Positions 1 to 64,000 of a stretch of 64,000 nt of DNA are shown one piece after another. Source of the DNA: Macrostomum lignano (lineage: Eukaryota); the NCBI GenBank assembly GCA_002269645.1, contig NIVC01001057.1, positions 186,001-250,000 of the forward strand, in the 5' to 3' direction. Under the pieces are notes generated by a model. That model saw only the letters and a list, made by a program, of their open reading frames with translations. It did not search any database and was not told the DNA's origin. The translations under genes and the position numbers were made by a program. Within the stretch, counting starts at the first letter, position 1, and every line of letters begins with the position of its first letter.

Positions 1-895
1 TACACTAATCCCAACCCTGGGAGATGCTGTTACACTAATCCCCAATCCTGGGAGATGCTGTCACACTAATCCCCAATCCTGGGAGATGCTGTTACACTAA
101 TCCCCAATCCTGGGAGATACTGTCACACTAATCCGCAACCCTGGGAGATGCTGTTACACTAATCCCCAATCCCCAATTCTGGGAGATGCTGTTACACTAA
201 TCCTAATCCTGTGAGATGCTGTTACACTAATCCCCAATCCTGTGAGATGCTGTTACACTAATCCCCAATCCTGGGAGATACTGTCACACTAATCCGCAAC
301 CCTGGGAGATGCTGTTACACTAATCCCCAATCCTGGGAGATACTGTCACACTAATCCGCAACCCTGGGAGATGCTGTTACACTAATCCTCAATCCTGGGA
401 GATACTGTCACACTAATCCGCAACCCTGGGAGATGCTGTTACACTAATCCCCAATCCTGGGAGATACTGTCACACTAATCCGCAACCCTGGGAGATGCTG
501 TTACACTAATCCCCAATCCTGGGAGATACTGTCACACTAATCCGCAACCCTGGGAGATGCTGTTACACTAATCCCCAATCCTGGGAGATACTGTCACACT
601 AATCCGCAACCCTGGGAGATGCTGTTACACTAATCCCCAATCCTGGGAGATACTGTCACACTAATCCGCAACCCTGGGAGATGCTGTTACACTAATCCGC
701 AACCCTGGGAGATGCTGTTACACTAATCCCCAATCCTGGGAGATACTGTCACACTAATCCGCAACCCTGGGAGATGCTGTTACACTAATCCGCAACCCTG
801 GGAGATGCTGTTACACTAATCCCCAATCCTGGGAGATACTGTCACACTAATCCGCAACCCTGGGAGATGCTGTTACACTAATCCCCAATCCTGGC
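1..895. repeat. Minisatellite, about 30-bp unit GGGAGATGCTGTTACACTAATCCCCAATCCT
   Basis: Direct tandem units visible; mirrored at 36234-38383. Confidence 0.95.
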
Positions 896-1990
896 AGGTC
901 CCTCAGCATATCTGTGCCGAAGCCCCTGCCAATGTGATTGCAGACGCCGCTCAGTCAAAGAACTTTTCGACTTTGTCATTTTTTTAGAAATGGGCTCCGG
1001 AATAAATTGCGTCAATATGGAAGAAAAAATTATGCAAATTTTGGTTTGTGGTTTTGGCCGATCGCTGGGTGTGATTGACAGGGCGATCTTTGCGGCAAGA
1101 AAGCAGCCCGGGACTGCTTATCGATGTCAAGCCGCTGCAGCACCCGGTGCTCTGGGGGGGGGAGTTGGGAGTTCGGCCGCTCCTGGTCGGAGCTGCTGAG
1201 CCATAAGAAGCGGTCGCGGTCCACGTGGGCCGCCATGAGCAGTCACGGGAGCGGCCAAGCGAACCGCCGCTGGCAGCTGGGCGGTCCCCGGGGAGGCTGA
1301 GGATGAGGCGCTGCTAGTGTGTATATATATGAATAGTTTAGCCCGTGTTCACCGGCTCGGGGATTCGAATTCTCTATTCGAGTCCCTCCCTATATACACG
1401 AATTTCTGGTCCGGCTAGTCCACTCCCCCTAGGGATAATTCTCCCCTAAACCCTGCAGAAGCTGGGGATCATTGGGCATCAATCACCCGCCCCCAGCCGC
1501 TCAACAGTTGGCCTCAAGGAGTGGATTGTAGCCGTCTTGAGCAGCTGAGGCTGGTGGGGAGAGAGACCTGAGACATGCCTTGGCGCCGTAATTGCAGTCA
1601 TTCTTCTTCAGCAGAGACTTCGAGTCTGCTATAAGTTGCGTCTCCCCCCCCTGGCTCGGCGCCTCTCCCACTGGGAAGTCATAAATTTGCACCGATCCCG
1701 GCAAAGCAAGGAGGGCTGGGGATTCAGTGAGCTGCCATCGCCTCCCAGAGCAGGTGGCGCAACCCCGCTGAGCTGCGAATTCGAACTGCAGTTGTTATGA
1801 ATCGGGTTATTCGAAAATATTGAAAGCAGAGATTCGAGAGCGAGAAGAGCCGCTTCCTGTGCGGAAGCTGGCAGGACTCGGCGCTTGTCTGCCGGAATTT
1901 CTGCGAACTGAAGGAGCTGTCAGAGTTCAGATTGGGTCGGCCTTGAGTTCGGAAAAATTAATGACTTGTGCGATTTGGTGTTGGAACTCG

Positions 1991-2499
1991 GAAACAGCAC
2001 CCCAAACAGCACCCCAAACAGCTCACCAAACAGCTCACCAAACAGCTCACCAAACAGCTCACGAAACAGCACCCTAAACAGCTCACCAAACAGCTCACGA
2101 AACAGCTCACCAAACAGCTCACCAAACAGCTCACCAAACAGCTCACTAAACAGCTCACCAAACAGCTCACTAAACAGCTCACCAAACAGCTCACCAAACA
2201 GCTCACCAAACAGCTCACTAAACAGCTCACCAAACAGCTCACTAAACAGCTCACCAAACAGCTCACTAAACAGCTCACCAAACAGCTCACCAAACAGCTC
2301 ACCAAACAGCTCACCAAACAGCTCACTAAACAGCTCACCAAACAGCTCACTAAACAGCTCACCAAACAGCTCACTAAACAGCTCACCAAACAGCTCACTA
2401 AACAGCTCACCAAACAGCTCACCAAACAGCTCACCAAACAGCTCACCAAACAGCTCACCAAACAGCTCACCAAACAGCTCACCAAACAGCTCACCAAAC
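1991..2499. repeat. Minisatellite, 12-bp unit AAACAGCTCACC
   Basis: Tandem units; source of the LTKQ/SSPN/GELF repeat ORFs. Confidence 0.95.
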
Positions 2500-3662
2500 A
2501 ATTTCGGGTTTTTCCGGATTAAATTGACAGTTTCGTGGTGCTTTCGCAATTTTTGAATTTTAGAATTCCAAAATTTCATTTTCCTTAAATTTCACAATCC
2601 TCAACTTTCAAAATCTCAAACTTCAAAATCCTCAAAATTGGGAATCGTGAAAGCACCGCAAATTTGTCAATTCCTGAAGAAGCGACCCCAGAAAAAACGC
2701 AAAGATTCGTGCAGGAAGGAATGAATCACTCTGTGAGCAGCCATGCCCCCCCTAGCGACTCACCGCTGGCCGAATCCCAAGATCCCCATCACATCCCAGA
2801 TTCCGTATACAAAGAATCCCCACCCGGAGCCGCGGCCGGCTCATTGCTACGCATAATGCCGACTCGGGCGGGAAGAATTTCCCCATACTATGAAAAAGTT
2901 AATTTGGAATCGATGGCCGGCGGAGATAGGGGCCGTCGCATAGGGCTTCTCCTGCTTCTCCTGCTTCTTCTGCTTCTTCTGCTGGCTCTGCTAGAAGCAG
3001 GCGGAGCGAGCATTTATAAGCTTCAGCGGCCCCTCCCCGCCGCCGGAGTCGCCATTATCTTAATGAGATCGCGGCGGCGTCAAAAATTGCTGCTTCTCTC
3101 TTGCAGGAGGGCGACTCCCAGCCCGCCTGCTTCTCCCAGACTCCCGCCCAGCCGCCTCATCAGGAGCCGCCGCAGCAGATAAGACAGACGAGCGACCAGA
3201 GACAGAAAGAACAATTGAGAGCAAAAAAATTGATTCCATAATTAACCTCGCGCGCTCTGCCGCGTCAGAATCTCAAATTCTAAGAAATGCATTGCGGGTT
3301 GAGCAGCCAGTTGGGATGAGGCTGGGGGGCCGTGACTGGAAATCCATCAACTGCTGCACGCCGGGCGCCACGTGGCCGATGCCAGCTGCCGGCGGGCGGC
3401 AACTCCAGCCAGGCGGAGAGCAGCAGAGCCGTCAGGTGGCCGAGGGGAGAAAGTTTTACGGAGCTGGCATCTTCTTAGCTCCCCGCCGGGGTTGATGGAG
3501 CCGCACTTCATTTTCCCCGCTCTCCCCTCGCTGCCATCGTCTCAGCCGGCGCACGTGGCCGCTCCATCCTGCTGTCAGCCGCTGCTCAGCCGCTGCTCCG
3601 CCCCGCTGCCATCCGTCAGCTCCAAGCGGAGACAAAATTTAAATTGCGAATTTGAAGGCTCA

Positions 3663-5200
3663 GGACTGGCTGCCAGTGAGCAGAGCAGTGGATTGCTAGT
3701 CTGGTCTCCGTGAATGAGGGACTGGCACTGTGAGCAGAGCAGTGGATTGCTAGTCTGGTCTCCGTGAATGAGGAACTGGCTGCCAGTGAGCAGAGCAGTG
3801 GATTGCTAGTCTGGCCTCCGTGAATGAGGAACTGGCTGCCACTGAGCAGAGCAGTGGATTGCTAGTCTGGTCTCCGTGAATGAGGAACTGGCTGCCACTG
3901 AGCAGAGCAGTGGATTGCTAGTCTGGTCTCCGTGAATGAGGAACTGGCACTGTAAGCAGAGCAGTGGATTGCTAGTCTGGTCTCCGTGAATGAGGAACTG
4001 GCACTGTGAGCAGAGCAGTGGATTGCTAGTCTGGTCTCCGTGAATGAGGAACTGGCACTGTGAGCAGAGCAGTGGATTGCTAGTCTGGTCTCCGTGAATG
4101 AGGAACTGGCACTGTGAGCAGAGCAGTGGATTGCTAGTCTGGTCTCCGTGAATGAGGAACTGGCACTGTGAGCAGAGCAGTGGATTGCTAGTCTGGTCTC
4201 CGTGAATGAGGAACTGGCTGCCAGTGAGCAGAGCAGTGGATTGCTAGTCTGGTCTCCGTGAATGAGGAACTGGCTGCCAGTGAGCAGAGCAGTGGATTGC
4301 TAGTCTGGTCTCCGTGAATGAGGAACTGGCTGCCTGTGAGCAGAGCAGTGGATTGCTAGTCTGGTCTCCGTGAATGAGGAACTGGCTGCCAGTGAGCAGA
4401 GCAGTGGATTGCTAGTCTGGTCTCCGTGAATGAGGAACTGGCTGCCAGTGAGCAGAGCAGTGGATTGCTAGTCTGGTCTCCGTGAATGAGGAACTGGCTG
4501 CCTGTGAGCAGAGCAGTGGATTGCTAGTCTGGTCTCCGTGAATGAGGAACTGGCTGCCAGTGAGCAGAGCAGTGGATTGCTAGTCTGGTCTCCGTGAATG
4601 AGGAACTGGCACTGTGAGCAGAGCAGTGGATTGCTAGTCTGGTCTCCGTGAATGAGGGACTGGCACTGTGAGCAGAGCAGTGGATTGCTAGTCTGGTCTC
4701 CGTGAATGAGGAACTGGCACTGTGAGCAGAGCAGTGGATTGCTAGTCTGGTCTCCGTGAATGAGGAACTGGCTGCCTGTGAGCAGAGCAGTGGATTGCTA
4801 GTCTGGTCTCCGTGAATGAGGGACTGGCTGCCAGTGAGCAGAGCAGTGGATTGCTAGTCTGGTCTCCGTGAATGAGGAACTGGCACTGTGAGCAGAGCAG
4901 TGGATTGCTAGTCTGGTCTCCGTGAATGAGGAACTGGCTGCCAGTGAGCAGAGCAGTGGATTGCTAGTCTGGCCTCCGTGAATGAGGAACTGGCACTGTG
5001 AGCAGAGCAGTGGATTGCTAGTCTGGTCTCCGTGAATGAGAAACTGGCACTGAGCAGAGCAGTGGATTGCTAGTCTGGCCTCCGTGAATGAGGAACTGGC
5101 ACTGTGAGCAGAGCAGTGGATTGCTAGTCTGGTCTCCGTAAATGAGGAACTGGCACTGTGAGCAGAGCAGTGGATTGCTAGTCTGGTCTCCGTGAATGAG
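3663..5200. repeat. Minisatellite, 54/56-bp unit GAGCAGAGCAGTGGATTGCTAGTCTGGTCTCCGTGAATGAGGAACTGGC(ACTGT/TGCCAGT)
   Basis: Contiguous near-identical units with no spacers; period 54 measured at 3961/4015. Confidence 0.95.
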
Positions 5201-5465
5201 GAAAAATTCCAAGAAACGTAGTTTCCCGACCTTCTGCCTGAGCAGTCCTTGGGTTAAATTTAAAACCAAAGCGCTTCAAAGCCGCATTGAAACTGACAGA
5301 GCGGCCCCAGCCAGCACGGGCTGCGAGGCCGCTGCCGCATGGCTCACCAAAAAACTGATCAATAACATGCTTGGCATCTCCGGCCTCACAGATCCCCATA
5401 AACAAGCTCAGAAATTTCTGCTTCTGAAACTGGGATCGAACAACGATTGACGAGTCAAATCCCCG

Positions 5466-6018
5466 AGATAAGGAAGAGCAGCTCGGGCTGAGGGGGTGGC
5501 CGAGAAAATCGAACCCCGATCCGCTTATCTCCCAAAACAGGCGCGCCTAATCCCCATTTTTGCGCTGCCGCAGTCCCGCTCCCAGCCTCTCCCCCCCCCC
5601 CCAGTTCCTCGAACCGTCTCACACTTTCTCACTTTTCCCATTTCTCCTCTTCCCCAGCCCGCTGTCCGGGTTGGCCGGGAATTCGGGATTTCTCCCCCGG
5701 CCAGCCAATCGGCCGGCCCCCCGCCGCGCCCCCCCCCCGCTGACGGGAGATCAGTTAAGGCCGCTTATCGCCGGCGCGGAATAAAACCAGCGGTGCGTTG
5801 CGGCAGCCGATTTCGCTCCCAGACTCGCCCGGCAGCCCCAGTCGATAAGCGGCAGATAAGCATTTATCAGGCAGCGGCCGCAGCCAGATAGCCACCGCCC
5901 AGCAGCAGCAGACAGAAGCCGCCTGCAGACGCCTACACTGTGTATAAATACAACAAGCCGCCACCTCCCCCGCGAACTGCAGCACTGCCTACGGCACTCG
6001 CTAAACTTTTTTGTAAGT
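5466..6018 (+). promoter_or_regulatory. Putative GATA gene promoter and short non-coding first exon (left copy)
   Basis: Seven GATA-type sites (5466, 5525, 5765, 5843, 5854, 5864, 5886), CCAAT 5705, TATAAATA 5943, donor GTAAGT 6013-6018; matching acceptor CAG just before the ATG at 8374. Confidence 0.55.
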
Positions 6019-6235
6019 TAATAATAACAATAGAATAATAGGCTTTGTTTAACTGAACATCCATCTGCGTTAGGCAGAGAATCTTCCCAGGTTTCTTTGC
6101 AAAAGCAGATTTTCCTGAGCATCTGCGGCTGGCTGAAGCTCGCCATGGCGACTTGCTTGGTAATTTACGATTTGAAATGACCGACTTGGTCTTTCGGCTG
6201 CACTTCTGTTTCGTTTTCAGGAGTTACAAGAGCCC

Positions 6236-6680
6236 CTATTCCCTCTGCTGATACACCAATTCCCTCTGCTGGCACCCCAATTCCCTCTGCTGGCACCCCA
6301 ATCCTCTCTGCTGGCACCCTAATCCTCTCTGCTGGCACCCTAATCCTCTCTGCTGGCACCCTAATCCTCTCTGCTGACAACCCCAATTCCCTCTGCTGGC
6401 ACCCCAATTCCCTCTGCTGGCACCCCAATTCCCTCTGCTGGCACCCCAATTCCCTCTGCTGGCACCCCAATCCCCTCTGCTGACACCACAATCCCCTCTG
6501 CTGGCACCCCAATCCCCTCTGCTGGCACCCCAATCCCCTCTGCTGGCACCCCAATCCCCTCTGCTGGCACCCCAATCCCCTCTGCTGGCACCCCAATCCC
6601 CTCTGCTGACACCACAATCCCCTCTGCTGACACCACAATCCCCTCTGCTGGCACCCCAATCCCCTCTGCTGGCACCCCAT
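6236..6680. repeat. Intronic minisatellite, 21-bp unit CCCTCTGCTGGCACCCCAATC (mirror 31260-31704)
   Basis: Tandem units; 7-aa periodic ORFs. Confidence 0.93.
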
Positions 6681-7362
6681 GCCTTCGTCCCAAACCACTA
6701 CGAGCGGATGTGAAGTTCAAGCACAGAATCTCATTTAAAAATAAATTCCCCATTTCTAACACCTCCCTTCCTATAGCTCAGGTCCCAGGACTCGCAGGAC
6801 TCAGCATAGAAACGGTCCACATAGCAACAGACCAGGGGGCTTCCACTTGTGTGTTCGTTCCGTGAAAATTCGTTCCGTGGGAATTTCGTTCACGGAAGCT
6901 CTTTATGACTGCGATTATGCTAATGAGCCGTGAGCCCAGCTGCAGCAGCGCGGGGATGCGGCAGCTTCGGGTTGCCGGGCCCGGCCAAGTCAAGCGCGAA
7001 GTCCCCTCTTCTCCCTTCGTCTCCCAGCTTTCTGCTCAAAATATTTTACTGCTTCCATGCAGAAGCCGGCGAGACTTGGGAATTTTATTGGGCCGAGGGA
7101 CCGGCAGGGGGAGGCGATGGGATAAAAATCCCCACTTTCATTTTATACGAAGGGGTGGAGAAATTTATGCCCGGCAATGAGCAGAGAATTAGTCAGGTGA
7201 AAGAAAGCATTTTATGAGAGGATGAGGGGTAAGCATGGGGACTCGGTCAGGGACGCCTCAGACTAGAGCTCTGGACTGGAAACTGAGCTGTGACTTTCAT
7301 CAACTTTAGGCCTGTGGTGAATTTTGCTCACTTACAGCATATTGTGCCTGTAGAGAGCTGTG

Positions 7363-7616
7363 AACACCTGTCCAGAGCAGGGGAACACCTGTCCAGAGCA
7401 GGGGAATACCTGTCCAGAGCAGGGGAACACCTGTCCAGAGCAGGGGAATACCTGTCCAGAGCAGGGGAACACCTGTCCAGAGCAGGGGAATACCTGTCCA
7501 GAGCAGAGGAACACCTGTCCAGAGCAGAGAAACACCTGTCCAGAGCAGAGAAACACCTGTCCAGAGCAGGGGAATACCTGTCCAGAGCAGAGAAACACCT
7601 GTCCAGAGCAGGGGAA
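7363..7616. repeat. Intronic minisatellite, 21-bp unit ACCTGTCCAGAGCAGGGGAAC (mirror 30324-30577)
   Basis: Tandem units; 7-aa periodic ORFs. Confidence 0.93.
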
Positions 7617-8373
7617 GCTGGCAAGGCTGACTAAACTTCAGCTTTTTGGCTTGAGGCGTCCCTAGTTCCATTTTTTGAGTGTCCCACAGCCTTCTGTGCC
7701 AGCAGTTCAAGCACTTGCCTTAATTGCTCAAAGCATGGAGCAACACGGTATTACATGTACCAAAGTTGATACAAGTTCATGTGGGATTTCAGAGCAGCTG
7801 GTGCAGTCAAACGGAGCTCCAGATATTCTGTTTAGAGCTCCCTGACTCTGGAGGACAAATTCTGCAACAGATGGGATCAGGGAGCGCCGACTCTGCTGTG
7901 TCTCAGGGCGGGATTTTATGCGTCCATAGAGTGGGATTAAACTGACAACCGGCCGCTTTTATCCCCTCCCGATTCCCCACAAATATTAAATCCCCATCTA
8001 TTCAATTCCAACCCGTGTCAGGTTGAAAATCTGCTTTTGTAGGTGAATTTGTTGATTTTTCAGCAATGACACGCATCCGACGCGCCCCCATTGTGTTGGG
8101 AAAATTCTGGCTGTCTGGGCTGCTGCTCCCGTCACCTACACATGCTGATCTCAGCTCACCCCCTGCCACCGTCTCCTTTCTCTCCATCTCTCTCTTTCTC
8201 CCTCTCCCCTTCTATCTCCTTTGTGACTCGTTCGCGTATTGTATTTTTCTCCATCTCTACTCAATCTCCATCGCTCCCTCTCCATCTCTACTCGATCTCC
8301 ATCTCTCCCTCTCCATCTCTACTCAATCTCCATCTCTCACACTCGCCCCCCTCCTGGCCTCCGTCCGTGCAGC

Positions 8374-11300
8374 ATGGAGATCCTCCAGGCGCACTCCGGC
8401 AGGGACTGCGGCGCGGTGCAGCAGCCCCCCTACTCCTGGCACCACCGGACCGTCGGTGGAGACGTCGAAGATCCCTCTTCGGCTGCTGCAGCTACAGCGG
8501 CCGCCACCGCTGCCGCCGCCGCAGCCGCAGCGGCAGCCGCAGCTGCCGCGGCCACGACAACGACAGCATCGTCTGCAGCTGCGGCAGCGACCGCAGAGTC
8601 GGACTGCTCCGGAGTCAGCCAGTCTGCTGGCCAGCGCCTGACTGACAGCGGCGACGAGTCTCCTGAGAAGTTCATCCAGCAGCAGCATCAGCAGCACCTG
8701 GCCGGCGGCGGCTGCGCAATGCCGCATCACCACCAGGAGTCCGGCCTGTTCGGCGGCGGCGCCTACATGTCCGGCCAGGGCCAGCCAATCAAAGCGGAGC
8801 TCGGGCTGGGCCAGGGTGAGTCTGGAGCTCCCGTCAGGATTCCCAATTGCAGATCCCAACTGGCCCGTTCCTCACTAGAAAATGGCCGCGACCGTAGCAA
8901 CAAAGGAATAATAAACGAATCTCTCATTAAAATGTGTGCAACAAACTAAATAGAAAACCAGCCCTGAACCATTGTGTCTCACAGTACTCACAGTACTCAC
9001 AGTACTCACAGTACTCACAGTACTCACAGTACTCACAGTACTCACAGTAGTCACAGTATTCACAGTACTCACAGTACTCACAGTATTCACAGTACTCACA
9101 GTAGTCACAGTATTCACAGTATTCACAGTACTCACAGTAGTCATAGTCCCCACAGTACTCACAGCAGTACATTACCTTCTTCCATCGCGCAGACGCCATT
9201 GGCTACCCGGTGGGCATCCAGACCTGCTGGTCGAACTTCCCTGACCCGGCGGCGCAGCAGCACCAGCTGCAGCAGTACCAGCAACACCAGCTACAGCACC
9301 AGCTGCAGCACCAGCACCACCAGCAGCACCTGCAGCACAGCAGCAGCGGCGGCAGCGGCGGCAGCGGCGGCAGCAATGGCTTTGGTTTCGCTTTCGGTCA
9401 CCAGCCAAACTCAGAGGCCGGCTTCCCGGGCTCGTATCCCGCCAGCTTCAGCTCCCCCTACCAGCCCTACTTCCCGGCAGCCGCAGCGGCCGCCGAATAC
9501 GCCAGGAACCCGCTGGGGATTCACCCGTCACTGTTCCGCATGAACCCGCAGCACCAGCACCACCAGCACCACCAGCACTATCCAGGACACCTGGTTGGAC
9601 GCCTGCACCAGTTTAAGGCTCGGGCCAGGAACGCCTCGGGTGAGAATTTCGTAGCTTGATCTCATGGTGTGATCTCAATGGTGTGATCTCATAGTGTGAT
9701 CTCTTATTGTGATCTCATAGTGTGATCTCATAGTGTGATCTCATAGTGTGATCTCATAGTGTGATCTCATAGTGTGATCTCATAGTGTGATCTCATAGTG
9801 TGATCTCATTGTGTGATCTCATAGTGTGATCTCATTGTGTGATCTCATAGTGTGATCTTTCAGAGTGATCTCATAGTGTGATCTCATAGTGTGATCTCAT
9901 AGTATGATCTCATAGTGTGATCTCATAGTGTGATCTCATAATGTGATCTCATAGTGTGATCTTATAGTGTGATCTCATAGTGTGATCTCATAGTGTGATC
10001 TCATAATGTGATCTCATAGTGTGATCTCATATTGTGATCGCATCTTAGAGCGCAATCTCTTCCAATTGAATCCCATAGAGTGATCCCATGGACCAGCGAT
10101 CCTATTGCATAATATTACAGTATGTGTCCCCGTGCCATCATCCTTCAGCACTCACTGCCGCACAACCCCACAGAGAGTCGCGAGTGCGTGAACTGCGGTG
10201 CCACGGCCACCCCACTGTGGCGCCGGGACGGAGGTGGCCACTACCTGTGCAACGCATGCGGCCTGTACCATAAGATGAACGGGCAGAGCCGGCCGCTCAT
10301 CAAGCCAAAACGGCGCATGGTGAGCAGGGGCTCGAATCTTTTCGATCACTCCCGATCCGTCACTCACAATCCGTCACTCACAATCCGTCACTCACAATCC
10401 GTCACTCACAATCCGTCACTCACAATCCGTCACTCACAATCCGTCACTCACAATCCGTCACTCACAATCCGTCACTCACAATCCGTCACTCACAATCCGT
10501 CACTCACAATCCGTCACTCACAATCCGTCACTCACAGTCCGTCACTCACAATCCGTCACTCACAATCCGTCACTCACAGTCCGTCACTCACAGTCCGTCA
10601 CTCACAATCCGTCACTCACAGTCCGTCACTCACAGTCCGTCACTCACAGTCCGTCACTCACAATCCGTCACTCACAGTCGGTCACTCACAATCCATCACT
10701 CTTAGTCCGTCACTCACAGTCCGTCACTCACAATCCGTCACTCACAGTCCATCACTCACAATCCGTCACTCACAGTCCGTCACTCACAGTCCGTCACTCA
10801 CAATCCGTCACTCACAGTCCGTCACTCACAATCCGTCACTCACAGTCCGTCACTCACAGTCCGTCACTCACAGTCCGTCACTCACAGTCCGTCACTCACA
10901 ATCCGTCACTCACAGTCTGTCACTCACAGTCCGTCACTCACAATCCGTCACTCACAGTCCGTCACTCCTACCCACACGCAGTCGGCGCAGCGCCGCGCCG
11001 GCACGACCTGCTCGAACTGCGCCACCACGCAGACGACTTTGTGGCGCCGCAACCACAAGGGCGAGTCGGTGTGCAACGCCTGCGGCCTGTACTTCAAGCT
11101 GCACCAGGTGGACCGGCCCATCAGCATGAAGAAGGACTCAATCCAGTCGCGCAACCGCAAGAGCTCCATCAAGAGCAAGAAGAAGAAGGAGCTGGACGCG
11201 ATGAGCGACCTGATGCGCAGCGCCATGCACAGCTTCCAGTTCCCGGCGGCGAACTACTTCGGTGGAGGCGCCGGCAGTGGCGCTAGCGCCGGCACCGTCA

Positions 11301-11548
11301 GCGGCTTGGAGAGCGCCGCTCCGGGAAGCCACTTTAGTCACGTGACTTCGGGGCTGCCTGCGCTGCCACCGCCGCCGCCACCGCAGCACCAGCAGCAGCA
11401 GCCGCCGCCTCCACCTCCGCCACCACCGCCCCCGCAGCAGCCGCAGCAACAGCCGCCGCCGCCGCCGCCGCCGCGGTACCCGGCATCCACAGCAGGGATT
11501 CTGGGAGGCGCCTTCGTCAGCGGCGACCTCCTTTCGGGCCTGCTGTGA
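8374..11548 (+). CDS. gata123: GATA1/2/3-class double zinc-finger transcription factor, 533 aa; exons 8374-8815, 9193-9639, 10174-10319, 10982-11548
   Basis: GT-AG junctions join in phase (1,1,0), total 1602 nt. Finger 1 [48 protein letters not shown]; finger 2 [38 protein letters not shown]...IQSRNRK. ATATPLW, NGQ, RRAGT and RNRK are typical of GATA1/2/3 rather than GATA4/5/6. Confidence 0.92.
8978..9166. repeat. Intronic 9-bp tandem repeat CACAGTACT (mirror 28628-28807)
   Basis: Tandem units in the first coding intron of GATA. Confidence 0.93.
9656..10040. repeat. Intronic 13-bp tandem repeat GATCTCATAGTGT (mirror 27778-28138)
   Basis: Tandem units in GATA intron. Confidence 0.93.
10354..10966. 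repeat. Intronic 14-bp tandem repeat CCGTCACTCACA(A/G)T (mirror 26925-27467)
   Basis: Fills the intron between the two zinc-finger exons. Confidence 0.93.
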
Positions 11549-11949
11549 AGCCCGACTGATAATTGTGCAAATATTTACTACTTGAACTGACTACTGCAAG
11601 TAGGGACGGTGGCGCAGTTGTGGATAACAAAAAAGCATAAAAATGGAGTCTTGATGTTCACACAGCATGCACACGTCAAGCGCACATTTAATTTTCTTTT
11701 TTTACGTTTACACTGCGTACTTTTGATGCTTTCTTGCAATGTGTACTGAGTTTTAATTTTACAGTATTTATTTACTTGTTATTTAATATGAGCAGTGTAA
11801 AACTTATACTTGAGTGTGAGTGTTGTTTGTGCGGGCTAATATATATGAAACAATTTGTGTATCTTTGGGAATTTTATTGCCAGCTCCTGGGAGTGCCGAC
11901 TGACTGGGTTTATTTTAGTTGAAAATTTCACTCAACTGCTTTGTGTCAG

Positions 11950-12724
11950 AGAATGTGTTAGAGATATAATTCGTTAGACAAGGGATGTGTTAGGCAGATA
12001 ATGTGTTAGACAGAGACTGTGTTAGGCAGATAATGTGTTAGACAGAGAATGTGTTATAGAGAGATACTATGTTAGACAAATCATGTGTTAGACAGGAATG
12101 TGTTAGAGATATAATTCGTTAGACAAGGGATGTGTTAGGCAGATAATGTGTTAGACAGAGACTGTGTTAGGCAGATAATGTGTTAGACAGAGACTGTGTT
12201 AGGCAGATAATGTGTTAGACAGAGAATGTGTTATAGAGAGATACTATGTTAGACAAATCATGTGTTAGACAGGGAATGTGTTAGAGATATAATTCGTTAG
12301 ACAAGGGATGTGTTAGGCAGATAATGTGTTAGACAGAGACTGTGTTAGGCAGATAATGTGTTAGACAGAGAATGTGTTATAGAGAGATACTGTGTTAGAC
12401 AAATCATGTGTTAGACAGGGAATGTGTTAGAGAGATAATTCGTTAGACAGGGAATGTGTTAGACAGAGACTGTGTTAAGACAAATAATGTGTTAGACAGA
12501 TAATGTGTTAGAGAGATACTGTGTTAGACAAATCATGTGTTAGACAGGGAATGTGTTAGAGAGATACTGTGTTAGACAAATCATGTGTTAGACAGGGAAT
12601 GTGTTAGAGAGATACTGTGTTAGACAAATCATGTGTTAGACAGGGAATGTGTTAGAGAGATAATGTGTTAGACAAATCATGTGTTGGACAGAGAATGTGC
12701 TAGACAGAGAATGTGCTAGACAGA
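11950..12724. repeat. Composite repeat built on TGTGTTAGAC(A/G)GA units (mirror 25138-25942), between the GATA and Pax 3' ends
   Basis: Higher-order tandem structure visible. Confidence 0.88.
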
Positions 12725-13251
12725 GCATTCTCCGATACAAAGCTTAGAAAGAATTAGGAAAATACGCTTTTATTCTACTTTAAGTAGGCCAATACGGACA
12801 AATTTAGAAAGGAAAAATGACTACAGGAAAAATGCATCATTGGATTCAGTTGGCTTATCGCTGAACAGGCGGCCTCTTGCAGAAGAAGAATACAGATATT
12901 CCAGCGTATATTTTGCAGACTTTGCTACACACTAAATGTATAGAGAGCTGCATATCTGAGAGAAACCCCAGTAGTATCTTAGCATTGCAGAGCGCGTTTT
13001 ACAGCTGAGGAAACGAGAGTCCGGCGGTGAAAGTTCAACAAGTGGCTACAGGCAAGAACATCAACAGGCGACTAAAAGAAGTTTGAAAAACAAGAACAAC
13101 AACAAAAAGTGACGACAAAAAAGCAGAAATTGACAGGCTGAGGAGGGCGGAGAGGCTGATTGCAAACACTGGGACTAGGTAGACAGAAAAGTGCGGAGTG
13201 GACAAGCAGCGGCAGAGGCAACATCGCGCAGTGGCAGTCAGGCAGGTTGGG

Positions 13252-14193
13252 TCAGCAGTGGCCTTCGTTTGCGACAGCGGCAGGTGCTGAGGGGTAATAG
13301 TACTGCGGGTCTGCGGGAGGATCGGGCTTGATTTAATTTCATTCGAATTTGCGATGCTTGCCTACTGATAGTAGGCTGTCGTGAAAGTGGCGTTTTGGGT
13401 GCTTTGTTAAATAAAATAATGAGATTTTAAAATGAATTAAAGCTCCCTATATCGATAACTTCTGAATTTTCTTAGAAACCCCCGGATGAATCTCCAACCT
13501 GAAGTTTCCGGAACCCCTGGATGAATCCCCAACCTGAAGTTTCCGGAACCTCTGGATGAATCCCCAAACTGAAGTTTCCGGAACCCGGATGAATCCCCAA
13601 CCTGAAGTTTCCGGAACCCGCGGATGAATCCCCAACCTGAAGTTTCCGGAACCCGGATGAATCTCCCGTATGAATCCCAGTTGAAACAATGTCCTAAAGC
13701 CCCGTGGGATCCCGACAAACCAACCCCTGAACCTGGCGAGGCCCCTCAGCACTCACTCATCCTGGTGTGCGCGCCGTAGGCGGACTGCAGAAACCAGGAG
13801 GAGGCGGCGTGGCATCTTGGTGAGCGCCGTAGTGCTGGCTGGCGTAGTGCTGGCTGGCGTAGCCTTGATAGGCGCGGCTGCCGCGTACTCCGCAGCGTAG
13901 CTGGCGGTGGCTCCGTACTGGTGCGCTGCCGCAGTCCGTAATGCGCTCGGAACTCGTCCAGCTTCGGACTGTCCGACTCCAGATGCAGCGCCGGCTGCTG
14001 CGGCGGCTGAGGAGGCGGTGCTGTTGCTGATGCTGCGGCGGCGGCTGCTGAGGCGGCTGGTGAGGCTTGAAGCGACTGGCGGCTCGGTTGCCAAGTGGTT
14101 GCTATGGCCGTGATAGCCCCGGCGTGCCGGACGCCAGCGGAGGCCGGGTAGAACTGCGGCTCCTGCGGCGGATGCCGTAGGCCGCCGCCGCTG
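13252..14193 (-). pseudogene. Truncated duplicate of the Pax2/5/8 3' end (part of exon 4 at 13757-14193; exon 5 at 13252-13310), frameshifted and cut by the gap
   Basis: Reverse complement of 23663-24611 with several 1-nt indels (about 13810, 13873, 13930, 14070-14078). Confidence 0.8.
13480..13665. repeat. About 33-bp tandem repeat GGATGAATCCCCAACCTGAAGTTTCCGGAACCC (mirror 24200-24385, in the last Pax intron)
   Basis: Several tandem units. Confidence 0.9.
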
Positions 14194-14221
14194 NNNNNNN
14201 NNNNNNNNNNNNNNNNNNNNN
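14194..14221. other. Assembly gap (28 N)
   Basis: Run of N exactly at the inner boundary of the left arm. Confidence 1.
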
Positions 14222-14354
14222 AGCCCGGGGGCAAAGCGAGCGAGTTAAACCTGGGGGGGGGGGGCTGGCGGTCGGACAAAGTGTTGGGGCAATTCAACAA
14301 TTACTTTTAGTTTGACACCCTCTGGAGAACTGGGAGGGTTTTTAGAATATAAAT

Positions 14355-15145
14355 ACTCGTAGCTCAGGATGATGCCTCTGGACTATCCCGGCTCTACTGG
14401 AATCGGGTGGAGCTCAAGCTGGTGTTTCTAATTCTGAGGCTGCGAATGCACTACCAGTTTTATGGCTGTAATTTTCTGTGTTTGAAGTAATATAGTCTGT
14501 AAACTGACTTGCTGAGGCTGCTAGGTTCAGGCTGTGACAAGTCTGTAAATTACTGTAACTGTGAGATTGGGACGGATCGATATTGGCTGTAGAAGTTTGT
14601 AAATTACTCGTAGCTCAGGATGCTCTTGACTCTCCCAGGCTCTACTGGAATCGGGTGGGGCACAAGTTGGCGTTTCTAATTCTGTGTCTGCGAATGCACT
14701 ACCAGTTTTTGGCTGTGAATTTCTGTGTTTGAAGTAATATAGTCTGTAAACTAACTTGCTGAGGCTGCTAGGTTCAGGCTGTGACAAGTCTGTAAAGTAC
14801 TGTAACTGTGAGATTGGGACGGATCGATATGACTCTAGAAGTCTGTAAATTACTGTCACTATCAAGAATGACTGAGACATATCGATAGTGGCTGTAGAAG
14901 TCTGTAAATTACTGTCATATTGAGGCTGAGACATATCGATAGTGGCTGCAGAAGTCTGTAAATTACTGTCGCTATTGAGGTTGAGACATATCGATAGTGG
15001 CTGTAGAAGTCTGTAAATTACTGTCAATATTGAGGCTGAGACATATCGATAGTGGCTGCAGAAGTCTGTAAATTACTGTCGCTATTGAGGTTGAGACATA
15101 TCGATATGGCTGTAGAAGTCTGTAAATTACTGTCAATATTGAGGT
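14355..15145. repeat. Diverged direct duplication of about 225 bp (14355-14583 / 14606-14830) followed by GTCTGTAAATTACTGTC-type repeats
   Basis: Both copies begin ACTCGTAGCTCAGGATG and end GGACGGATCGATAT. Confidence 0.75.
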
Positions 15146-17284
15146 TGAGCCTGAAAATCTCTACCCGTTCACCAAAGCCAAACAATCAAAGGCCGCATGA
15201 CTCGAGTTCGTCTCCCCCCCCAAGTCAAACAGGCCACCAGAATGCGGGCTGCCCAGGTGAGGGGGGCAAACAGAAGGTCGCAGAGACCTGCACGGGAAGC
15301 CCCCAGCTGACTCGCCCCAGCGCAGTGATTTACTGCTCTCCGGGGTTGGGGCGAGGAAGTCCCGCCACTTTTTGCCCATCCTGTCAGCTCGATCGGGCAT
15401 CACGCGAATGCGCCATTGAGGCTGCGGGCTCGAGTCCCGCCTGCTCCCGGCTCTCCATTCCCCTGTTGCTCAACCAACTTCCCACCCGCACCCAGCCCAC
15501 GGGGTGATGAATTGGCTGGCACAGCTGACCCAACTGTCCCAATGCCGCTTGATGAAGCTGCCTCCTCCTCTCTTGATGGAGCTCGGGAGTCGCAGCGAAT
15601 TTGGGATTCTCTGTCAGCTCGATTTGGGGCATTATAATTACAGAGCCCTTCTCCCTGGGGATTCGAACTCAAGACTTTCTCTGCGAGCTTCCAGTTTTTA
15701 GGATATCTTCATCGGCGCGTGACCGCCCCAGCCTCTGGGAAAATCGGGGAAACCGGGGGGGCTTGGGAGAAATGTCAGAATCAATTCCTCCCAACTGCAG
15801 GCTTTTGCATTCGAGCTATTGACTGGTTAGTGACTCGCCATGTAATTATTTGTGTCGTCTCATTGGAGGAGGAGAGGAGATCTCGCCCTCAGTGGCTACC
15901 GGGCTATTCGGAAGAGCCGCGGTTGCTGGGCAAACTATTCGAAACCGTTGCCCAGGCCGCACGTGCAGCTTTCGGCAGCCGCGGAATTGTTTTACAAATT
16001 TGGTGTCGAAATTCGAATAAATCCAATCAATGGGTCCAGAGAGGAAGCAAAAAAGTGGCTGACTGAGGCCGGGTTGCTGGGGGCCCCGCGGTAGCCTCGG
16101 CTGAGTGGTGGGCGGTCTCGGCTTTCCAGCAAGCGCCCCACTTTCTCTTACACAGCCAGCAGTCCTCATTAGCATTGCTAATTGCGGCATGTCCCCTGTG
16201 CGAGATTTCCAAGCCCCGAGAACCGGCCGCGGAGCCTCGCACGCTGGCCGAAAAACGGCCGCCAACACAAATGCAAGCGAAGAGAAAGCAGAGTCTTTCA
16301 ATCGCGCCCTCCATGCGGCCAGTGAGCACTGACTGCTTCTCAGCCCAGATGACGCGGCTCCCATTCAGCCTCCCATTTGGACCCCATCAATCAGAGCGGC
16401 ATTATGGACTGCTCAGGGGGGAGAATGGGAGACAGCATGCAGAGGAGATGAGGCGAGGTGTCGCGGGGATCGGCCGAACAATTATCCCATGCGGCGGGAA
16501 GAATCCGCCGCGCGCCCTGCAGACCCCGCGGCCCGGCATTTTTAGGTCCGGGCGCAGAGGCTGGAAGGGAAGCAGAAAGTCCTCTGGGGATTCGGCGGGT
16601 CCGGGCGGTGCTGGATAAGCCAGCCGGGCCTGTCGCGCTCCGACGGCCTCGCAGATTTCTGCCGCCGCTGCTCAGTGAGCCGTTTAATGAACTGAGCTGG
16701 TGGGGGCGGCCTCAGAATCCCAGCGGCGGGGAGAAAGTGACTGCCCGGCCCCATCTGCTTGGGATGCGGTTGGACTTGAACTTTCCCTATTAGGATTTTA
16801 TTTATATTTTCGAGGGATTATAAATGTCGTTCGATCGGCCCTGGTGTCAGGTGGGCGCAGGCTTGGGCTGTCCAGGTGCTGAGTTGGGCGAATTGTCCCA
16901 GACTGCCCCGCGGTTCCCCATGCAGCTGCGTGAAGCTGCGCCATGCTTTGACCTCCGGGATCGGAAAATTCGCGAGCCGAAAACCACTCAGACCAGCAGC
17001 CCTGCCCAGCTTTGCAGCAAATTTGAAAGCTTTTTTGTTTCCTTTATTCACTTTCTATGGGTGAGGCTCATCGGGATAATTTTCCCACTTCCTCGCGCTT
17101 CATCGTCACGCGATTTTCAACCGCCGGGATCTCCGGGATCAATACCGGGGGGGGGGGGGTTGGCAGGTCAGGCGATGGGATCGAACCAAAGTGGAGGTGG
17201 CAAATCTGAGCGAGGCTGGCAATGGGGAGAATTCTGTCAGTTTTTGGGGAGGCTTTCGTTTCCCCTATTTACCTCATCAGTAGA

Positions 17285-17625
17285 TGAGAGGAGAGGTGAG
17301 AGTCAGACAAGAGGAGATGGAGAGTCAGACAGAAGAGAGTCAGAGAAGAGGAGAGGGAAGAGTCAGACAAGGGGATAAGGGAGAGTCAGACAGAGGAGAT
17401 GGAGATCAGAGAGAGGAATGGGAGAGTCAGAGAAGGGGAAGATAGGAGAGTCAGAGAAGAGGGATGGGAGAGTCAGAGAAGAGGAGATGAGAGTCAGAGA
17501 GAGAGAGAGATGAGAGGAGATTGGAGTCAGACAAGAGGAGAGCTGGGAGTCAGATGAGAGAAGATGGGAGAGAGACAAGAGGAAATGGGAGAGTAAGCAG
17601 AATAGGAGATGGGAGAGTCAGGGAG
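17285..17625. repeat. GA-rich low-complexity repeat (GAGTCAGAGAAG-like)
   Basis: Purine-rich degenerate tandem units. Confidence 0.8.
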
Positions 17626-17939
17626 AGAACTAAACTAGCGAACAAAATCGGAAGTGCATTTCTACAAAAGGTCATCGGAGACCAGAGAGAGTCAGGGCAG
17701 CAGGCAGTCAGGTCAGGGGGGTAAGGATTAACCAGAAGAGCCGTGAAGGACAGACTCGAGCAGAAGTAAAGAAGCAAAACCTCACTAAAAAGGATTCAAA
17801 GCATAAATATTTAATCCCGGGGTGTCACAAAAGCTCTCGAGGCCAGAAACCTGTTGGAGGCCTCCACTCTTCAATGCAGCCTGTCTCTCTTTCCCTTCCC
17901 TAACTAAAGCAGCGAAACCTCCCAGCTTCCGGGCTTCCG

Positions 17940-18040
17940 GATGAGGCTGCGGGCAGCCAATGGCTCGGAGGCCCCTAAAGCAGATCATTGGCTCGCTACG
18001 GGGGCGGCGGAGGGCGGGGCGGGGCGCCGCTTTCACTGGC
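17940..18040 (+). promoter_or_regulatory. Putative Pax2/5/8 proximal promoter (CCAAT and GC boxes)
   Basis: CCAAT 17957, reverse ATTGG about 17987, GGGCGGGGCGGGG about 18012, about 250 bp upstream of ATG 18258. Confidence 0.45.
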
Positions 18041-18257
18041 GAGGCGCGATGAAGGGAATTTCGATGAGGCTTGGAGGCGGCTGGGGTGGCGCGCCGGTTT
18101 GCTGGGCTGCTGGAGCGGGGGAATTGCGAGCGGCGCTGAGAGAGCAAATAAAAAGGAGGCGGAGAGGGCGATGAGGCATCTTCTTGCGACTCTGCTGAAG
18201 CAGAAGATTTTGTCGACAATAAAAGCTGCAAGTTAAGCTTCTTTTGGGCCAGCTGAG

Positions 18258-21200
18258 ATGGACAGCCTGAAGTACCTGTGGCAGTGGTCCGCTCCCTCGG
18301 CCAGGGGAGCCGCTGAACTTCCCGGATCTGCCGAGGCCGCCGCCGCCTCCCAGTTTCTCAGCGCCGCGGCCGCCGGCGGCGGCGCAGGCGGCGGCGCAGG
18401 CGGCGGTTGCGGAGGCGGCAGCGGCGGCGGCGGGTCGCACGCGACTGCGATGGGCTACCACCGGGCCTGCCTGTACCCGCCGGGCCCGGGGCCCTCGCCC
18501 TACTGCCCCTACCCGTCGCCCTCCCAGGCCAGCTCGTTCTACGAGGACGTGTACATGCGGGCCAAGGGCGGCAAGGGAAAGGGTGAGTCTCCTCCGAGCT
18601 GCTCCCCGGGGGTGTCGCGTGCTGGTCTGGATGCTGAGCATTTCACAGGGCCCTGCCTCGCATCCGTGGCCCCGGCTCTTTGCCTTGTTTTCTAGCTGCA
18701 GATTTCCCAAAAGGCTGGGGAGCTGATCGCCTCTCATTGCTGTTTCTGGCGAATTCAATCGCTGAATTTTTCATGTACCTGAGACTCAGCTTCATCAGCT
18801 TCATTACAAAACAAAAAGCCGCAGTCTGCCAGGCTCCCTTGGGACCGGTAAAAATTCATTGCTTATGCTCATAGGTGATCTGGGACAAATTGGCGGAGCA
18901 CCCGATCGCTGAATTATGCAGCACCGACTTTCCCTCACCATTTTATTGCCGAAAGTTTTTTCTTAAAAAAATTCAAACATCTGCTGAGAGCCGTCGCGGC
19001 GCTTATTTGTCCCCCCCCTTGATGGCGCTGGCACCTCCCTTAATTGGCTGGGACGCCTCGCTTTGTCAGATCTGTTTCTCTGATTTTGATTGTTTTATTG
19101 CTGTGCTGTCTGAGTTCATTGCTTGGTGGCTCTCATGTTGGCACTGCTGCAGAGCGGGCTGCGCTCTCTGCGTGTCTTACGGAGTTTTTGGCCTCTTCCG
19201 CTGAATAATTAATCGGCTCTGCAGCCGGGGAGTCCCAGATCCTGACCAGCGCTGGTGAGATCGCAGCAGATCACTTTCGGAAGCAGGGCAAGAATTAATG
19301 AATTTGTATTGGGGCTGGCAGGCGGGTTCTCACGCCAAGTTCATTATTTGTAAATGCAATATTTTTTGCACTGGCTAATTTGCACTGGCTAACTGGCTGA
19401 AATCGCAGGGCCAAGCCAGGCGGAAGTCAGGGGCGGGGAGTTGCGTATGCAAATTCGTTTGCGCAAGCGCAGAGACACGGGGGCGGAGAAAGTGAGAGAA
19501 ACTCAGTCCTGTCAGCCACTTCAGCCGCTGGGCAGCCAGAACTGCTGTGGTTGGAAATGAACAACACCAACACTTCACTCAGCGGCCACCACTCATGAGA
19601 AGGCGCGCAGCTTCATCTCCAGTCTCCCTCTTCTTGTGCTTCATCGCGCCGACTCCGGCATCCTGCAGCAGCCGCCCCCCCCCGCGGCGAAGCCTCAAAG
19701 AAGCCGCCGCCACGCCGCTGTCCCTTTGTGCGCGCCGGGGGGGGGGCGGCCTCTCAGATCCACTCTTCTTTTCTTGTTGCCCAATTGCGCTAATTTAATT
19801 GCGTTACAAGTTGCAAGAAAAGTGATTTACGTCTCGTTACCCTCTGAGCAGCCACTCCGGGCCCGGCTCCCCATTCTCCCATCGGCCCCAAATGCACATG
19901 CGTTTCCTGGAATGAGAGCCGTCCCTAACCCAGTTAAGTCCATGCCGGGACCTCCCTATAGCGCTCGCTAATCAAGAGGGGCTGATTTGGGGGGGGGGTC
20001 ACGGCTCCGGGCGTATAAAATACGGAATTTCCGTGGCGTGGCTTTATTGCGTCCGCCAGCCCAGCTTCCTGGCCGCATCGGCATATATTGCTCAGGCCTG
20101 AGATCCTCTCGCTTCTCCTTGGCTGGGGTTTTCCTCGCTTTGCAAGTGCGAATTCGCAGACTCGCGCCCGGCATAGCAGATGGACAGCGGCGGCAGCGGC
20201 CGCGGCAAAGGCGGAAACCCGCAGGAGTCCCTGCTGCGGTTGCACCTTCTTGGCATGTACCTGAAGAACATCGGTGAGCAGCATCATGGAGCTTCCATGG
20301 CCCTCAGAGATCTGAATAGCGCTCCCAGTGGCGCTCCCAGTGGCGCTCCCAGTGGCGCTCCCAGTGGCGCTCCCAGTGGCGCTCCTAGTGGCGCTCCCAG
20401 TGGCGCTCCTAGTGGCGCTCCCAGTGGCGCTCTCAGTGGCGCTCCCAGTGGCGCTCTCAGTGGCGCTCCCAGTGGCGCTCTCAGTGGCGCTCTCAGTGGC
20501 GCTCTCAGTGGCGCTCCCAGTGGCGCTCCCAGTGGCGCTCTCAGTGGCGCTCCAAGTGGCGCTCCCAGTGGCGCTCCCAGTGGCGCTCCCTGTGGTATTT
20601 AAAAAGGCGCTCCTGGGATCACTTCAAATGGCGCTCCCAAAAGAGCTACCACTGGCGCTTCTAATGGCGCTTCTAATGGCGCTTCTAGTGGCGCTTCTGA
20701 TGGCGCTTCTTATGACGCTTCTAATGGCGCTTGTAATGGCGCTTTTAATGGCGCTTCTAATGGCGCTTCTAGTGGCGCTTCTAGTGGCGCTTCTAGTGGC
20801 GCTTCTAATGGCGCTTCCAATAGCCTTATAAGCAAGAATAACTTCCATGCCCCTTCATTGGTGACCCCAACGCCACTCTTGTTCGACCCCGCAGGCCACG
20901 GCGGCATCAACCAGCTGGGCGGAGCCTTCGTGAACGGCCGCCCGCTGCCTGACTTCACCCGCAACCAGATTGTCGAACTGGCGCAGCGCGGCGTCCGGCC
21001 CTGCGACATCAGCCGGCGGCTCCGCGTCAGCCACGGCTGCGTGTCGAAGATTCTCGGCCGGTTCTACGAGACCGGCAGCATCCGGCCTGGCGTCATCGGC
21101 GGCTCCAAGCCGAAGGTGGCCACCCCCTCGGTGGTGGACGCCATCTGCAAGTACAAGGCCGACAATCCCACCATGTTCGCCTGGGAGATCCGCGACATGC

Positions 21201-21510
21201 TGCTGTCCGAGGGCGTCTGCTCGCAGGACACCGTGCCCTCCGTGTCCTCCATCAACCGCATCGTGCGGAACAAGGCGGCCGAGCGGGGCGGCCAGTCCGG
21301 AGATGACGAGGACGAGGGCCGCGCGCCCAGCTGCGATGGGCGGGAGCAGCAGCAGCAGCCGCCACCTCAGCAGGCCGCCAGCAGCAGCGCCGGCTCCCAT
21401 CAGGGCTTGCTGCTGTCGAGCCACGCGGCCTACACCATCAAGGGGCTGCTGGGCGGTCTGAACTCCGCGGCCACTGCCAAAGACGGCCAGCAGCAGCAAC
21501 AGCAACAGCA

Positions 21511-21546
<36 letters not shown>

Positions 21547-24500
21547 GAGTCAGCACCAGCAGCTGCTGCTGGCCGGTGACTCTTCGCCGGGAAGCTCTTC
21601 CGTCAGCAACGGCGCCCTGTCGGATGAGAATCAGAACAGCCTGCAGCAGCAGCAGCAACAGCAGCAGAGGAAACGCCGACACATGCAGATGCAGCACTTG
21701 AATGACCCGGGTGAGCTGCTTTGATTTCTGTGGCGTTTCTCAAGCTCGAATCTTTACCAGCTCGAATCTTTACCAGCTCCAATCTTTACCAGCTCCAATC
21801 TTTACCAGCTCGAATCTTTACCAGCTCGAATCTTTACCAGCTCGAATCTTTACCAGCTCGAATCTTTACCAGCTCGAACTTTACCAGCTCGAATCTTTAC
21901 CAGCTCGAATCTTTACCAGCTCGAATCTTTACCAGCTCGAATCTTTACCAGCTCGAATCTTTACCAGCTCGAATCTTTACCAGCTCGAATCTTTACCAGC
22001 TAGAATCTTTACCAGCTCGAATCTTTACCAGCTCGAATATTTACCAGCTCCAATCTTTACCAGCTCGAATCTTTACCAGCTAGAATCTTTACCAGCTCGA
22101 ATCTTTACCAGCTCGAATCTTTACCAGCTCGAATCTTTACCAGCTAGAATCTTTACCAGCTCGAATCTTTACCAGCTCGCATCTTTACCAGCTCCAATCA
22201 TTACCAGCTCGAATCTTTACCAGCTCCAATCATTACCAGCTCGAATCTTTACCAGCTCGAATCTTTACCAGCTCGAATCTTTACCAGCTCGAATCTTTAC
22301 CAGCTCGAATCTTTACCAGCTCGAATCTTTACCAGCTCGAATCTTTACCAGCTCGAATCTTTACCAGCTCGAATCTTTACCAGCTCGAATCTTTACCAGC
22401 TCGAATCTTTACCAGCTCGAATCTTTACCAGCTATTGTAGAATCTTTACCAGCTCCAATCTTTACCAGCTCCAATCTTTACCAGCTCAATCTTTACCAGC
22501 TCGAATCTTTACCAGCTCGAATCTTTACCAGCTCGAATCTTTACCAGCTCGAATCTTTACCAGCTCGAATCTTTACCAGCTCGAATCTTTACCAGCTCGA
22601 ATCTTTACCAGCTCGAATCTTTACCAGCTCGAATCTTTACCAGCTCGAATCTTTACCAGCTCGAATCTTTACCAGCTCGAATCTTTACCAGCTCGAATCT
22701 TTACCAGCTCAATCTTTACCAGCTCGAATCTTTACCAGCTCGAATCTTTACCAGCTCGAATCTTTACCAGCTCGAATCTTTACCAGCTCGAATCTTTACC
22801 AGCTCGAATCTTTACCAGCTCGAATCTTTACCAGCTCGAATCTTTACCAGCTCGAATCTTTACCAGCTCGAATCTTTACCAGCTCGAATCTTTACCAGCT
22901 AGAATCTTTACCAGCTAGAATCTTTACCAGCTAGAATCTTTACAGCTAGAATCTTTACCAGCTCCAATCTTTACCAGCTAGAATCTTTACCAGCTAGAAT
23001 CTTTACCAGCTAGAATCTTTACCAGCTAGAATCTTTACCAGCTAGAATCTTTACCAGCTAGAATCTTTACCAGCTCCAATCTTTACCAGCTAGAATCTTT
23101 ACCAGCTAGAATCTTTACCAGCTAGAATCTTTTCCAGCTAGAATCTTTACCAGCTAGAATCTTTACCAGCTAGAATCTTTACCAGCTAGAATCTTTACCA
23201 GCTAGAATCTTTACCAGCTAGAATCTTTACCAGCTAGAATCTTTACCAGCTAGAATCTTTACCAGCTAGAATCTTTACCAGCTAGAATCTTTACCAGCTA
23301 GAATCTTTACCAGCTAGAATCTTTACCAGCTAGAATCTTTACCAGCTAGAATCTTTACCAGCTAGAATCTTTACCAGGGCCTGCAACCCGGCCTTCCATT
23401 CATTTCAGACGCCACCAAGGAGCAGCAGTGCCACCGCCAGTCGCCACCGGATCGCCTAGAGGTGAGCATATTTGATTTATGTTTCCAAGGAATACAAAGC
23501 ATTCCCATGGCCGAGTGACTCATTGAATAGAAATTCCAACCTCTTTCACAATCCAGTGGCTGTCACCGTCCAAGCGGATCAAAGTGGAGTCGCCAATTCC
23601 GGGCTCGAACCCCGGACTTCTGCCTGCACTCAGCGCCCAGCAGGCGGCGGCAGCGGCGGCGGCAGCGGCGGCGGCCTACGGCATCCCGCCGCAGGAGCCG
23701 CAGTTCTACCCGGCCTCCGCTGGCGTCCGGCACGCCGGGGGCTATCACGGCCATAGCAACCACTTGGCAACCGAGCCGCAGTCGCTTCAGCCTCACCAGC
23801 CGCCTCAGCAGCCGCCGCCGCAGCATCAGCAACAGCCACCGCCTCCTCAGCCGCCGCAGCAGCCGGCGCTGCATCTGGAGTCGGACAGTCCGAAGCTGGA
23901 CGAGTTCCGAGCGCATTACGGACTGCCGGCAGCGCACCAGTACGGAGCCACCGCCAGCTACGCTGCGGAGTACGCGGCAGCCGCCGCCTATCAAGGCTAC
24001 GCCAGCCAGCACTACGCCAGCCAGCACTACGGCGCTCACCAAGATGCCACCGCCGCCTCCTCCTGGTTTCTGCAGTCCGCCTACGGCGCGCACACCAGGA
24101 TGAGTGAGTGCTGAGGGAGCCTCGCCAGGTTCAGGGGGTTGGTTTGTCGGGATCCCACGGGGCTTTAGGACATTGTTTCAACTGGGATTCATACGGGAGA
24201 TTCATCCGGGGTTCCGGAAACTTCAGGTTGGGGATTCATCCGGGGTTCCGGAAACTTCAGGTTGGGGATTCATCCGGGGTTCCGGAAACTTCAGTTTGGG
24301 GATTCATCCAGAGGTTCCGGAAACTTCAGGTTGGGGATTCATCCAGGGGTTCCGGAAACTTCAGGTTGGAGATTCATCCGGGGGTTTCTAAGAAAATTCA
24401 GAAGTTATCGATATAGGGAGCTTTAATTCATTTTAAAATCTCATTATTTTATTTAACAAAGCACCCAAAACGCCACTTTCACGACAGCCTACTATCAGTA

Positions 24501-24611
24501 GGCAAGCATCGCAAATTCGAATGAAATTAAATCAAGCCCGATCCTCCCGCAGACCCGCAGTACTATTACCCCTCAGCACCTGCCGCTGTCGCAAACGAAG
24601 GCCACTGCTGA
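18258..24611 (+). CDS. pax2/5/8: Pax2/5/8-class paired-box transcription factor, 599 aa; exons 18258-18582, 20895-21710, 23409-23461, 23557-24103, 24553-24611
   Basis: Paired domain [10 protein letters not shown]...[36 protein letters not shown]...[11 protein letters not shown]...PSVSSINRI with the conserved phase-1 intron at G|HGG; octapeptide YTIKGLLG; C-terminal NPQYYYPSA resembles the Pax2/5/8 SPYYYSA; all junctions GT-AG and in phase (1800 nt); AATAAA at about 25090. Confidence 0.88.
20180..20273 (+). CDS. Candidate alternative first coding exon of Pax2/5/8 ([12 protein letters not shown]...YLKNI|G)
   Basis: ATG 20180, phase-1 donor GTGAG 20274 compatible with the paired exon; TATAAAA at 20014-20020. 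Confidence 0.5.
20319..20818. repeat. Intronic 12-bp repeats GGCGCTCCCAGT / GGCGCTTCTAAT
   Basis: Two related tandem arrays just before the paired-box exon. Confidence 0.9.
21742..23377. repeat. Intronic 16-bp minisatellite AGCT(C/A)GAATCTTTACC, about 100 units
   Basis: Fills Pax intron 2; C-variant dominates 5', A-variant 3'. Confidence 0.95.
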
Positions 24612-26342
24612 CCCAACCTGCCTGACTGCCACTGCGCGATGTTGCCTCTGCCGCTGCTTGTCCACTCCGCACTTTTCTGTCTACCTAGTCCCAGTGTTTG
24701 CAATCAGCCTCTCCGCCCTCCCTCAGCCTGTCAATTTCTGCTTTTTTGTCGTCACTTTTTGTTGTTGTTCTTGTTTTTCAAACTTCTTTTAGTCGCCTGT
24801 TGATGTTCTTGCCTGTAGCCACTTGTTGAACTTTCACCGCCGGACTCTCGTTTCCTCAGCTGTAAAACGCGCTCTGCAATGCTAAGATACTACTGGGGTT
24901 TCTCTCAGATATGCAGCTCTCTATACATTTAGTGTGTAGCAAAGTCTGCAAAATATACGCTGGAATATCTGTATTCTTCTTCTGCAAGAGGCCGCCTGTT
25001 CAGCGATAAGCCAACTGAATCCAATGATGCATTTTTCCTGTAGTCATTTTTCCTTTCTAAATTTGTCCGTATTGGCCTACTTAAAGTAGAATAAAAGCGT
25101 ATTTTCCTAATTCTTTCTAAGCTTTGTATCGGAGAATGCTCTGTCTAGCACATTCTCTGTCTAGCACATTCTCTGTCCAACACATGATTTGTCTAACACA
25201 TTATCTCTCTAACACCAACACATGTCTTAACACATTTGTCTACACACATTATCTCTCTAACACATTCCCTGTCTAACACATGATTTGTCTAACACAGTAT
25301 CTCTCTAACACATTCCCTGTCTAACACATGATTTGTCTAACACAGTCTCTCTAACACATTCCCTGTCTATTATCTCTCTAACACATTTGTCTAACACAGA
25401 TCTGTCTAACACATTATCTGTCTAACACATTCTCTGTCTAACACATTATCTGTCTAACACATCCCTGTCTAACGAATTATCTCTCTAACACATTCCCTGT
25501 CTAACACATGATTTGTCTAACACAGTATCTCTCTATAACACATTCTCTGTCTAACACATTATCTGCCTAACACAGTCTCTGTCTAACACATTATCTGCCT
25601 AACACATCCCTTGTCTAACGAATTATATCTCTAACACATTCCCTGTCTAACACATGATTTGTCTAACATAGTATCTCTCTATAACACATAACACATTCTC
25701 TGTCTAACACATTATCTGCCTAACACAGTCTCTGTCTAACACATTATCTGCCTAACACATCCCTTGTCTAACGAATTATATCTCTAACACATTCCCTGTC
25801 TAACACATGATTTGTCTAACATAGTATCTCTCTATAACACATTCTCTGTCTAACACATTATCTGCCTAACACAGTCTCTGTCTAACACATTATCTGCCTA
25901 ACACATCCCTTGTCTAACGAATTATATCTCTAACACATTCTCTGACACAAAGCAGTTGAGTGAAATTTTCAACTAAAATAAACCCAGTCAGTCGGCACTC
26001 CCAGGAGCTGGCAATAAAATTCCCAAAGATACACAAATTGTTTCATATATATTAGCCCGCACAAACAACACTCACACTCAAGTATAAGTTTTACACTGCT
26101 CATATTAAATAACAAGTAAATAAATACTGTAAAATTAAAACTCAGTACACATTGCAAGAAAGCATCAAAAGTACGCAGTGTAAACGTAAAAAAAGAAAAT
26201 TAAATGTGCGCTTGACGTGTGCATGCTGTGTGAACATCAAGACTCCATTTTTATGCTTTTTTGTTATCCACAACTGCGCCACCGTCCCTACTTGCAGTAG
26301 TCAGTTCAAGTAGTAAATATTTGCACAATTATCAGTCGGGCT

Positions 26343-29300
26343 TCACAGCAGGCCCGAAAGGAGGTCGCCGCTGACGAAGGCGCCTCCCAGAATCCCTGCT
26401 GTGGATGCCGGGTACCGCGGCGGCGGCGGCGGCGGCGGCTGTTGCTGCGGCTGCTGCGGGGGCGGTGGTGGCGGAGGTGGAGGCGGCGGCTGCTGCTGCT
26501 GGTGCTGCGGTGGCGGCGGCGGTGGCAGCGCAGGCAGCCCCGAAGTCACGTGACTAAAGTGGCTTCCCGGAGCGGCGCTCTCCAAGCCGCTGACGGTGCC
26601 GGCGCTAGCGCCACTGCCGGCGCCTCCACCGAAGTAGTTCGCCGCCGGGAACTGGAAGCTGTGCATGGCGCTGCGCATCAGGTCGCTCATCGCGTCCAGC
26701 TCCTTCTTCTTCTTGCTCTTGATGGAGCTCTTGCGGTTGCGCGACTGGATTGAGTCCTTCTTCATGCTGATGGGCCGGTCCACCTGGTGCAGCTTGAAGT
26801 ACAGGCCGCAGGCGTTGCACACCGACTCGCCCTTGTGGTTGCGGCGCCACAAAGTCGTCTGCGTGGTGGCGCAGTTCGAGCAGGTCGTGCCGGCGCGGCG
26901 CTGCGCCGACTGCGTGTGGGTAGGAGTGACGGACTGTGAGTGACGGATTGTGAGTGACGGACTGTGAGTGACAGACTGTGAGTGACGGATTGTGAGTGAC
27001 GGACTGTGAGTGACGGACTGTGAGTGACGGACTGTGAGTGACGGACTGTGAGTGACGGATTGTGAGTGACGGATTGTGAGTGACGGACTGTGAGTGACGG
27101 ATTGTGAGTGACGGATTGTGAGTGACAGACTGTGAGTGACGGATTGTGAGTGACGGACTGTGAGTGACGGACTAAGAGTGACGGATTGTGAGTGACCGAC
27201 TGTGAGTGACGGATTGTGAGTGACGGACTGTGAGTGACGGACTGTGAGTGACGGACTGTGAGTGACGGACTGTGAGTGACGGATTGTGAGTGACGGACTG
27301 TGAGTGACGGATTGTGAGTGACGGATTGTGAGTGACGGATTGTGAGTGACGGATTGTGAGTGACGGATTGTGAGTGACGGATTGTGAGTGACGGATTGTG
27401 AGTGACGGATTGTGAGTGACGGATTGTGAGTGACGGATTGTGAGTGACGGATTGTGAGTGACGGATCGGGAGTGATCGAAAAGATTCGAGCCCCTGCTCA
27501 CCATGCGCCGTTTTGGCTTGATGAGCGGCCGGCTCTGCCCGTTCATCTTATGGTACAGGCCGCATGCGTTGCACAGGTAGTGGCCACCTCCGTCCCGGCG
27601 CCACAGTGGGGTGGCCGTGGCACCGCAGTTCACGCACTCGCGACTCTCTGTGGGGTTGTGCGGCAGTGAGTGCTGAAGGATGATGGCACGGGGACACATA
27701 CTGTAATATTATGCAATAGGATCGCTGGTCCATGGGATCACTCTATGGGATTCAATGGAAGAGATTGCGCTCTAAGATGCGATCACAATATGAGATCACA
27801 CTATGAGATCACATTATGAGATCACACTATGAGATCACACTATGAGATCACACTATAAGATCACACTATGAGATCACATTATGAGATCACACTATGAGAT
27901 CACACTATGAGATCATACTATGAGATCACACTATGAGATCACACTATGAGATCACTCTGAGAGATCACACTATGAGATCACACAATGAGATCACACTATG
28001 AGATCACACTATGAGATCACACTATGAGATCACACTATGAGATCACACTATGAGATCACACTATGAGATCACACTATGAGATCACAATAAGAGATCACAC
28101 TATGAGATCACACCATTGAGATCACACCATGAGATCAAGCTACGAAATTCTCACCCGAGGCGTTCCTGGCCCGAGCCTTAAACTGGTGCAGGCGTCCAAC
28201 CAGGTGTCCTGGATAGTGCTGGTGGTGCTGGTGGTGCTGGTGCTGCGGGTTCATGCGGAACAGTGACGGGTGAATCCCCAGCGGGTTCCTGGCGTATTCG
28301 GCGGCCGCTGCGGCTGCCGGGAAGTAGGGCTGGTAGGGGGAGCTGAAGCTGGCGGGATACGAGCCCGGGAAGCCGGCCTCTGAGTTTGGCTGGTGACCGA
28401 AAGCGAAACCAAAGCCATTGCTGCCGCCGCTGCCGCCGCTGCCGCCGCTGCTGCTGTGCTGCAGGTGCTGCTGGTGGTGCTGGTGCTGCAGCTGGTGCTG
28501 TAGCTGGTGTTGCTGGTACTGCTGCAGCTGGTGCTGCTGCGCCGCCGGGTCAGGGAAGTTCGACCAGCAGGTCTGGATGCCCACCGGGTAGCCAATGGCG
28601 TCTGCGCGATGGAAGAAGGTAATGTACTGCTGTGAGTACTGTGGGGACTATGACTACTGTGAGTACTGTGAATACTGTGAATACTGTGACTACTGTGAGT
28701 ACTGTGAATACTGTGAGTACTGTGAGTACTGTGAATACTGTGACTACTGTGAGTACTGTGAGTACTGTGAGTACTGTGAGTACTGTGAGTACTGTGAGTA
28801 CTGTGAGACACAATGGTTCAGGGCTGGTTTTCTATTTAGTTTGTTGCACACATTTTAATGAGAGATTCGTTTATTATTCCTTTGTTGCTACGGTCGCGGC
28901 CATTTTCTAGTGAGGAACGGGCCAGTTGGGATCTGCAATTGGGAATCCTGACGGGAGCTCCAGACTCACCCTGGCCCAGCCCGAGCTCCGCTTTGATTGG
29001 CTGGCCCTGGCCGGACATGTAGGCGCCGCCGCCGAACAGGCCGGACTCCTGGTGGTGATGCGGCATTGCGCAGCCGCCGCCGGCCAGGTGCTGCTGATGC
29101 TGCTGCTGGATGAACTTCTCAGGAGACTCGTCGCCGCTGTCAGTCAGGCGCTGGCCAGCAGACTGGCTGACTCCGGAGCAGTCCGACTCTGCGGTCGCTG
29201 CCGCAGCTGCAGACGATGCTGTCGTTGTCGTGGCCGCGGCAGCTGCGGCTGCCGCTGCGGCTGCGGCGGCGGCAGCGGTGGCGGCCGCTGTAGCTGCAGC

Positions 29301-29411
29301 AGCCGAAGAGGGATCTTCGACGTCTCCACCGACGGTCCGGTGGTGCCAGGAGTAGGGGGGCTGCTGCACCGCGCCGCAGTCCCTGCCGGAGTGCGCCTGG
29401 AGGATCTCCAT
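26343..29411 (-). CDS. gata123: GATA1/2/3-class transcription factor, second copy; exons 28970-29411, 28155-28601, 27502-27647, 26343-26909
   Basis: Mirror of 8374-11548 with the same splice sites and identical translated exon segments in the ORF track. Confidence 0.92.
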
Positions 29412-29449
29412 GCTGCACGGACGGAGGCCAGGAGGGGGGCGAGTGTGAG

Positions 29450-29690
29450 AGATGGAGATTGAGTAGAGATGGAGAGGGAGAGATGGAGATCGAGTAGAGA
29501 TGGAGAGGTAGCGAGGGAGATTGAGTAGAGATGGAGAGGGAGAGAGGGAGATTGAGTAGAGATGGAGAGGGAGAGAGGGAGATTGAGTAGAGATGGAGAG
29601 GGAGCGAGGGAGATTGAGTAGAGATGGAGAGGGAGAGATGGAGATCGAGTAGAGATGGAGAGGGAGCGATGGAGATTGAGTAGAGATGGA
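29450..29690. repeat. GA-rich repeat (GAGATGGAGAGGGAG/GAGATTGAGTA), expanded relative to the left copy 8262-8340
   Basis: About 155 bp longer than its mirror. Confidence 0.8.
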
Positions 29691-31921
29691 GAAAAATACA
29701 ATACGCGAACGAGTCACAAAGGAGATAGAAGGGGAGAGGGAGAAAGAGAGAGATGGAGAGAAAGGAGACGGTGGCAGGGGGTGAGCTGAGATCAGCATGT
29801 GTAGGTGACGGGAGCAGCAGCCCAGACAGCCAGAATTTTCCCAACACAATGGGGGCGCGTCGGATGCGTGTCATTGCTGAAAAATCAACAAATTCACCTA
29901 CAAAAGCAGATTTTCAACCTGACACGGGTTGGAATTGAATAGATGGGGATTTAATATTTGTGGGGAATCGGGAGGGGATAAAAGCGGCCGGTTGTCAGTT
30001 TAATCCCACTCTATGGACGCATAAAATCCCGCCCTGAGACACAGCAGAGTCGGCGCTCCCTGATCCCATCTGTTGCAGAATTTGTCCTCCAGAGTCAGGG
30101 AGCTCTAAACAGAATATCTGGAGCTCCGTTTGACTGCACCAGCTGCTCTGAAATCCCACATGAACTTGTATCAACTTTGGTACATGTAATACCGTGTTGC
30201 TCCATGCTTTGAGCAATTAAGGCAAGTGCTTGAACTGCTGGCACAGAAGGCTGTGGGACACTCAAAAAATGGAACTAGGGACGCCTCAAGCCAAAAAGCT
30301 GAAGTTTAGTCAGCCTTGCCAGCTTCCCCTGCTCTGGACAGGTGTTTCTCTGCTCTGGACAGGTATTCCCCTGCTCTGGACAGGTGTTTCTCTGCTCTGG
30401 ACAGGTGTTTCTCTGCTCTGGACAGGTGTTCCTCTGCTCTGGACAGGTATTCCCCTGCTCTGGACAGGTGTTCCCCTGCTCTGGACAGGTATTCCCCTGC
30501 TCTGGACAGGTGTTCCCCTGCTCTGGACAGGTATTCCCCTGCTCTGGACAGGTGTTCCCCTGCTCTGGACAGGTGTTCACAGCTCTCTACAGGCACAATA
30601 TGCTGTAAGTGAGCAAAATTCACCACAGGCCTAAAGTTGATGAAAGTCACAGCTCAGTTTCCAGTCCAGAGCTCTAGTCTGAGGCGTCCCTGACCGAGTC
30701 CCCATGCTTACCCCTCATCCTCTCATAAAATGCTTTCTTTCACCTGACTAATTCTCTGCTCATTGCCGGGCATAAATTTCTCCACCCCTTCGTATAAAAT
30801 GAAAGTGGGGATTTTTATCCCATCGCCTCCCCCTGCCGGTCCCTCGGCCCAATAAAATTCCCAAGTCTCGCCGGCTTCTGCATGGAAGCAGTAAAATATT
30901 TTGAGCAGAAAGCTGGGAGACGAAGGGAGAAGAGGGGACTTCGCGCTTGACTTGGCCGGGCCCGGCAACCCGAAGCTGCCGCATCCCCGCGCTGCTGCAG
31001 CTGGGCTCACGGCTCATTAGCATAATCGCAGTCATAAAGAGCTTCCGTGAACGAAATTCCCACGGAACGAATTTTCACGGAACGAACACACAAGTGGAAG
31101 CCCCCTGGTCTGTTGCTATGTGGACCGTTTCTATGCTGAGTCCTGCGAGTCCTGGGACCTGAGCTATAGGAAGGGAGGTGTTAGAAATGGGGAATTTATT
31201 TTTAAATGAGATTCTGTGCTTGAACTTCACATCCGCTCGTAGTGGTTTGGGACGAAGGCATGGGGTGCCAGCAGAGGGGATTGGGGTGCCAGCAGAGGGG
31301 ATTGTGGTGTCAGCAGAGGGGATTGTGGTGTCAGCAGAGGGGATTGGGGTGCCAGCAGAGGGGATTGGGGTGCCAGCAGAGGGGATTGGGGTGCCAGCAG
31401 AGGGGATTGGGGTGCCAGCAGAGGGGATTGGGGTGCCAGCAGAGGGGATTGTGGTGTCAGCAGAGGGGATTGGGGTGCCAGCAGAGGGAATTGGGGTGCC
31501 AGCAGAGGGAATTGGGGTGCCAGCAGAGGGAATTGGGGTGCCAGCAGAGGGAATTGGGGTTGTCAGCAGAGAGGATTAGGGTGCCAGCAGAGAGGATTAG
31601 GGTGCCAGCAGAGAGGATTAGGGTGCCAGCAGAGAGGATTGGGGTGCCAGCAGAGGGAATTGGGGTGCCAGCAGAGGGAATTGGTGTATCAGCAGAGGGA
31701 ATAGGGGCTCTTGTAACTCCTGAAAACGAAACAGAAGTGCAGCCGAAAGACCAAGTCGGTCATTTCAAATCGTAAATTACCAAGCAAGTCGCCATGGCGA
31801 GCTTCAGCCAGCCGCAGATGCTCAGGAAAATCTGCTTTTGCAAAGAAACCTGGGAAGATTCTCTGCCTAACGCAGATGGATGTTCAGTTAAACAAAGCCT
31901 ATTATTCTATTGTTATTATTA

Positions 31922-32474
31922 ACTTACAAAAAAGTTTAGCGAGTGCCGTAGGCAGTGCTGCAGTTCGCGGGGGAGGTGGCGGTTTGTTGTATTTATACAC
32001 AGTGTAGGCGTCTGCAGGCGGCTTCTGTCTGCTGCTGCTGGGCGGTGGCTATCTGGCTGCGGCCGCTGCCTGATAAATGCTTATCTGCCGCTTATCGACT
32101 GGGGCTGCCGGGCGAGTCTGGGAGCGAAATCGGCTGCCGCAACGCACCGCTGGTTTTATTCCGCGCCGGCGATAAGCGGCCTTAACTGATCTCCCGTCAG
32201 CGGGGGGGGGGCGCGGCGGGGGGCCGGCCGATTGGCTGGCCGGGGAGAAATCCCGAATTCCCGGCCAACCCGGACAGCGGGCTGGGGAAGAGGAGAAATG
32301 GGAAAAGTGAGAAAGTGTGAGACGGTTCGAGGAACTGGGGGGGGGGGGAGAGGCTGGGAGCGGGACTGCGGCAGCGCAAAAATGGGGATTAGGCGCGCCT
32401 GTTTTGGGAGATAAGCGGATCGGGGTTCGATTTTCTCGGCCACCCCTCAGCCCGAGCTGCTCTTCCTTATCTCG
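31922..32474 (-). promoter_or_regulatory. Putative GATA promoter and first exon (right copy)
   Basis: Mirror of 5466-6018; TATA at 31990-31997. Confidence 0.55.
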
Positions 32475-32739
32475 GGGATTTGACTCGTCAATCGTTGTTC
32501 GATCCCAGTTTCAGAAGCAGAAATTTCTGAGCTTGTTTATGGGGATCTGTGAGGCCGGAGATGCCAAGCATGTTATTGATCAGTTTTTTGGTGAGCCATG
32601 CGGCAGCGGCCTCGCAGCCCGTGCTGGCTGGGGCCGCTCTGTCAGTTTCAATGCGGCTTTGAAGCGCTTTGGTTTTAAATTTAACCCAAGGACTGCTCAG
32701 GCAGAAGGTCGGGAAACTACGTTTCTTGGAATTTTTCCT

Positions 32740-33224
32740 CATTCACGGAGACCAGACTAGCAATCCACTGCTCTGCTCACAGTGCCAGTTCCTCATTTAC
32801 GGAGACCAGACTAGCAATCCACTGCTCTGCTCACAGTGCCAGTTCCTCATTCACGGAGGCCAGACTAGCAATCCACTGCTCTGCTCAGTGCCAGTTTCTC
32901 ATTCACGGAGACCAGACTAGCAATCCACTGCTCTGCTCACAGTGCCAGTTCCTCATTCACGGAGACCAGACTAGCAATCCACTGCTCTGCTCACAGTGCC
33001 AGTTCCTCATTCACGGAGACCAGACTAGAAATCCACTGCTCTGCTCACAGTGCCAGTTCCTCATTCACGGAGACCAGACTAGCAATCCACTGCTCTGCTC
33101 ACAGTGCCAGTTCCTCATTCACGGAGACCAGACTAGCAATCCACTGCTCTGCTCACAGTGCCAGTTCCTCATTCACGGAGACCAGACTAGCAATCCACTG
33201 CTCTGCTCACTGGCAGCCAGTCCT
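32740..33224. repeat. 54/56-bp minisatellite, right copy (much shorter than left)
   Basis: Reverse complement of the 3663-5200 unit. Confidence 0.93.
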
Positions 33225-34388
33225 GAGCCTTCAAATTCGCAATTTAAATTTTGTCTCCGCTTGGAGCTGACGGATGGCAGCGGGGCGGAGCAGCGGCTGA
33301 GCAGCGGCTGACAGCAGGATGGAGCGGCCACGTGCGCCGGCTGAGACGATGGCAGCGAGGGGAGAGCGGGGAAAATGAAGTGCGGCTCCATCAACCCCGG
33401 CGGGGAGCTAAGAAGATGCCAGCTCCGTAAAACTTTCTCCCCTCGGCCACCTGACGGCTCTGCTGCTCTCCGCCTGGCTGGAGTTGCCGCCCGCCGGCAG
33501 CTGGCATCGGCCACGTGGCGCCCGGCGTGCAGCAGTTGATGGATTTCCAGTCACGGCCCCCCAGCCTCATCCCAACTGGCTGCTCAACCCGCAATGCATT
33601 TCTTAGAATTTGAGATTCTGACGCGGCAGAGCGCGCGAGGTTAATTATGGAATCAATTTTTTTGCTCTCAATTGTTCTTTCTGTCTCTGGTCGCTCGTCT
33701 GTCTTATCTGCTGCGGCGGCTCCTGATGAGGCGGCTGGGCGGGAGTCTGGGAGAAGCAGGCGGGCTGGGAGTCGCCCTCCTGCAAGAGAGAAGCAGCAAT
33801 TTTTGACGCCGCCGCGATCTCATTAAGATAATGGCGACTCCGGCGGCGGGGAGGGGCCGCTGAAGCTTATAAATGCTCGCTCCGCCTGCTTCTAGCAGAG
33901 CCAGCAGAAGAAGCAGAAGAAGCAGGAGAAGCAGGAGAAGCCCTATGCGACGGCCCCTATCTCCGCCGGCCATCGATTCCAAATTAACTTTTTCATAGTA
34001 TGGGGAAATTCTTCCCGCCCGAGTCGGCATTATGCGTAGCAATGAGCCGGCCGCGGCTCCGGGTGGGGATTCTTTGTATACGGAATCTGGGATGTGATGG
34101 GGATCTTGGGATTCGGCCAGCGGTGAGTCGCTAGGGGGGGGGCATGGCTGCTCACAGAGTGATTCATTCCTTCCTGCACGAATCTTTGCGTTTTTTCTGG
34201 GGTCGCTTCTTCAGGAATTGACAAATTTGCGGTGCTTTCACGATTCCCAATTTTGAGGATTTTGAAGTTTGAGATTTTGAAAGTTGAGGATTGTGAAATT
34301 TAAGGAAAATGAAATTTTGGAATTCTAAAATTCAAAAATTGCGAAAGCACCACGAAACTGTCAATTTAATCCGGAAAAACCCGAAATT

Positions 34389-35137
34389 GTTTGGTGAGCT
34401 GTTTGGTGAGCTGTTTGGTGAGCTGTTTGGTGAGCTGTTTGGTGAGCTGTTTGGTGAGCTGTTTGGTGAGCTGTTTGGTGAGCTGTTTGGTGAGCTGTTT
34501 GGTGAGCTGTTTAGTGAGCTGTTTGGTGAGCTGTTTAGTGAGCTGTTTGGTGAGCTGTTTAGTGAGCTGTTTGGTGAGCTGTTTGGTGAGCTGTTTGGTG
34601 AGCTGTTTCGTGAGCTGTTTGGTGAGCTGTTTAGGGTGCTGTTTCGTGAGCTGTTTGGTGAGCTGTTTGGTGAGCTGTTTAGTGAGCTGTTTGGTGAGCT
34701 GTTTAGTGAGCTGTTTGGTGAGCTGTTTAGTGAGCTGTTTGGTGAGCTGTTTAGTGAGCTGTTTGGTGAGCTGTTTGGTGAGCTGTTTAGTGAGCTGTTT
34801 GGTGAGCTGTTTAGTGAGCTGTTTGGTGAGCTGTTTAGTGAGCTGTTTGGTGAGCTGTTTGGTGAGCTGTTTGGTGAGCTGTTTAGTGAGCTGTTTGGTG
34901 AGCTGTTTGGTGAGCTGTTTGGTGAGCTGTTTAGTGAGCTGTTTGGTGAGCTGTTTAGTGAGCTGTTTGGTGAGCTGTTTAGTGAGCTGTTTGGTGAGCT
35001 GTTTGGTGAGCTGTTTGGTGAGCTGTTTCGTGAGCTGTTTGGTGAGCTGTTTAGGGTGCTGTTTCGTGAGCTGTTTGGTGAGCTGTTTGGTGAGCTGTTT
35101 GGTGAGCTGTTTGGGGTGCTGTTTGGGGTGCTGTTTC
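34389..35137. repeat. 12-bp minisatellite GGTGAGCTGTTT, right copy (longer than left)
   Basis: Reverse complement of the 1991-2499 unit. Confidence 0.93.
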
Positions 35138-36233
35138 CGAGTTCCAACACCAAATCGCACAAGTCATTAATTTTTCCGAACTCAAGGCCGACCCAATCTG
35201 AACTCTGACAGCTCCTTCAGTTCGCAGAAATTCCGGCAGACAAGCGCCGAGTCCTGCCAGCTTCCGCACAGGAAGCGGCTCTTCTCGCTCTCGAATCTCT
35301 GCTTTCAATATTTTCGAATAACCCGATTCATAACAACTGCAGTTCGAATTCGCAGCTCAGCGGGGTTGCGCCACCTGCTCTGGGAGGCGATGGCAGCTCA
35401 CTGAATCCCCAGCCCTCCTTGCTTTGCCGGGATCGGTGCAAATTTATGACTTCCCAGTGGGAGAGGCGCCGAGCCAGGGGGGGGGGAGACGCAACTTATA
35501 GCAGACTCGAAGTCTCTGCTGAAGAAGAATGACTGCAATTACGGCGCCAAGGCATGTCTCAGGTCTCTCTCCCCACCAGCCTCAGCTGCTCAAGACGGCT
35601 ACAATCCACTCCTTGAGGCCAACTGTTGAGCGGCTGGGGGCGGGTGATTGATGCCCAATGATCCCCAGCTTCTGCAGGGTTTAGGGGAGAATTATCCCTA
35701 GGGGAGTGGACTAGCCGGACCAGAAATTCGTGTATATAGGGAGGGACTCGAATAGAGAATTCGAATCCCCGAGCCGGTGAACACGGGCTAAACTATTCAT
35801 ATATATACACACTAGCAGCGCCTCATCCTCAGCCTCCCGGGGACCGCCCAGCTGCCAGCGGCGGTTCGCTTGGCCGCTCCCGTGACTGCTCATGGCGGCC
35901 CACGTGGACCGCGACCGCTTCTTATGGCTCAGCAGCTCCGACCAGGAGCGGCCGAACTCCCAACTCCCCCCCCCAGAGCACCGGGTGCTGCAGCGGCTTG
36001 ACATCGATAAGCAGTCCCGGGCTGCTTTCTTGCCGCAAAGATCGCCCTGTCAATCACACCCAGCGATCGGCCAAAACCACAAACCAAAATTTGCATAATT
36101 TTTTCTTCCATATTGACGCAATTTATTCCGGAGCCCATTTCTAAAAAAATGACAAAGTCGAAAAGTTCTTTGACTGAGCGGCGTCTGCAATCACATTGGC
36201 AGGGGCTTCGGCACAGATATGCTGAGGGACCTG

Positions 36234-38383
36234 CCAGGATTGGGGATTAGTGTAACAGCATCTCCCAGGGTTGCGGATTAGTGTGACAGTATCTCCCAGG
36301 ATTGGGGATTAGTGTAACAGCATCTCCCAGGGTTGCGGATTAGTGTAACAGCATCTCCCAGGGTTGCGGATTAGTGTGACAGTATCTCCCAGGATTGGGG
36401 ATTAGTGTAACAGCATCTCCCAGGGTTGCGGATTAGTGTAACAGCATCTCCCAGGGTTGCCGATTAGTGTGACAGTATCTCCCAGGATTGGGGATTAGTG
36501 TAACAGCATCTCCCAGGGTTGCGGATTAGTGTGACAGTATCTCCCAGGATTGGGGATTAGTGTAACAGCATCTCCCAGGGTTGCGGATTAGTGTGACAGT
36601 ATCTCCCAGGATTGGGGATTAGTGTAACAGCATCTCCCAGGGTTGCGGATTAGTGTGACAGTATCTCCCAGGATTGGGGATTAGTGTAACAGCATCTCCC
36701 AGGGTTGCGGATTAGTGTGACAGTATCTCCAGGATTGGGGATTAGTGTAACAGCATCTCCCAGGGTTGCGGATTAGTGTGACAGTATCTCCCAGGATTGG
36801 GGATTAGTGTAACAGCATCTCCCAGGGTTGCGGATTAGTGTGACAGTATCTCCCAGGATTGGGGATTAGTGTAACAGCATCTCACAGGATTGGGGATTAG
36901 TGTAACAGCATCTCACAGGATTAGGATTAGTGTAACAGCATCTCCCAGAATTGGGGATTGGGGATTAGTGTAACAGCATCTCCCAGGGTTGCGGATTAGT
37001 GTGACAGTATCTCCCAGGATTGGGGATTAGTGTAACAGCATCTCCCAGGATTGGGGATTAGTGTGACAGCATCTCCCAGGATTGGGGATTAGTGTAACAG
37101 CATCTCCCAGGGTTGGGATTAGTGTAACAGCATCTCCCAGGATTGGGGATTAGTGTAACAGCATCTCCCAGGATTGGGGATTAGTGTAACAGCATCTCCC
37201 AGGATTGGGGATTAGTGTAACAGCATCTCCCAGGATTGGGGATTAGTGTAACAGCATCTCCCAGGATTGGGATTAGTGTAACAGCATCTCCCAGGATTGG
37301 GGATTAGTGTAACAGAATCTCCCAGGATTAGGGATTAGTGTAACAGAATCTCCCAGGATTGCGGATTAGTGTAACAGCATTTCCCAGAATTGGGGATTGG
37401 GGATTAGTGTAACAGAATCTCCCAGGATTGGGGATTAGTGTAACAGCATCTCCCAGGATTGCGGATTAGTGTAACAGCATCTCCCAGAATTGGGGATTAG
37501 TGTAACAGCATCTCCCAGGATTGGGGATTAGTGTAACAGCATCTCCCAGGATTGCGGATTAGTGTAACAGCATTTCCCAGAATTGGGGATTGGGGATCAG
37601 TGTAACAGAATCTCCCAGGATTAGGGATTAGTATAGCAGCATCTCCCAGGATTGGGGATTTGTGTAACAGCATCTCCCAGGATTAGGATTAGTGTAACAG
37701 CATCTCCCAGGATTGCGGATTAGTGTAGCACCATCTCCCAGGATTAGGGATTAGTGTAACAGCATCTCCCAGGATTGGGGATTAGTGTAACAGCATCTCC
37801 CAGGATTGGGGATTAGTGTAACAGCATCTCCCAGGATTAGGATTAGTGTAACAGCATCTCCCAGGATTGCGGATTAGTGTAGCACCATCTCCCAGGATTA
37901 GGGATTAGTGTAACAGCATCTCCCAGGATTGGGGATTAGTGTAACAGCATCTCCCAGGATTAGGGATTAGTGTAACAGCATCTCCCAGGATTAGGATTAG
38001 TGTAACAGCATCTCCCAGGATTAGGGATTAGTGTAACAGCATCTCCCAGGATTAGGGATTAGTGTAACAGCATCTCCCAGGATTGGGGATTAGTGTAACA
38101 GCATCTCCCAGGATTAGGGATTAGTGTAACAGCATCTCCCAGGATTAGGATTAGTGTAACAGCATCTCCCAGGATTAGGGATTAGTGTAACAGCATCTCC
38201 CAGGATTAGGGATTAGTGTAACAGCATCTCCCAGGATTAGGGATTAGTGTAACAGCATCTCCCAGGATTAGGGATTAGTGTAACAGCATCTCCCAGGATT
38301 AGGGATTAGTGTAACAGCATCTCCCAGGATTAGGGATTAGTGTAGCAGCATCTCCCAGGATTGGGGATTAGTGTGACAGCATC
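36234..38383. repeat. About 30-bp minisatellite AGGATTGGGGATTAGTGTAACAGCATCTCCC
   Basis: Long tandem array; mirror of the window start. Confidence 0.95.
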
Positions 38384-39258
38384 CAATCAGAATCATTTTG
38401 AAGTTGCAACTCATTTGTAAACAAATGTCTCAGAAGAAATTTATTTCTAGTGGTAGTTTGTCTTGGATAAAATCTATACTTTTCAAAAATAATGATTTTC
38501 TTATCCCAATCTCGCCGATTTTCAGTGCTTAATCCACACCAATTTCTGTAGCTAAAAGTTGCCAATATTTCCGAACTGATTAAAACAGTAGCGCCAGTAG
38601 GCAGCATAGTGAGTAGCGAATAAAGCAATGAAATAAAATCCAAGAAAGGTTAGCCAACTTAGAAATGGCGGTCACGCACACAGAGAGAATTTGAAATTGT
38701 GTCACTGCGGAAGGGAGAAGACGGAGTTAAAATCATCAGTTCTGCGCAGTCTGAAAGCATTCGCGAGGCTTTGAAGTAATGTCTAAAAATTAAAATCTAT
38801 TAACAACGCTTGAGATCTCTAACTATAGACCGAAGTAGATGAACGCTGCAAGTGGTGTGGAAAGCATTTTAACGGAATGGTTTGTGGGATAGCGAAAATA
38901 TTTTTTTTCTTGAGAGAGAATCGCCTCGAACTGAACAGTTCCTGGGATTTGGCAGATTTTCGGTACCCAATCAGAAATGCTTGATTGACGCTGTCATTTT
39001 AATTTAAAATCCTAATTATTTGAGTCTTCTAATAAATCAAAATTACAAGGATCAACTAGAAGAAGCTTGGCAAGCAAAAAAATTATGGAAAGTAAAGCAG
39101 AAGGAGGCCACAGTCTGAACTTTCGAAAGTTTGGAGAACGCGAGCTGCTTGGAGAAATTCGTGAAATTTGCAAGCTCTGCGTCCTTCCGCTTCAGTCATT
39201 TACGCCAAAAACTGAGGAGAGAAGATGGGAGAGAAGAGAAAAGCTCTTTTTCACAGCG

Positions 39259-42200
39259 CTAGAGAAACTGCGGCGCCTGCTGCTGCTGCTGCTGCTGTGT
39301 CGGCGGCGTCGGCGGTGTCGGCGGCGGCTGCGGCAGCTCCGTGAAGACGAGGCGATGCTCGACGACCCGCCTGACGAAGCCGTCGCTGCCGCGCAGCAGC
39401 GAGTCGAGCCTGGCGGCCTCCGAGTCCGGCAGCGCCACGGAGAAGCGGCGCAGGATGGCGGTGAGCAGCGTGAAGGCCTCCATGCGGGCGAGGGCCTCGC
39501 CGGGGCAGGCCCGCTTGCCCAGGCTGAACGGCAGCAGGTGGCGGGACGGCTGGAAGCGGCCGTAGCGGAGGAAGCGGTCGGGCTGGAAGCGGTCGGGCTC
39601 GGGGAAGTGCAGGGGGTCGTGGTGCACACCGTACAGGTTGGGGATAATGCGGGCGCCCTTGGGGACGCGGTAGCCACCGATGGTGGTGCTGTCCACCGCG
39701 CGCCGGACTACGCCTTCGGGTAGCAGGGAGACGAACCGCTGCACCTGCGGGTGACGGGCGGGTTGGGGGGGGGGCGGTTCGATGCTCGGGACTGCGAGTT
39801 GAGATCTGGGATTTTGGCGTTTGGGATTCGAATCTGAGAACCTGGGAACACAGATATCGAGGAATCGAGTTGAAGAAATTGGGGCTAAAGGAATATGACT
39901 AACCGTCTAGGATTAGGAAGTCTGGGATCACAGACCAGACACTGAGGATCACAGACCAGACACTAGGGATCACAGACCAGACACTAGGGATCACAGACCA
40001 GATACTGGGGATCACAGACCAGACAGAATGGATCAGAGACAAGACACAATGGATCACAGACCAGACACAATGGATCAGAGACAAGACACAGTGGATCAGA
40101 GACAAGACACAATGGATCAGAGACAAGACACAATGGATCACAGACCAGACACAATGGATCACAGACCAGATACTGGGGATCACAGACCAGACACAATGGA
40201 TCACAGACCAGACACTAGGGATCACAGACCAGACACTAGGGATCACAGACCAGATACTGGGGATCACAGACCAGACAGAATGGATCAGAGACCAGACACA
40301 ATGGATCACAGACCAGACACTAGGGATCACAGACCAGACACAATGGATCACAGACCAGACACTAGGGATCACAGACCAGACACAATGGATCACAGACCAG
40401 ACACAATGGATCACAGACCAGACACAATGGATCACAGACCAGACACAATGGATCACAGACCAGACACAATGGATCACAGACCAGACACAATGGATCACAG
40501 ACCAGACACAATGGATCACAGACCAGACACAATGGATCACAGACCAGACACAATGGATCACAGACCAGACACAATGGATCACAGACCAGACACTGGGATC
40601 ACAGACCAGACACTAGGGATCACAGACCAGACAGAATGGATCACAGACCAGACACTGGGATCACAGACCAGACAGAATGGATCAGAGACAAGACACAATG
40701 GATCACAGACCAGACACAATGGATCACAGACCAGACACAATGGATCACAGACCAGACACAATGGATCACAGACCAGACACAATGGATCACAGACCAGACA
40801 CAATGGATCATAGACCAGACACAATGGATCACAGACCAGACACAATGGATCACAGACCAGACACAATGGATCACAGACCAGACACAATGGATCATAGACC
40901 AGACACTAGGGATCACAGACCAGACACAATGGATCACAGACCAGACACAATGGATCACAGACCAGACACAATGGATCACAGACCAGACACAATGGATCAC
41001 AGACCAGACACAATGGATCATAGACCAGACACAATGGATCAGAGACAAGACACAGTGGATCACAGACCAGACACAATGGATCACAGACCAGACACAATGG
41101 ATCACAGACCAGACACAATGGATCAGAGACAAGACACAATGGATCACAGACCAGACACAATGGATCAGAGACAAGACACAGTGGATCAGAGACAAGACAC
41201 AATGGATCAGAGACAAGACACAATGGATCACAGACCAGACACTAGGGATCACAGACCAGATACTGGGATCACAGACCAGACACAATGGATCACAGACCAG
41301 ACACTAGGGATCACAGACCAGACACTAGGGATCACAGACCAGATACTGGGATCACAGACCAGACAGAATGGATCAGAGACCAGACACAATGGATCACAGA
41401 CCAGACACTAGGGATCACAGACCAGACACAATGGATCACAGACCAGACACTAGGGATCACAGACCAGACACAATGGATCACAGACCAGACACAATGGATC
41501 ACAGACCAGACACAATGGATCACAGACCAGACACAATGGATCACAGACCAGACACAATGGATCACAGACCAGACAAAATGGATCACAGACCAGACACAAT
41601 GGATCATAGACCAGACACAATGGATCAGAGACAAGACACAGTGGATCACAGACCAGACACAATGGATCACAGACCAGACACAATGGATCACAGACCAGAC
41701 ACAATGGATCACAGACCAGACACTAGGGATCACAGACCAGACACAATGGATCACAGACCAGACACAATGGATCACAGACCAGACACTTGTGGTCAGGGAT
41801 CAGGGACCAGAGGCTAAGGATCAAAGAGATCAATTCCGAAATTAATTATGAGCATAGATAATGCCCTTCAGTGTCCTGAAAAAGTCTGAGAAGATACCAC
41901 CTGTCAATATACACCCGTGAGGACAATCGCAACAGCCGAAATGTCCCAGCCACGTGCTCCGCAGATTGCAGGCCGCACCGTGCGCAGAATTAATGACAGC
42001 CGCAGGGCACGTGCCCGGAAATGCAAACAGCGGCTTGCAAAATAAGTAAATTTGGACTGGCTGGCTCTGCCCTGCCGAAGCTAAGCGCAAGCTCAGCGCA
42101 AGCACAATGCCAAGGCTGCTGTTTTTCTTTTAAGGCAAACAATGGCGCTTAATTGAGCCTTGAGTTGCCGATGCGCTGGACAAATGCTAAATGGCAACTC

Positions 42201-44348
42201 CGTCTGTGCGTCCAGTGCGAGCTAAAGTGAACTCTTATTTTGTTGTTGAGTCGGACTACTCGGAATGCGGCCTCGCATGAAGGTTGTTTGGACTCAGTGC
42301 GAAATGAGATTCGGGCTAAGCTAGACTTTGCACTGAAAGGAGCTCAGACACTATACGAAGGGAGCTCAGGCACAGTCTGAAGGGAGCTCAGACGCGAAAT
42401 GAAGGGAGCTCAGGCACTGTATGAAGGGAGCTCAGACGCGAAATGAAGGGAGCTCAGGCACTGTATGAAGGGAGCTCAGAAGCGAAATCAAGGGAGCTCA
42501 GGCCCTGTATGAAGGGAGTTCAGACGCGAAATGAAGGGAGTTCAGGCACTGGATGAAGGGAGCTCAGACACTATATCAAAAGAGCTCAGACACTATATGA
42601 AGGGAGCTCAGGCACTGTATGAAGGGAGTTCAGGCACTGTATGAAGGGAGTTCAGGCACTGTATGAAGGGAGTTCAGACGCGAAATGAAGGGAGTTCAGG
42701 CACTGGATGAAGGGAGCTCAGACACTATATCAAAAGAGCTCAGACACTATATGAAGGGAGCTCAGGCACTGTATGAAGGGAGCTCAGGCACTGTATGAAG
42801 CGAGTTTAGGCACTGTATGAATGGAGTTCAGGCACTGTATGAAGGGAGTTCAGACGCGAAATGAAGGGAGTTCAGGCACTGTATGAAGGGAGCTCAGACG
42901 CGAAATGAAGGGAGTTCAGGCACTGGATGAAGGGAGACCAGACACTATATCAAAAGAGCTCAGACACTATATGAAGCGAGTTTAGGCACTGTATGAATGG
43001 AGTTCAGGCACTGTATGTAGGGAGTTCAGACACTGTATGAAGGGAGCTCAGACACTGAGACACGTACCTCTTCCAGGAAGGCCTCAGCATAGGGCAGTTT
43101 ATCCTTATCAGCGTAGGAGGCGTCCCCGCCTGCGGCTTCGAGTTCCTCGCGCAGCCGGCGCTGCGCCTCAGGGTGCAGGGAGGCGAGCAGCAGCGCCCAG
43201 CGCACCAGGTTGGCCACAGCGTCGACTCCTCCAGTCATCAGGTCGAAGATCGTCATGGCCAGGCGGCCGTCGCGCATGGACGGAGCCGCAGGGTCGTCCG
43301 GCGCCGTCTCTGCCGCCGTTGCCGCCCCCGTGGCTTCGTCGACTGCTGCGTCCCCGGCGGCGTCCCGACGGCCGCTGTCGTTCTCGTCGTCGCTGAAGTA
43401 GTTGGTCTTCTCGCGCAGGTAGAACTCGATGTAGTCTGAGTAGTCCCGGCTGCACTGCCGGGCCAGCGCCGCCCCGCCCGCCTGCTGGCTGTGGCGGAGG
43501 CTGCGCCGCCGCTTGTCGATTTGCTCCTGGCACATCCGCAGCGCCTCCATGACCAGCGGCTCCGGCCGGCCCAGGCACAGCAGTCGGCGAACGGCCGGCC
43601 CCAGAGGCCAGGGCAGCTTCCCGAGGCGCCTCATCAGAGTCTGGGCCAGGCTGAGCCGGTTCTCCTGTTCGATGGACTGCATGAGCGGCAGCTTGGAGTA
43701 GAAGCGCTCGTCGTAGGCCACCTGCTCGCAGCCGAAGATCATCCGGCTGATGACGGCGCTGACGCTCTGAGTCACCAGCTCGCCGACGTCCAGCTCGGCC
43801 GAGCGCAGCTGCGGCGCCGGCCCGGCCGGGAGGCGGTCGCGAATCTCCTGGACAATCTGGCGCGACTCCTCGGCCACGTCGGCCTGACAGGCCGGCCGGC
43901 CCCAGCCGAAGTCGTTGAGAGCGCGGACGCTGAACGTCCGGTGGGCGCGCCAGAGTTTGCCTTCGCTGAGGGCCAGGCCGCCGACCTGCTTGCGCCAGGG
44001 CAACTGCGGCCGGCCCAGGAGGCTCTCGTTGAGGAAAACCTCGCGGATCTCATCGTAGCCAGAGACGATCACGGCCAGGTGGTCGGGGAAGCGCACCTGG
44101 ATCACCGGGCCGTAGCGCGCCTTGCCCTCGCGCTCCACCCAGCGCCACAACGGCAGCTCAACGTGGAAGTGGCTGCCAATCAACGGCCAGGCCGGAGGCC
44201 CGGGCGCGTCGCAAGTCACGTGACGCCGGTTGCGACGCCGAACAGCCAGAAGCAGCAGCAGAAGCAGAATCAGGCCAGGCAGAAGCAGACTCTTTGTCAG
44301 CGACGATTGCCCGCCGTTGCCGCCTTTGCTGTTGTCCTCGTGTCCCAT
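39259..44348 (-). CDS. Cytochrome P450 (clan 2-like), 588 aa; exons 43068-44348 and 39259-39744
   Basis: N-terminal anchor plus PPAWPLIG hinge, WxxxR (LWRAHR), ExxR split by a phase-0 intron (EE|VQR), PDRF, heme motif PFSLGKRACPG; GT-AG junction. Confidence 0.92.
39923..41786. repeat. Intronic 21-bp minisatellite ATGGATCACAGACCAGACACA
   Basis: Tandem units in the CYP intron; source of the MDHRPDT/CVWSVIH ORFs. Confidence 0.95.
42346..43057. repeat. Intronic 22-bp minisatellite TGAAGGGAGCTCAGGCACTGTA
   Basis: Tandem units abutting the CYP donor site. Confidence 0.92.
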
Positions 44349-45302
44349 CTGGAGGCCGCTTCGCCTCGGCCCGCGGGAAGATTCGGGTTGCCAAGGGGAT
44401 TTGCGGTTCTCAACAATGGGGCCCGGTGAGGTGGGGGGAAGAAGGGAGAGTTGAGCAACCGGTTCGGCCTGGGAAAGAGCCTCAATTTGTAGCAGCGGCT
44501 CCGCCGGGGGGCGGCTCTACCTGGGAATATGGAAGACGCATCAGAAAAAGTAACTCTGGCTGTTTCCCGTACTCTGTCTTGCGCTGCCTGTCTCTCCTGT
44601 TTTCTCCAGCGCAGGCCGTCTCTGCCTCGGAGACGGCCGGCCACCCGCCCGCATTTCAACTACAGCAGCAGCGCCCACCCCCTCCGGCCCGGCCCAACCC
44701 CGGCCCTCTGCAATTCTCTTTCTGGCTTTGGCGCTGCACTGCGCAGAAGTGAGCTGCAGAGGGAGGGTGGGGTGGAGAGAGAAGGGGGGACTTGTGGCGG
44801 AATGCGCGGGCTGCAGCGAGTGGCAGGGCGGGTGAGAGCTGGATAAAGCGCAGCAGTGCAGAATGAAATACTAACAAATGCAAAGGGAGGCTGCTGCTTT
44901 ATCTGCCTTGGCATTGTTCGCAGTTGTTCGCCACCTCAGGCCCGCAGCGCTTAATCTCCGTTTCTCCCCCTCCTTTCTCTCTCTCTCTCTAAATCAGGGA
45001 AAAGTACATTTAAACTTAGAAGTGCGCAGGAACAGCGCAGGAAGCAGAGGGTGGGTTTGCAGGGGAAGTCGCACTGCTGAGTGCGTACTGACTGAGACTG
45101 GGTGGGTGGGAACTCAGCACTGCTCCACTCTGCTCCACTGTCACACTCAGGTCTTCTAGTTTGGCGGATAAATTTTTTTGGAGGGGGTGGGGATCTAAAG
45201 AAACCCGCACCGCACTCAGGCGGTGACAGGTAGGAACAATTAGACAGCTGCAGGTCCCTGATTGAGGAGACCACATGCGAAACTGGGGTGTTTGAAGCAG
45301 GC

Positions 45303-45432
45303 TCATTCCTGCAAATGAAGCAGCTCATCCCTGCAAATGAAGCAGCTCATTCCTGCAAATGAAGCAGGCTCATTCCTGCAAATGAAGCAGCTCATCCCTG
45401 CAAATGAAGCAGCTCATCCCTGCAAATGAAGC
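45303..45432. repeat. About 21-bp tandem repeat CCTGCAAATGAAGCAGCTCAT
   Basis: About 6 units. Confidence 0.85.
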
Positions 45433-45479
45433 ATCTCATCCCTGAGCAATAATTGGCGATTCCAGTTGGGAAAAAACGA

Positions 45480-46449
45480 ACAGCAGGAGGGGAGTTGGAG
45501 ACGCTCCAAGAGGAGACAAACTGCAGGAGGGGAGTTGGAGACGCTCCAAGAGGAGACAAGCTACAGGAGGGGAGTTGGAGAAGCTCCAAGAGGAGACAAA
45601 CTGCAGGAGGGGAGTTGGAGACGCTCCAAGAGGAGACAAGCTACAGGAGGGGAGTTGGAGAAGCTCCAAGAGGAGACAAACTGCAGGAGGGGAGTTGGAG
45701 AAGCTCCAAGAGGAGACGAACTGCAGGAGGGGAGTTAGAGAAGCTCCAAGAGGAGACAAACTGCAGGAGGGGAGTTGGAGAAGCTCCAAGAGGAGACAAA
45801 CTACAGGAGGGGAGTTGGAGAAGCTCCAAGAGGAGACAAACTGCAGGAGGGGAGTTGGAGAAGCTCCAAGAGGAGACAAACTGCAGGAGGGGAGTTGGAG
45901 AAGCTCCAAGAGGAGACAAGCTACAGGAGGGGAGTTGGAGAAGCTCCAAGAGGAGACAAACTGCAGGAGGGGAGTTGGAGAAGCTCCAAGAGGAGACAAA
46001 CTGCAGGAGGGGAGTTGGAGAAGCTCCAAGAGGAGACAAACTGCAGGAGGGGAGTTGGAGAAGATCCAAGAGGAGACAAACTGCAGGAGGGGAGTTGGAG
46101 AAGCTCCAAGAGGAGACAAACTGCAGGAGGGGAGTTGGAGAAGCTCCAAGAGGAGACAAACTGCAGGAGGGGAGTTGGAGAAGCTCCAAGAGGAGACGAA
46201 CTGCAGGAGGGGAGTTGGAGAAGCTCCAAGAGGAGACGAACTGCAGGAGGGGAGTTGGAGAAGCTCCAAGAGGAGACAAACTGCAGGAGGGGAGTTGGAG
46301 AAGCTCCAAGAGGAGACAAACTGCAGGAGGGGAGTTGGAGAAGCTCCAAGAGGAGACAAACTGCAGGAGGGGAGTTGGAGAAGCTCCAAGAGGAGACAAA
46401 CTGCAGGAGGGGAGTTGGAGAAGCTCCAAGAGGAGACGAACTGCAGGAG
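45480..46449. repeat. 40-bp minisatellite CTGCAGGAGGGGAGTTGGAGAAGCTCCAAGAGGAGACAAA
   Basis: About 24 contiguous units; period 40. Confidence 0.95.
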
Positions 46450-46507
46450 ATGAAGGGCGGCAGACCTGGGGTCAGAGAGTTTGCCCAGCGGTCGGCTTGG
46501 CTTCTCC

Positions 46508-47583
46508 TGTAGAGTGTTCTACCTCCCGTAAGAAGACATAAAAGTGTTAATGTACTACTCACACATTTTATTTAGTAGTAAATTGAAGAGCATGAATAAA
46601 GGTATGCTTTGAACTATAAGTATATTCGGACTAACCAATAGAAAGAGAGAAACCTCGAGCATGCTAATTTTAGAAATCACCCAATCACGTGCGACCAACA
46701 ACTGTCAATTCAAACCCCACCTTCAAGTCATCATTTGGTTTGCACTCGGGTTGCACCCGGATGAACCAATCAAAGTCTACCAGCTACGGTAACCAATCAT
46801 GCGCTTTTACAGTAGACTAGTTGCGCAACTTTCTACCCTGTCATGCTTGACAGCCACCGAATCGTGACCCTTTGACATTTGCGAAGACAGTGATGTACGA
46901 CCTCGAGAGAGGTCTGAACGCCTATAAATACAAGTGGTCCGGAACGGACCCGGAGCCAGAAAATCTCCAAGGGAGAGAAGCTCCGAAGAGGAAGCTCTAG
47001 TGAAGCCTTCCTGAAGAAACTCGCGTCGTGGACGAGTTCTTGCGGTAAGCCTTACTCATTTGCGCCCGTTGGTTGAGACGTCTCGCTCAAGTCTATTGAG
47101 ACTTGAGTTTATTTGAGTCTGCTGAGACTCTTGAGTCTGTTTAGACTCCACTGGTTGCAGTCTCCAGAAGGACTGCCCCTGATAGATCTTAGAAGACTAT
47201 CAGTGGTTTCCGGAGCCATACCTAGAGTGCATAGAGGCACTACTAGAAGGAGTAGGCTTATATTAAACCGCAGTTTGGCGCAGGGATCCCCATTGTTAAT
47301 TTGGAAGCTTCCGATTGGTCCGAACTACAGATACCGGCCGGCAAGAAGTCAAGAGGACAAAGGAGATAACGGACCAGATCAACTGTTACCAGGCGCCTAA
47401 ACTTCCTGAAGGACAGGAAAGTTACTGATCGCGATACTACGGACGAGGATTATTACGAGAGCTCTCATTTAAGGACTCAAAGGTAATTGAATACCTTCAT
47501 TTGATTACTGGGTTGCCTAGCTACAGAGCTAGAAGTGATTGTTCCTTGATTACAGTTGAGGACTGGTAATAAGGAACACATCA
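46508..47583 (+). repeat. 5' LTR (1076 bp)
   Basis: Starts TGTAGAG, ends ACATCA; several CCAAT boxes and TATAAATA at about 46924. Confidence 0.95.
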
Positions 47584-47600
47584 ATTGGTGATCTCGCCCT
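47584..47600 (+). other. Primer-binding-site-like sequence (TGGTGATCTCG...)
   Basis: TGG two nt after the LTR end; cognate tRNA not identified (partly Trp-like). Confidence 0.55.
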
Positions 47601-48279
47601 CTCGGCACTACTCAAACTTTTGAGCAATAGCCTGGCCAAGCTATTGTAAAGTGACGAAAGAGCGACTTCATTAATTTTGCGCGCACGTGTTAGAGGTAAC
47701 ACTTTTCGACACTTTTCGATTTTTGTACGATTTGAAACTCGAGTAAAAGTTTAGATATACAGGCTTGAGTACCTGTCAATTTTGAGTAACGTTTGAGCAC
47801 GCGTGTTAAATTTTTGTTTTTATCGAGCTCGAGCAAGAGTAAACCTTAAACAAAACCGAAAACAACGTCCGGTACACTGAAAACAAACCGAAAAATAATC
47901 AATACACACTAAAACAAAACCGAAATTAAAAACACTTGACGAAAGCTAAAACAAACCGAAATTTGATAAAACGTGACAAGGCACGTCACGAAGACAAGAA
48001 AGGCCTTTGAAAAAAGCAAGAAGCAGCTGCACTTCAAGCACTTTAAAGATACACTTTGCGGGACGCCGCATAAGTGCGAAAATCAGCCAGCGAATAAGAG
48101 GTCAGAAAAAGCAGCCAAAAGCCGAATTCCGTTCAAGGTCAGACATAACAAATTGAGGTGTCAAAAGCGCCGCGAGACAATCAGTTACAACCGAAGTTTA
48201 TTTCGAAAGAAACACCACACTGGAAGATCCATTACAAATCGACCCAGACCTAGAGCTACCGTTCTATCCCATCAACAAC

Positions 48280-49260
48280 ATGGCGCGGCGCAATCCAACG
48301 GTGCACAGAGATATCAAAGAGACAGTTGGCACCTTTTCTATGGAAAAAGACTTTAACACCTTTGTTGATCATTTTGACCTGGTATGTAGGGAATACAACC
48401 TACAAAATCCAGAAAAAGCGCAACTGTTGCCACCACTCCTCCAAGGCACTGCACGAGAGATTTATGGTAAACTAGATGCGGCAACACAGCAAAACTACCC
48501 AGCATTAATCATTCAACTGCGCGCGCATTTCAACCGCTGTGGCACAAACAGATCAGTGCTACTGCACAAGTTGCATAACAGAAGGATGCAGCCAACCGAA
48601 TCCTTCCTGACCTTTGTGGACGACATCCGTCAGATAATTAAGGCACTGCATCAGCCAACACTGCCAGCTGCAGACCAACCACCTCTGGGTGCGGCAGAAT
48701 TAGCCGCTAGAGAGCGACACGATTGATGGATCGCGAACAAAATCTGATTCTGCACGTAATAAACAATGCACAGCCGTCACTCCGAGATAGACTTCTACGC
48801 GAAAACATTGAAACCGAGGAAGACCTTTTACGGTGCGGAATGCAGTGGGAAGCAAGCGCTCCACTAATGACAACCGGCAACACAGAAGTGCAGAAACTGA
48901 CACAGCAACTAAACAAACTGATGCAACATCAAACAGCCGTTATCGCCGAACAAAAAAGACGAAATGAACGAGCCCAAGCCAGATGCTATTACTGTGGACG
49001 AGAAGGACACTACCAAATAATTGTCCTCATCGGTCAACAAGAAATGATATGCCGCGACAGCCATTCAACAGACGGAAGCCGCAAAAACCATGGCAACAGC
49101 ATCAAAATTGGCAGCAGCAAAACACGAAACGCTTCGGAAACAATGGCTACAGACCGCGAAACGCCAGATACATGCCCAAGCAACCAACGCAAGCGATGCA
49201 ACGATATGCAAACGCCATCACGTACACACCGGAAAGCGAACAGCAAGAGCAGCAAGTCTT
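48280..49260 (+). CDS. gag: Gag: Ty3/Gypsy capsid plus CCHC zinc knuckle (frameshifts at about 48722 and 49012)
   Basis: FNTFVDHF...LLQGTAREIY...L.NRRMQPTESF capsid pattern; CYYCGREGHY/(P)NNC knuckle restored by adding one base. Confidence 0.8.
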
Positions 49261-49929
49261 CACGATAGACGACTTAGAAATGGACTTCACTATCAATGAA
49301 ATCGACTGGCTCGATGCGGAGAGCAGCGAAAAGACAAAAAACATCAGCATGGTCGAAATGAAAGAAACTAACATTGACAGCGAAGAAGAAAAGACAGAAG
49401 TGAGCACAGAAAAAACATTGCCAAGCGACATCAGTGAAAGAAAAGAAGAAACAAACAAAGGCAACGACAAAGAACTGGCAACGAAGGATGACAACGAAAG
49501 AAGCAACGACGGAAATACAGAGATGGAAGAAGAACAGCAAGAAGAAAGCAGCGATCACGATTATGAGATGCAGAATGACGCTGATGACAACCAAGCCGCC
49601 GACAAAGAACATGAAGACGGAAGGCACAAAGGAATGGAAGAAAGAAATCTAAGCTCCGACAGCGATCAATGCTACGAGATCCGATATAAACGAAATGGTG
49701 AAGCCTACATTCAAACGGTCGACTACAAGGCCGAAGTGAGGTACCGCAGACAATGGAGTGACACAACTACAACATCGGAAGAAAGCAAGGAAGAAAATGA
49801 TGAAGACGACAAGCAGCGGAACGAATCGGATGCCTTGCGCTCGGAAACGCCAATGGAACAAGAGGAAGAATACGATGCGGACGTAGAAGATAACGAATGG
49901 CAGCCGCAGCCAATGCCAGCAAAGACAAC

Positions 49930-52020
49930 GGCAACGTTCAGAAAATGGCGATTCTGGATATTCTGGATCATCATAATACTACTGACGGCAGTAGTCACCA
50001 AAGCAACAGCAATGGAAAACCAATGATATGTCCAACGGATGCGCATATCCAACCGATGATCTACAAGATACCAACCGACATCAAATGCAGCTACTTCAAG
50101 ACAAACCAGACGAAGCCAAAAAGATCACAATCGATCTCTACAAAGCCAACATCAAGAAGCATCGACAACTTGGAATCGTGTGCTTCAGAGACAAGCACCT
50201 AGTCGAAAAAATATGGCGAGGACAATGGAACAGAATCCGATTCCGACAGCATGAGCTACATGTGTCGCACGCTGACTGCCTACGATGGAACCAGACATTG
50301 TTCTCCAAAGATGGTGTACTAGAACCTGATGAAAAGGTCGGCAACGCACAACTCTTCCGAACAAAGAATGTGGCAAACGGTCGATATGTCCACTATAATG
50401 AAAGATGGCCTGACTACACGGCACGCAACAGCTACCTAATCAGGAATATTCCATTCTACCACAATCCTTTTGAAAAAATGGAGTCGCTACAACTGCAATT
50501 AAGTGACTGCCGATACAGCAAAGGATGGTGTCCAACGCCGATACTGCGGAATGAGGAACTATACAGCTTACCGTTGAGTCCAACATATCATCAAGACTAT
50601 CGATGGCAAATTATACGCAGAGGCGACTCACGATATGAAGAACCATCTAAGTCACGACAATACTTCTTCGCGTGGAAGTTGAGCCGGAAATTGACTGCAA
50701 GCTTCAAAAGTATCACACAGTTGAAGGAGGCTACTGTCAAACACGTTTTTGGCAAAGTCAGGAGACTTGGCACTGACGTTTCAAAAGAAACCAGTCGAGC
50801 AAAAACTGAAATGCAAGGATACAGACAAGACACTATTCATCTCGGAACAAGAGATACCAGTCTACGTAAAAGATGACGACAAACAAACCTTTCTGGCGAT
50901 CATCAACGGAACTTATCAACAGCAGGAACAACAGAACAGACGACGACGAGACATCGAACGTCCCAAACTGGTGTCAAACCGACTACTGTCAGCAAAGATA
51001 ACGGCTTTGGATCACAATCTACACAACCAGTTAAACCACTTGCATCGAACACTGGTCCAGCTAACTTGCAAAATGCACGCAATCAACTTAAATTATGCCA
51101 GACAAAACTACTATGTCAACCCTACGATGACTTTTCGTAAAATCACCGGAATGACGAACGTTTTGGCAGTTCCAATATACGAGCATCTGTTGATATACAA
51201 GTGCACGCCGATACAGCACTTTAACATCTTGCCGTCGAACACGTCAACAACCTGCTACGACAAGCCAAGGATTGAAGCGTTCTACGAAGGAAAACGAATT
51301 CAGGGATTCTTGGACACGGTACACAACATCATCGTTGGCACCGCAATACCGAGACCTTGCACCACGGCAGCAAACTATTATCAACTGGACAATGCACTAC
51401 ACGTCATCAAAACAACTGGAACGACAGCAAACATCACAGAACCGGAAGTAATCGTCGACGAAAACTACGACATGGAGGATTTGAAAATCCGATTCAACAG
51501 AACGAAGTATACGCCATTCGCCGATATCCAACTTGACGAGATAACACCAGGATGGACGATCAACGACTTCTTGCAAGCGTTCATCACCCAACGCAAGATG
51601 ATTCACCAGCTGTTCACAAGAAAGGACAAAGGAACCGGGACAGGAAGATTTCCCGTCCTTGTTTCAATGGACAGCGCCATCAAATCATTTTGGACAAACA
51701 GCTTCTGGGAGCTGCTCAATGGAAGAGGCAGTCTCTATCAAGGATTCATCTTCTACGGTGCTTGCATTGTGTGGATTGTCACGGCAATCTTCATCATTTC
51801 GTCGATCGTACGGTGCTTCAGTCAAACTTGTCCAAGAGCTAAGAAGACAGTGAATGCCATAATGCAAAGAACGACAACGGAAGGCGACAACAGTTTAGAA
51901 CTAACAGAAACTGCACATCGTGAGGTTCAAGGGCAACCGACACTAGCAACGCGGCTATATCCATCGATTCCGACAACACCAACGGCACCAAGAATACAAC
52001 CACCTAACTATCAAGCAGAA
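49930..52020 (+). CDS. env: Envelope glycoprotein, class III (herpes gB-like); signal, ectodomain, furin site, TM, tail; four frameshifts (about 50020, 50120, 50677, 50750)
   Basis: Hydrophobic signal RFWIFWIIIILLTAVVTKATA; RRRR|D at 50938; N-glycan sequons NQT, NGT, NTS, NIT, NRT; gB-like blocks TCK...NPT...ITG...LIYKC and CYDKPRI...GFL...RPCT; TM at about 51742-51810. Confidence 0.75.
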
Positions 52021-52049
52021 CAGCAAGACCCAAAATGGCCAGAGAACTA

Positions 52050-55000
52050 CGTATGTACTCTACACGCCGAAATTGGCAAAGCCATGGCTCAAGTGGTAAT
52101 CAACAATCTACCATGTCGAGCGCTACTCGACTCCGGCAGCTCCATCACAGTTATATCAAAACAACTGTGCAACAAGCTACGACTTGCTCTACGGCCAGCA
52201 ACAATCGCAGTTGCAGGAGCAGGAGGACATTCGCTAAACATTCTGGGAAAAGCCGACATTGATTTAAGAATCGCTAATAAACATTTGACAGTTCCACGTA
52301 CGTCATCGACAGACTCCCAAACCAGGACGTTATTGTTGGCATCGACACGTTCAAGCAGCTTCGACTACCATTGACCTTCGACTTCAATAAGCAAACGTTT
52401 AAGATCGACTCGGTAGAACAACCATTGATCAACCAGATCCGAGTACTACCAAAAGTAACATTGCAACAAGATGTCATCATCCAACCGGAGAGCGCCTGCT
52501 GGATAAAGGCAAAGGCAACTAACGCAACGGAGGAAGCAATGATATTCGACCCAAACAGAAGAGTCACGGCTAAACACCAAATTATGATGCCTACGGCACT
52601 AGTACTGGTTGCAAAAGATAAACAGCTGCCAGTACAAATATTCAACCCGAACACAGAAACGGTTCATCTACGACAAGGAATGTGCATCGGTCATCTCAAC
52701 ACCCAAGCATCGGTTATGCTGATTGAGCAAGCGACTCCACGACTAACAGAGGAAGAATTTCAAAAGAAGATCAATTTGGATGACAGCCCGATTACGGAAC
52801 AGCAAAAGAGGAAAGTTCGACAGCTGTTGTGGAAGTACAACGACGCTTTCTGCCACCATGACTACGACATCGGACGAGCCAAGGACATCAAACAGGAAAT
52901 CAAACTTCTGCCGCACACGGAACCAATTCAGTGCAAACCGTACCCGATCGCCAAGCATCTGCAACAGCACTTCGATGAGATTATCGACAAAATGCTGAAA
53001 CACGGCATCATCAGCAAAGCCATTTCAGCATACTCATCACCATGTCTCTTGGTGCAAAAGAAGGAGACTAACGAAAGACGACTCGTATGTGACTTCAGAC
53101 TACTGAACAAGTACATACCGACGGATCAGCAAAGCCTACCGAAGATCTCCGAACTACTAGCAAAGCTCAACACGGCAAAATTGTTCACAGTGTTCGATCT
53201 ACGTCATGGATTTTGGCAAATTGAAATCGAGAAAGAGTCACGACAGTACACGGCTTTCAAAACCTACAATGGACAAGTATACGAGTACAATCGATCGCCG
53301 ATGGGACTCAGCAACAGCCCAGCAACGATGAGCCGACTAACAGCATACATGCTTGCAGGATGCACGAACCTGTTGCACTATGTTGACGACATCTTGGCCT
53401 ACGGAGAAGACTTCGAACGACTCTATGAAGCGACGGAGAAGGCCCTCGCGCTTATACAACGTCAAGGTCTGAAGCTACAACCAACTAAATGCAAATTCTT
53501 CCGAGACAACGTGCGTTACCTGGGACATCAGGTGACAGCCAAAGGAATTTCACCGGACCCAGACAACGTGGATAAAGTGAAAAAGTTTCCTACGCCAACT
53601 AGCAAAACGAAGGTCCAATCATTTCTTGGACTTGCGCAATACTTCCGAAAGTTCTTACCCAACTTCGCGAAGACAGCAAAGCCGCTGTACGACCTGCTCA
53701 AGTTCGACAAATGGAAGCAGGAGAATTGGACACAAAAGCAACAAGAAAGTTTTGACGAAATCAAACGACAGCTGACATCAGACGCACTGCTACAGCATCC
53801 GGACTTCGACAAACCCTTCATCATCGAGACAGACGCCTCAGGAACGGGACTCGGAGCAGTCCTACTACAGGAAACTGAAGACAAAAAGGAACGACCTATA
53901 GCCTACGTCAGTCGAGCACTTAAACCGAATGAGACAAAATGGTCAGCTACGGAACGAGAACTACTAGGAGTTCTGTTCGCCCTACGACAGTTTCACTACT
54001 ACATCTATGGATCTCCATTACAGACGATAGTACGCACAGATCATGCACCGCTGACCTACGTCGTAACTACAAAAGGACAAACAAACAACCGACTCATCAG
54101 GATGACACTCAAGATCCAGGACTACAACTACAAGCTCGTCTACAAACCAGGAATTACTAACAAGGCCGCGGACGCCCTGTCAAGAGCCTACGAAGTCAAC
54201 GCCATTCATCCAATCCCTAACATCAAGGAATTGGTGGATGAGACTGAACACGACAACTTCTACATAGCAGTTAAAAACAACGACAAGGACATCAAGCTCA
54301 GCCCCGTGGAACGAAAATTCCTGCGCAAGCAGCGACAACATTTAACAATCAACAAGTCACGACTCTACTGGATGAGTGACAACAAACCTAAAATCTACAT
54401 GCCATATTCGTTTAGGCAGGCAATTCTCAACGAGCTGCACGACAACCCACTCGCTGGACACCTGTCGGCAGCCAAAACCATTGCAAGAGTGGAGCAATAC
54501 TACTTTTGGCCAAGCATGCATGGCGACATCAAGCAGTATTGCAACAACTGCCACTCATGCGCAGCATCAAAGACAGGACGACGACAAAAACCACAGCTAC
54601 AATCGATACCAAAGTCAACAACTATGGACTGTCTCAGCATCGACATCACCGGACCGCTGCCACCGAGCTGTCTCCATGGCATAGCCTACACCTACATCCT
54701 AACAGCCTTGGACATTTTCTCAAAGTTTGCTATTGCCATACCAATACCGGACATCACAGCTCAGACAGTGGCAATGGGTTTCTTCAACGACATCATCTGC
54801 AAGTACGGTACGCCAAAGAACCTCACATCGGACAATGGATCGCAGTTTACGTCTCAACTCTTTCAGCAAGTGGTGAAGATCCTCAACATCACGCAGATCT
54901 ACACATCGACCTACAATCCGAAGGCGAACATGGTTGAAAGGTTTCACCGCAACCTACACGAGATGATTACACACTTCGCGCATCAACAACCGGACGACTG

Positions 55001-55613
55001 GATCATCTATCTGCAAGCAGTAACAATGGCCTACAACAGCGCTATTCATCGATCAACGGACAATACGCCATTCTTTCTAATGTTTGGGCGAGACTTCCAG
55101 CCGCCAAACCTATTGGCACAGCAACTACTACCATCGCAATATGTGGAAGTCCCGACGTCCATTCAAAAGTTCGTCACGCAACTACACCTCGCATGGAAAG
55201 TAGCCAAGCACAACATCGACAATCAGGTGGCTCTAACCACCGGCACCGACACGAGATCGACAACTCTGACAGCCGGCGACATCGTCTACCTGCACTATCC
55301 GCCGCAACAGACGCACAAACACGCACAGAAGTACAAAGGACCATATCGAGTGGTCCAACTAACGTCACCGACAACGGCACGCCTGGCCAATGTGCAAGAT
55401 CCTCATCAGCACCAATTCTACGTGCACATTCATCGACTAAAGAAGATCAACACTGACACGACAACGTTTTTACCGTCACTAGACAACGCTGATCGCACGC
55501 GTTCGGCGAACCGCCACATCGCAACAAAACACGAGGAGACACAAACATCAACCGAGAACAGCAACACGGCTACAATCTGCGACCTCGTTAAGTTGCGAAA
55601 ACAACCCGTGTAG
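52050..55613 (+). CDS. pol: Pol: aspartic protease, RT, RNase H, integrase (one frameshift at about 52294)
   Basis: ALLDSGS (52129); DFRLLN, DLRHGFWQI, PMGLSNSP, YVDDIL; ETDAS, ERELL, TDH, ADALSR; HDNPLAGH/CHSC, IDITGP, SDNGSQF, VERFHR, GPY. Confidence 0.97.
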
Positions 55614-55702
55614 AGACCGGGTCAGAATAGCTCTACAGCTTCGCAAGCTTGTCGTAAGAGGCGACTAATCTGAGCGACTTCAAACTTCAAGCGACGACGA
55701 CA

Positions 55703-55915
55703 ATGGGCAACGCACTGTCCAAACAGGCGCCCCAACTACAGCAACTCTACGAATGCCCAATATGTTTAACTGATGACTTGGCTGTCAAGCCACCAATTAT
55801 TTGTGAAAACAGACATCGCATATGCGGACAATATTTAAGCGACTCACATTATATTCAGCTCTGGCAGAATTGCCCGATAGGTAGAAGTAGTTTGCGGCAG
55901 TGCGCCTATTGTTAG
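55703..55915 (+). CDS. 70-aa accessory ORF: N-myristoylation motif plus degenerate SINA-type RING
   Basis: Strong start context ACAATGG; MGNALS; C18xxC21...C34xxxH38xxC41xxY44...C57PIG60R plus terminal CxxC. Confidence 0.55.
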   Translation: MGNALSKQAPQLQQLYECPICLTDDLAVKPPIICENRHRICGQYLSDSHYIQLWQNCPIGRSSLRQCAYC

Positions 55916-56133
55916 TCTTGGCGCACATGTCAATACTGTAACCAAAAACATTTTATTTGCATGCGTATACTTACCTTTAAATAACTTTTATAACCAACGC
56001 TCTTAACTACCCATTACTAAATACCTGTAACACTTGTGACAAATGATTATTATAAAGACATGCTTGAACTTTTTATGCGTTTCAATCCTCTATTTAAAAC
56101 TCGGGACGAGTTTTTTGTAAACATGGGAGATTT

Positions 56134-57208
56134 TGTAGAGTGTTCTACCTCCCGTAAGAAGACATAAAAGTGTTAATGTACTACTCACACATTTTATTTA
56201 GTAGTAAATTGAAGAGCATGAATAAAGGTATGCTTTGAACTATAAGTATATTCGGACTAACCAATAGAAAGAGAGAAACCTCGAGCATGCTAATTTTAGA
56301 AATCACCCAATCACGTGCGACCAACAACTGTCAATTCAAACCCCACCTTCAAGTCATCATTTGGTTTGCACTCGGGTTGCACCCGGATGAACCAATCAAA
56401 GTCTACCAGCTACGGTAACCAATCATGCGCTTTTACAGTAGACTAGTTGCGCAACTTTCTACCCTGTCATGCTTGACAGCCACCGAATCGTGACCCTTTG
56501 ACATTTGCGAAGACAGTGATGTACGACCTCGAGAGAGGTCTGAACGCCTATAAATACAAGTGGTCCGGAACGGACCCGGAGCCAGAAAATCTCCAAGGAG
56601 AGAAGCTCCGAAGAGGAAGCTCTAGTGAAGCCTTCCTGAAGAAACTCGCGTCGTGGACGAGTTCTTGCGGTAAGCCTTACTCATTTGCGCCCGTTGGTTG
56701 AGACGTCTCGCTCAAGTCTATTGAGACTTGAGTTTATTTGAGTCTGCTGAGACTCTTGAGTCTGTTTAGACTCCACTGGTTGCAGTCTCCAGAAGGACTG
56801 CCCCTGATAGATCTTAGAAGACTATCAGTGGTTTCCGGAGCCATACCTAGAGTGCATAGAGGCACTACTAGAAGGAGTAGGCTTATATTAAACCGCAGTT
56901 TGGCGCAGGGATCCCCATTGTTAATTTGGAAGCTTCCGATTGGTCCGAACTACAGATACCGGCCGGCAAGAAGTCAAGAGGACAAAGGAGATAACGGACC
57001 AGATCAACTGTTACCAGGCGCCTAAACTTCCTGAAGGACAGGAAAGTTACTGATCGCGATACTACGGACGAGGATTATTACGAGAGCTCTCATTTAAGGA
57101 CTCAAAGGTAATTGAATACCTTCATTTGATTACTGGGTTGCCTAGCTACGGAGCTAGAAGTGATTGTTCCTTGATTACAGTTGAGGACTGGTAATAAGGA
57201 ACACATCA
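56134..57208 (+). repeat. 3' LTR (1075 bp)
   Basis: Differs from the 5' LTR by one G indel and one A/G substitution that I could find. Confidence 0.95.
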
Positions 57209-59782
57209 CTCCATCAGCGTGAGCAACTGCTCAGGAAAAACAGGAAAATTGGCTACAGGGAAAGAAAATTATCGGGACGGGAGGATCTTTGCCAGAAAGA
57301 AGCCGCGGAGCAATCTGCACCTGCTGCTTCAAGGGGAGGGGCGAAGGCGAAGGGGAAATGAGATTTTCGATGGGCCCATCTGCTTCCAAGGTCTGCTAAC
57401 CCTCGATCTTAGGGCCGATTCGAGCTTCGACCAGAGGGCTGACACGATTTGATTTTTGTTTGAGAAGGGGTGCGCAACGAAATGTAGTCCGCGTTCTTGA
57501 ATTTCGTGTGCCTGCGTTGCCCCTTTCCGGCGCAGCAAAAACATTTGTTTGGGGGGAATCCACTTGGTGGATCAACTGATACGCAAGCATGCAGCAGCTT
57601 ATAAGTTTCTAAAGACTTCCATGTGTGTCTTGTTTTCGGTTATGATTTTTATCTACTGCATAAATTAAAACGAGTTAAATTTTTAACATTGCAAAACCAC
57701 TAGACTGCCCGAGCCTTATACACATACGCGTACATGTACAGCATTATGCACACCTCTATATCTTATAATGTTCGCTTATATCAACTCTAAAGTTGCATAA
57801 ACAAAGGCCTTCCCTCTTATCTGAGTGCTCAGTGGAGGCTATTTATATACTAGCTGCTAGGCTTGTAAATGTAAATGTAAATAGCAATTAAAGTCTGATC
57901 CCTCAAAACTTTCACCAGCCTTTAGTATATCACTCCAAACCAATGCGGCTTAACTCGACATTACTAATGCTTACACTCATGCTACTTTCAGTAGAAAAAT
58001 GTGTATTTGCAAGGATTATAAAAAACTGAAAAGATATGATAAGCCAGCCAGCCAAAAAGAAATTGAAGAGAAAGATATTGACTGAACAACTTTATGGTAA
58101 AAATTGGGGGAGAGCGTTATCATTTTTTATCAACTAAAATGGAATCAACTTAGTACTAACTTGTACAACTTATGTACATGTAAGATGATCGAGTTGGCCA
58201 GTGTCAACTCAAGCACTGGAAATTGAGCCCGAAGTAAAGCTATGGACAATAGCTAAGTCGCGGCGTCCTTTAAAATAAATTTCCCTTGTCCTGTCCTTTA
58301 CCTCCCAGTGCTTTAGGCTTTAATCCACAAAGGAGTATTTCATAGGGGACATTTACACTCTCATCGACAGTTAAAAATAATTTAAATTTGAAATCAAGCA
58401 CCAGAATCTGTAGAAAGCGACGTAAAAAGCATTTCAACACTTCGTACTTGTTATAAAGTGTTTATTTTTTGGTTTAATTTAAAAAATCAAAAGTAATTTA
58501 AATATTAAAAAAACTGTTTGAAAATTAATATTACATGGCGGAAACGAACATTATAAAGTCACAAAGAGTGAAAAAAATCAACGAACGTGCAAACAAGCCC
58601 TCCTAAATTAACACCTGAATAAACCCTGAATTAGATGAGATTTGGTCAGTAACCCTTATTTATTTACATTTTCTTAGAATAAAAAATATCCTCTGCTTTT
58701 GGTTTGCTTATGCATAATCATAATGATGAGGGTGTATAGCTAAATAGAATGCTTCTTAAAAAGTAAACTAGTAACAAGCCCTCTGCCTATACAGTAGAGC
58801 CTACTAACTAGTTAATAAAAATGAGTTGTATGAAATATTGTTATATGTATGCTAGAATCCAAAGCCCAATAAGGTTTTATAGTTACTAAGTTAATTCTAC
58901 TAGGCCTAGTCTCCTTCCATGGGCCATGGCCTTAGTATCTAATAGTACTATCATAGGTATAAATCCATTTTTTCTATGTTTAGATCAATTAGAGCCTAGT
59001 TGAATTAAAATTATTTAAATTAGCAACTCAAAATCCATTGGCCTAGCCAACTTGATTTTAAAAAATTAATTTAAAAAATGCCAAGTTGCTAATTTGTAAT
59101 TTCAAGAATATGACTATATTTAAGGCTAAGCCTATACATTGCTTATATTAGGGACTTACAAGTAGGGAATGCAACCTGGGACCCTAGGATCCCAAAATCC
59201 TAAAATTGGGCTCAAATCCTAGGATTCTAAATCCCAAGATTTTGATTAGGCCTAAATCCTAGGATCACAATTATCTGGTATTCAAAAATTTGAGGATTGA
59301 CCATTGGTATCTTAATCTCAGTTTGGAAAAACTCAATCATTTATTCTCAAATAGTACTACCTATAGCTGATTGAGCTATTTGTCAGGTGAAAATCAACAC
59401 CTATTTTGTCTTGCTGTGATTTATTTATCTTTTAAGCATGCAGACTAGTGAGAAAGCTAAGGCTGCAGGGATACAAAACTAAAGTTATTGGCTAGATTGT
59501 AAGGAGATTTTAAATGTAATAATATACATATAGCCATATGCATACATTATTTATAGACTAATATAATTATTATTAAAAAACTTGTGCATAGAGCCTAAAG
59601 CAATAAAAGTCAATTCCTCATTGTTTTCAATTGCAGCGCTATAGCTTGCTAGATGGGAGTCAAATCATTCTTCATTTGAACTCTCCCTCTATCTCAAACC
59701 TAGCTAAAACCAGGGGGGTTTTAACCTTGTATTGATCAGAAAAAAGACCTCATTCTTAGCACTGTCAGGACACCCTTTAGAT

Positions 59783-59982
59783 CAGTGGTTCTCAACCTAT
59801 GGGATGCAACCCCCAATTGGGTTGCATGCAGGGTTTTTTTTTGCCAGAGACATAATGCAAAATTGCATCTTATGCTCACTTTCATAGTGCAATTTTAAGG
59901 CTCAAATTGCAATTTCTCTTTTTTCTTATTTTACAGCAGTGCAAATAAGACTTCAATGAAAAAAAGGTTATGAGACCACACC
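59783..59982. mobile_element. Possible degenerate hAT-type MITE remnant
   Basis: CAGTGGTTCTCAACCT (typical hAT/Charlie end) at 59783; only a degenerate partner GGTTATGAGACCAC at about 59966; no clear TSD. Confidence 0.3.
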
Positions 59983-61680
59983 TAAACTATACCCACTTTT
60001 TAATTTCAGTGTGTGATTTTTAAATTTAGGATGCAAACGCACACTCTATATACAAAAAATAAACCTAAGTTGCATGACCATTTTTGGGAGTTGCAGCACT
60101 AGCCTATGAAATGTAAGTACATAAAATGATTATAAAAGGGGTTACCAAACTTGTTTTTAGAGTTGCATCTAGCTTTTTTGACCTCTTATAATTCTAATAA
60201 ATAATAATTAATCTAAATTAAATTTGTGTACTTTGAGAAAAAGTGTCAAAAAAATGAAACAAAATATCAAATAATAATTAGTAACAAACAACAGCAATTT
60301 ACAAGCATAGGATGTACATAGGATGCTCACATTATAATCCCCCTGTTTGAATCCTAACTATGGCCAAGGAGTTTTGTAGCATTTTTTGAATTAATATTTT
60401 TAAAGTCAAGAAAAAAAAACAATTAAGCCAATCCAACATTAAGTTTTTAATATATGGTAGACATTTTAGATATCTTTTTATAAATGTTTCAGTTCATTAA
60501 GTTTCAATAAACCTTTGATATTAGAGGACTATAGACCCTAGAATATATCAAGTGGCATATGCCCCAGCTATAAAAAACAGTCCAAGTGCACTATATGCCA
60601 TAGTTGCAATGGATTAGGTATTGGTTATCTTTATGAACTCTTGCTAATCAGTGATTCAATTGCAAGTTTTTGCTAAAGAAAAATTTATCACATTTGTATA
60701 TGTATAATTGATTTTACTACATATGCCAATAAACCTAGGTATTATAGTCTTTTAGTCTTTTTCTTGATGCATGGTTATATTGTGATAGGTTATGGCTGTC
60801 TATTTTATTGTTTAGTTTATTATTTTAGTATATTAGATTATAGAAAAAATAACACTATTCAACAATTTGCAGCTTGATTTGAAGATAATTAGAGTAGAAA
60901 AGGAAAGGACCAGGCTTGAAAGCCAACCCTTTATGCAGCATATATTTTTTTCTGAAGTGGCTAGAGTAGATAAGATAAAAAAGAATAGATAGAAAAATCA
61001 AATGGGGTTCAATATGCAAAAGCCTAAGGATGGCTGACAGGGTGGGGATGCTAACCAATTAATAATTGATAGTAAAGAAGAGTGCTAACAATGTGCACAT
61101 AGAAAGAAGGACAAATATTTTAAAACAGAATGTTGCAACATCCCCCCTTAAAATGTTTCACTGATACAAACAACACATAGAAACCAAAGTAAGCATTAGA
61201 AAATGACAATGGGAACATTTTGACAATAGCAAATGAGAATAGAGTTTCAACACCAATATACATAAATGTATCAATAACACAATGACACTGGGGACAAAGT
61301 AAAAAATAAATATTGTGTTTATGAATCAAATGGTAGCAAATAAGCAATATACCAAAAGTTTTCAATCTTTTGGATAACTTAAAACAATAAAAATGCCATT
61401 TTAAGATAGTTGAGTGGAGGTAAATTGAGAAATGAATGAAATAAAAAAAACTGAGGTGAATCTCTAAGCCAGTCTTTCTGATGCTCTACATAGCAAACAA
61501 CATGTTAGGTGACCATTCCTAGGGTGCCTATCTATGATTTGATTTAGTCAAAAGACAGACAGATGGACAGACACAGACAGGCAGACAGCTTGACAGACAC
61601 AGAAAGGCAGACAGCTCCAGTACTCCATAAGCCAATATTTTACAAAGCAGCGCCGGCCCTCCCTCAGCCGCCCAGCCGGA

Positions 61681-61938
61681 ATGCACGCCAGCAACGCCAA
61701 GCTAGCCGCTATCCTAGTCGCTTCCATCCTTTTTGTATTCGTGGTTCTCATCATGGCTGGAAAGACGCCAGTATCCGTGCTGAATTACCACCGCAACAAG
61801 CAGTACCTGTCTGCCCTGCCCGGCTCGTCCGGCCAAGCTGGCGGCAGCGGCGGCGGTGGCGCCATCCCGCCGGCCGCCTCCGAGATGCACGCCAAAAAGA
61901 TGGCGTCGTTGAAAAACGGCGTCGTGTCGAACAGATGA
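61681..61938 (+). CDS. Short ORF with N-terminal signal anchor (possible first exon or small type II membrane protein)
   Basis: GC-rich coding-like island in AT-rich DNA; hydrophobic LAAILVASILFVFVVLIM. Confidence 0.4.
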   Translation: MHASNAKLAAILVASILFVFVVLIMAGKTPVSVLNYHRNKQYLSALPGSSGQAGGSGGGGAIPPAASEMHAKKMASLKNGVVSNR

Positions 61939-62649
61939 CCCCGAATTGACGGCGATTCCCGGCTCCAACTCTCAGTGTGTGCGCCGGCTGCGCGCTTCCC
62001 CTGCTTGAGTGGATCATTAGTTAGTGCGCCCTTGTCTGTACTTAACACTTGGCCATGGTGATAATGAATGAAACGGAGACGGCAGGGTGGTTTTTGTTTG
62101 TTGTGACGCACTATGAACTTTCGTATTGTCCCGCCCTAATATTGTTGTACCAAAAATGTGATAACTGACCTTTCGGGGTTTTCTCACTGATTTTCGATGT
62201 ATTTCTGGGGTAAAAAAATCAATTTTAACAATATACAATAGTACAGTTGAACTACTAGTGAGTAGTCTAGTATGTTTATTCGCTTGCTGAACACAGAATT
62301 TAATATTCGACTGCGATCGGAGTTGCGAAAGGTTAACAATTTATCATCTTGCGTGACTACTATTTTTAACAAGCGGCAGGCGGTGCTTCTCGCAGCGCCG
62401 CTGGACCGAAAAATTCTCATTTTTGCGTTGCTATGCTGCTTGTCTTTTTGTGCCACTAATGTTACACACGTAGCTCGTATATACTGCTCTGACACTCCGC
62501 ATCCGCTTCTGCGTGGGCCCGCTTCATTCCTGCGGCTCTGTACCGGCTTTGCTCACACCCCGCGCCCTCCATCACTGCCATGGACCAAGCCTGCGCTTCT
62601 TTCCCCACTGCCTGCACTTTCTGCTTGCATGTCTATTCTCTATCCTGCC

Positions 62650-62850
62650 TTCTCTGACCCCATCTCTACCTTCTCTGATCCCATCTCTACCTTCTCTGAT
62701 CCCATCTCTACCTTCTCTGATCGCATCTCTACCTTCTCTGACCCCATCTCTATCTTCTCTGATCCCATCTCTACCTTCTCTGACCCCATCTCTATCTTCT
62801 CTGACCCCATCTCTATCTTCTCTAACCCTATCTCTACCATCTCTGACTCC
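62650..62850. repeat. 21-bp tandem repeat CCATCTCTACCTTCTCTGACC
   Basis: About 9 units. Confidence 0.88.
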
Positions 62851-63399
62851 ATCTCTACCTCTTCAAATTCCATCTTTTCTCTGATTCGAACTCCATCTGG
62901 TCCTATCTCTAACCTCTCTGATCTCGAGAAGATCCCATTTCTCCTCTCTTCTGATCCTTTTTGTCAGTTACTCTCACTTGGCTGGGAGCTCCGCATTCCA
63001 CTTAGATTAGGCCTGTTTTTCCCCCTGCTCGGCCAACCCAACCCTGCTCTGTAATCCTTGACTGTGCACACAGGCCACAAACACTAATGTTTCTCTCCTC
63101 TCTGCAAGATCCAATGCTATCTGTGCTTTTTAAGACAGCCGTTTTCAATGTTTTATTTGCGCAAAGCAGTATATTAAAAGCAGGAGAAAAAATCATGATT
63201 TGTTTCTGTTTTTGCTTTTGCAGTTTACAATAATTATATTCAATAATTATTTTATTGGCGAGATGCGGAGCGCGAGGATTTGCGGCTCTTTGGCACCGCA
63301 TGTCTCGTATGGCCTTTGTAAACACCCTTGTGTCTTGCCTTTTTATTTTTTACTAGGCTTTTACTTTCTGCCTAGAGATAGAACTTGGTGCAGCTGCCA

Positions 63400-63750
63400 G
63401 CCTCCCAGATCCTCTGGCTGAGCAGCCAGCCTCCCAGATCCTCAGACTGAGCAGCCAGCCTCCCAGATCCTCTGGCTGAGCAGCCAGCCTCCCAGATCCA
63501 CAGGCTGAGCAGCCAGCCTCCCAGATCCTCAGGCTGAGCAGCCAGCATCCCAGATCCTCAGGCTGAGCAGCCACCCTCCCAGATCCTTAGACTGAGCAGC
63601 CAGCCTCCCAGATCCTCAGGCTGAGCAGCCAGCCTCCCAGATCCTCAGACTGAGCAGCCACCCTCCCAGATCCTCAGACTGAGCAGCCAGCCTCCCAGAT
63701 CCTCAGACTGAGCAGCCACCCTCCCAGCTCCTCAGGCTGAGCAGCCAGCT
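63400..63750. repeat. 29-bp tandem repeat GAGCAGCCAGCCTCCCAGATCCTCAGGCT
   Basis: About 12 units. Confidence 0.9.
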
Positions 63751-63856
63751 CCCACAGTCCCAATTATTCCAGCAAGGGGCTCAGCTAGTATCTTACAAGT
63801 GCTTCAATCGCAGCCTCGTCTTTCAGCCCCCAGCCTTAGCGGCCGCCTAATCAGTG

Positions 63857-64000
63857 ATGAAGGTCCGGCTCCGGGAGCGCTGGCAGGTGCTGACTGCCCT
63901 GGCGCTGGTGTTCATCGGGCTGTGCCTGCTGCTGCTGGCCACCGGCTTCACTCCGCTGTACCTGATCAGGCGGAAGCGGGAGCCCGTGCTCAGCCCGCTG
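63857..64000 (+). CDS. 5' end of a probable type II membrane protein (MKVRLRERWQVLTALALVFIGLCLLLLATGFTPLYLIRRKREPVLSPL...), runs off the window
   Basis: ATG 63857, open to the end, basic N-terminus plus single TM, strong GC3 codon bias. Confidence 0.6.
   Translation, partial: MKVRLRERWQVLTALALVFIGLCLLLLATGFTPLYLIRRKREPVLSPL

Follow-up and report, generated by a model that had tools for sequence, protein, structure and literature searches.

The window analysed here, a 64,000-nucleotide stretch of DNA from Macrostomum lignano, carries on its plus strand an LTR retroelement whose domains follow the order gag, env, protease, reverse transcriptase (RT), RNase H and integrase. A short cluster of motifs of the viral late-domain type lies in the linker joining its envelope (Env) to its protease. 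The relevant features are the following.

46508–47583, plus strand: 5' LTR (TG...CA, 1076 nt), with the target-site copy CTCC before it at 46504–46507
47586–47597, plus strand: primer-binding site, 12 nt equal to the entry for Platyhelminthes_Rhabditophora_Mlig_errantivirus_2
48280–49030, plus strand: gag, with capsid and a CCHC zinc knuckle near 48984; frame broken in this copy
49030–49951, plus strand: acidic spacer from nucleocapsid to first hydrophobic segment, predicted cytosolic, with basic residues before that segment
49952–50011, plus strand: first hydrophobic segment (by hydropathy), a presumed signal anchor or internal signal peptide
50012–51741, plus strand: envelope ectodomain of class III (herpesvirus gB-like) fold, with a furin-type RRRR at 50938–50949 and five sequons; frame broken in this copy
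51742–51798, plus strand: second hydrophobic segment (Env membrane anchor)
51799–52050, plus strand: Env-to-protease linker of about 85 residues, predicted cytosolic, its C-terminal end being the conserved KWPENY
51955–51969, plus strand: LYPSI, a YPx[L/I] motif (ALIX type); YPSI unvaried in 27 of 27 distinct copies, first position L or M
51979–51990, plus strand: PTAP motif (TSG101 type), intact in 26 of 27 distinct copies
52000–52011, plus strand: PPNY, a PPxY motif (WW/Nedd4 type); P, P and Y unvaried in 27 of 27 copies, x being N, T, G or I
52051–52340, plus strand: aspartic protease (LLDSGS at 52123–52140); frame broken near its end in this copy
52281–55613, plus strand: rest of pol, with RT (YVDD at 53379), RNase H and integrase
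55703–55912, plus strand: 70-codon remnant of a RING-like accessory ORF
56134–57208, plus strand: 3' LTR, with the target-site copy CTCC after it at 57209–57212

The two LTRs are one indel and one substitution apart, and this near-identity together with the 4-nt target duplication indicates that the insertion is young. In the window's copy the coding sequence is interrupted near 48.7, 49.0, 50.0, 50.8 and 52.3 kb, which leaves six overlapping frames; natural copies in the same genome (G000) include several with a single gag-env-pol frame of about 2,460–2,540 codons (at most 2538 among 117 matches). The element has the marks of a GAG-ENV-POL gB-type Ty3/gypsy element: LTRs, target-site duplication, primer-binding site, gene order and a gB-like ectodomain between hydrophobic segments are present in the window, and open frames and multiple copies are found in its family. 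The ectodomain matches Pfam PF24664 with an E-value of 1.3e-5 (24 bits, under the cut-off of 27), and for a model of the ectodomain of one natural copy (pLDDT 71) the top Foldseek matches were all herpesvirus gB, with an E-value of 5.9e-19 for HSV-1 gB at a TM-score of only about 0.25. Identity is 94% with a UniRef polyprotein labelled Macrostomum lignano, which has the same three motifs. Because of this polyprotein and the primer-binding site identical to that of Mlig_errantivirus_2, the element counts as already known, and the question addressed here is the motif cluster.

Downstream of pol, natural copies (L033, L050, L036–L039) have a pair of ORFs in tandem in which Cys/His patterns of RING-like type recur; the remnant in the window corresponds to the first of them. 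This ORF starts with MGxxxS, a possible myristoylation signal, in the window's family and not in another in-genome family, A2; its interpretation as an arenavirus-Z-like myristoylated matrix protein, as a general feature, was rejected on the absence of the MG start in A2. Within the 5' LTR, a GT..AG joint skipping 286 nt (47045–47330) occurs in contigs of two presumed-RNA runs and not in those of an unlabelled run (X17); it lies downstream of a TATA-like box near 46923 and is probably an intron of the leader. Contigs of three presumed-RNA runs and one unlabelled run cover the element and are uninformative on expression level or on the absence of a spliced env message. The window also holds a large inverted duplication (168–36774) with arms of up to 2,650 nt, 97–100% complementarity and many minisatellites, and a minus-strand ORF (43026–44516) that resembles a cytochrome P450 exon.

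Translation of 51955–52011 on the plus strand gives LYPSIPTTPTAPRIQPPNY, exactly as in the preliminary description, which had placed LYPSI, PTAP and PPNY within 19 residues between the transmembrane segment and the protease. The cluster is held by a 549-codon frame (50725–52374), with the second hydrophobic segment upstream and the protease LLDSGS downstream, and its position is that of a linker joining Env to protease in one frame, not of a free Env C-terminus. A cytosolic linker is suggested by the pair of hydrophobic segments, by six basic residues that precede the first of them and by the protease that follows the second in frame. All three motifs match the late-domain consensus P(T/S)AP, PPxY and YPx(n)L/I (PMC8402826, in excerpt; the L/I form appears in a reference title in PMC2171039), which bears out, at the sequence level, their earlier identification as late-domain motifs. 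P[TS]AP and PPxY occur once each across the three plus-strand frames of 48101–55700. When the 85 residues of the linker were shuffled 200,000 times at constant composition, all three motif classes appeared together once and two or more appeared 388 times; this test is post hoc, and the comparative tests therefore weigh more.

Within the window's family, all of the 30 best-matching copies have the three motifs (YPSI, PTAP, PPxY) at equal spacing. Variation was scored in 27 distinct DNA sequences, obtained from 97 loci by way of 44 ungapped stretches from anchor to protease. Only one of the 10 core motif positions varies, in a single copy that has lost the T of PTAP (L060), with six synonymous codon states present, whereas 32 of the remaining 68 positions of the linker vary (Fisher p 0.026; 0.008 when a variant must be seen two or more times to count). 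Two gapped copies outside this set (L068, L069) also keep the motifs. The motifs thus look to be under purifying selection in the window's family; since the copies are related, and some non-motif neighbours in the cluster are unvaried too, conservation within the family is supportive rather than decisive.

Further GAG-ENV-POL families in the same genome were found by linker, PF24664 and RT searches, and one representative was taken for each of nine env families other than the window's. Their RTs are 38–82% identical to that of the window's element and form several deep branches in a tree of loci from this genome only. P[ST]AP is present in seven of the nine linkers (0.26 expected) and YPx[LI] in six (0.40 expected); PPxY is present in none of the nine, and one (L052) has no motif at all. 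The order in families A2, A2b, B2, C1 and C3 is P[ST]AP then YPx[LI], which is reversed in the window's family, where PPxY is present as well. Such swapping of motif order between families is expected of short functional motifs that turn over, and the order P[ST]AP, YPx[LI] probably came first, the window's family having reversed it and added PPxY. One A2 copy (L037) reads PNAP, and two B-type copies with a broken linker (L046, L081) were left out of the scoring. In families A2 and B1, PPxY (plus YPPI in B1) sits in the spacer before the first hydrophobic segment (L036, plus-strand frame 1457–8965; L038; L040). Across 11 in-genome families, the linker motifs are found immediately upstream of the protease, with 12–49 residues left to the end of the linker. 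A WP dipeptide before the protease (52033–52050 in the window) is shared by 10 of the 11 env families of this genome and by nine of 29 protease-delimited distant linkers (from 150 of 203 matches listed), and may mark a cleavage junction.

Elements of other kinds served as controls, all of them short or from other lineages and of low power, and none an env-less sister of the families above. The pre-protease segments of seven in-genome env-less elements contain no P[ST]AP, no YPx[LI] and one PPxY, and nine library spacers between nucleocapsid and protease (411 residues) contain no P[ST]AP or YPx[LI], with 0.12 expected. PPxY occurs in non-env elements too (L073, L075–L078), and four env-less gag frames hold it.

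Distant relatives, at 20–30% identity, came from a HMMER library search alone (1.84 billion representatives), and all counts from this set refer to the 150 of 203 matches that were listed. Of 151 proteins, 65 matched the ectodomain and 45 yielded linkers; the 20 left out were P0001, which belongs to the window's family, 15 whose anchor was unclear, two that were too long and two that were too short. Among these listed matches, the 45 linkers hold 17 motifs against 2.67 expected: at least one motif in 14 linkers, two classes in three, three classes in none and no motif in 31. Since the motifs were part of the search query, a fair count takes the 26 linkers found by the ectodomain alone, which hold 10 motifs against 1.42 expected, or eight against 1.40 without the same-host protein P0003. 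In these 26 linkers (150 of 203 matches listed), P[ST]AP occurs three times against 0.21 expected and YPx[LI] five times against 0.73, and PPxY, with two against 0.47 (p 0.083), is not significantly enriched. Another 12 membrane-to-protease linkers, also from the listed matches but lacking an env match, hold 10 motifs against 1.1 expected; this set was put aside, since the motifs in the query could have selected it. One of the seven distant YPx[LI] matches (P0028) is on the membrane boundary, and a protein labelled Haemonchus contortus (P0126) has PTAP in its linker.

Near-miss patterns in the distant linkers are at background among the same 150 of 203 matches (YPx[not L/I], seven against 7.95; PPx[FWH], one against 2.30; P[not T/S]AP, two against 2.14), and so are generic sorting signals (YxxPhi without P, 19 against 19.96; dileucine, four against 3.91). 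P[TS]xP without A is slightly raised (nine against 5.67, p 0.12). The exact forms also exceed their anagrams in these linkers, with five PPxY against at most two, seven YPx[LI] against at most two and five P[TS]AP against at most one; the exception is [TS]APP, found five times, which overlaps P[TS]AP. In the spacer between nucleocapsid and first hydrophobic segment, the motifs are not enriched in the 21 such proteins among the listed matches (two against 0.78, p 0.18). The copies and families are related, and all these p-values overstate independence for that reason. The preliminary description had proposed as a check the conservation of the motifs across family members despite divergent flanks. 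Within the window's family this is borne out, the core motif positions being almost unvaried among the 27 copies while the flanks vary, and P[ST]AP and YPx[LI] also recur in deeply diverged env families and distant relatives. The triple as such is confined to the window's family (83–100% identity) and found in no linker of the nine other in-genome families or of the 45 distant proteins (from 150 of 203 matches listed), and conservation of PPxY is seen within the window's family only.

Host TSG101, ALIX and WW-domain genes are present in the same genome. A full UEV domain is found at three loci and aligns to human TSG101 of solved structure (E 1.3e-44); Y68, N69, V89 and M95 are kept, and H and V stand in place of Y63 and F142, residues that line the PTAP groove. 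An ALIX V domain is also present and aligns to the solved human structure, with the KFY segment, which has a role in YPxL binding, retained. WW-domain matches number 87, counted irrespective of linkage to a HECT ligase. A complex prediction for the host TSG101 UEV (L090) and a 40-residue linker peptide gave a score of 0.08, with the mark at 0.34, and carries no weight for or against binding. A minisatellite beside a host TSG101 exon (L090:2091–2606) translates to repeated YPSI, and a four-letter motif can therefore arise without meaning.

Judged by these comparisons of sequence, the motifs are not a product of chance; they are selected motifs of the late-domain type in a known kind of element. 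We think it fairly probable that the cluster is a p6-like late-domain segment, predicted to be cytosolic, that would draw TSG101, ALIX and a Nedd4-type ligase to a polyprotein threaded through the membrane and so let it bud. Counting against this reading are the 31 of 45 distant linkers (150 of 203 matches listed) and the in-genome family of L052 that lack any motif, the confinement of the triple to the window's family, the PNAP of L037 and the lost T of L060, and the substitutions at Y63 and F142 in the host UEV. The polyprotein would thread the ER membrane twice, and because of these two passes both Gag and the linker with Pol would be cytosolic, Gag hanging from the first segment in place of a matrix domain and the linker and Pol hanging from the second. 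Gag in the window's family has no N-terminal glycine, no PTAP and no PPxY, for which reason the first segment may stand in for the matrix domain and the linker for p6. The cluster would then be displayed by every chain on the inside of the forming particle, at the site where its neck has to be severed; host TSG101, ALIX and Nedd4-type ligase would be recruited there, ESCRT would cut the neck, and the protease would later free Pol near the WP-NY junction.

Three other readings need to be weighed. The motifs could bind the same ESCRT/Nedd4 factors to sort or remove Env, by endosomal or multivesicular-body sorting, lysosomal turnover or exosome-like export, without cutting a virion neck. Their place on the cytosolic side of a membrane protein would suit this, as would the fit of YPSI to YxxPhi, the suggestion of ubiquitin handling in the RING-like ORFs of the window's family, and the endosomal/exosomal routes taken by ZAM particles (PMC3383448, in excerpt). 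Sorting of Env is nevertheless unlikely in our judgement, as only the exact late-domain forms are enriched in the distant linkers (150 of 203 matches listed), with YxxPhi without P and dileucine signals at background, and the Gag of the family has no PTAP or PPxY of its own. A flexible Pro/Thr-rich linker could also match short patterns by chance, or be conserved for protease cleavage or another partner: the motifs have four or five letters, proline is frequent in the linker, the WP before the protease is another constraint nearby, and among the listed matches 31 of 45 distant linkers lack a motif and P[TS]xP without A is slightly raised. This reading is very improbable, given that composition-keeping shuffles of the distant linkers (150 of 203 matches listed) still leave a roughly 6- to 7-fold enrichment, that anagrams are mostly at background, and that the other predicted cytosolic spacer shows no comparable excess.

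The remaining reading concerns origin and is compatible with a function in budding. Lentiviral p6 also sits just upstream of the protease, as do the motifs in the 11 in-genome families, and the segment could be an old p6-like end of Gag, stranded next to the protease by an insertion of env between nucleocapsid and spacer; it would then never have moved to Env and may still act in budding. We regard this origin as quite improbable, as P[ST]AP and YPx[LI] are absent from the seven non-env pre-protease segments and the nine library spacers, controls of low power that are not env-less sisters. The proposal in the preliminary description that the motifs were relocated to the Env tail or spacer found no support as a move from Gag, and its inference of ESCRT budding and extracellular particles is supported in part, on the side of motif sequence, conservation and predicted location.

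Late-domain function of the linker would bear on how these elements are transmitted. It is possible, though we stop short of calling it probable, that the gB-type GAG-ENV-POL retroelements found in invertebrates such as flatworms and nematodes are genuine enveloped viruses and bud by a third design, in which one chain passes twice through the membrane, no matrix domain is used and late domains stand on the Env-protease linker, the motifs being repeatedly gained, lost and reordered and PPxY lying on either cytosolic side of Env. Nematode GAG-ENV-POL elements were reportedly treated by Sacco et al. in 2022. HSV/gB-type elements of this kind have been published as Ty3/gypsy 'errantiviruses' for Nematoda, Bryozoa and Platyhelminthes (Chary and Hayashi, PMC13524379); the terms ESCRT, late domain, budding, cytoplasmic and polyprotein do not appear in the main text of that 2026 survey, and its Discussion calls the transmission of most such elements elusive. 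A 2012 review stated ESCRT use by env-bearing Ty3/gypsy elements (errantiviruses) as unknown and mentioned a YXXL-type motif in gypsy Gag (PMC3383448, in excerpt), and the LTR elements of the same species are covered in PMC12801592 (in excerpt), without discussion of env. No published description of late-domain motifs in these Env-protease linkers turned up in searches of openly readable papers. The element type is already published, and what appears to be new is the motif cluster as a putative late-domain segment. The excess of exact late-domain motifs in one short linker across the clade offers a 19-residue handle on the formation of extracellular enveloped particles and, if the budding reading is true, would extend ESCRT hijacking to invertebrate metaviruses, with late domains working from the Env-Pol junction.

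Among known systems the closest is Platyhelminthes_Rhabditophora_Mlig_errantivirus_2, which has in common with the window's element the gene order, a gB-type ectodomain between two hydrophobic segments, many near-identical copies and the identical 12-nt primer-binding site. Late domains are known from HIV-1 p6 (PTAP, LYPXnL), RSV p2b (PPPY), EIAV p9 (YPXL) and the matrix proteins of filoviruses and rhabdoviruses, and are portable and position-independent in their action (PMC8402826, in excerpt). The window's motifs are of the same three classes as the retroviral ones and likewise stand close together in a short stretch rich in proline, within a polyprotein processed by a protease. The retroviral, filovirus and rhabdovirus late domains belong to Gag or matrix proteins; the putative ones described here come after the Env anchor and share a frame with Pol. 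A precedent for late domains in a membrane protein is bluetongue virus NS3, a two-transmembrane viral glycoprotein whose PSAP and PPRY bind TSG101 and NEDD4 (PMC7409164, in excerpt); NS3 differs in that it serves egress as a non-structural protein of a dsRNA virus without an envelope, rather than being a fusogen joined to Gag and Pol. In foamy viruses, Gag lacks a signal for membrane targeting and depends on the leader of Env, which has type II topology (PMC7828637, in excerpt), an Env-dependent budding that resembles the one proposed here. The foamy virus Gag and Env, however, are separate proteins with the late domain in Gag (PMC8952818, in excerpt), whereas in the window's element the link between Gag and Env would be covalent.

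Follow-up and report, generated by a model that had tools for sequence, protein, structure and literature searches.

The closest described relatives of the locus reported here are LTR retroelements whose envelope resembles herpesvirus glycoprotein B (gB). In the available portions of their survey, Chary and Hayashi (eLife 2026, PMC13524379) list 221 elements with a gB-type env among 1,512 Ty3/gypsy elements across animals, report elements ordered GAG-ENV-POL from Nematoda, Bryozoa and Platyhelminthes, with this order in all flatworm elements, and argue for an ancient acquisition followed mostly by vertical descent. One of their entries, Platyhelminthes_Rhabditophora_Mlig_errantivirus_2 (Supplementary file 1, row 1445), comes from the same species as our locus, Macrostomum lignano, carries a gB-type ENV and is reported in 16 copies. 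The accessible text also cites nematode endogenous retroviruses (Sacco et al. 2022) that have a metavirus-related Pol and an env placed before pol, as well as the env of Drosophila gypsy, which lets particles enter neighboring cells. It further states that herpes gB depends on gH/gL, and calls the action of a gB-type errantivirus Env without these partners unknown.

We analyzed a window of 64,000 nucleotides of M. lignano DNA (GenBank assembly GCA_002269645.1, contig NIVC01001057.1, positions 186,001 to 250,000 of the forward strand), in which a first-pass annotation had pointed out a gB-like envelope at 49,930–51,810. The env stretch is enclosed by a full-length LTR element at window positions 46,508–57,208, with a 4-bp target duplication on both sides and the following features:

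46,504–46,507, forward strand: left copy of the 4-bp target-site duplication (right copy at 57,209–57,212)
46,508–47,583, forward strand: 5′ LTR of 1,076 bp, TG...CA, from the LTR comparison
47,586–47,597, forward strand: tRNA primer-binding site, 2 nt past the LTR, 12 of 12 positions identical to the Mlig_errantivirus_2 site
48,280–49,019, forward strand: gag, with a capsid-like region and a zinc knuckle that begins at 48,984; the frame is broken near 48,720 and 49,020
49,020–49,939, forward strand: acidic linker, in a frame shared with the first membrane segment (ORF 48,968–50,026)
49,940–50,014, forward strand: basic patch, then membrane segment 1, a predicted internal signal anchor (hydropathy 2.19)
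50,015–51,741, forward strand: predicted class III (gB-like) ectodomain, 578 residues in the uninterrupted relative P0009
50,938–50,949, forward strand: RRRR furin-type site directly ahead of the core helix (motif and profile alignment)
51,742–51,798, forward strand: membrane segment 2 (hydropathy 2.43)
51,799–52,089, forward strand: predicted cytosolic tail, in frame from env to protease (ORF 50,725–52,374)
52,090–52,400, forward strand: aspartyl protease with its DSG at 52,129; the frame is broken near 52,296
53,055–53,534, forward strand: reverse transcriptase core (RVT_1, E = 2.2e-28)
53,727–54,125, forward strand: RNase H (RT_RNaseH_2, E = 2.8e-37)
54,402–55,613, forward strand: integrase zinc finger, core and C-terminal region; the frame changes near 55,556
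56,134–57,208, forward strand: 3′ LTR of 1,075 bp, from the LTR comparison

The Pfam matches give the coding order gag, acidic linker, env, protease, reverse transcriptase (RT), RNase H, then integrase. Two TG...CA LTRs, the target-site duplication and the primer-binding site are those of a Ty3/gypsy element, as is a protease-RT-RNaseH-integrase order free of BEL/Pao marker domains; neither Peptidase_A17 nor DUF5641 is matched in the element at E ≤ 1 (Pfam), and both are present in the BEL/Pao polyprotein P0019. The two LTRs are one substitution and one indel apart, and this near-identity implies a young insertion. Judged by its LTRs, primer-binding site, target-site duplication and pol order, the element is an M. 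lignano LTR element of the Ty3/gypsy type that inserted recently. Its gag gives weak Pfam matches (DUF1759, E = 0.0016; zf-CCHC, E = 0.01) and is 30% identical to the Gag of a second M. lignano family, represented by P0011 (E = 2e-19). Past the pol stop and before the 3′ LTR, a short remnant (55,700–55,910, forward strand) shows a RING-type cysteine motif by eye and is possibly a decayed accessory ORF.

The 12-nt primer site, identical to that of Mlig_errantivirus_2, occurs in 1 of the 1,512 rows of the available table of PMC13524379, with the same 2-nt gap to the LTR, and the published element with this site is classed there as Ty3/gypsy by GyDB HMMs. The spacing from LTR end to LTR end is 9,728 for Mlig_errantivirus_2 versus 9,625 for the window copy, which is frameshifted. 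From this difference of ~100 bp, the window element may be a sister subfamily.

The retroelement lies ~2 kb upstream of a long uninterrupted cytochrome P450 ORF (43,026–44,516, reverse strand; Pfam E = 4e-31). A further P450-like C-terminal piece is visible by eye at 39,259–39,906 on the same strand, and minisatellites lie between the two pieces. Window positions 1–36,700 form a large inverted duplication rich in minisatellites, with arms, such as those at 5,695–8,344 and 29,596–32,245, that are 100% complementary; it may be either a genuine palindrome or an artifact of assembly. A heat-shock-element-like word forms two arrays of five copies each, at 13,501–13,651 (forward strand) and 24,212–24,362 (reverse strand), which mirror each other within this duplication; as they are tandem repeats, they do not count as independent evidence for an excess of the word over chance. 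The interval between the arrays contains no non-repetitive ORF that starts with ATG and reaches 250 aa. The heat-shock element motif GAAnnTTCnnGAA has no exact occurrence in either LTR. We dropped a link to the heat-induced families of PMC12801592 since the LTRs lack GAAnnTTCnnGAA and none of three short element motifs occurs in the available supplements of that paper; its main text, as available, contains no mention of an envelope or glycoprotein.

The first-pass annotation had likened parts of the env by eye to the gB core helix and domain IV, with a furin site between the halves. All of the motifs that it cited occur in the window and share one frame of ORF 50,725–52,374: RRRR at 50,938–50,949, QLNHLH at 51,028, NPTMT at 51,118, CYDKP at 51,253 and PRPCT at 51,349. 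Its limits almost exactly bracket two hydrophobic segments, at 49,958–50,014 and 51,742–51,798. These segments supply the signal/anchor and the C-terminal membrane anchor expected of a class III protein on either side of a cysteine-bearing ectodomain, which in P0009 has 12 Cys and six N-glycosylation sequons; three Cys are invariant across 14 aligned relatives. The most distinctive feature of the env, absent from the earlier annotation, is its in-frame position between gag and protease. One window ORF (48,968–50,026) runs from behind the zinc knuckle into membrane segment 1, and a second (50,725–52,374) leads from the ectodomain across segment 2 to the protease motif.

Profile searches place the envelope with class III fusion proteins. 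Pfam PF24664 (Monjiviricetes fusion glycoprotein) matches the env stretch at E = 1.3e-5 with 23.9 bits, under the curated cut-off of 27. With an alignment of 14 relatives, all 45 PDB profile matches at E ≤ 10 are herpesvirus gB, the best being Epstein–Barr virus (EBV) gB at E = 1.5e-15. That alignment pairs the furin site, the core helix, the NPT motif and the domain IV pattern C..CY..P..G.L..C..Y of the two proteins, and so upholds the likeness that had been drawn by eye. The window ORF alone gave no phmmer match in the PDB at E ≤ 10. In the ESM Atlas, only class III families are found among the rows listed, and the window ORF receives a low recognition value (1666).

Neither the window ORFs nor P0009 match Baculo_F at E ≤ 1 (Pfam), and F protein is absent among the matches listed by Foldseek and VIA-align, though such a listing is no proof of absence. 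One relative, P0013, matches Baculo_F at E = 2.8e-4 over residues 154–261, which include its membrane anchor. We found no hydrophobic fusion peptide after RRRR, where the residues are polar and charged, and thus not the F-type pattern. Profile and structure searches together bear out the view that the Env is class III (gB/chuvirus/nyamivirus-type) and not of the baculovirus-F type. We rejected a host-protein origin, as host PH domains rank below gB, with Z of 6.3 or less over ~80–100 residues.

The fold was predicted on the ectodomain of P0009, a public copy 98% identical, and carried to the window through sequence identity. The AlphaFold model, of a monomer, has a pLDDT of 65.6 and a pTM of 0.41, with residues 477–579 below pLDDT 50; a single-sequence model of window ORF 50,725–52,050 was set aside at a pLDDT of 39.6. 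Model and profile both place a long core helix, 47 residues at positions 324–370 in the model, ahead of a β-rich domain IV, as in class III proteins. In the Foldseek comparison that the first-pass annotation had proposed, HSV-1 gB is the best PDB match (E = 2.9e-20) among 116 matches at E ≤ 0.001, and the rows listed are all gB, with low whole-chain TM-scores of 0.22–0.25. In the viral library, the glycoproteins of Beihai rhabdo-like virus 3 and Midway nyavirus come first (E = 6e-25 and 1.4e-24), followed by an orino-related virus, an entomopoxvirus protein and then gB; these viral structures are only 9–14% identical to the model. Among 48,161 chains compared by VIA-align, the top six entries are gB (Z 10.6–6.8), with pseudorabies virus (PRV) domain IV alone aligning at Z 10.0 and an rmsd of 5.5 Å over 164 residues. 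For model residues ~30–305, PH domains and rhabdovirus G both align at Z 5–6 over ~80–200 residues, in keeping with a class III PH-like region in which an elongated β fusion domain is nested. Two hairpins are candidate fusion loops, with three and four aromatics plus basic residues, one of them below pLDDT 50.

The env stretch is 96–99% identical to M. lignano proteins, and the public relatives are gene models. A search for longer proteins returned one match from 1,143 candidates, an M. lignano polyprotein at 97% identity, in whose cluster all ten members are named M. lignano. P0009 (PAA64473.1, 1,914 aa, M. lignano) runs stop-free from membrane segment 1 through env to the end of integrase and maps colinearly onto the window in six segments, the three best of which are 98–99% identical. 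With the C-terminal 297 residues, a library search gave 13 matches at E ≤ 0.001, the best being P0011 (PAA86625.1, 2,852 aa) of the second M. lignano family, which joins Gag-TM-Env-TM-PR-RT-RH-IN in a single chain. P0011 also carries a Thr-rich, mucin-like insert of ~190 aa ahead of its furin site and is, by our estimate, too long to be the sole M. lignano element of the published table. The gap from segment 2 to the protease is ~130–150 residues in both families. The junctions recur in P0015 (nematode; env-PR-Pol), P0017 (Gag knuckle-TM-env) and P0023 (env-TM-PR), and P0019 has an env of the same family at the end of its BEL/Pao polyprotein. For the window family, we infer continuity from Gag to env from the frame of the window linker and from these relatives, rather than from one protein record. 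In word-based searches, neither the window ORF nor alignment A2 gave a homolog at E ≤ 0.001.

The window copy as assembled cannot make the Env protein. Eight frame breaks lie near 48,720, 49,020, 50,017, 50,110, 50,675, 50,731, 52,296 and 55,556; the four between 50,017 and 50,731 fall in the ectodomain, and the N-terminal half of env is spread over several frames. None of the six window segments aligned to P0009 contains an in-frame stop. Among 24 listed sequencing runs, 20 contain half or more of the searched words, with no RNA run listed among them, and in contigs of all four public runs the length differs from the window at at least six of the eight breaks (best 12 of 20 rows). The homopolymer context of the breaks is similar to background and therefore lends no extra support to sequencing error. 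Because there are eight indels, no stop in the P0009-aligned segments and almost identical LTRs, we estimate that assembly error fits the breaks somewhat better than decay does. Contigs of three of the four runs also join 47,583 to 50,770 at low depth, from LTR end to mid-env, which probably marks either the insertion of one copy into another's env or a derivative formed by deletion.

We favor, with a probability of roughly 0.7, the reading that this gB-like class III Env, in frame from gag to protease, is likely the membrane-fusion protein of enveloped particles that pass from cell to cell. In an uninterrupted copy, a single polyprotein would be made at the endoplasmic reticulum (ER). Gag would remain cytosolic, anchored by membrane segment 1, which would act as an internal signal and probably be cut by signal peptidase. 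The ectodomain would enter the lumen to be glycosylated, trimerized and furin-cut at RRRR, and segment 2 would stop transfer, such that protease-RT-RNaseH-integrase would hang from the cytosolic Env tail. Since Gag, Env and Pol would derive from a single polyprotein, their output would be 1:1:1, and Pol would travel into budding particles along with Env until released by the protease. Stand-alone class III proteins of RNA viruses carry out pH-triggered fusion. A fusion step in the element, probably also triggered by pH, would deliver the core to a neighboring stem or germ cell.

The frame changes between the gag, env and pol pieces of the window copy would also be expected if Env and Pol came from separate spliced or frameshifted messages, with some of the changes programmed. 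We regard this as highly improbable, given that the breaks fall within domains (knuckle, ectodomain and protease), which led us to reject programmed frameshifting, that the six breaks within the P0009 span are read through in other copies and that the run contigs depart from the window in length at at least six of eight breaks. No joint from gag to protease that skips env is found among the contig joints listed, and contigs cannot prove absence. The first-pass annotation had further proposed an independent capture or horizontal spread of a viral fusogen into a Gypsy lineage, which goes unsupported insofar as something new or recent is meant. The reading that a viral glycoprotein entered the window family recently and in this lineage alone, whether by capture or by horizontal transfer, could draw on the nyami-like RNA virus glycoproteins that are the nearest viral-library structures, on the same env family in the BEL/Pao element P0019 and on the non-monophyly of GAG-ENV-POL elements in the Pol tree, as given in the available text of PMC13524379. 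We nonetheless consider it improbable. Viral matches are just 9–14% identical, and none of the ten library matches looked up (of 13) is named as a viral protein, six having no informative name. The best sequence relative is the second M. lignano family, which has the same layout at an env identity of 28% and an RT-RNaseH identity of 40%, so that both regions are deeply diverged, and gB-type elements number 221 of the 1,512 published. For the nematode P0015, the corresponding identities to the window family are 25% and 31%. In an env tree of 14 rows with long branches, the M. lignano envs group with P0012 and P0013 at a support of 100/99; the deep nodes are poorly resolved and we infer no donor. 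Taken from sequence comparison, these divergences fit an old association of env and element, with no sign of recent capture, and the presence of the same env family in P0019 leaves room for an ancient exchange of env between superfamilies.

A genuine class III Env might instead serve mainly as a membrane scaffold whose anchors organize Gag and Pol at the ER, with no other cells infected. The env lies inside the only reading frame and is hence not easily dropped, gH/gL partners are absent and the accessible text of PMC13524379 gives no activity data for gB-type errantivirus Env, all of which would suit such a role. We find it unlikely, in that anchors alone would suffice for a scaffold, and the furin site and cysteines are kept among families only 19–28% alike, which argues that the fusogen fold is maintained. 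An excess of silent changes over the C-terminal half of the ectodomain also speaks against it: copies from four further runs show 110 variants in 50,760–51,740, and of the 40 with the best support 34 are silent, compared with 31% expected under a transition-weighted neutral model. The variant rows are a subset, with subfamilies pooled and variants scored singly, and the resulting ratio of ~0.08 is therefore rough. This silent excess indicates constraint on the amino acids of the env and not on the frame alone.

A more tentative proposal, to which we give somewhat less than an even chance, is that Pol is made as the tail, on the cytosolic side, of a gB-like trimer and not as a Gag-Pol fusion, with the enzymes packaged through Env. 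Were this so, retrotransposition would require Env even when confined to one cell, and the protease would be switched on as Env clusters. The locus would matter more if its polyprotein topology meant that Env carries Pol into particles. With transgenesis, regeneration and two families that are actively copied, the flatworm would then be a tractable animal system for asking whether a gB-type fusogen that stands alone takes a retroelement into stem or germ cells. The literature searched contains no statement on packaging of Pol via an Env tail; most subscription papers lay outside its scope, and the evidence for novelty is weak for that reason. The words 'polyprotein', 'single ORF', 'fused' and 'in-frame' do not occur in the main text of PMC13524379 as available, and Mlig_errantivirus_2 is not in the gB comparison table of the available source.

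The predicted fusion protein shares with herpesvirus gB (EBV 3FVC, HSV-1 5V2S/2GUM, HCMV 5CXF, PRV domain IV 5YS2) a PH-like region, a furin site ahead of a long core helix, the NPT motif, the domain IV cysteines and a C-terminal anchor. It differs in its ~11–13% identity, its shorter ectodomain, its position within a retroelement polyprotein, the absence of gH/gL and a cytosolic tail that runs on into Pol. The G proteins of nyamiviruses, chuviruses and their relatives (PF24664), together with BEL/Pao chuvirus-like env, provide the best Pfam and viral-library matches, whereas identity to nyamivirus and chuvirus G is 9–14%, and the env of the BEL/Pao element P0019 sits at the polyprotein end, as opposed to between gag and protease in the window. 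The nematode endogenous retroviruses mentioned at the outset reportedly read gag-env-pro-pol in one continuous ORF and have a nyami/chuvirus-like glycoprotein. The nematode relative P0015, with env-PR-Pol in a single chain, is a point of likeness to those elements, although the window element comes from a different phylum. As an LTR-flanked gypsy element in which a gB-type env separates gag from pol, our locus conforms to the HSV/gB-type errantiviruses; its kind and gene order are published, and, on the available parts of PMC13524379, its family probably is too. What our analysis contributes beyond this published picture is support from profiles and predicted folds for the M. lignano protein, another such family in that genome and indications that env is under purifying selection.

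What the first reader, a model, noticed from the sequence alone, without database searches (positions are those of the whole stretch)
55703..55915. Small myristoylated RING accessory ORF after integrase, reminiscent of arenavirus Z
Seen: a strong-context ATG, MGNALS (Gly2/Ser6), and a RING layout with 6 of 8 ligands. Positions 6 and 8 are TAT and GGT, each one substitution from TGT; there is an extra C-terminal CxxC. Established: arenavirus Z is a small myristoylated RING matrix protein, and ECPIC...PPI..C.N.H is SINA-like. Inference: a membrane-targeted matrix/budding factor or an E3-ligase-like host antagonist, which could supply the membrane-targeting function that Gag (starting MARR, no Gly2) appears to lack.
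Basis: partly seen in the sequence, partly recalled or inferred. Interest (0 to 1): 0.72.

Follow-up and report, generated by a model that had tools for sequence, protein, structure and literature searches.

The report
Broken stub of retrotransposon double-RING gene
This small gene is the broken front third of a larger zinc-finger gene that a retrovirus-like jumping element, probably of a flatworm, normally carries in two or three versions; the intact versions are likely the element's own ubiquitin ligases, and the stub is likely not a virus-style matrix protein.

Summary
The 70-codon ORF is real but is a stub. It is the front of the first of two or three paralogous ~200-220-aa accessory genes (RING-RING plus an unassigned helical domain) lying between pol and the 3' LTR of a gag-env-pol Ty3/gypsy element. 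The 'extra CxxC' is the start of RING2. The window's young subfamily shares a stop after codon 70, loss of RING ligand 8 (22 of 22 copies) and loss of about 1.2 kb holding the rest of the cassette, so this copy is probably decaying and dispensable in cis. Intact relatives show purifying selection (dN/dS about 0.1-0.3), Sina-type RING matches and a conserved Arg after RING1, which points to E3 ligases. Gly2 marks one clade only, PTAP/PPxY late motifs are absent, and Gag is fused to Env, so the arenavirus-Z reading is not supported. Second-position genes sit behind splice acceptors; the first sits behind a conserved pseudoknot with no Rfam match. The element type is published (errantivirus, HSV/gB-type Env); my searches found no description of the cassette. 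The scan noted the cassette before on other copies of this genome.

The parts
46508..47583 (+). 5' LTR (TG...CA), preceded by the 4-bp target-site duplication CTCC at 46504-46507
   Evidence: 1076 vs 1075 nt, 1 mismatch and 1 gap against the 3' LTR
47586..47597 (+). Primer-binding site; same 12 nt as that listed for the flatworm GAG-ENV-POL errantivirus in PMC13524379
48280..55613 (+). gag - env (class III / gB-like) - protease - RT - RNase H - integrase; several frames in the window, one ~2460-aa frame in some relatives
55605..55666 (+). Conserved predicted H-type pseudoknot plus hairpin between pol and the first RING gene; no Rfam family
55703..55915 (+). The finding: truncated first accessory gene. 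N-terminal Gly2 motif, RING1 lacking ligands 6 and 8, first CxxC of RING2, then a stop
55916..55964 (+). Untranslated remnant of RING2 coding sequence, still alignable to relatives
55965..56093 (+). About 130 nt of AT-rich DNA standing where relatives have about 1.3 kb (rest of gene 1 and all of gene 2); matched only subfamily copies among loci L021-L100
56134..57208 (+). 3' LTR, preceded by a purine tract at 56125-56130 and followed by CTCC

Best explanation
The ORF is the truncated front of the first gene in a cassette of two or three double-RING accessory genes of a gag-env-pol gypsy retrotransposon; it is probably a decaying stub, and the intact genes are likely element-encoded E3 ubiquitin ligases. 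Shown: truncation, ligand loss, cassette anatomy, purifying selection on intact copies. Inferred: RING1 recruits and activates a host E2~ubiquitin, RING2 and the helical domain pick host substrates (plausibly restriction or silencing factors), and in one clade an N-myristoyl group brings gene 1's product to membranes. Gene 2 would be translated from a spliced mRNA and gene 1 by a route tied to the upstream pseudoknot. The window's subfamily lost the cassette and kept transposing, so the proteins are accessory and may be supplied in trans by intact relatives.
For: Relatives encode 216-222-aa gene 1 and 198-219-aa genes 2 and 3 with two C3HC4 sets. Full RING1 in 61 of 73 records outside the subfamily and 0 of 22 inside; ligand 8 is Cys in 69 of 73 vs 0 of 22. 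The stop is shared by 19 of 19 other copies checked and the deletion junction by 20 of 20; contigs of three public runs match 55765-56130 with 0-1 other letters, so it is no assembly error. Copies are young, separate insertions: 0-6 LTR mismatches in 14 measurable of 20, 12 different target duplications, 2 of 20 with an unbroken ~2500-aa frame. dN/dS 0.12-0.30 for gene 1 (8 pairs with dS under 2, of 28) and 0.17-0.25 for gene 2 (4 pairs with dS under 1.5, of 21); changes private to the window ORF are 6 replacement to 2 silent (P = 0.036 under 0.17). E3 signs: Sina_RING in 15 of 17, best E 1.3e-9; SIAH1, RING1B, TRIM21 top PDB hits; model pLDDT 87.9 whose RING1 aligns to RNF146 (Z 4.5, rmsd 2.2, 47 residues) and RNF4 (Z 4.2, rmsd 3.3, 49); Arg after the last RING1 cysteine in 16 of 16 aligned proteins and absent after RING2. 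CAG within 0-2 nt of the ATG in 49 of 54 second/third-position starts vs 0 of 89 first-position starts.
Against: No activity, substrate or protein product is shown. Most Pfam RING scores are under the curated cut-off and structural Z-scores are under 5. Pairwise dN/dS of the window's 70 codons against relatives is still 0.16-0.23, and the decay signal rests on 8 changes, with columns where relatives disagree left uncounted. The subfamily keeps Gly2, Ser6, five or six ligands and Arg61, so a residual role of the stub is not excluded. Two cross-paralogue gene-2 pairs give 0.53-0.54. Genome redundancy may inflate copy counts (PMC12801592 passage).
Confidence: 0.72

Rival explanations
1. The 70-aa product is a functional arenavirus-Z-like matrix or budding factor that anchors Gag at membranes.
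For: MGNALS fits the N-myristoylation pattern, and Gly2/Asn3/Ala4/Ser6 persist between two lineages with dS about 1.5. The stub has a YxxL at 50-53 in 22 of 22 subfamily copies. Z is defined by myristoylation, a RING and late domains (PMC3509680 passages).
Against: The size comes from a break. The RING is incomplete in 22 of 22 copies. That YxxL is in 1 of 73 relatives, and PTAP/PSAP/PPxY in 0 of 103 records. Gly2 is absent from 20 records of the sister clade, from the aligned gene-2/3 proteins and from the outside homologues. Gag is in frame with Env's hydrophobic segments.
Confidence: 0.04
2. The intact double-RING proteins are non-catalytic zinc-finger scaffolds, for example a Rev/CERV-like factor that binds the adjacent pseudoknot and exports unspliced RNA.
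For: A spliced, cysteine-rich accessory protein does this in Cer1 (PMC10309623 passages). The element has splice acceptors and a conserved RNA structure next to gene 1.
Against: The invariant Arg after RING1 and the hydrophobic/Pro pattern fit E2 binding. Subfamilies without gene 2 and with a cut gene 1 have spread (47 of 74 records), which argues against an essential export role unless it is supplied in trans.
Confidence: 0.15
3. The shortened forms (70, 124 and 144 aa) are selected variants, such as myristoylated decoys, and not decay products.
For: The cassette is shortened in at least three ways and these forms are numerous: 21 and 26 records against 24 that keep gene 2. The 124- and 144-aa forms mostly keep both RINGs.
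Against: For the 70-aa form, replacements accumulate at the neutral ratio and hit zinc ligands. Shorter genomes can spread without any benefit from the stub.
Confidence: 0.09

Closest known systems
GAG-ENV-POL errantiviruses with HSV/gB-type ENV of Platyhelminthes, Bryozoa and Nematoda (Chary and Hayashi, eLife 2026, PMC13524379), in particular the Macrostomum lignano element in its supplement
   Same: Gene order gag-env-pol, class III-like Env (PF24664, E 1.2e-5, 4 of 4, under cut-off), two LTRs, same 12-nt primer-binding site, host label from an 84% UniRef hit.
   Different: A 3' cassette of two or three double-RING genes and a pseudoknot; 'RING' and 'zinc finger' do not occur in its main text, nor RING, zinc or C3HC4 in its 7 supplement files held as text.
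Non-env ORF3 cargo of bdelloid LTR retrotransposons (GDSL esterase, DEDDy exonuclease; PMC5408684)
   Same: Captured accessory genes after pol, typically read from spliced messages (passages).
   Different: There one ORF3 of another kind; 'RING' has no occurrence. Here env is kept inside the polyprotein and the cargo is a paralogue array.
MDG1-group sORF1/sORF2 of Drosophila (PMC11952523)
   Same: Accessory ORFs in a gypsy-type element; Gly2 motif in only some members (4 of 6 sORF2; passages).
   Different: sORF2 is a transmembrane FAST-like fusogen of env-less elements; these proteins carry two RINGs and their element has env.
Sina/SIAH-type C3HC4 RING E3 ligases and viral RING E3s (herpes ICP0, giant-virus RING proteins)
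   Same: RING1 sequence and fold, C-x3-H spacing, Arg after the last cysteine.
   Different: Tandem second RING and a ~110-aa helical domain with no assigned family or fold; no SIAH substrate-binding domain.
Arenavirus Z protein
   Same: Gly2 myristoylation pattern plus a RING, in one clade of gene 1.
   Different: Z is 90-99 aa with one RING and late domains (PMC3509680 abstract start and passages); the intact protein here is 222 aa with two RINGs and no conserved late motif.

Membership tests
Arenavirus Z-like matrix protein | N-terminal Gly2 myristoylation signal, conserved across the family | tested here: not met
   Pattern present in the window and in 72 of 94 Met-starting gene-1 records, but only in one integrase clade; absent in the sister clade, in genes 2/3 and in outside homologues
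Arenavirus Z-like matrix protein | One complete RING in a 90-99-aa protein | tested here: not met
   Window: incomplete RING in 22 of 22 subfamily copies; intact relatives: two RINGs in about 220 aa
Arenavirus Z-like matrix protein | Late domains (PTAP/PSAP, PPxY, YxxL) | tested here: not met
   PTAP/PSAP/PPxY in 0 of 103; the stub's YxxL in 1 of 73 relatives; any YxxL in 5 of 33 full-length proteins
Arenavirus Z-like matrix protein | Sequence or fold match to Z | tested here: inconclusive
   Z is not listed; an unlisted family is not excluded
RING-type E3 ubiquitin ligase (intact relatives) | Complete C3HC4 ligand set and RING fold | tested here: met
   61 of 73 records; Pfam and PDB RING hits; confident model
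RING-type E3 ubiquitin ligase (intact relatives) | E2-binding residues and Arg linchpin in RING1 | tested here: met
   Arg61 in 16 of 16 aligned proteins and 64 of 73 records; role from PMC12326332 passages, its position after the last Cys is recalled
RING-type E3 ubiquitin ligase (intact relatives) | E2-dependent ubiquitin transfer | not testable with these tools
   Needs a biochemical assay
RING-type E3 ubiquitin ligase (window ORF) | Eight zinc ligands | tested here: not met
   Six of eight; both missing ligands belong to the cross-brace sites by standard RING numbering (recalled)
GAG-ENV-POL errantivirus (Ty3/gypsy) | LTRs, PBS, RT-RH-IN order, env between gag and protease | tested here: met
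GAG-ENV-POL errantivirus (Ty3/gypsy) | HSV/gB-type (class III) Env | tested here: inconclusive
   PF24664 at E 1.2e-5 in 4 of 4, under the cut-off; no PDB sequence hit; Env not folded here
Known structured RNA family (xrRNA, ribozyme, IRES) | Match to an Rfam model | tested here: inconclusive
   No meaningful hit at E up to 10 over 55500-56200; function untested

The most novel reading that the evidence does not exclude
These flatworm errantiviruses are 'complex' retroelements with an old, duplicated arsenal of their own ubiquitin ligases aimed at host restriction or piRNA factors: gene 2 made by splicing, gene 1 from a subgenomic RNA defined by an undescribed pseudoknot (xrRNA- or IRES-like). 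Cassette-less lineages such as the window's would spread as cheaters on proteins supplied by intact copies.
Probability: 0.25. Interest if true: 0.78.

Novelty: new variant of a known kind. Interest (0 to 1): 0.5.

Why it matters
Ubiquitin ligases are a standard counter-defence of large DNA viruses, and lentiviruses hijack host ones (own knowledge), but my searches found none encoded by an LTR retrotransposon. A selected, paralogous double-RING cassette in a tractable flatworm would make counter-defence by an invertebrate endogenous retrovirus testable by RNAi and ligase assays. The window's copy itself matters mainly as a natural loss-of-function lineage showing that the cassette is dispensable in cis.

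Tried and rejected
Arenavirus Z: not listed in PDB sequence searches, in Pfam scans of seven RING pieces at E up to 10, among the top 50 viral folds or the top 50 VIA rows. Word-seeded protein searches found nothing with gene 1 or with the 16-protein alignment; only near lengths were searched. The helical domain alone gave no usable Atlas hit, no credible Pfam or PDB sequence hit and only generic bundles (best Z 5.7, rmsd 2.8, 69 residues). Host donor gene: an outside homologue as query returned places that largely coincide with the element-linked ones (150 of 184 candidates scored); intron-split host genes could be missed. Expression: no RNA holder listed; runs are guessed RNA and kept as contigs, and no joint from the LTR or leader to a RING gene appeared, which says nothing either way. 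Readthrough or frameshift fusion of pol to gene 1 rejected: 10-18 nt from stop to pseudoknot and all three frames in 7 copies. Plain folding energy of the motif is unremarkable (z -0.94, pseudoknots not modelled). Searches (mis-indexed structure; pattern with a wrong spacer, 12 hits vs 16 control) were my slips, redone. HDV-like, pistol, twister and hammerhead layouts were compared by eye from memory and did not fit.

Full report
Observation. The ORF is as described: 70 codons at 55703-55915, starting MGNALS, with six of eight RING ligands and a last CxxC. Alone it matches Pfam RING families only weakly (best E 0.035) and TRAF6 and SIAH1 RINGs at E 0.04-0.13. It lies inside a Ty3/gypsy element, 46508-57208, whose LTRs differ by one mismatch and one gap and which is flanked by a 4-bp duplication.

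The element. The order is gag, env, protease, RT, RNase H, integrase. Two of six sibling stretches examined carry this as one ~2460-aa frame, with hydrophobic segments near residues 570-600 and 1170-1203, a furin-like site between them, the zinc knuckle before and the protease after. Env matches PF24664 in 4 of 4 copies under the cut-off. The window's frame is interrupted at several single-base indels; contigs of the public runs laid on it show the other form at most of these, so they are probably assembly errors. A UniRef protein labelled Macrostomum lignano is 84% identical to a sibling's gene 2. Chary and Hayashi (PMC13524379; I saw the abstract, outline, part 1 of 2 of section 5, term passages and searches of 7 supplement files) report GAG-ENV-POL elements with HSV/gB-type Env in flatworms and list one for this species with the same 12-nt primer-binding site. 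The element type is therefore known. Because Gag is made in frame with Env's first hydrophobic segment, it would be membrane-tethered without a matrix helper (inference).

What the ORF is. The own-genome search gave 107 matches at 43-100% identity. I fetched stretches covering them and four more (100 loci). In relatives the frame runs on to 216-222 aa: RING1, RING2, then a helical domain with a Trp-Pro motif. A second paralogue of 198-219 aa follows, and in some lineages a third. Of 103 first-position records that passed my filter (frameshifted copies such as L081, L082, L089 and L095 fell out), 22 form the window's subfamily. None of the 22 has Cys at ligand 8, 6 have it at ligand 6, and none has a full RING1. 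Among 73 others that reach codon 60 the counts are 69, 71 and 61; 8 short records were left out. The stop after codon 70 is shared by 19 of 19 other copies and the downstream junction by 20 of 20. About 130 nt of unrelated AT-rich DNA stands where relatives have 1.3 kb. Public contigs carry the same 3' region.

Age and spread. In 14 of 20 subfamily copies both LTRs could be compared: 0-6 mismatches, matching target duplications in 13, of 12 different sequences; 2 of 20 have an unbroken frame of about 2500 aa. The lineage thus kept transposing after losing the cassette. Among 74 records of the Gly2 clade, 21 are the 70-aa type, 26 have other deletions that remove gene 2 (gene 1 mostly 124 or 144 aa), 24 keep gene 2 and 3 are unclear. 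Counts may be inflated by assembly redundancy (PMC12801592, passages).

Selection. Intact gene-1 copies give dN/dS 0.12-0.30 in the 8 of 28 pairs with dS under 2. Gene 2 gives 0.17-0.25 in the 4 of 21 pairs with dS under 1.5, and 0.53-0.54 in two cross-paralogue pairs. The window's 70 codons still give 0.16-0.23 against relatives, which mostly reflects older history. Changes private to it are 6 replacement and 2 silent, and variants among L001-L020 are 10 and 4, against 163.5 and 46.5 sites. The private ratio fits neutrality and is unlikely under 0.17 (P = 0.036). This is a small sample, and variants in single copies are neutral in any transposon.

What the intact proteins look like. Sina_RING matches 15 of 17; a profile finds SIAH1, RING1B and TRIM21 first. 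The model of a natural 222-aa copy is confident (pLDDT 87.9). RING1 aligns to cellular E3 RINGs at Z 3.4-4.5 and to viral RING proteins with no hit at E under 0.001. An Arg follows the last RING1 cysteine in 16 of 16 aligned proteins and is absent after RING2. An Arg linchpin stabilises E2~ubiquitin (PMC12326332, passages; its position is recalled). The helical domain is unassigned. Four Logan proteins of unstated origin are 27-34% identical and share the double RING, three of them also the helical domain. In the tree two group with gene 1 and two with genes 2/3 (95/93, long branches), which hints that the duplication is old.

Gly2. It occurs in 72 of 94 Met-starting gene-1 records, all in one integrase clade (100/100 in a 12-row tree), and in none of the aligned gene-2/3 or outside proteins. 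It persists across dS of about 1.5, so myristoylation in that clade is plausible, but it is not a family trait. Arenavirus Z is defined by myristoylation, one RING and late domains (PMC3509680, passages). PTAP, PSAP and PPxY are absent from all 103 records, and the stub's YxxL is in 1 of 73 relatives.

How the genes would be read. A CAG lies within 0-2 nt of the ATG in 49 of 54 second/third-position starts (the 5 exceptions are third-position genes) and in 0 of 89 first-position starts, which points to splicing for gene 2. Gene 1 follows a 62-nt motif, 55605-55666, conserved in lineages whose pol is about 72% identical. On 21 of the 28 distinct sequences found, an H-type pseudoknot plus hairpin is 98.4% paired with compensatory change at 2 loop-pairing positions; 0 of 500 shuffles reach the pairing or covariation score but 448 reach the count of pairs, and the sequences are related. 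Its core occurs 107 times against 10 for the control, and by my cross-check 96 of the 100 listed lie beside a gene-1 match. Rfam has no match. Candidates are an xrRNA making a coding subgenomic RNA, as in plant viruses (PMC6299227, abstract only), an IRES or reinitiation element, or a packaging or export signal. None is tested.

Novelty. Searches and term look-ups in PMC13524379, PMC5408684 and PMC12801592 found no LTR retrotransposon with RING genes. Subscription papers, Repbase-type entries and supplements other than those of PMC13524379 were not seen. The nearest precedents are the bdelloid ORF3 cargo (PMC5408684, passages), CERV of Cer1 (PMC10309623, passages) and the MDG1 sORFs (PMC11952523, passages). 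Two earlier notes of this scan describe the same cassette on other copies; my reading was recorded before I saw them, and they are not counted as support.

Verdict. Observation confirmed, interpretation partly supported. The window's ORF is a stub (about 0.9). The cassette it comes from is real, selected and apparently undescribed, with E3 activity the likeliest function (about 0.65). Interest 0.5; new variant of a known kind.

Noticed in passing
window 47045-47330: A GT..AG joint skipping 286 nt inside the LTR appears in contigs of 4 of 4 runs laid; its donor is a candidate for splicing to gene 2. Runs are only guessed to be RNA.
   Followed up: partly
window 1-36800: A ~37-kb inverted duplication of minisatellite arrays, arms up to 2650 nt at 100%; may be a real palindrome or an assembly artefact.
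   Followed up: no
window 43026-44348 (-): Cytochrome P450-like ORF (PF00067, E 2.5e-31) about 2 kb from the element's 5' LTR, on the opposite strand.
   Followed up: no
G000 contigs C2121 (+), C4009 (+), C1130 (-), C87 (-), C272 (-), C1405 (-): Nests of many family members and fragments, all on one strand per contig and rich in full cassettes; could be piRNA-cluster-like traps or self-insertion.
   Followed up: no
L040 and near-identical cassettes L083-L088, L092: L040 has most of pol and part of env deleted but keeps gag and an intact pair of RING genes; several copies share its 3' region.
   Followed up: partly
L109, L112, L113, L115: The truncated 3' end also sits behind the gag/env of the sister lineage, and the window's integrase is identical to a lineage whose gene 1 is only 67% alike: frequent recombination.
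   Followed up: partly
L035:8054-9153 (-): Frames resembling a mariner-type transposase (by eye, recalled motifs) are inserted in gene 1.
   Followed up: no
P0002: The UniRef 'RING-type domain-containing protein' is a gene model that strings together pieces of several element copies, not a host gene.
   Followed up: partly
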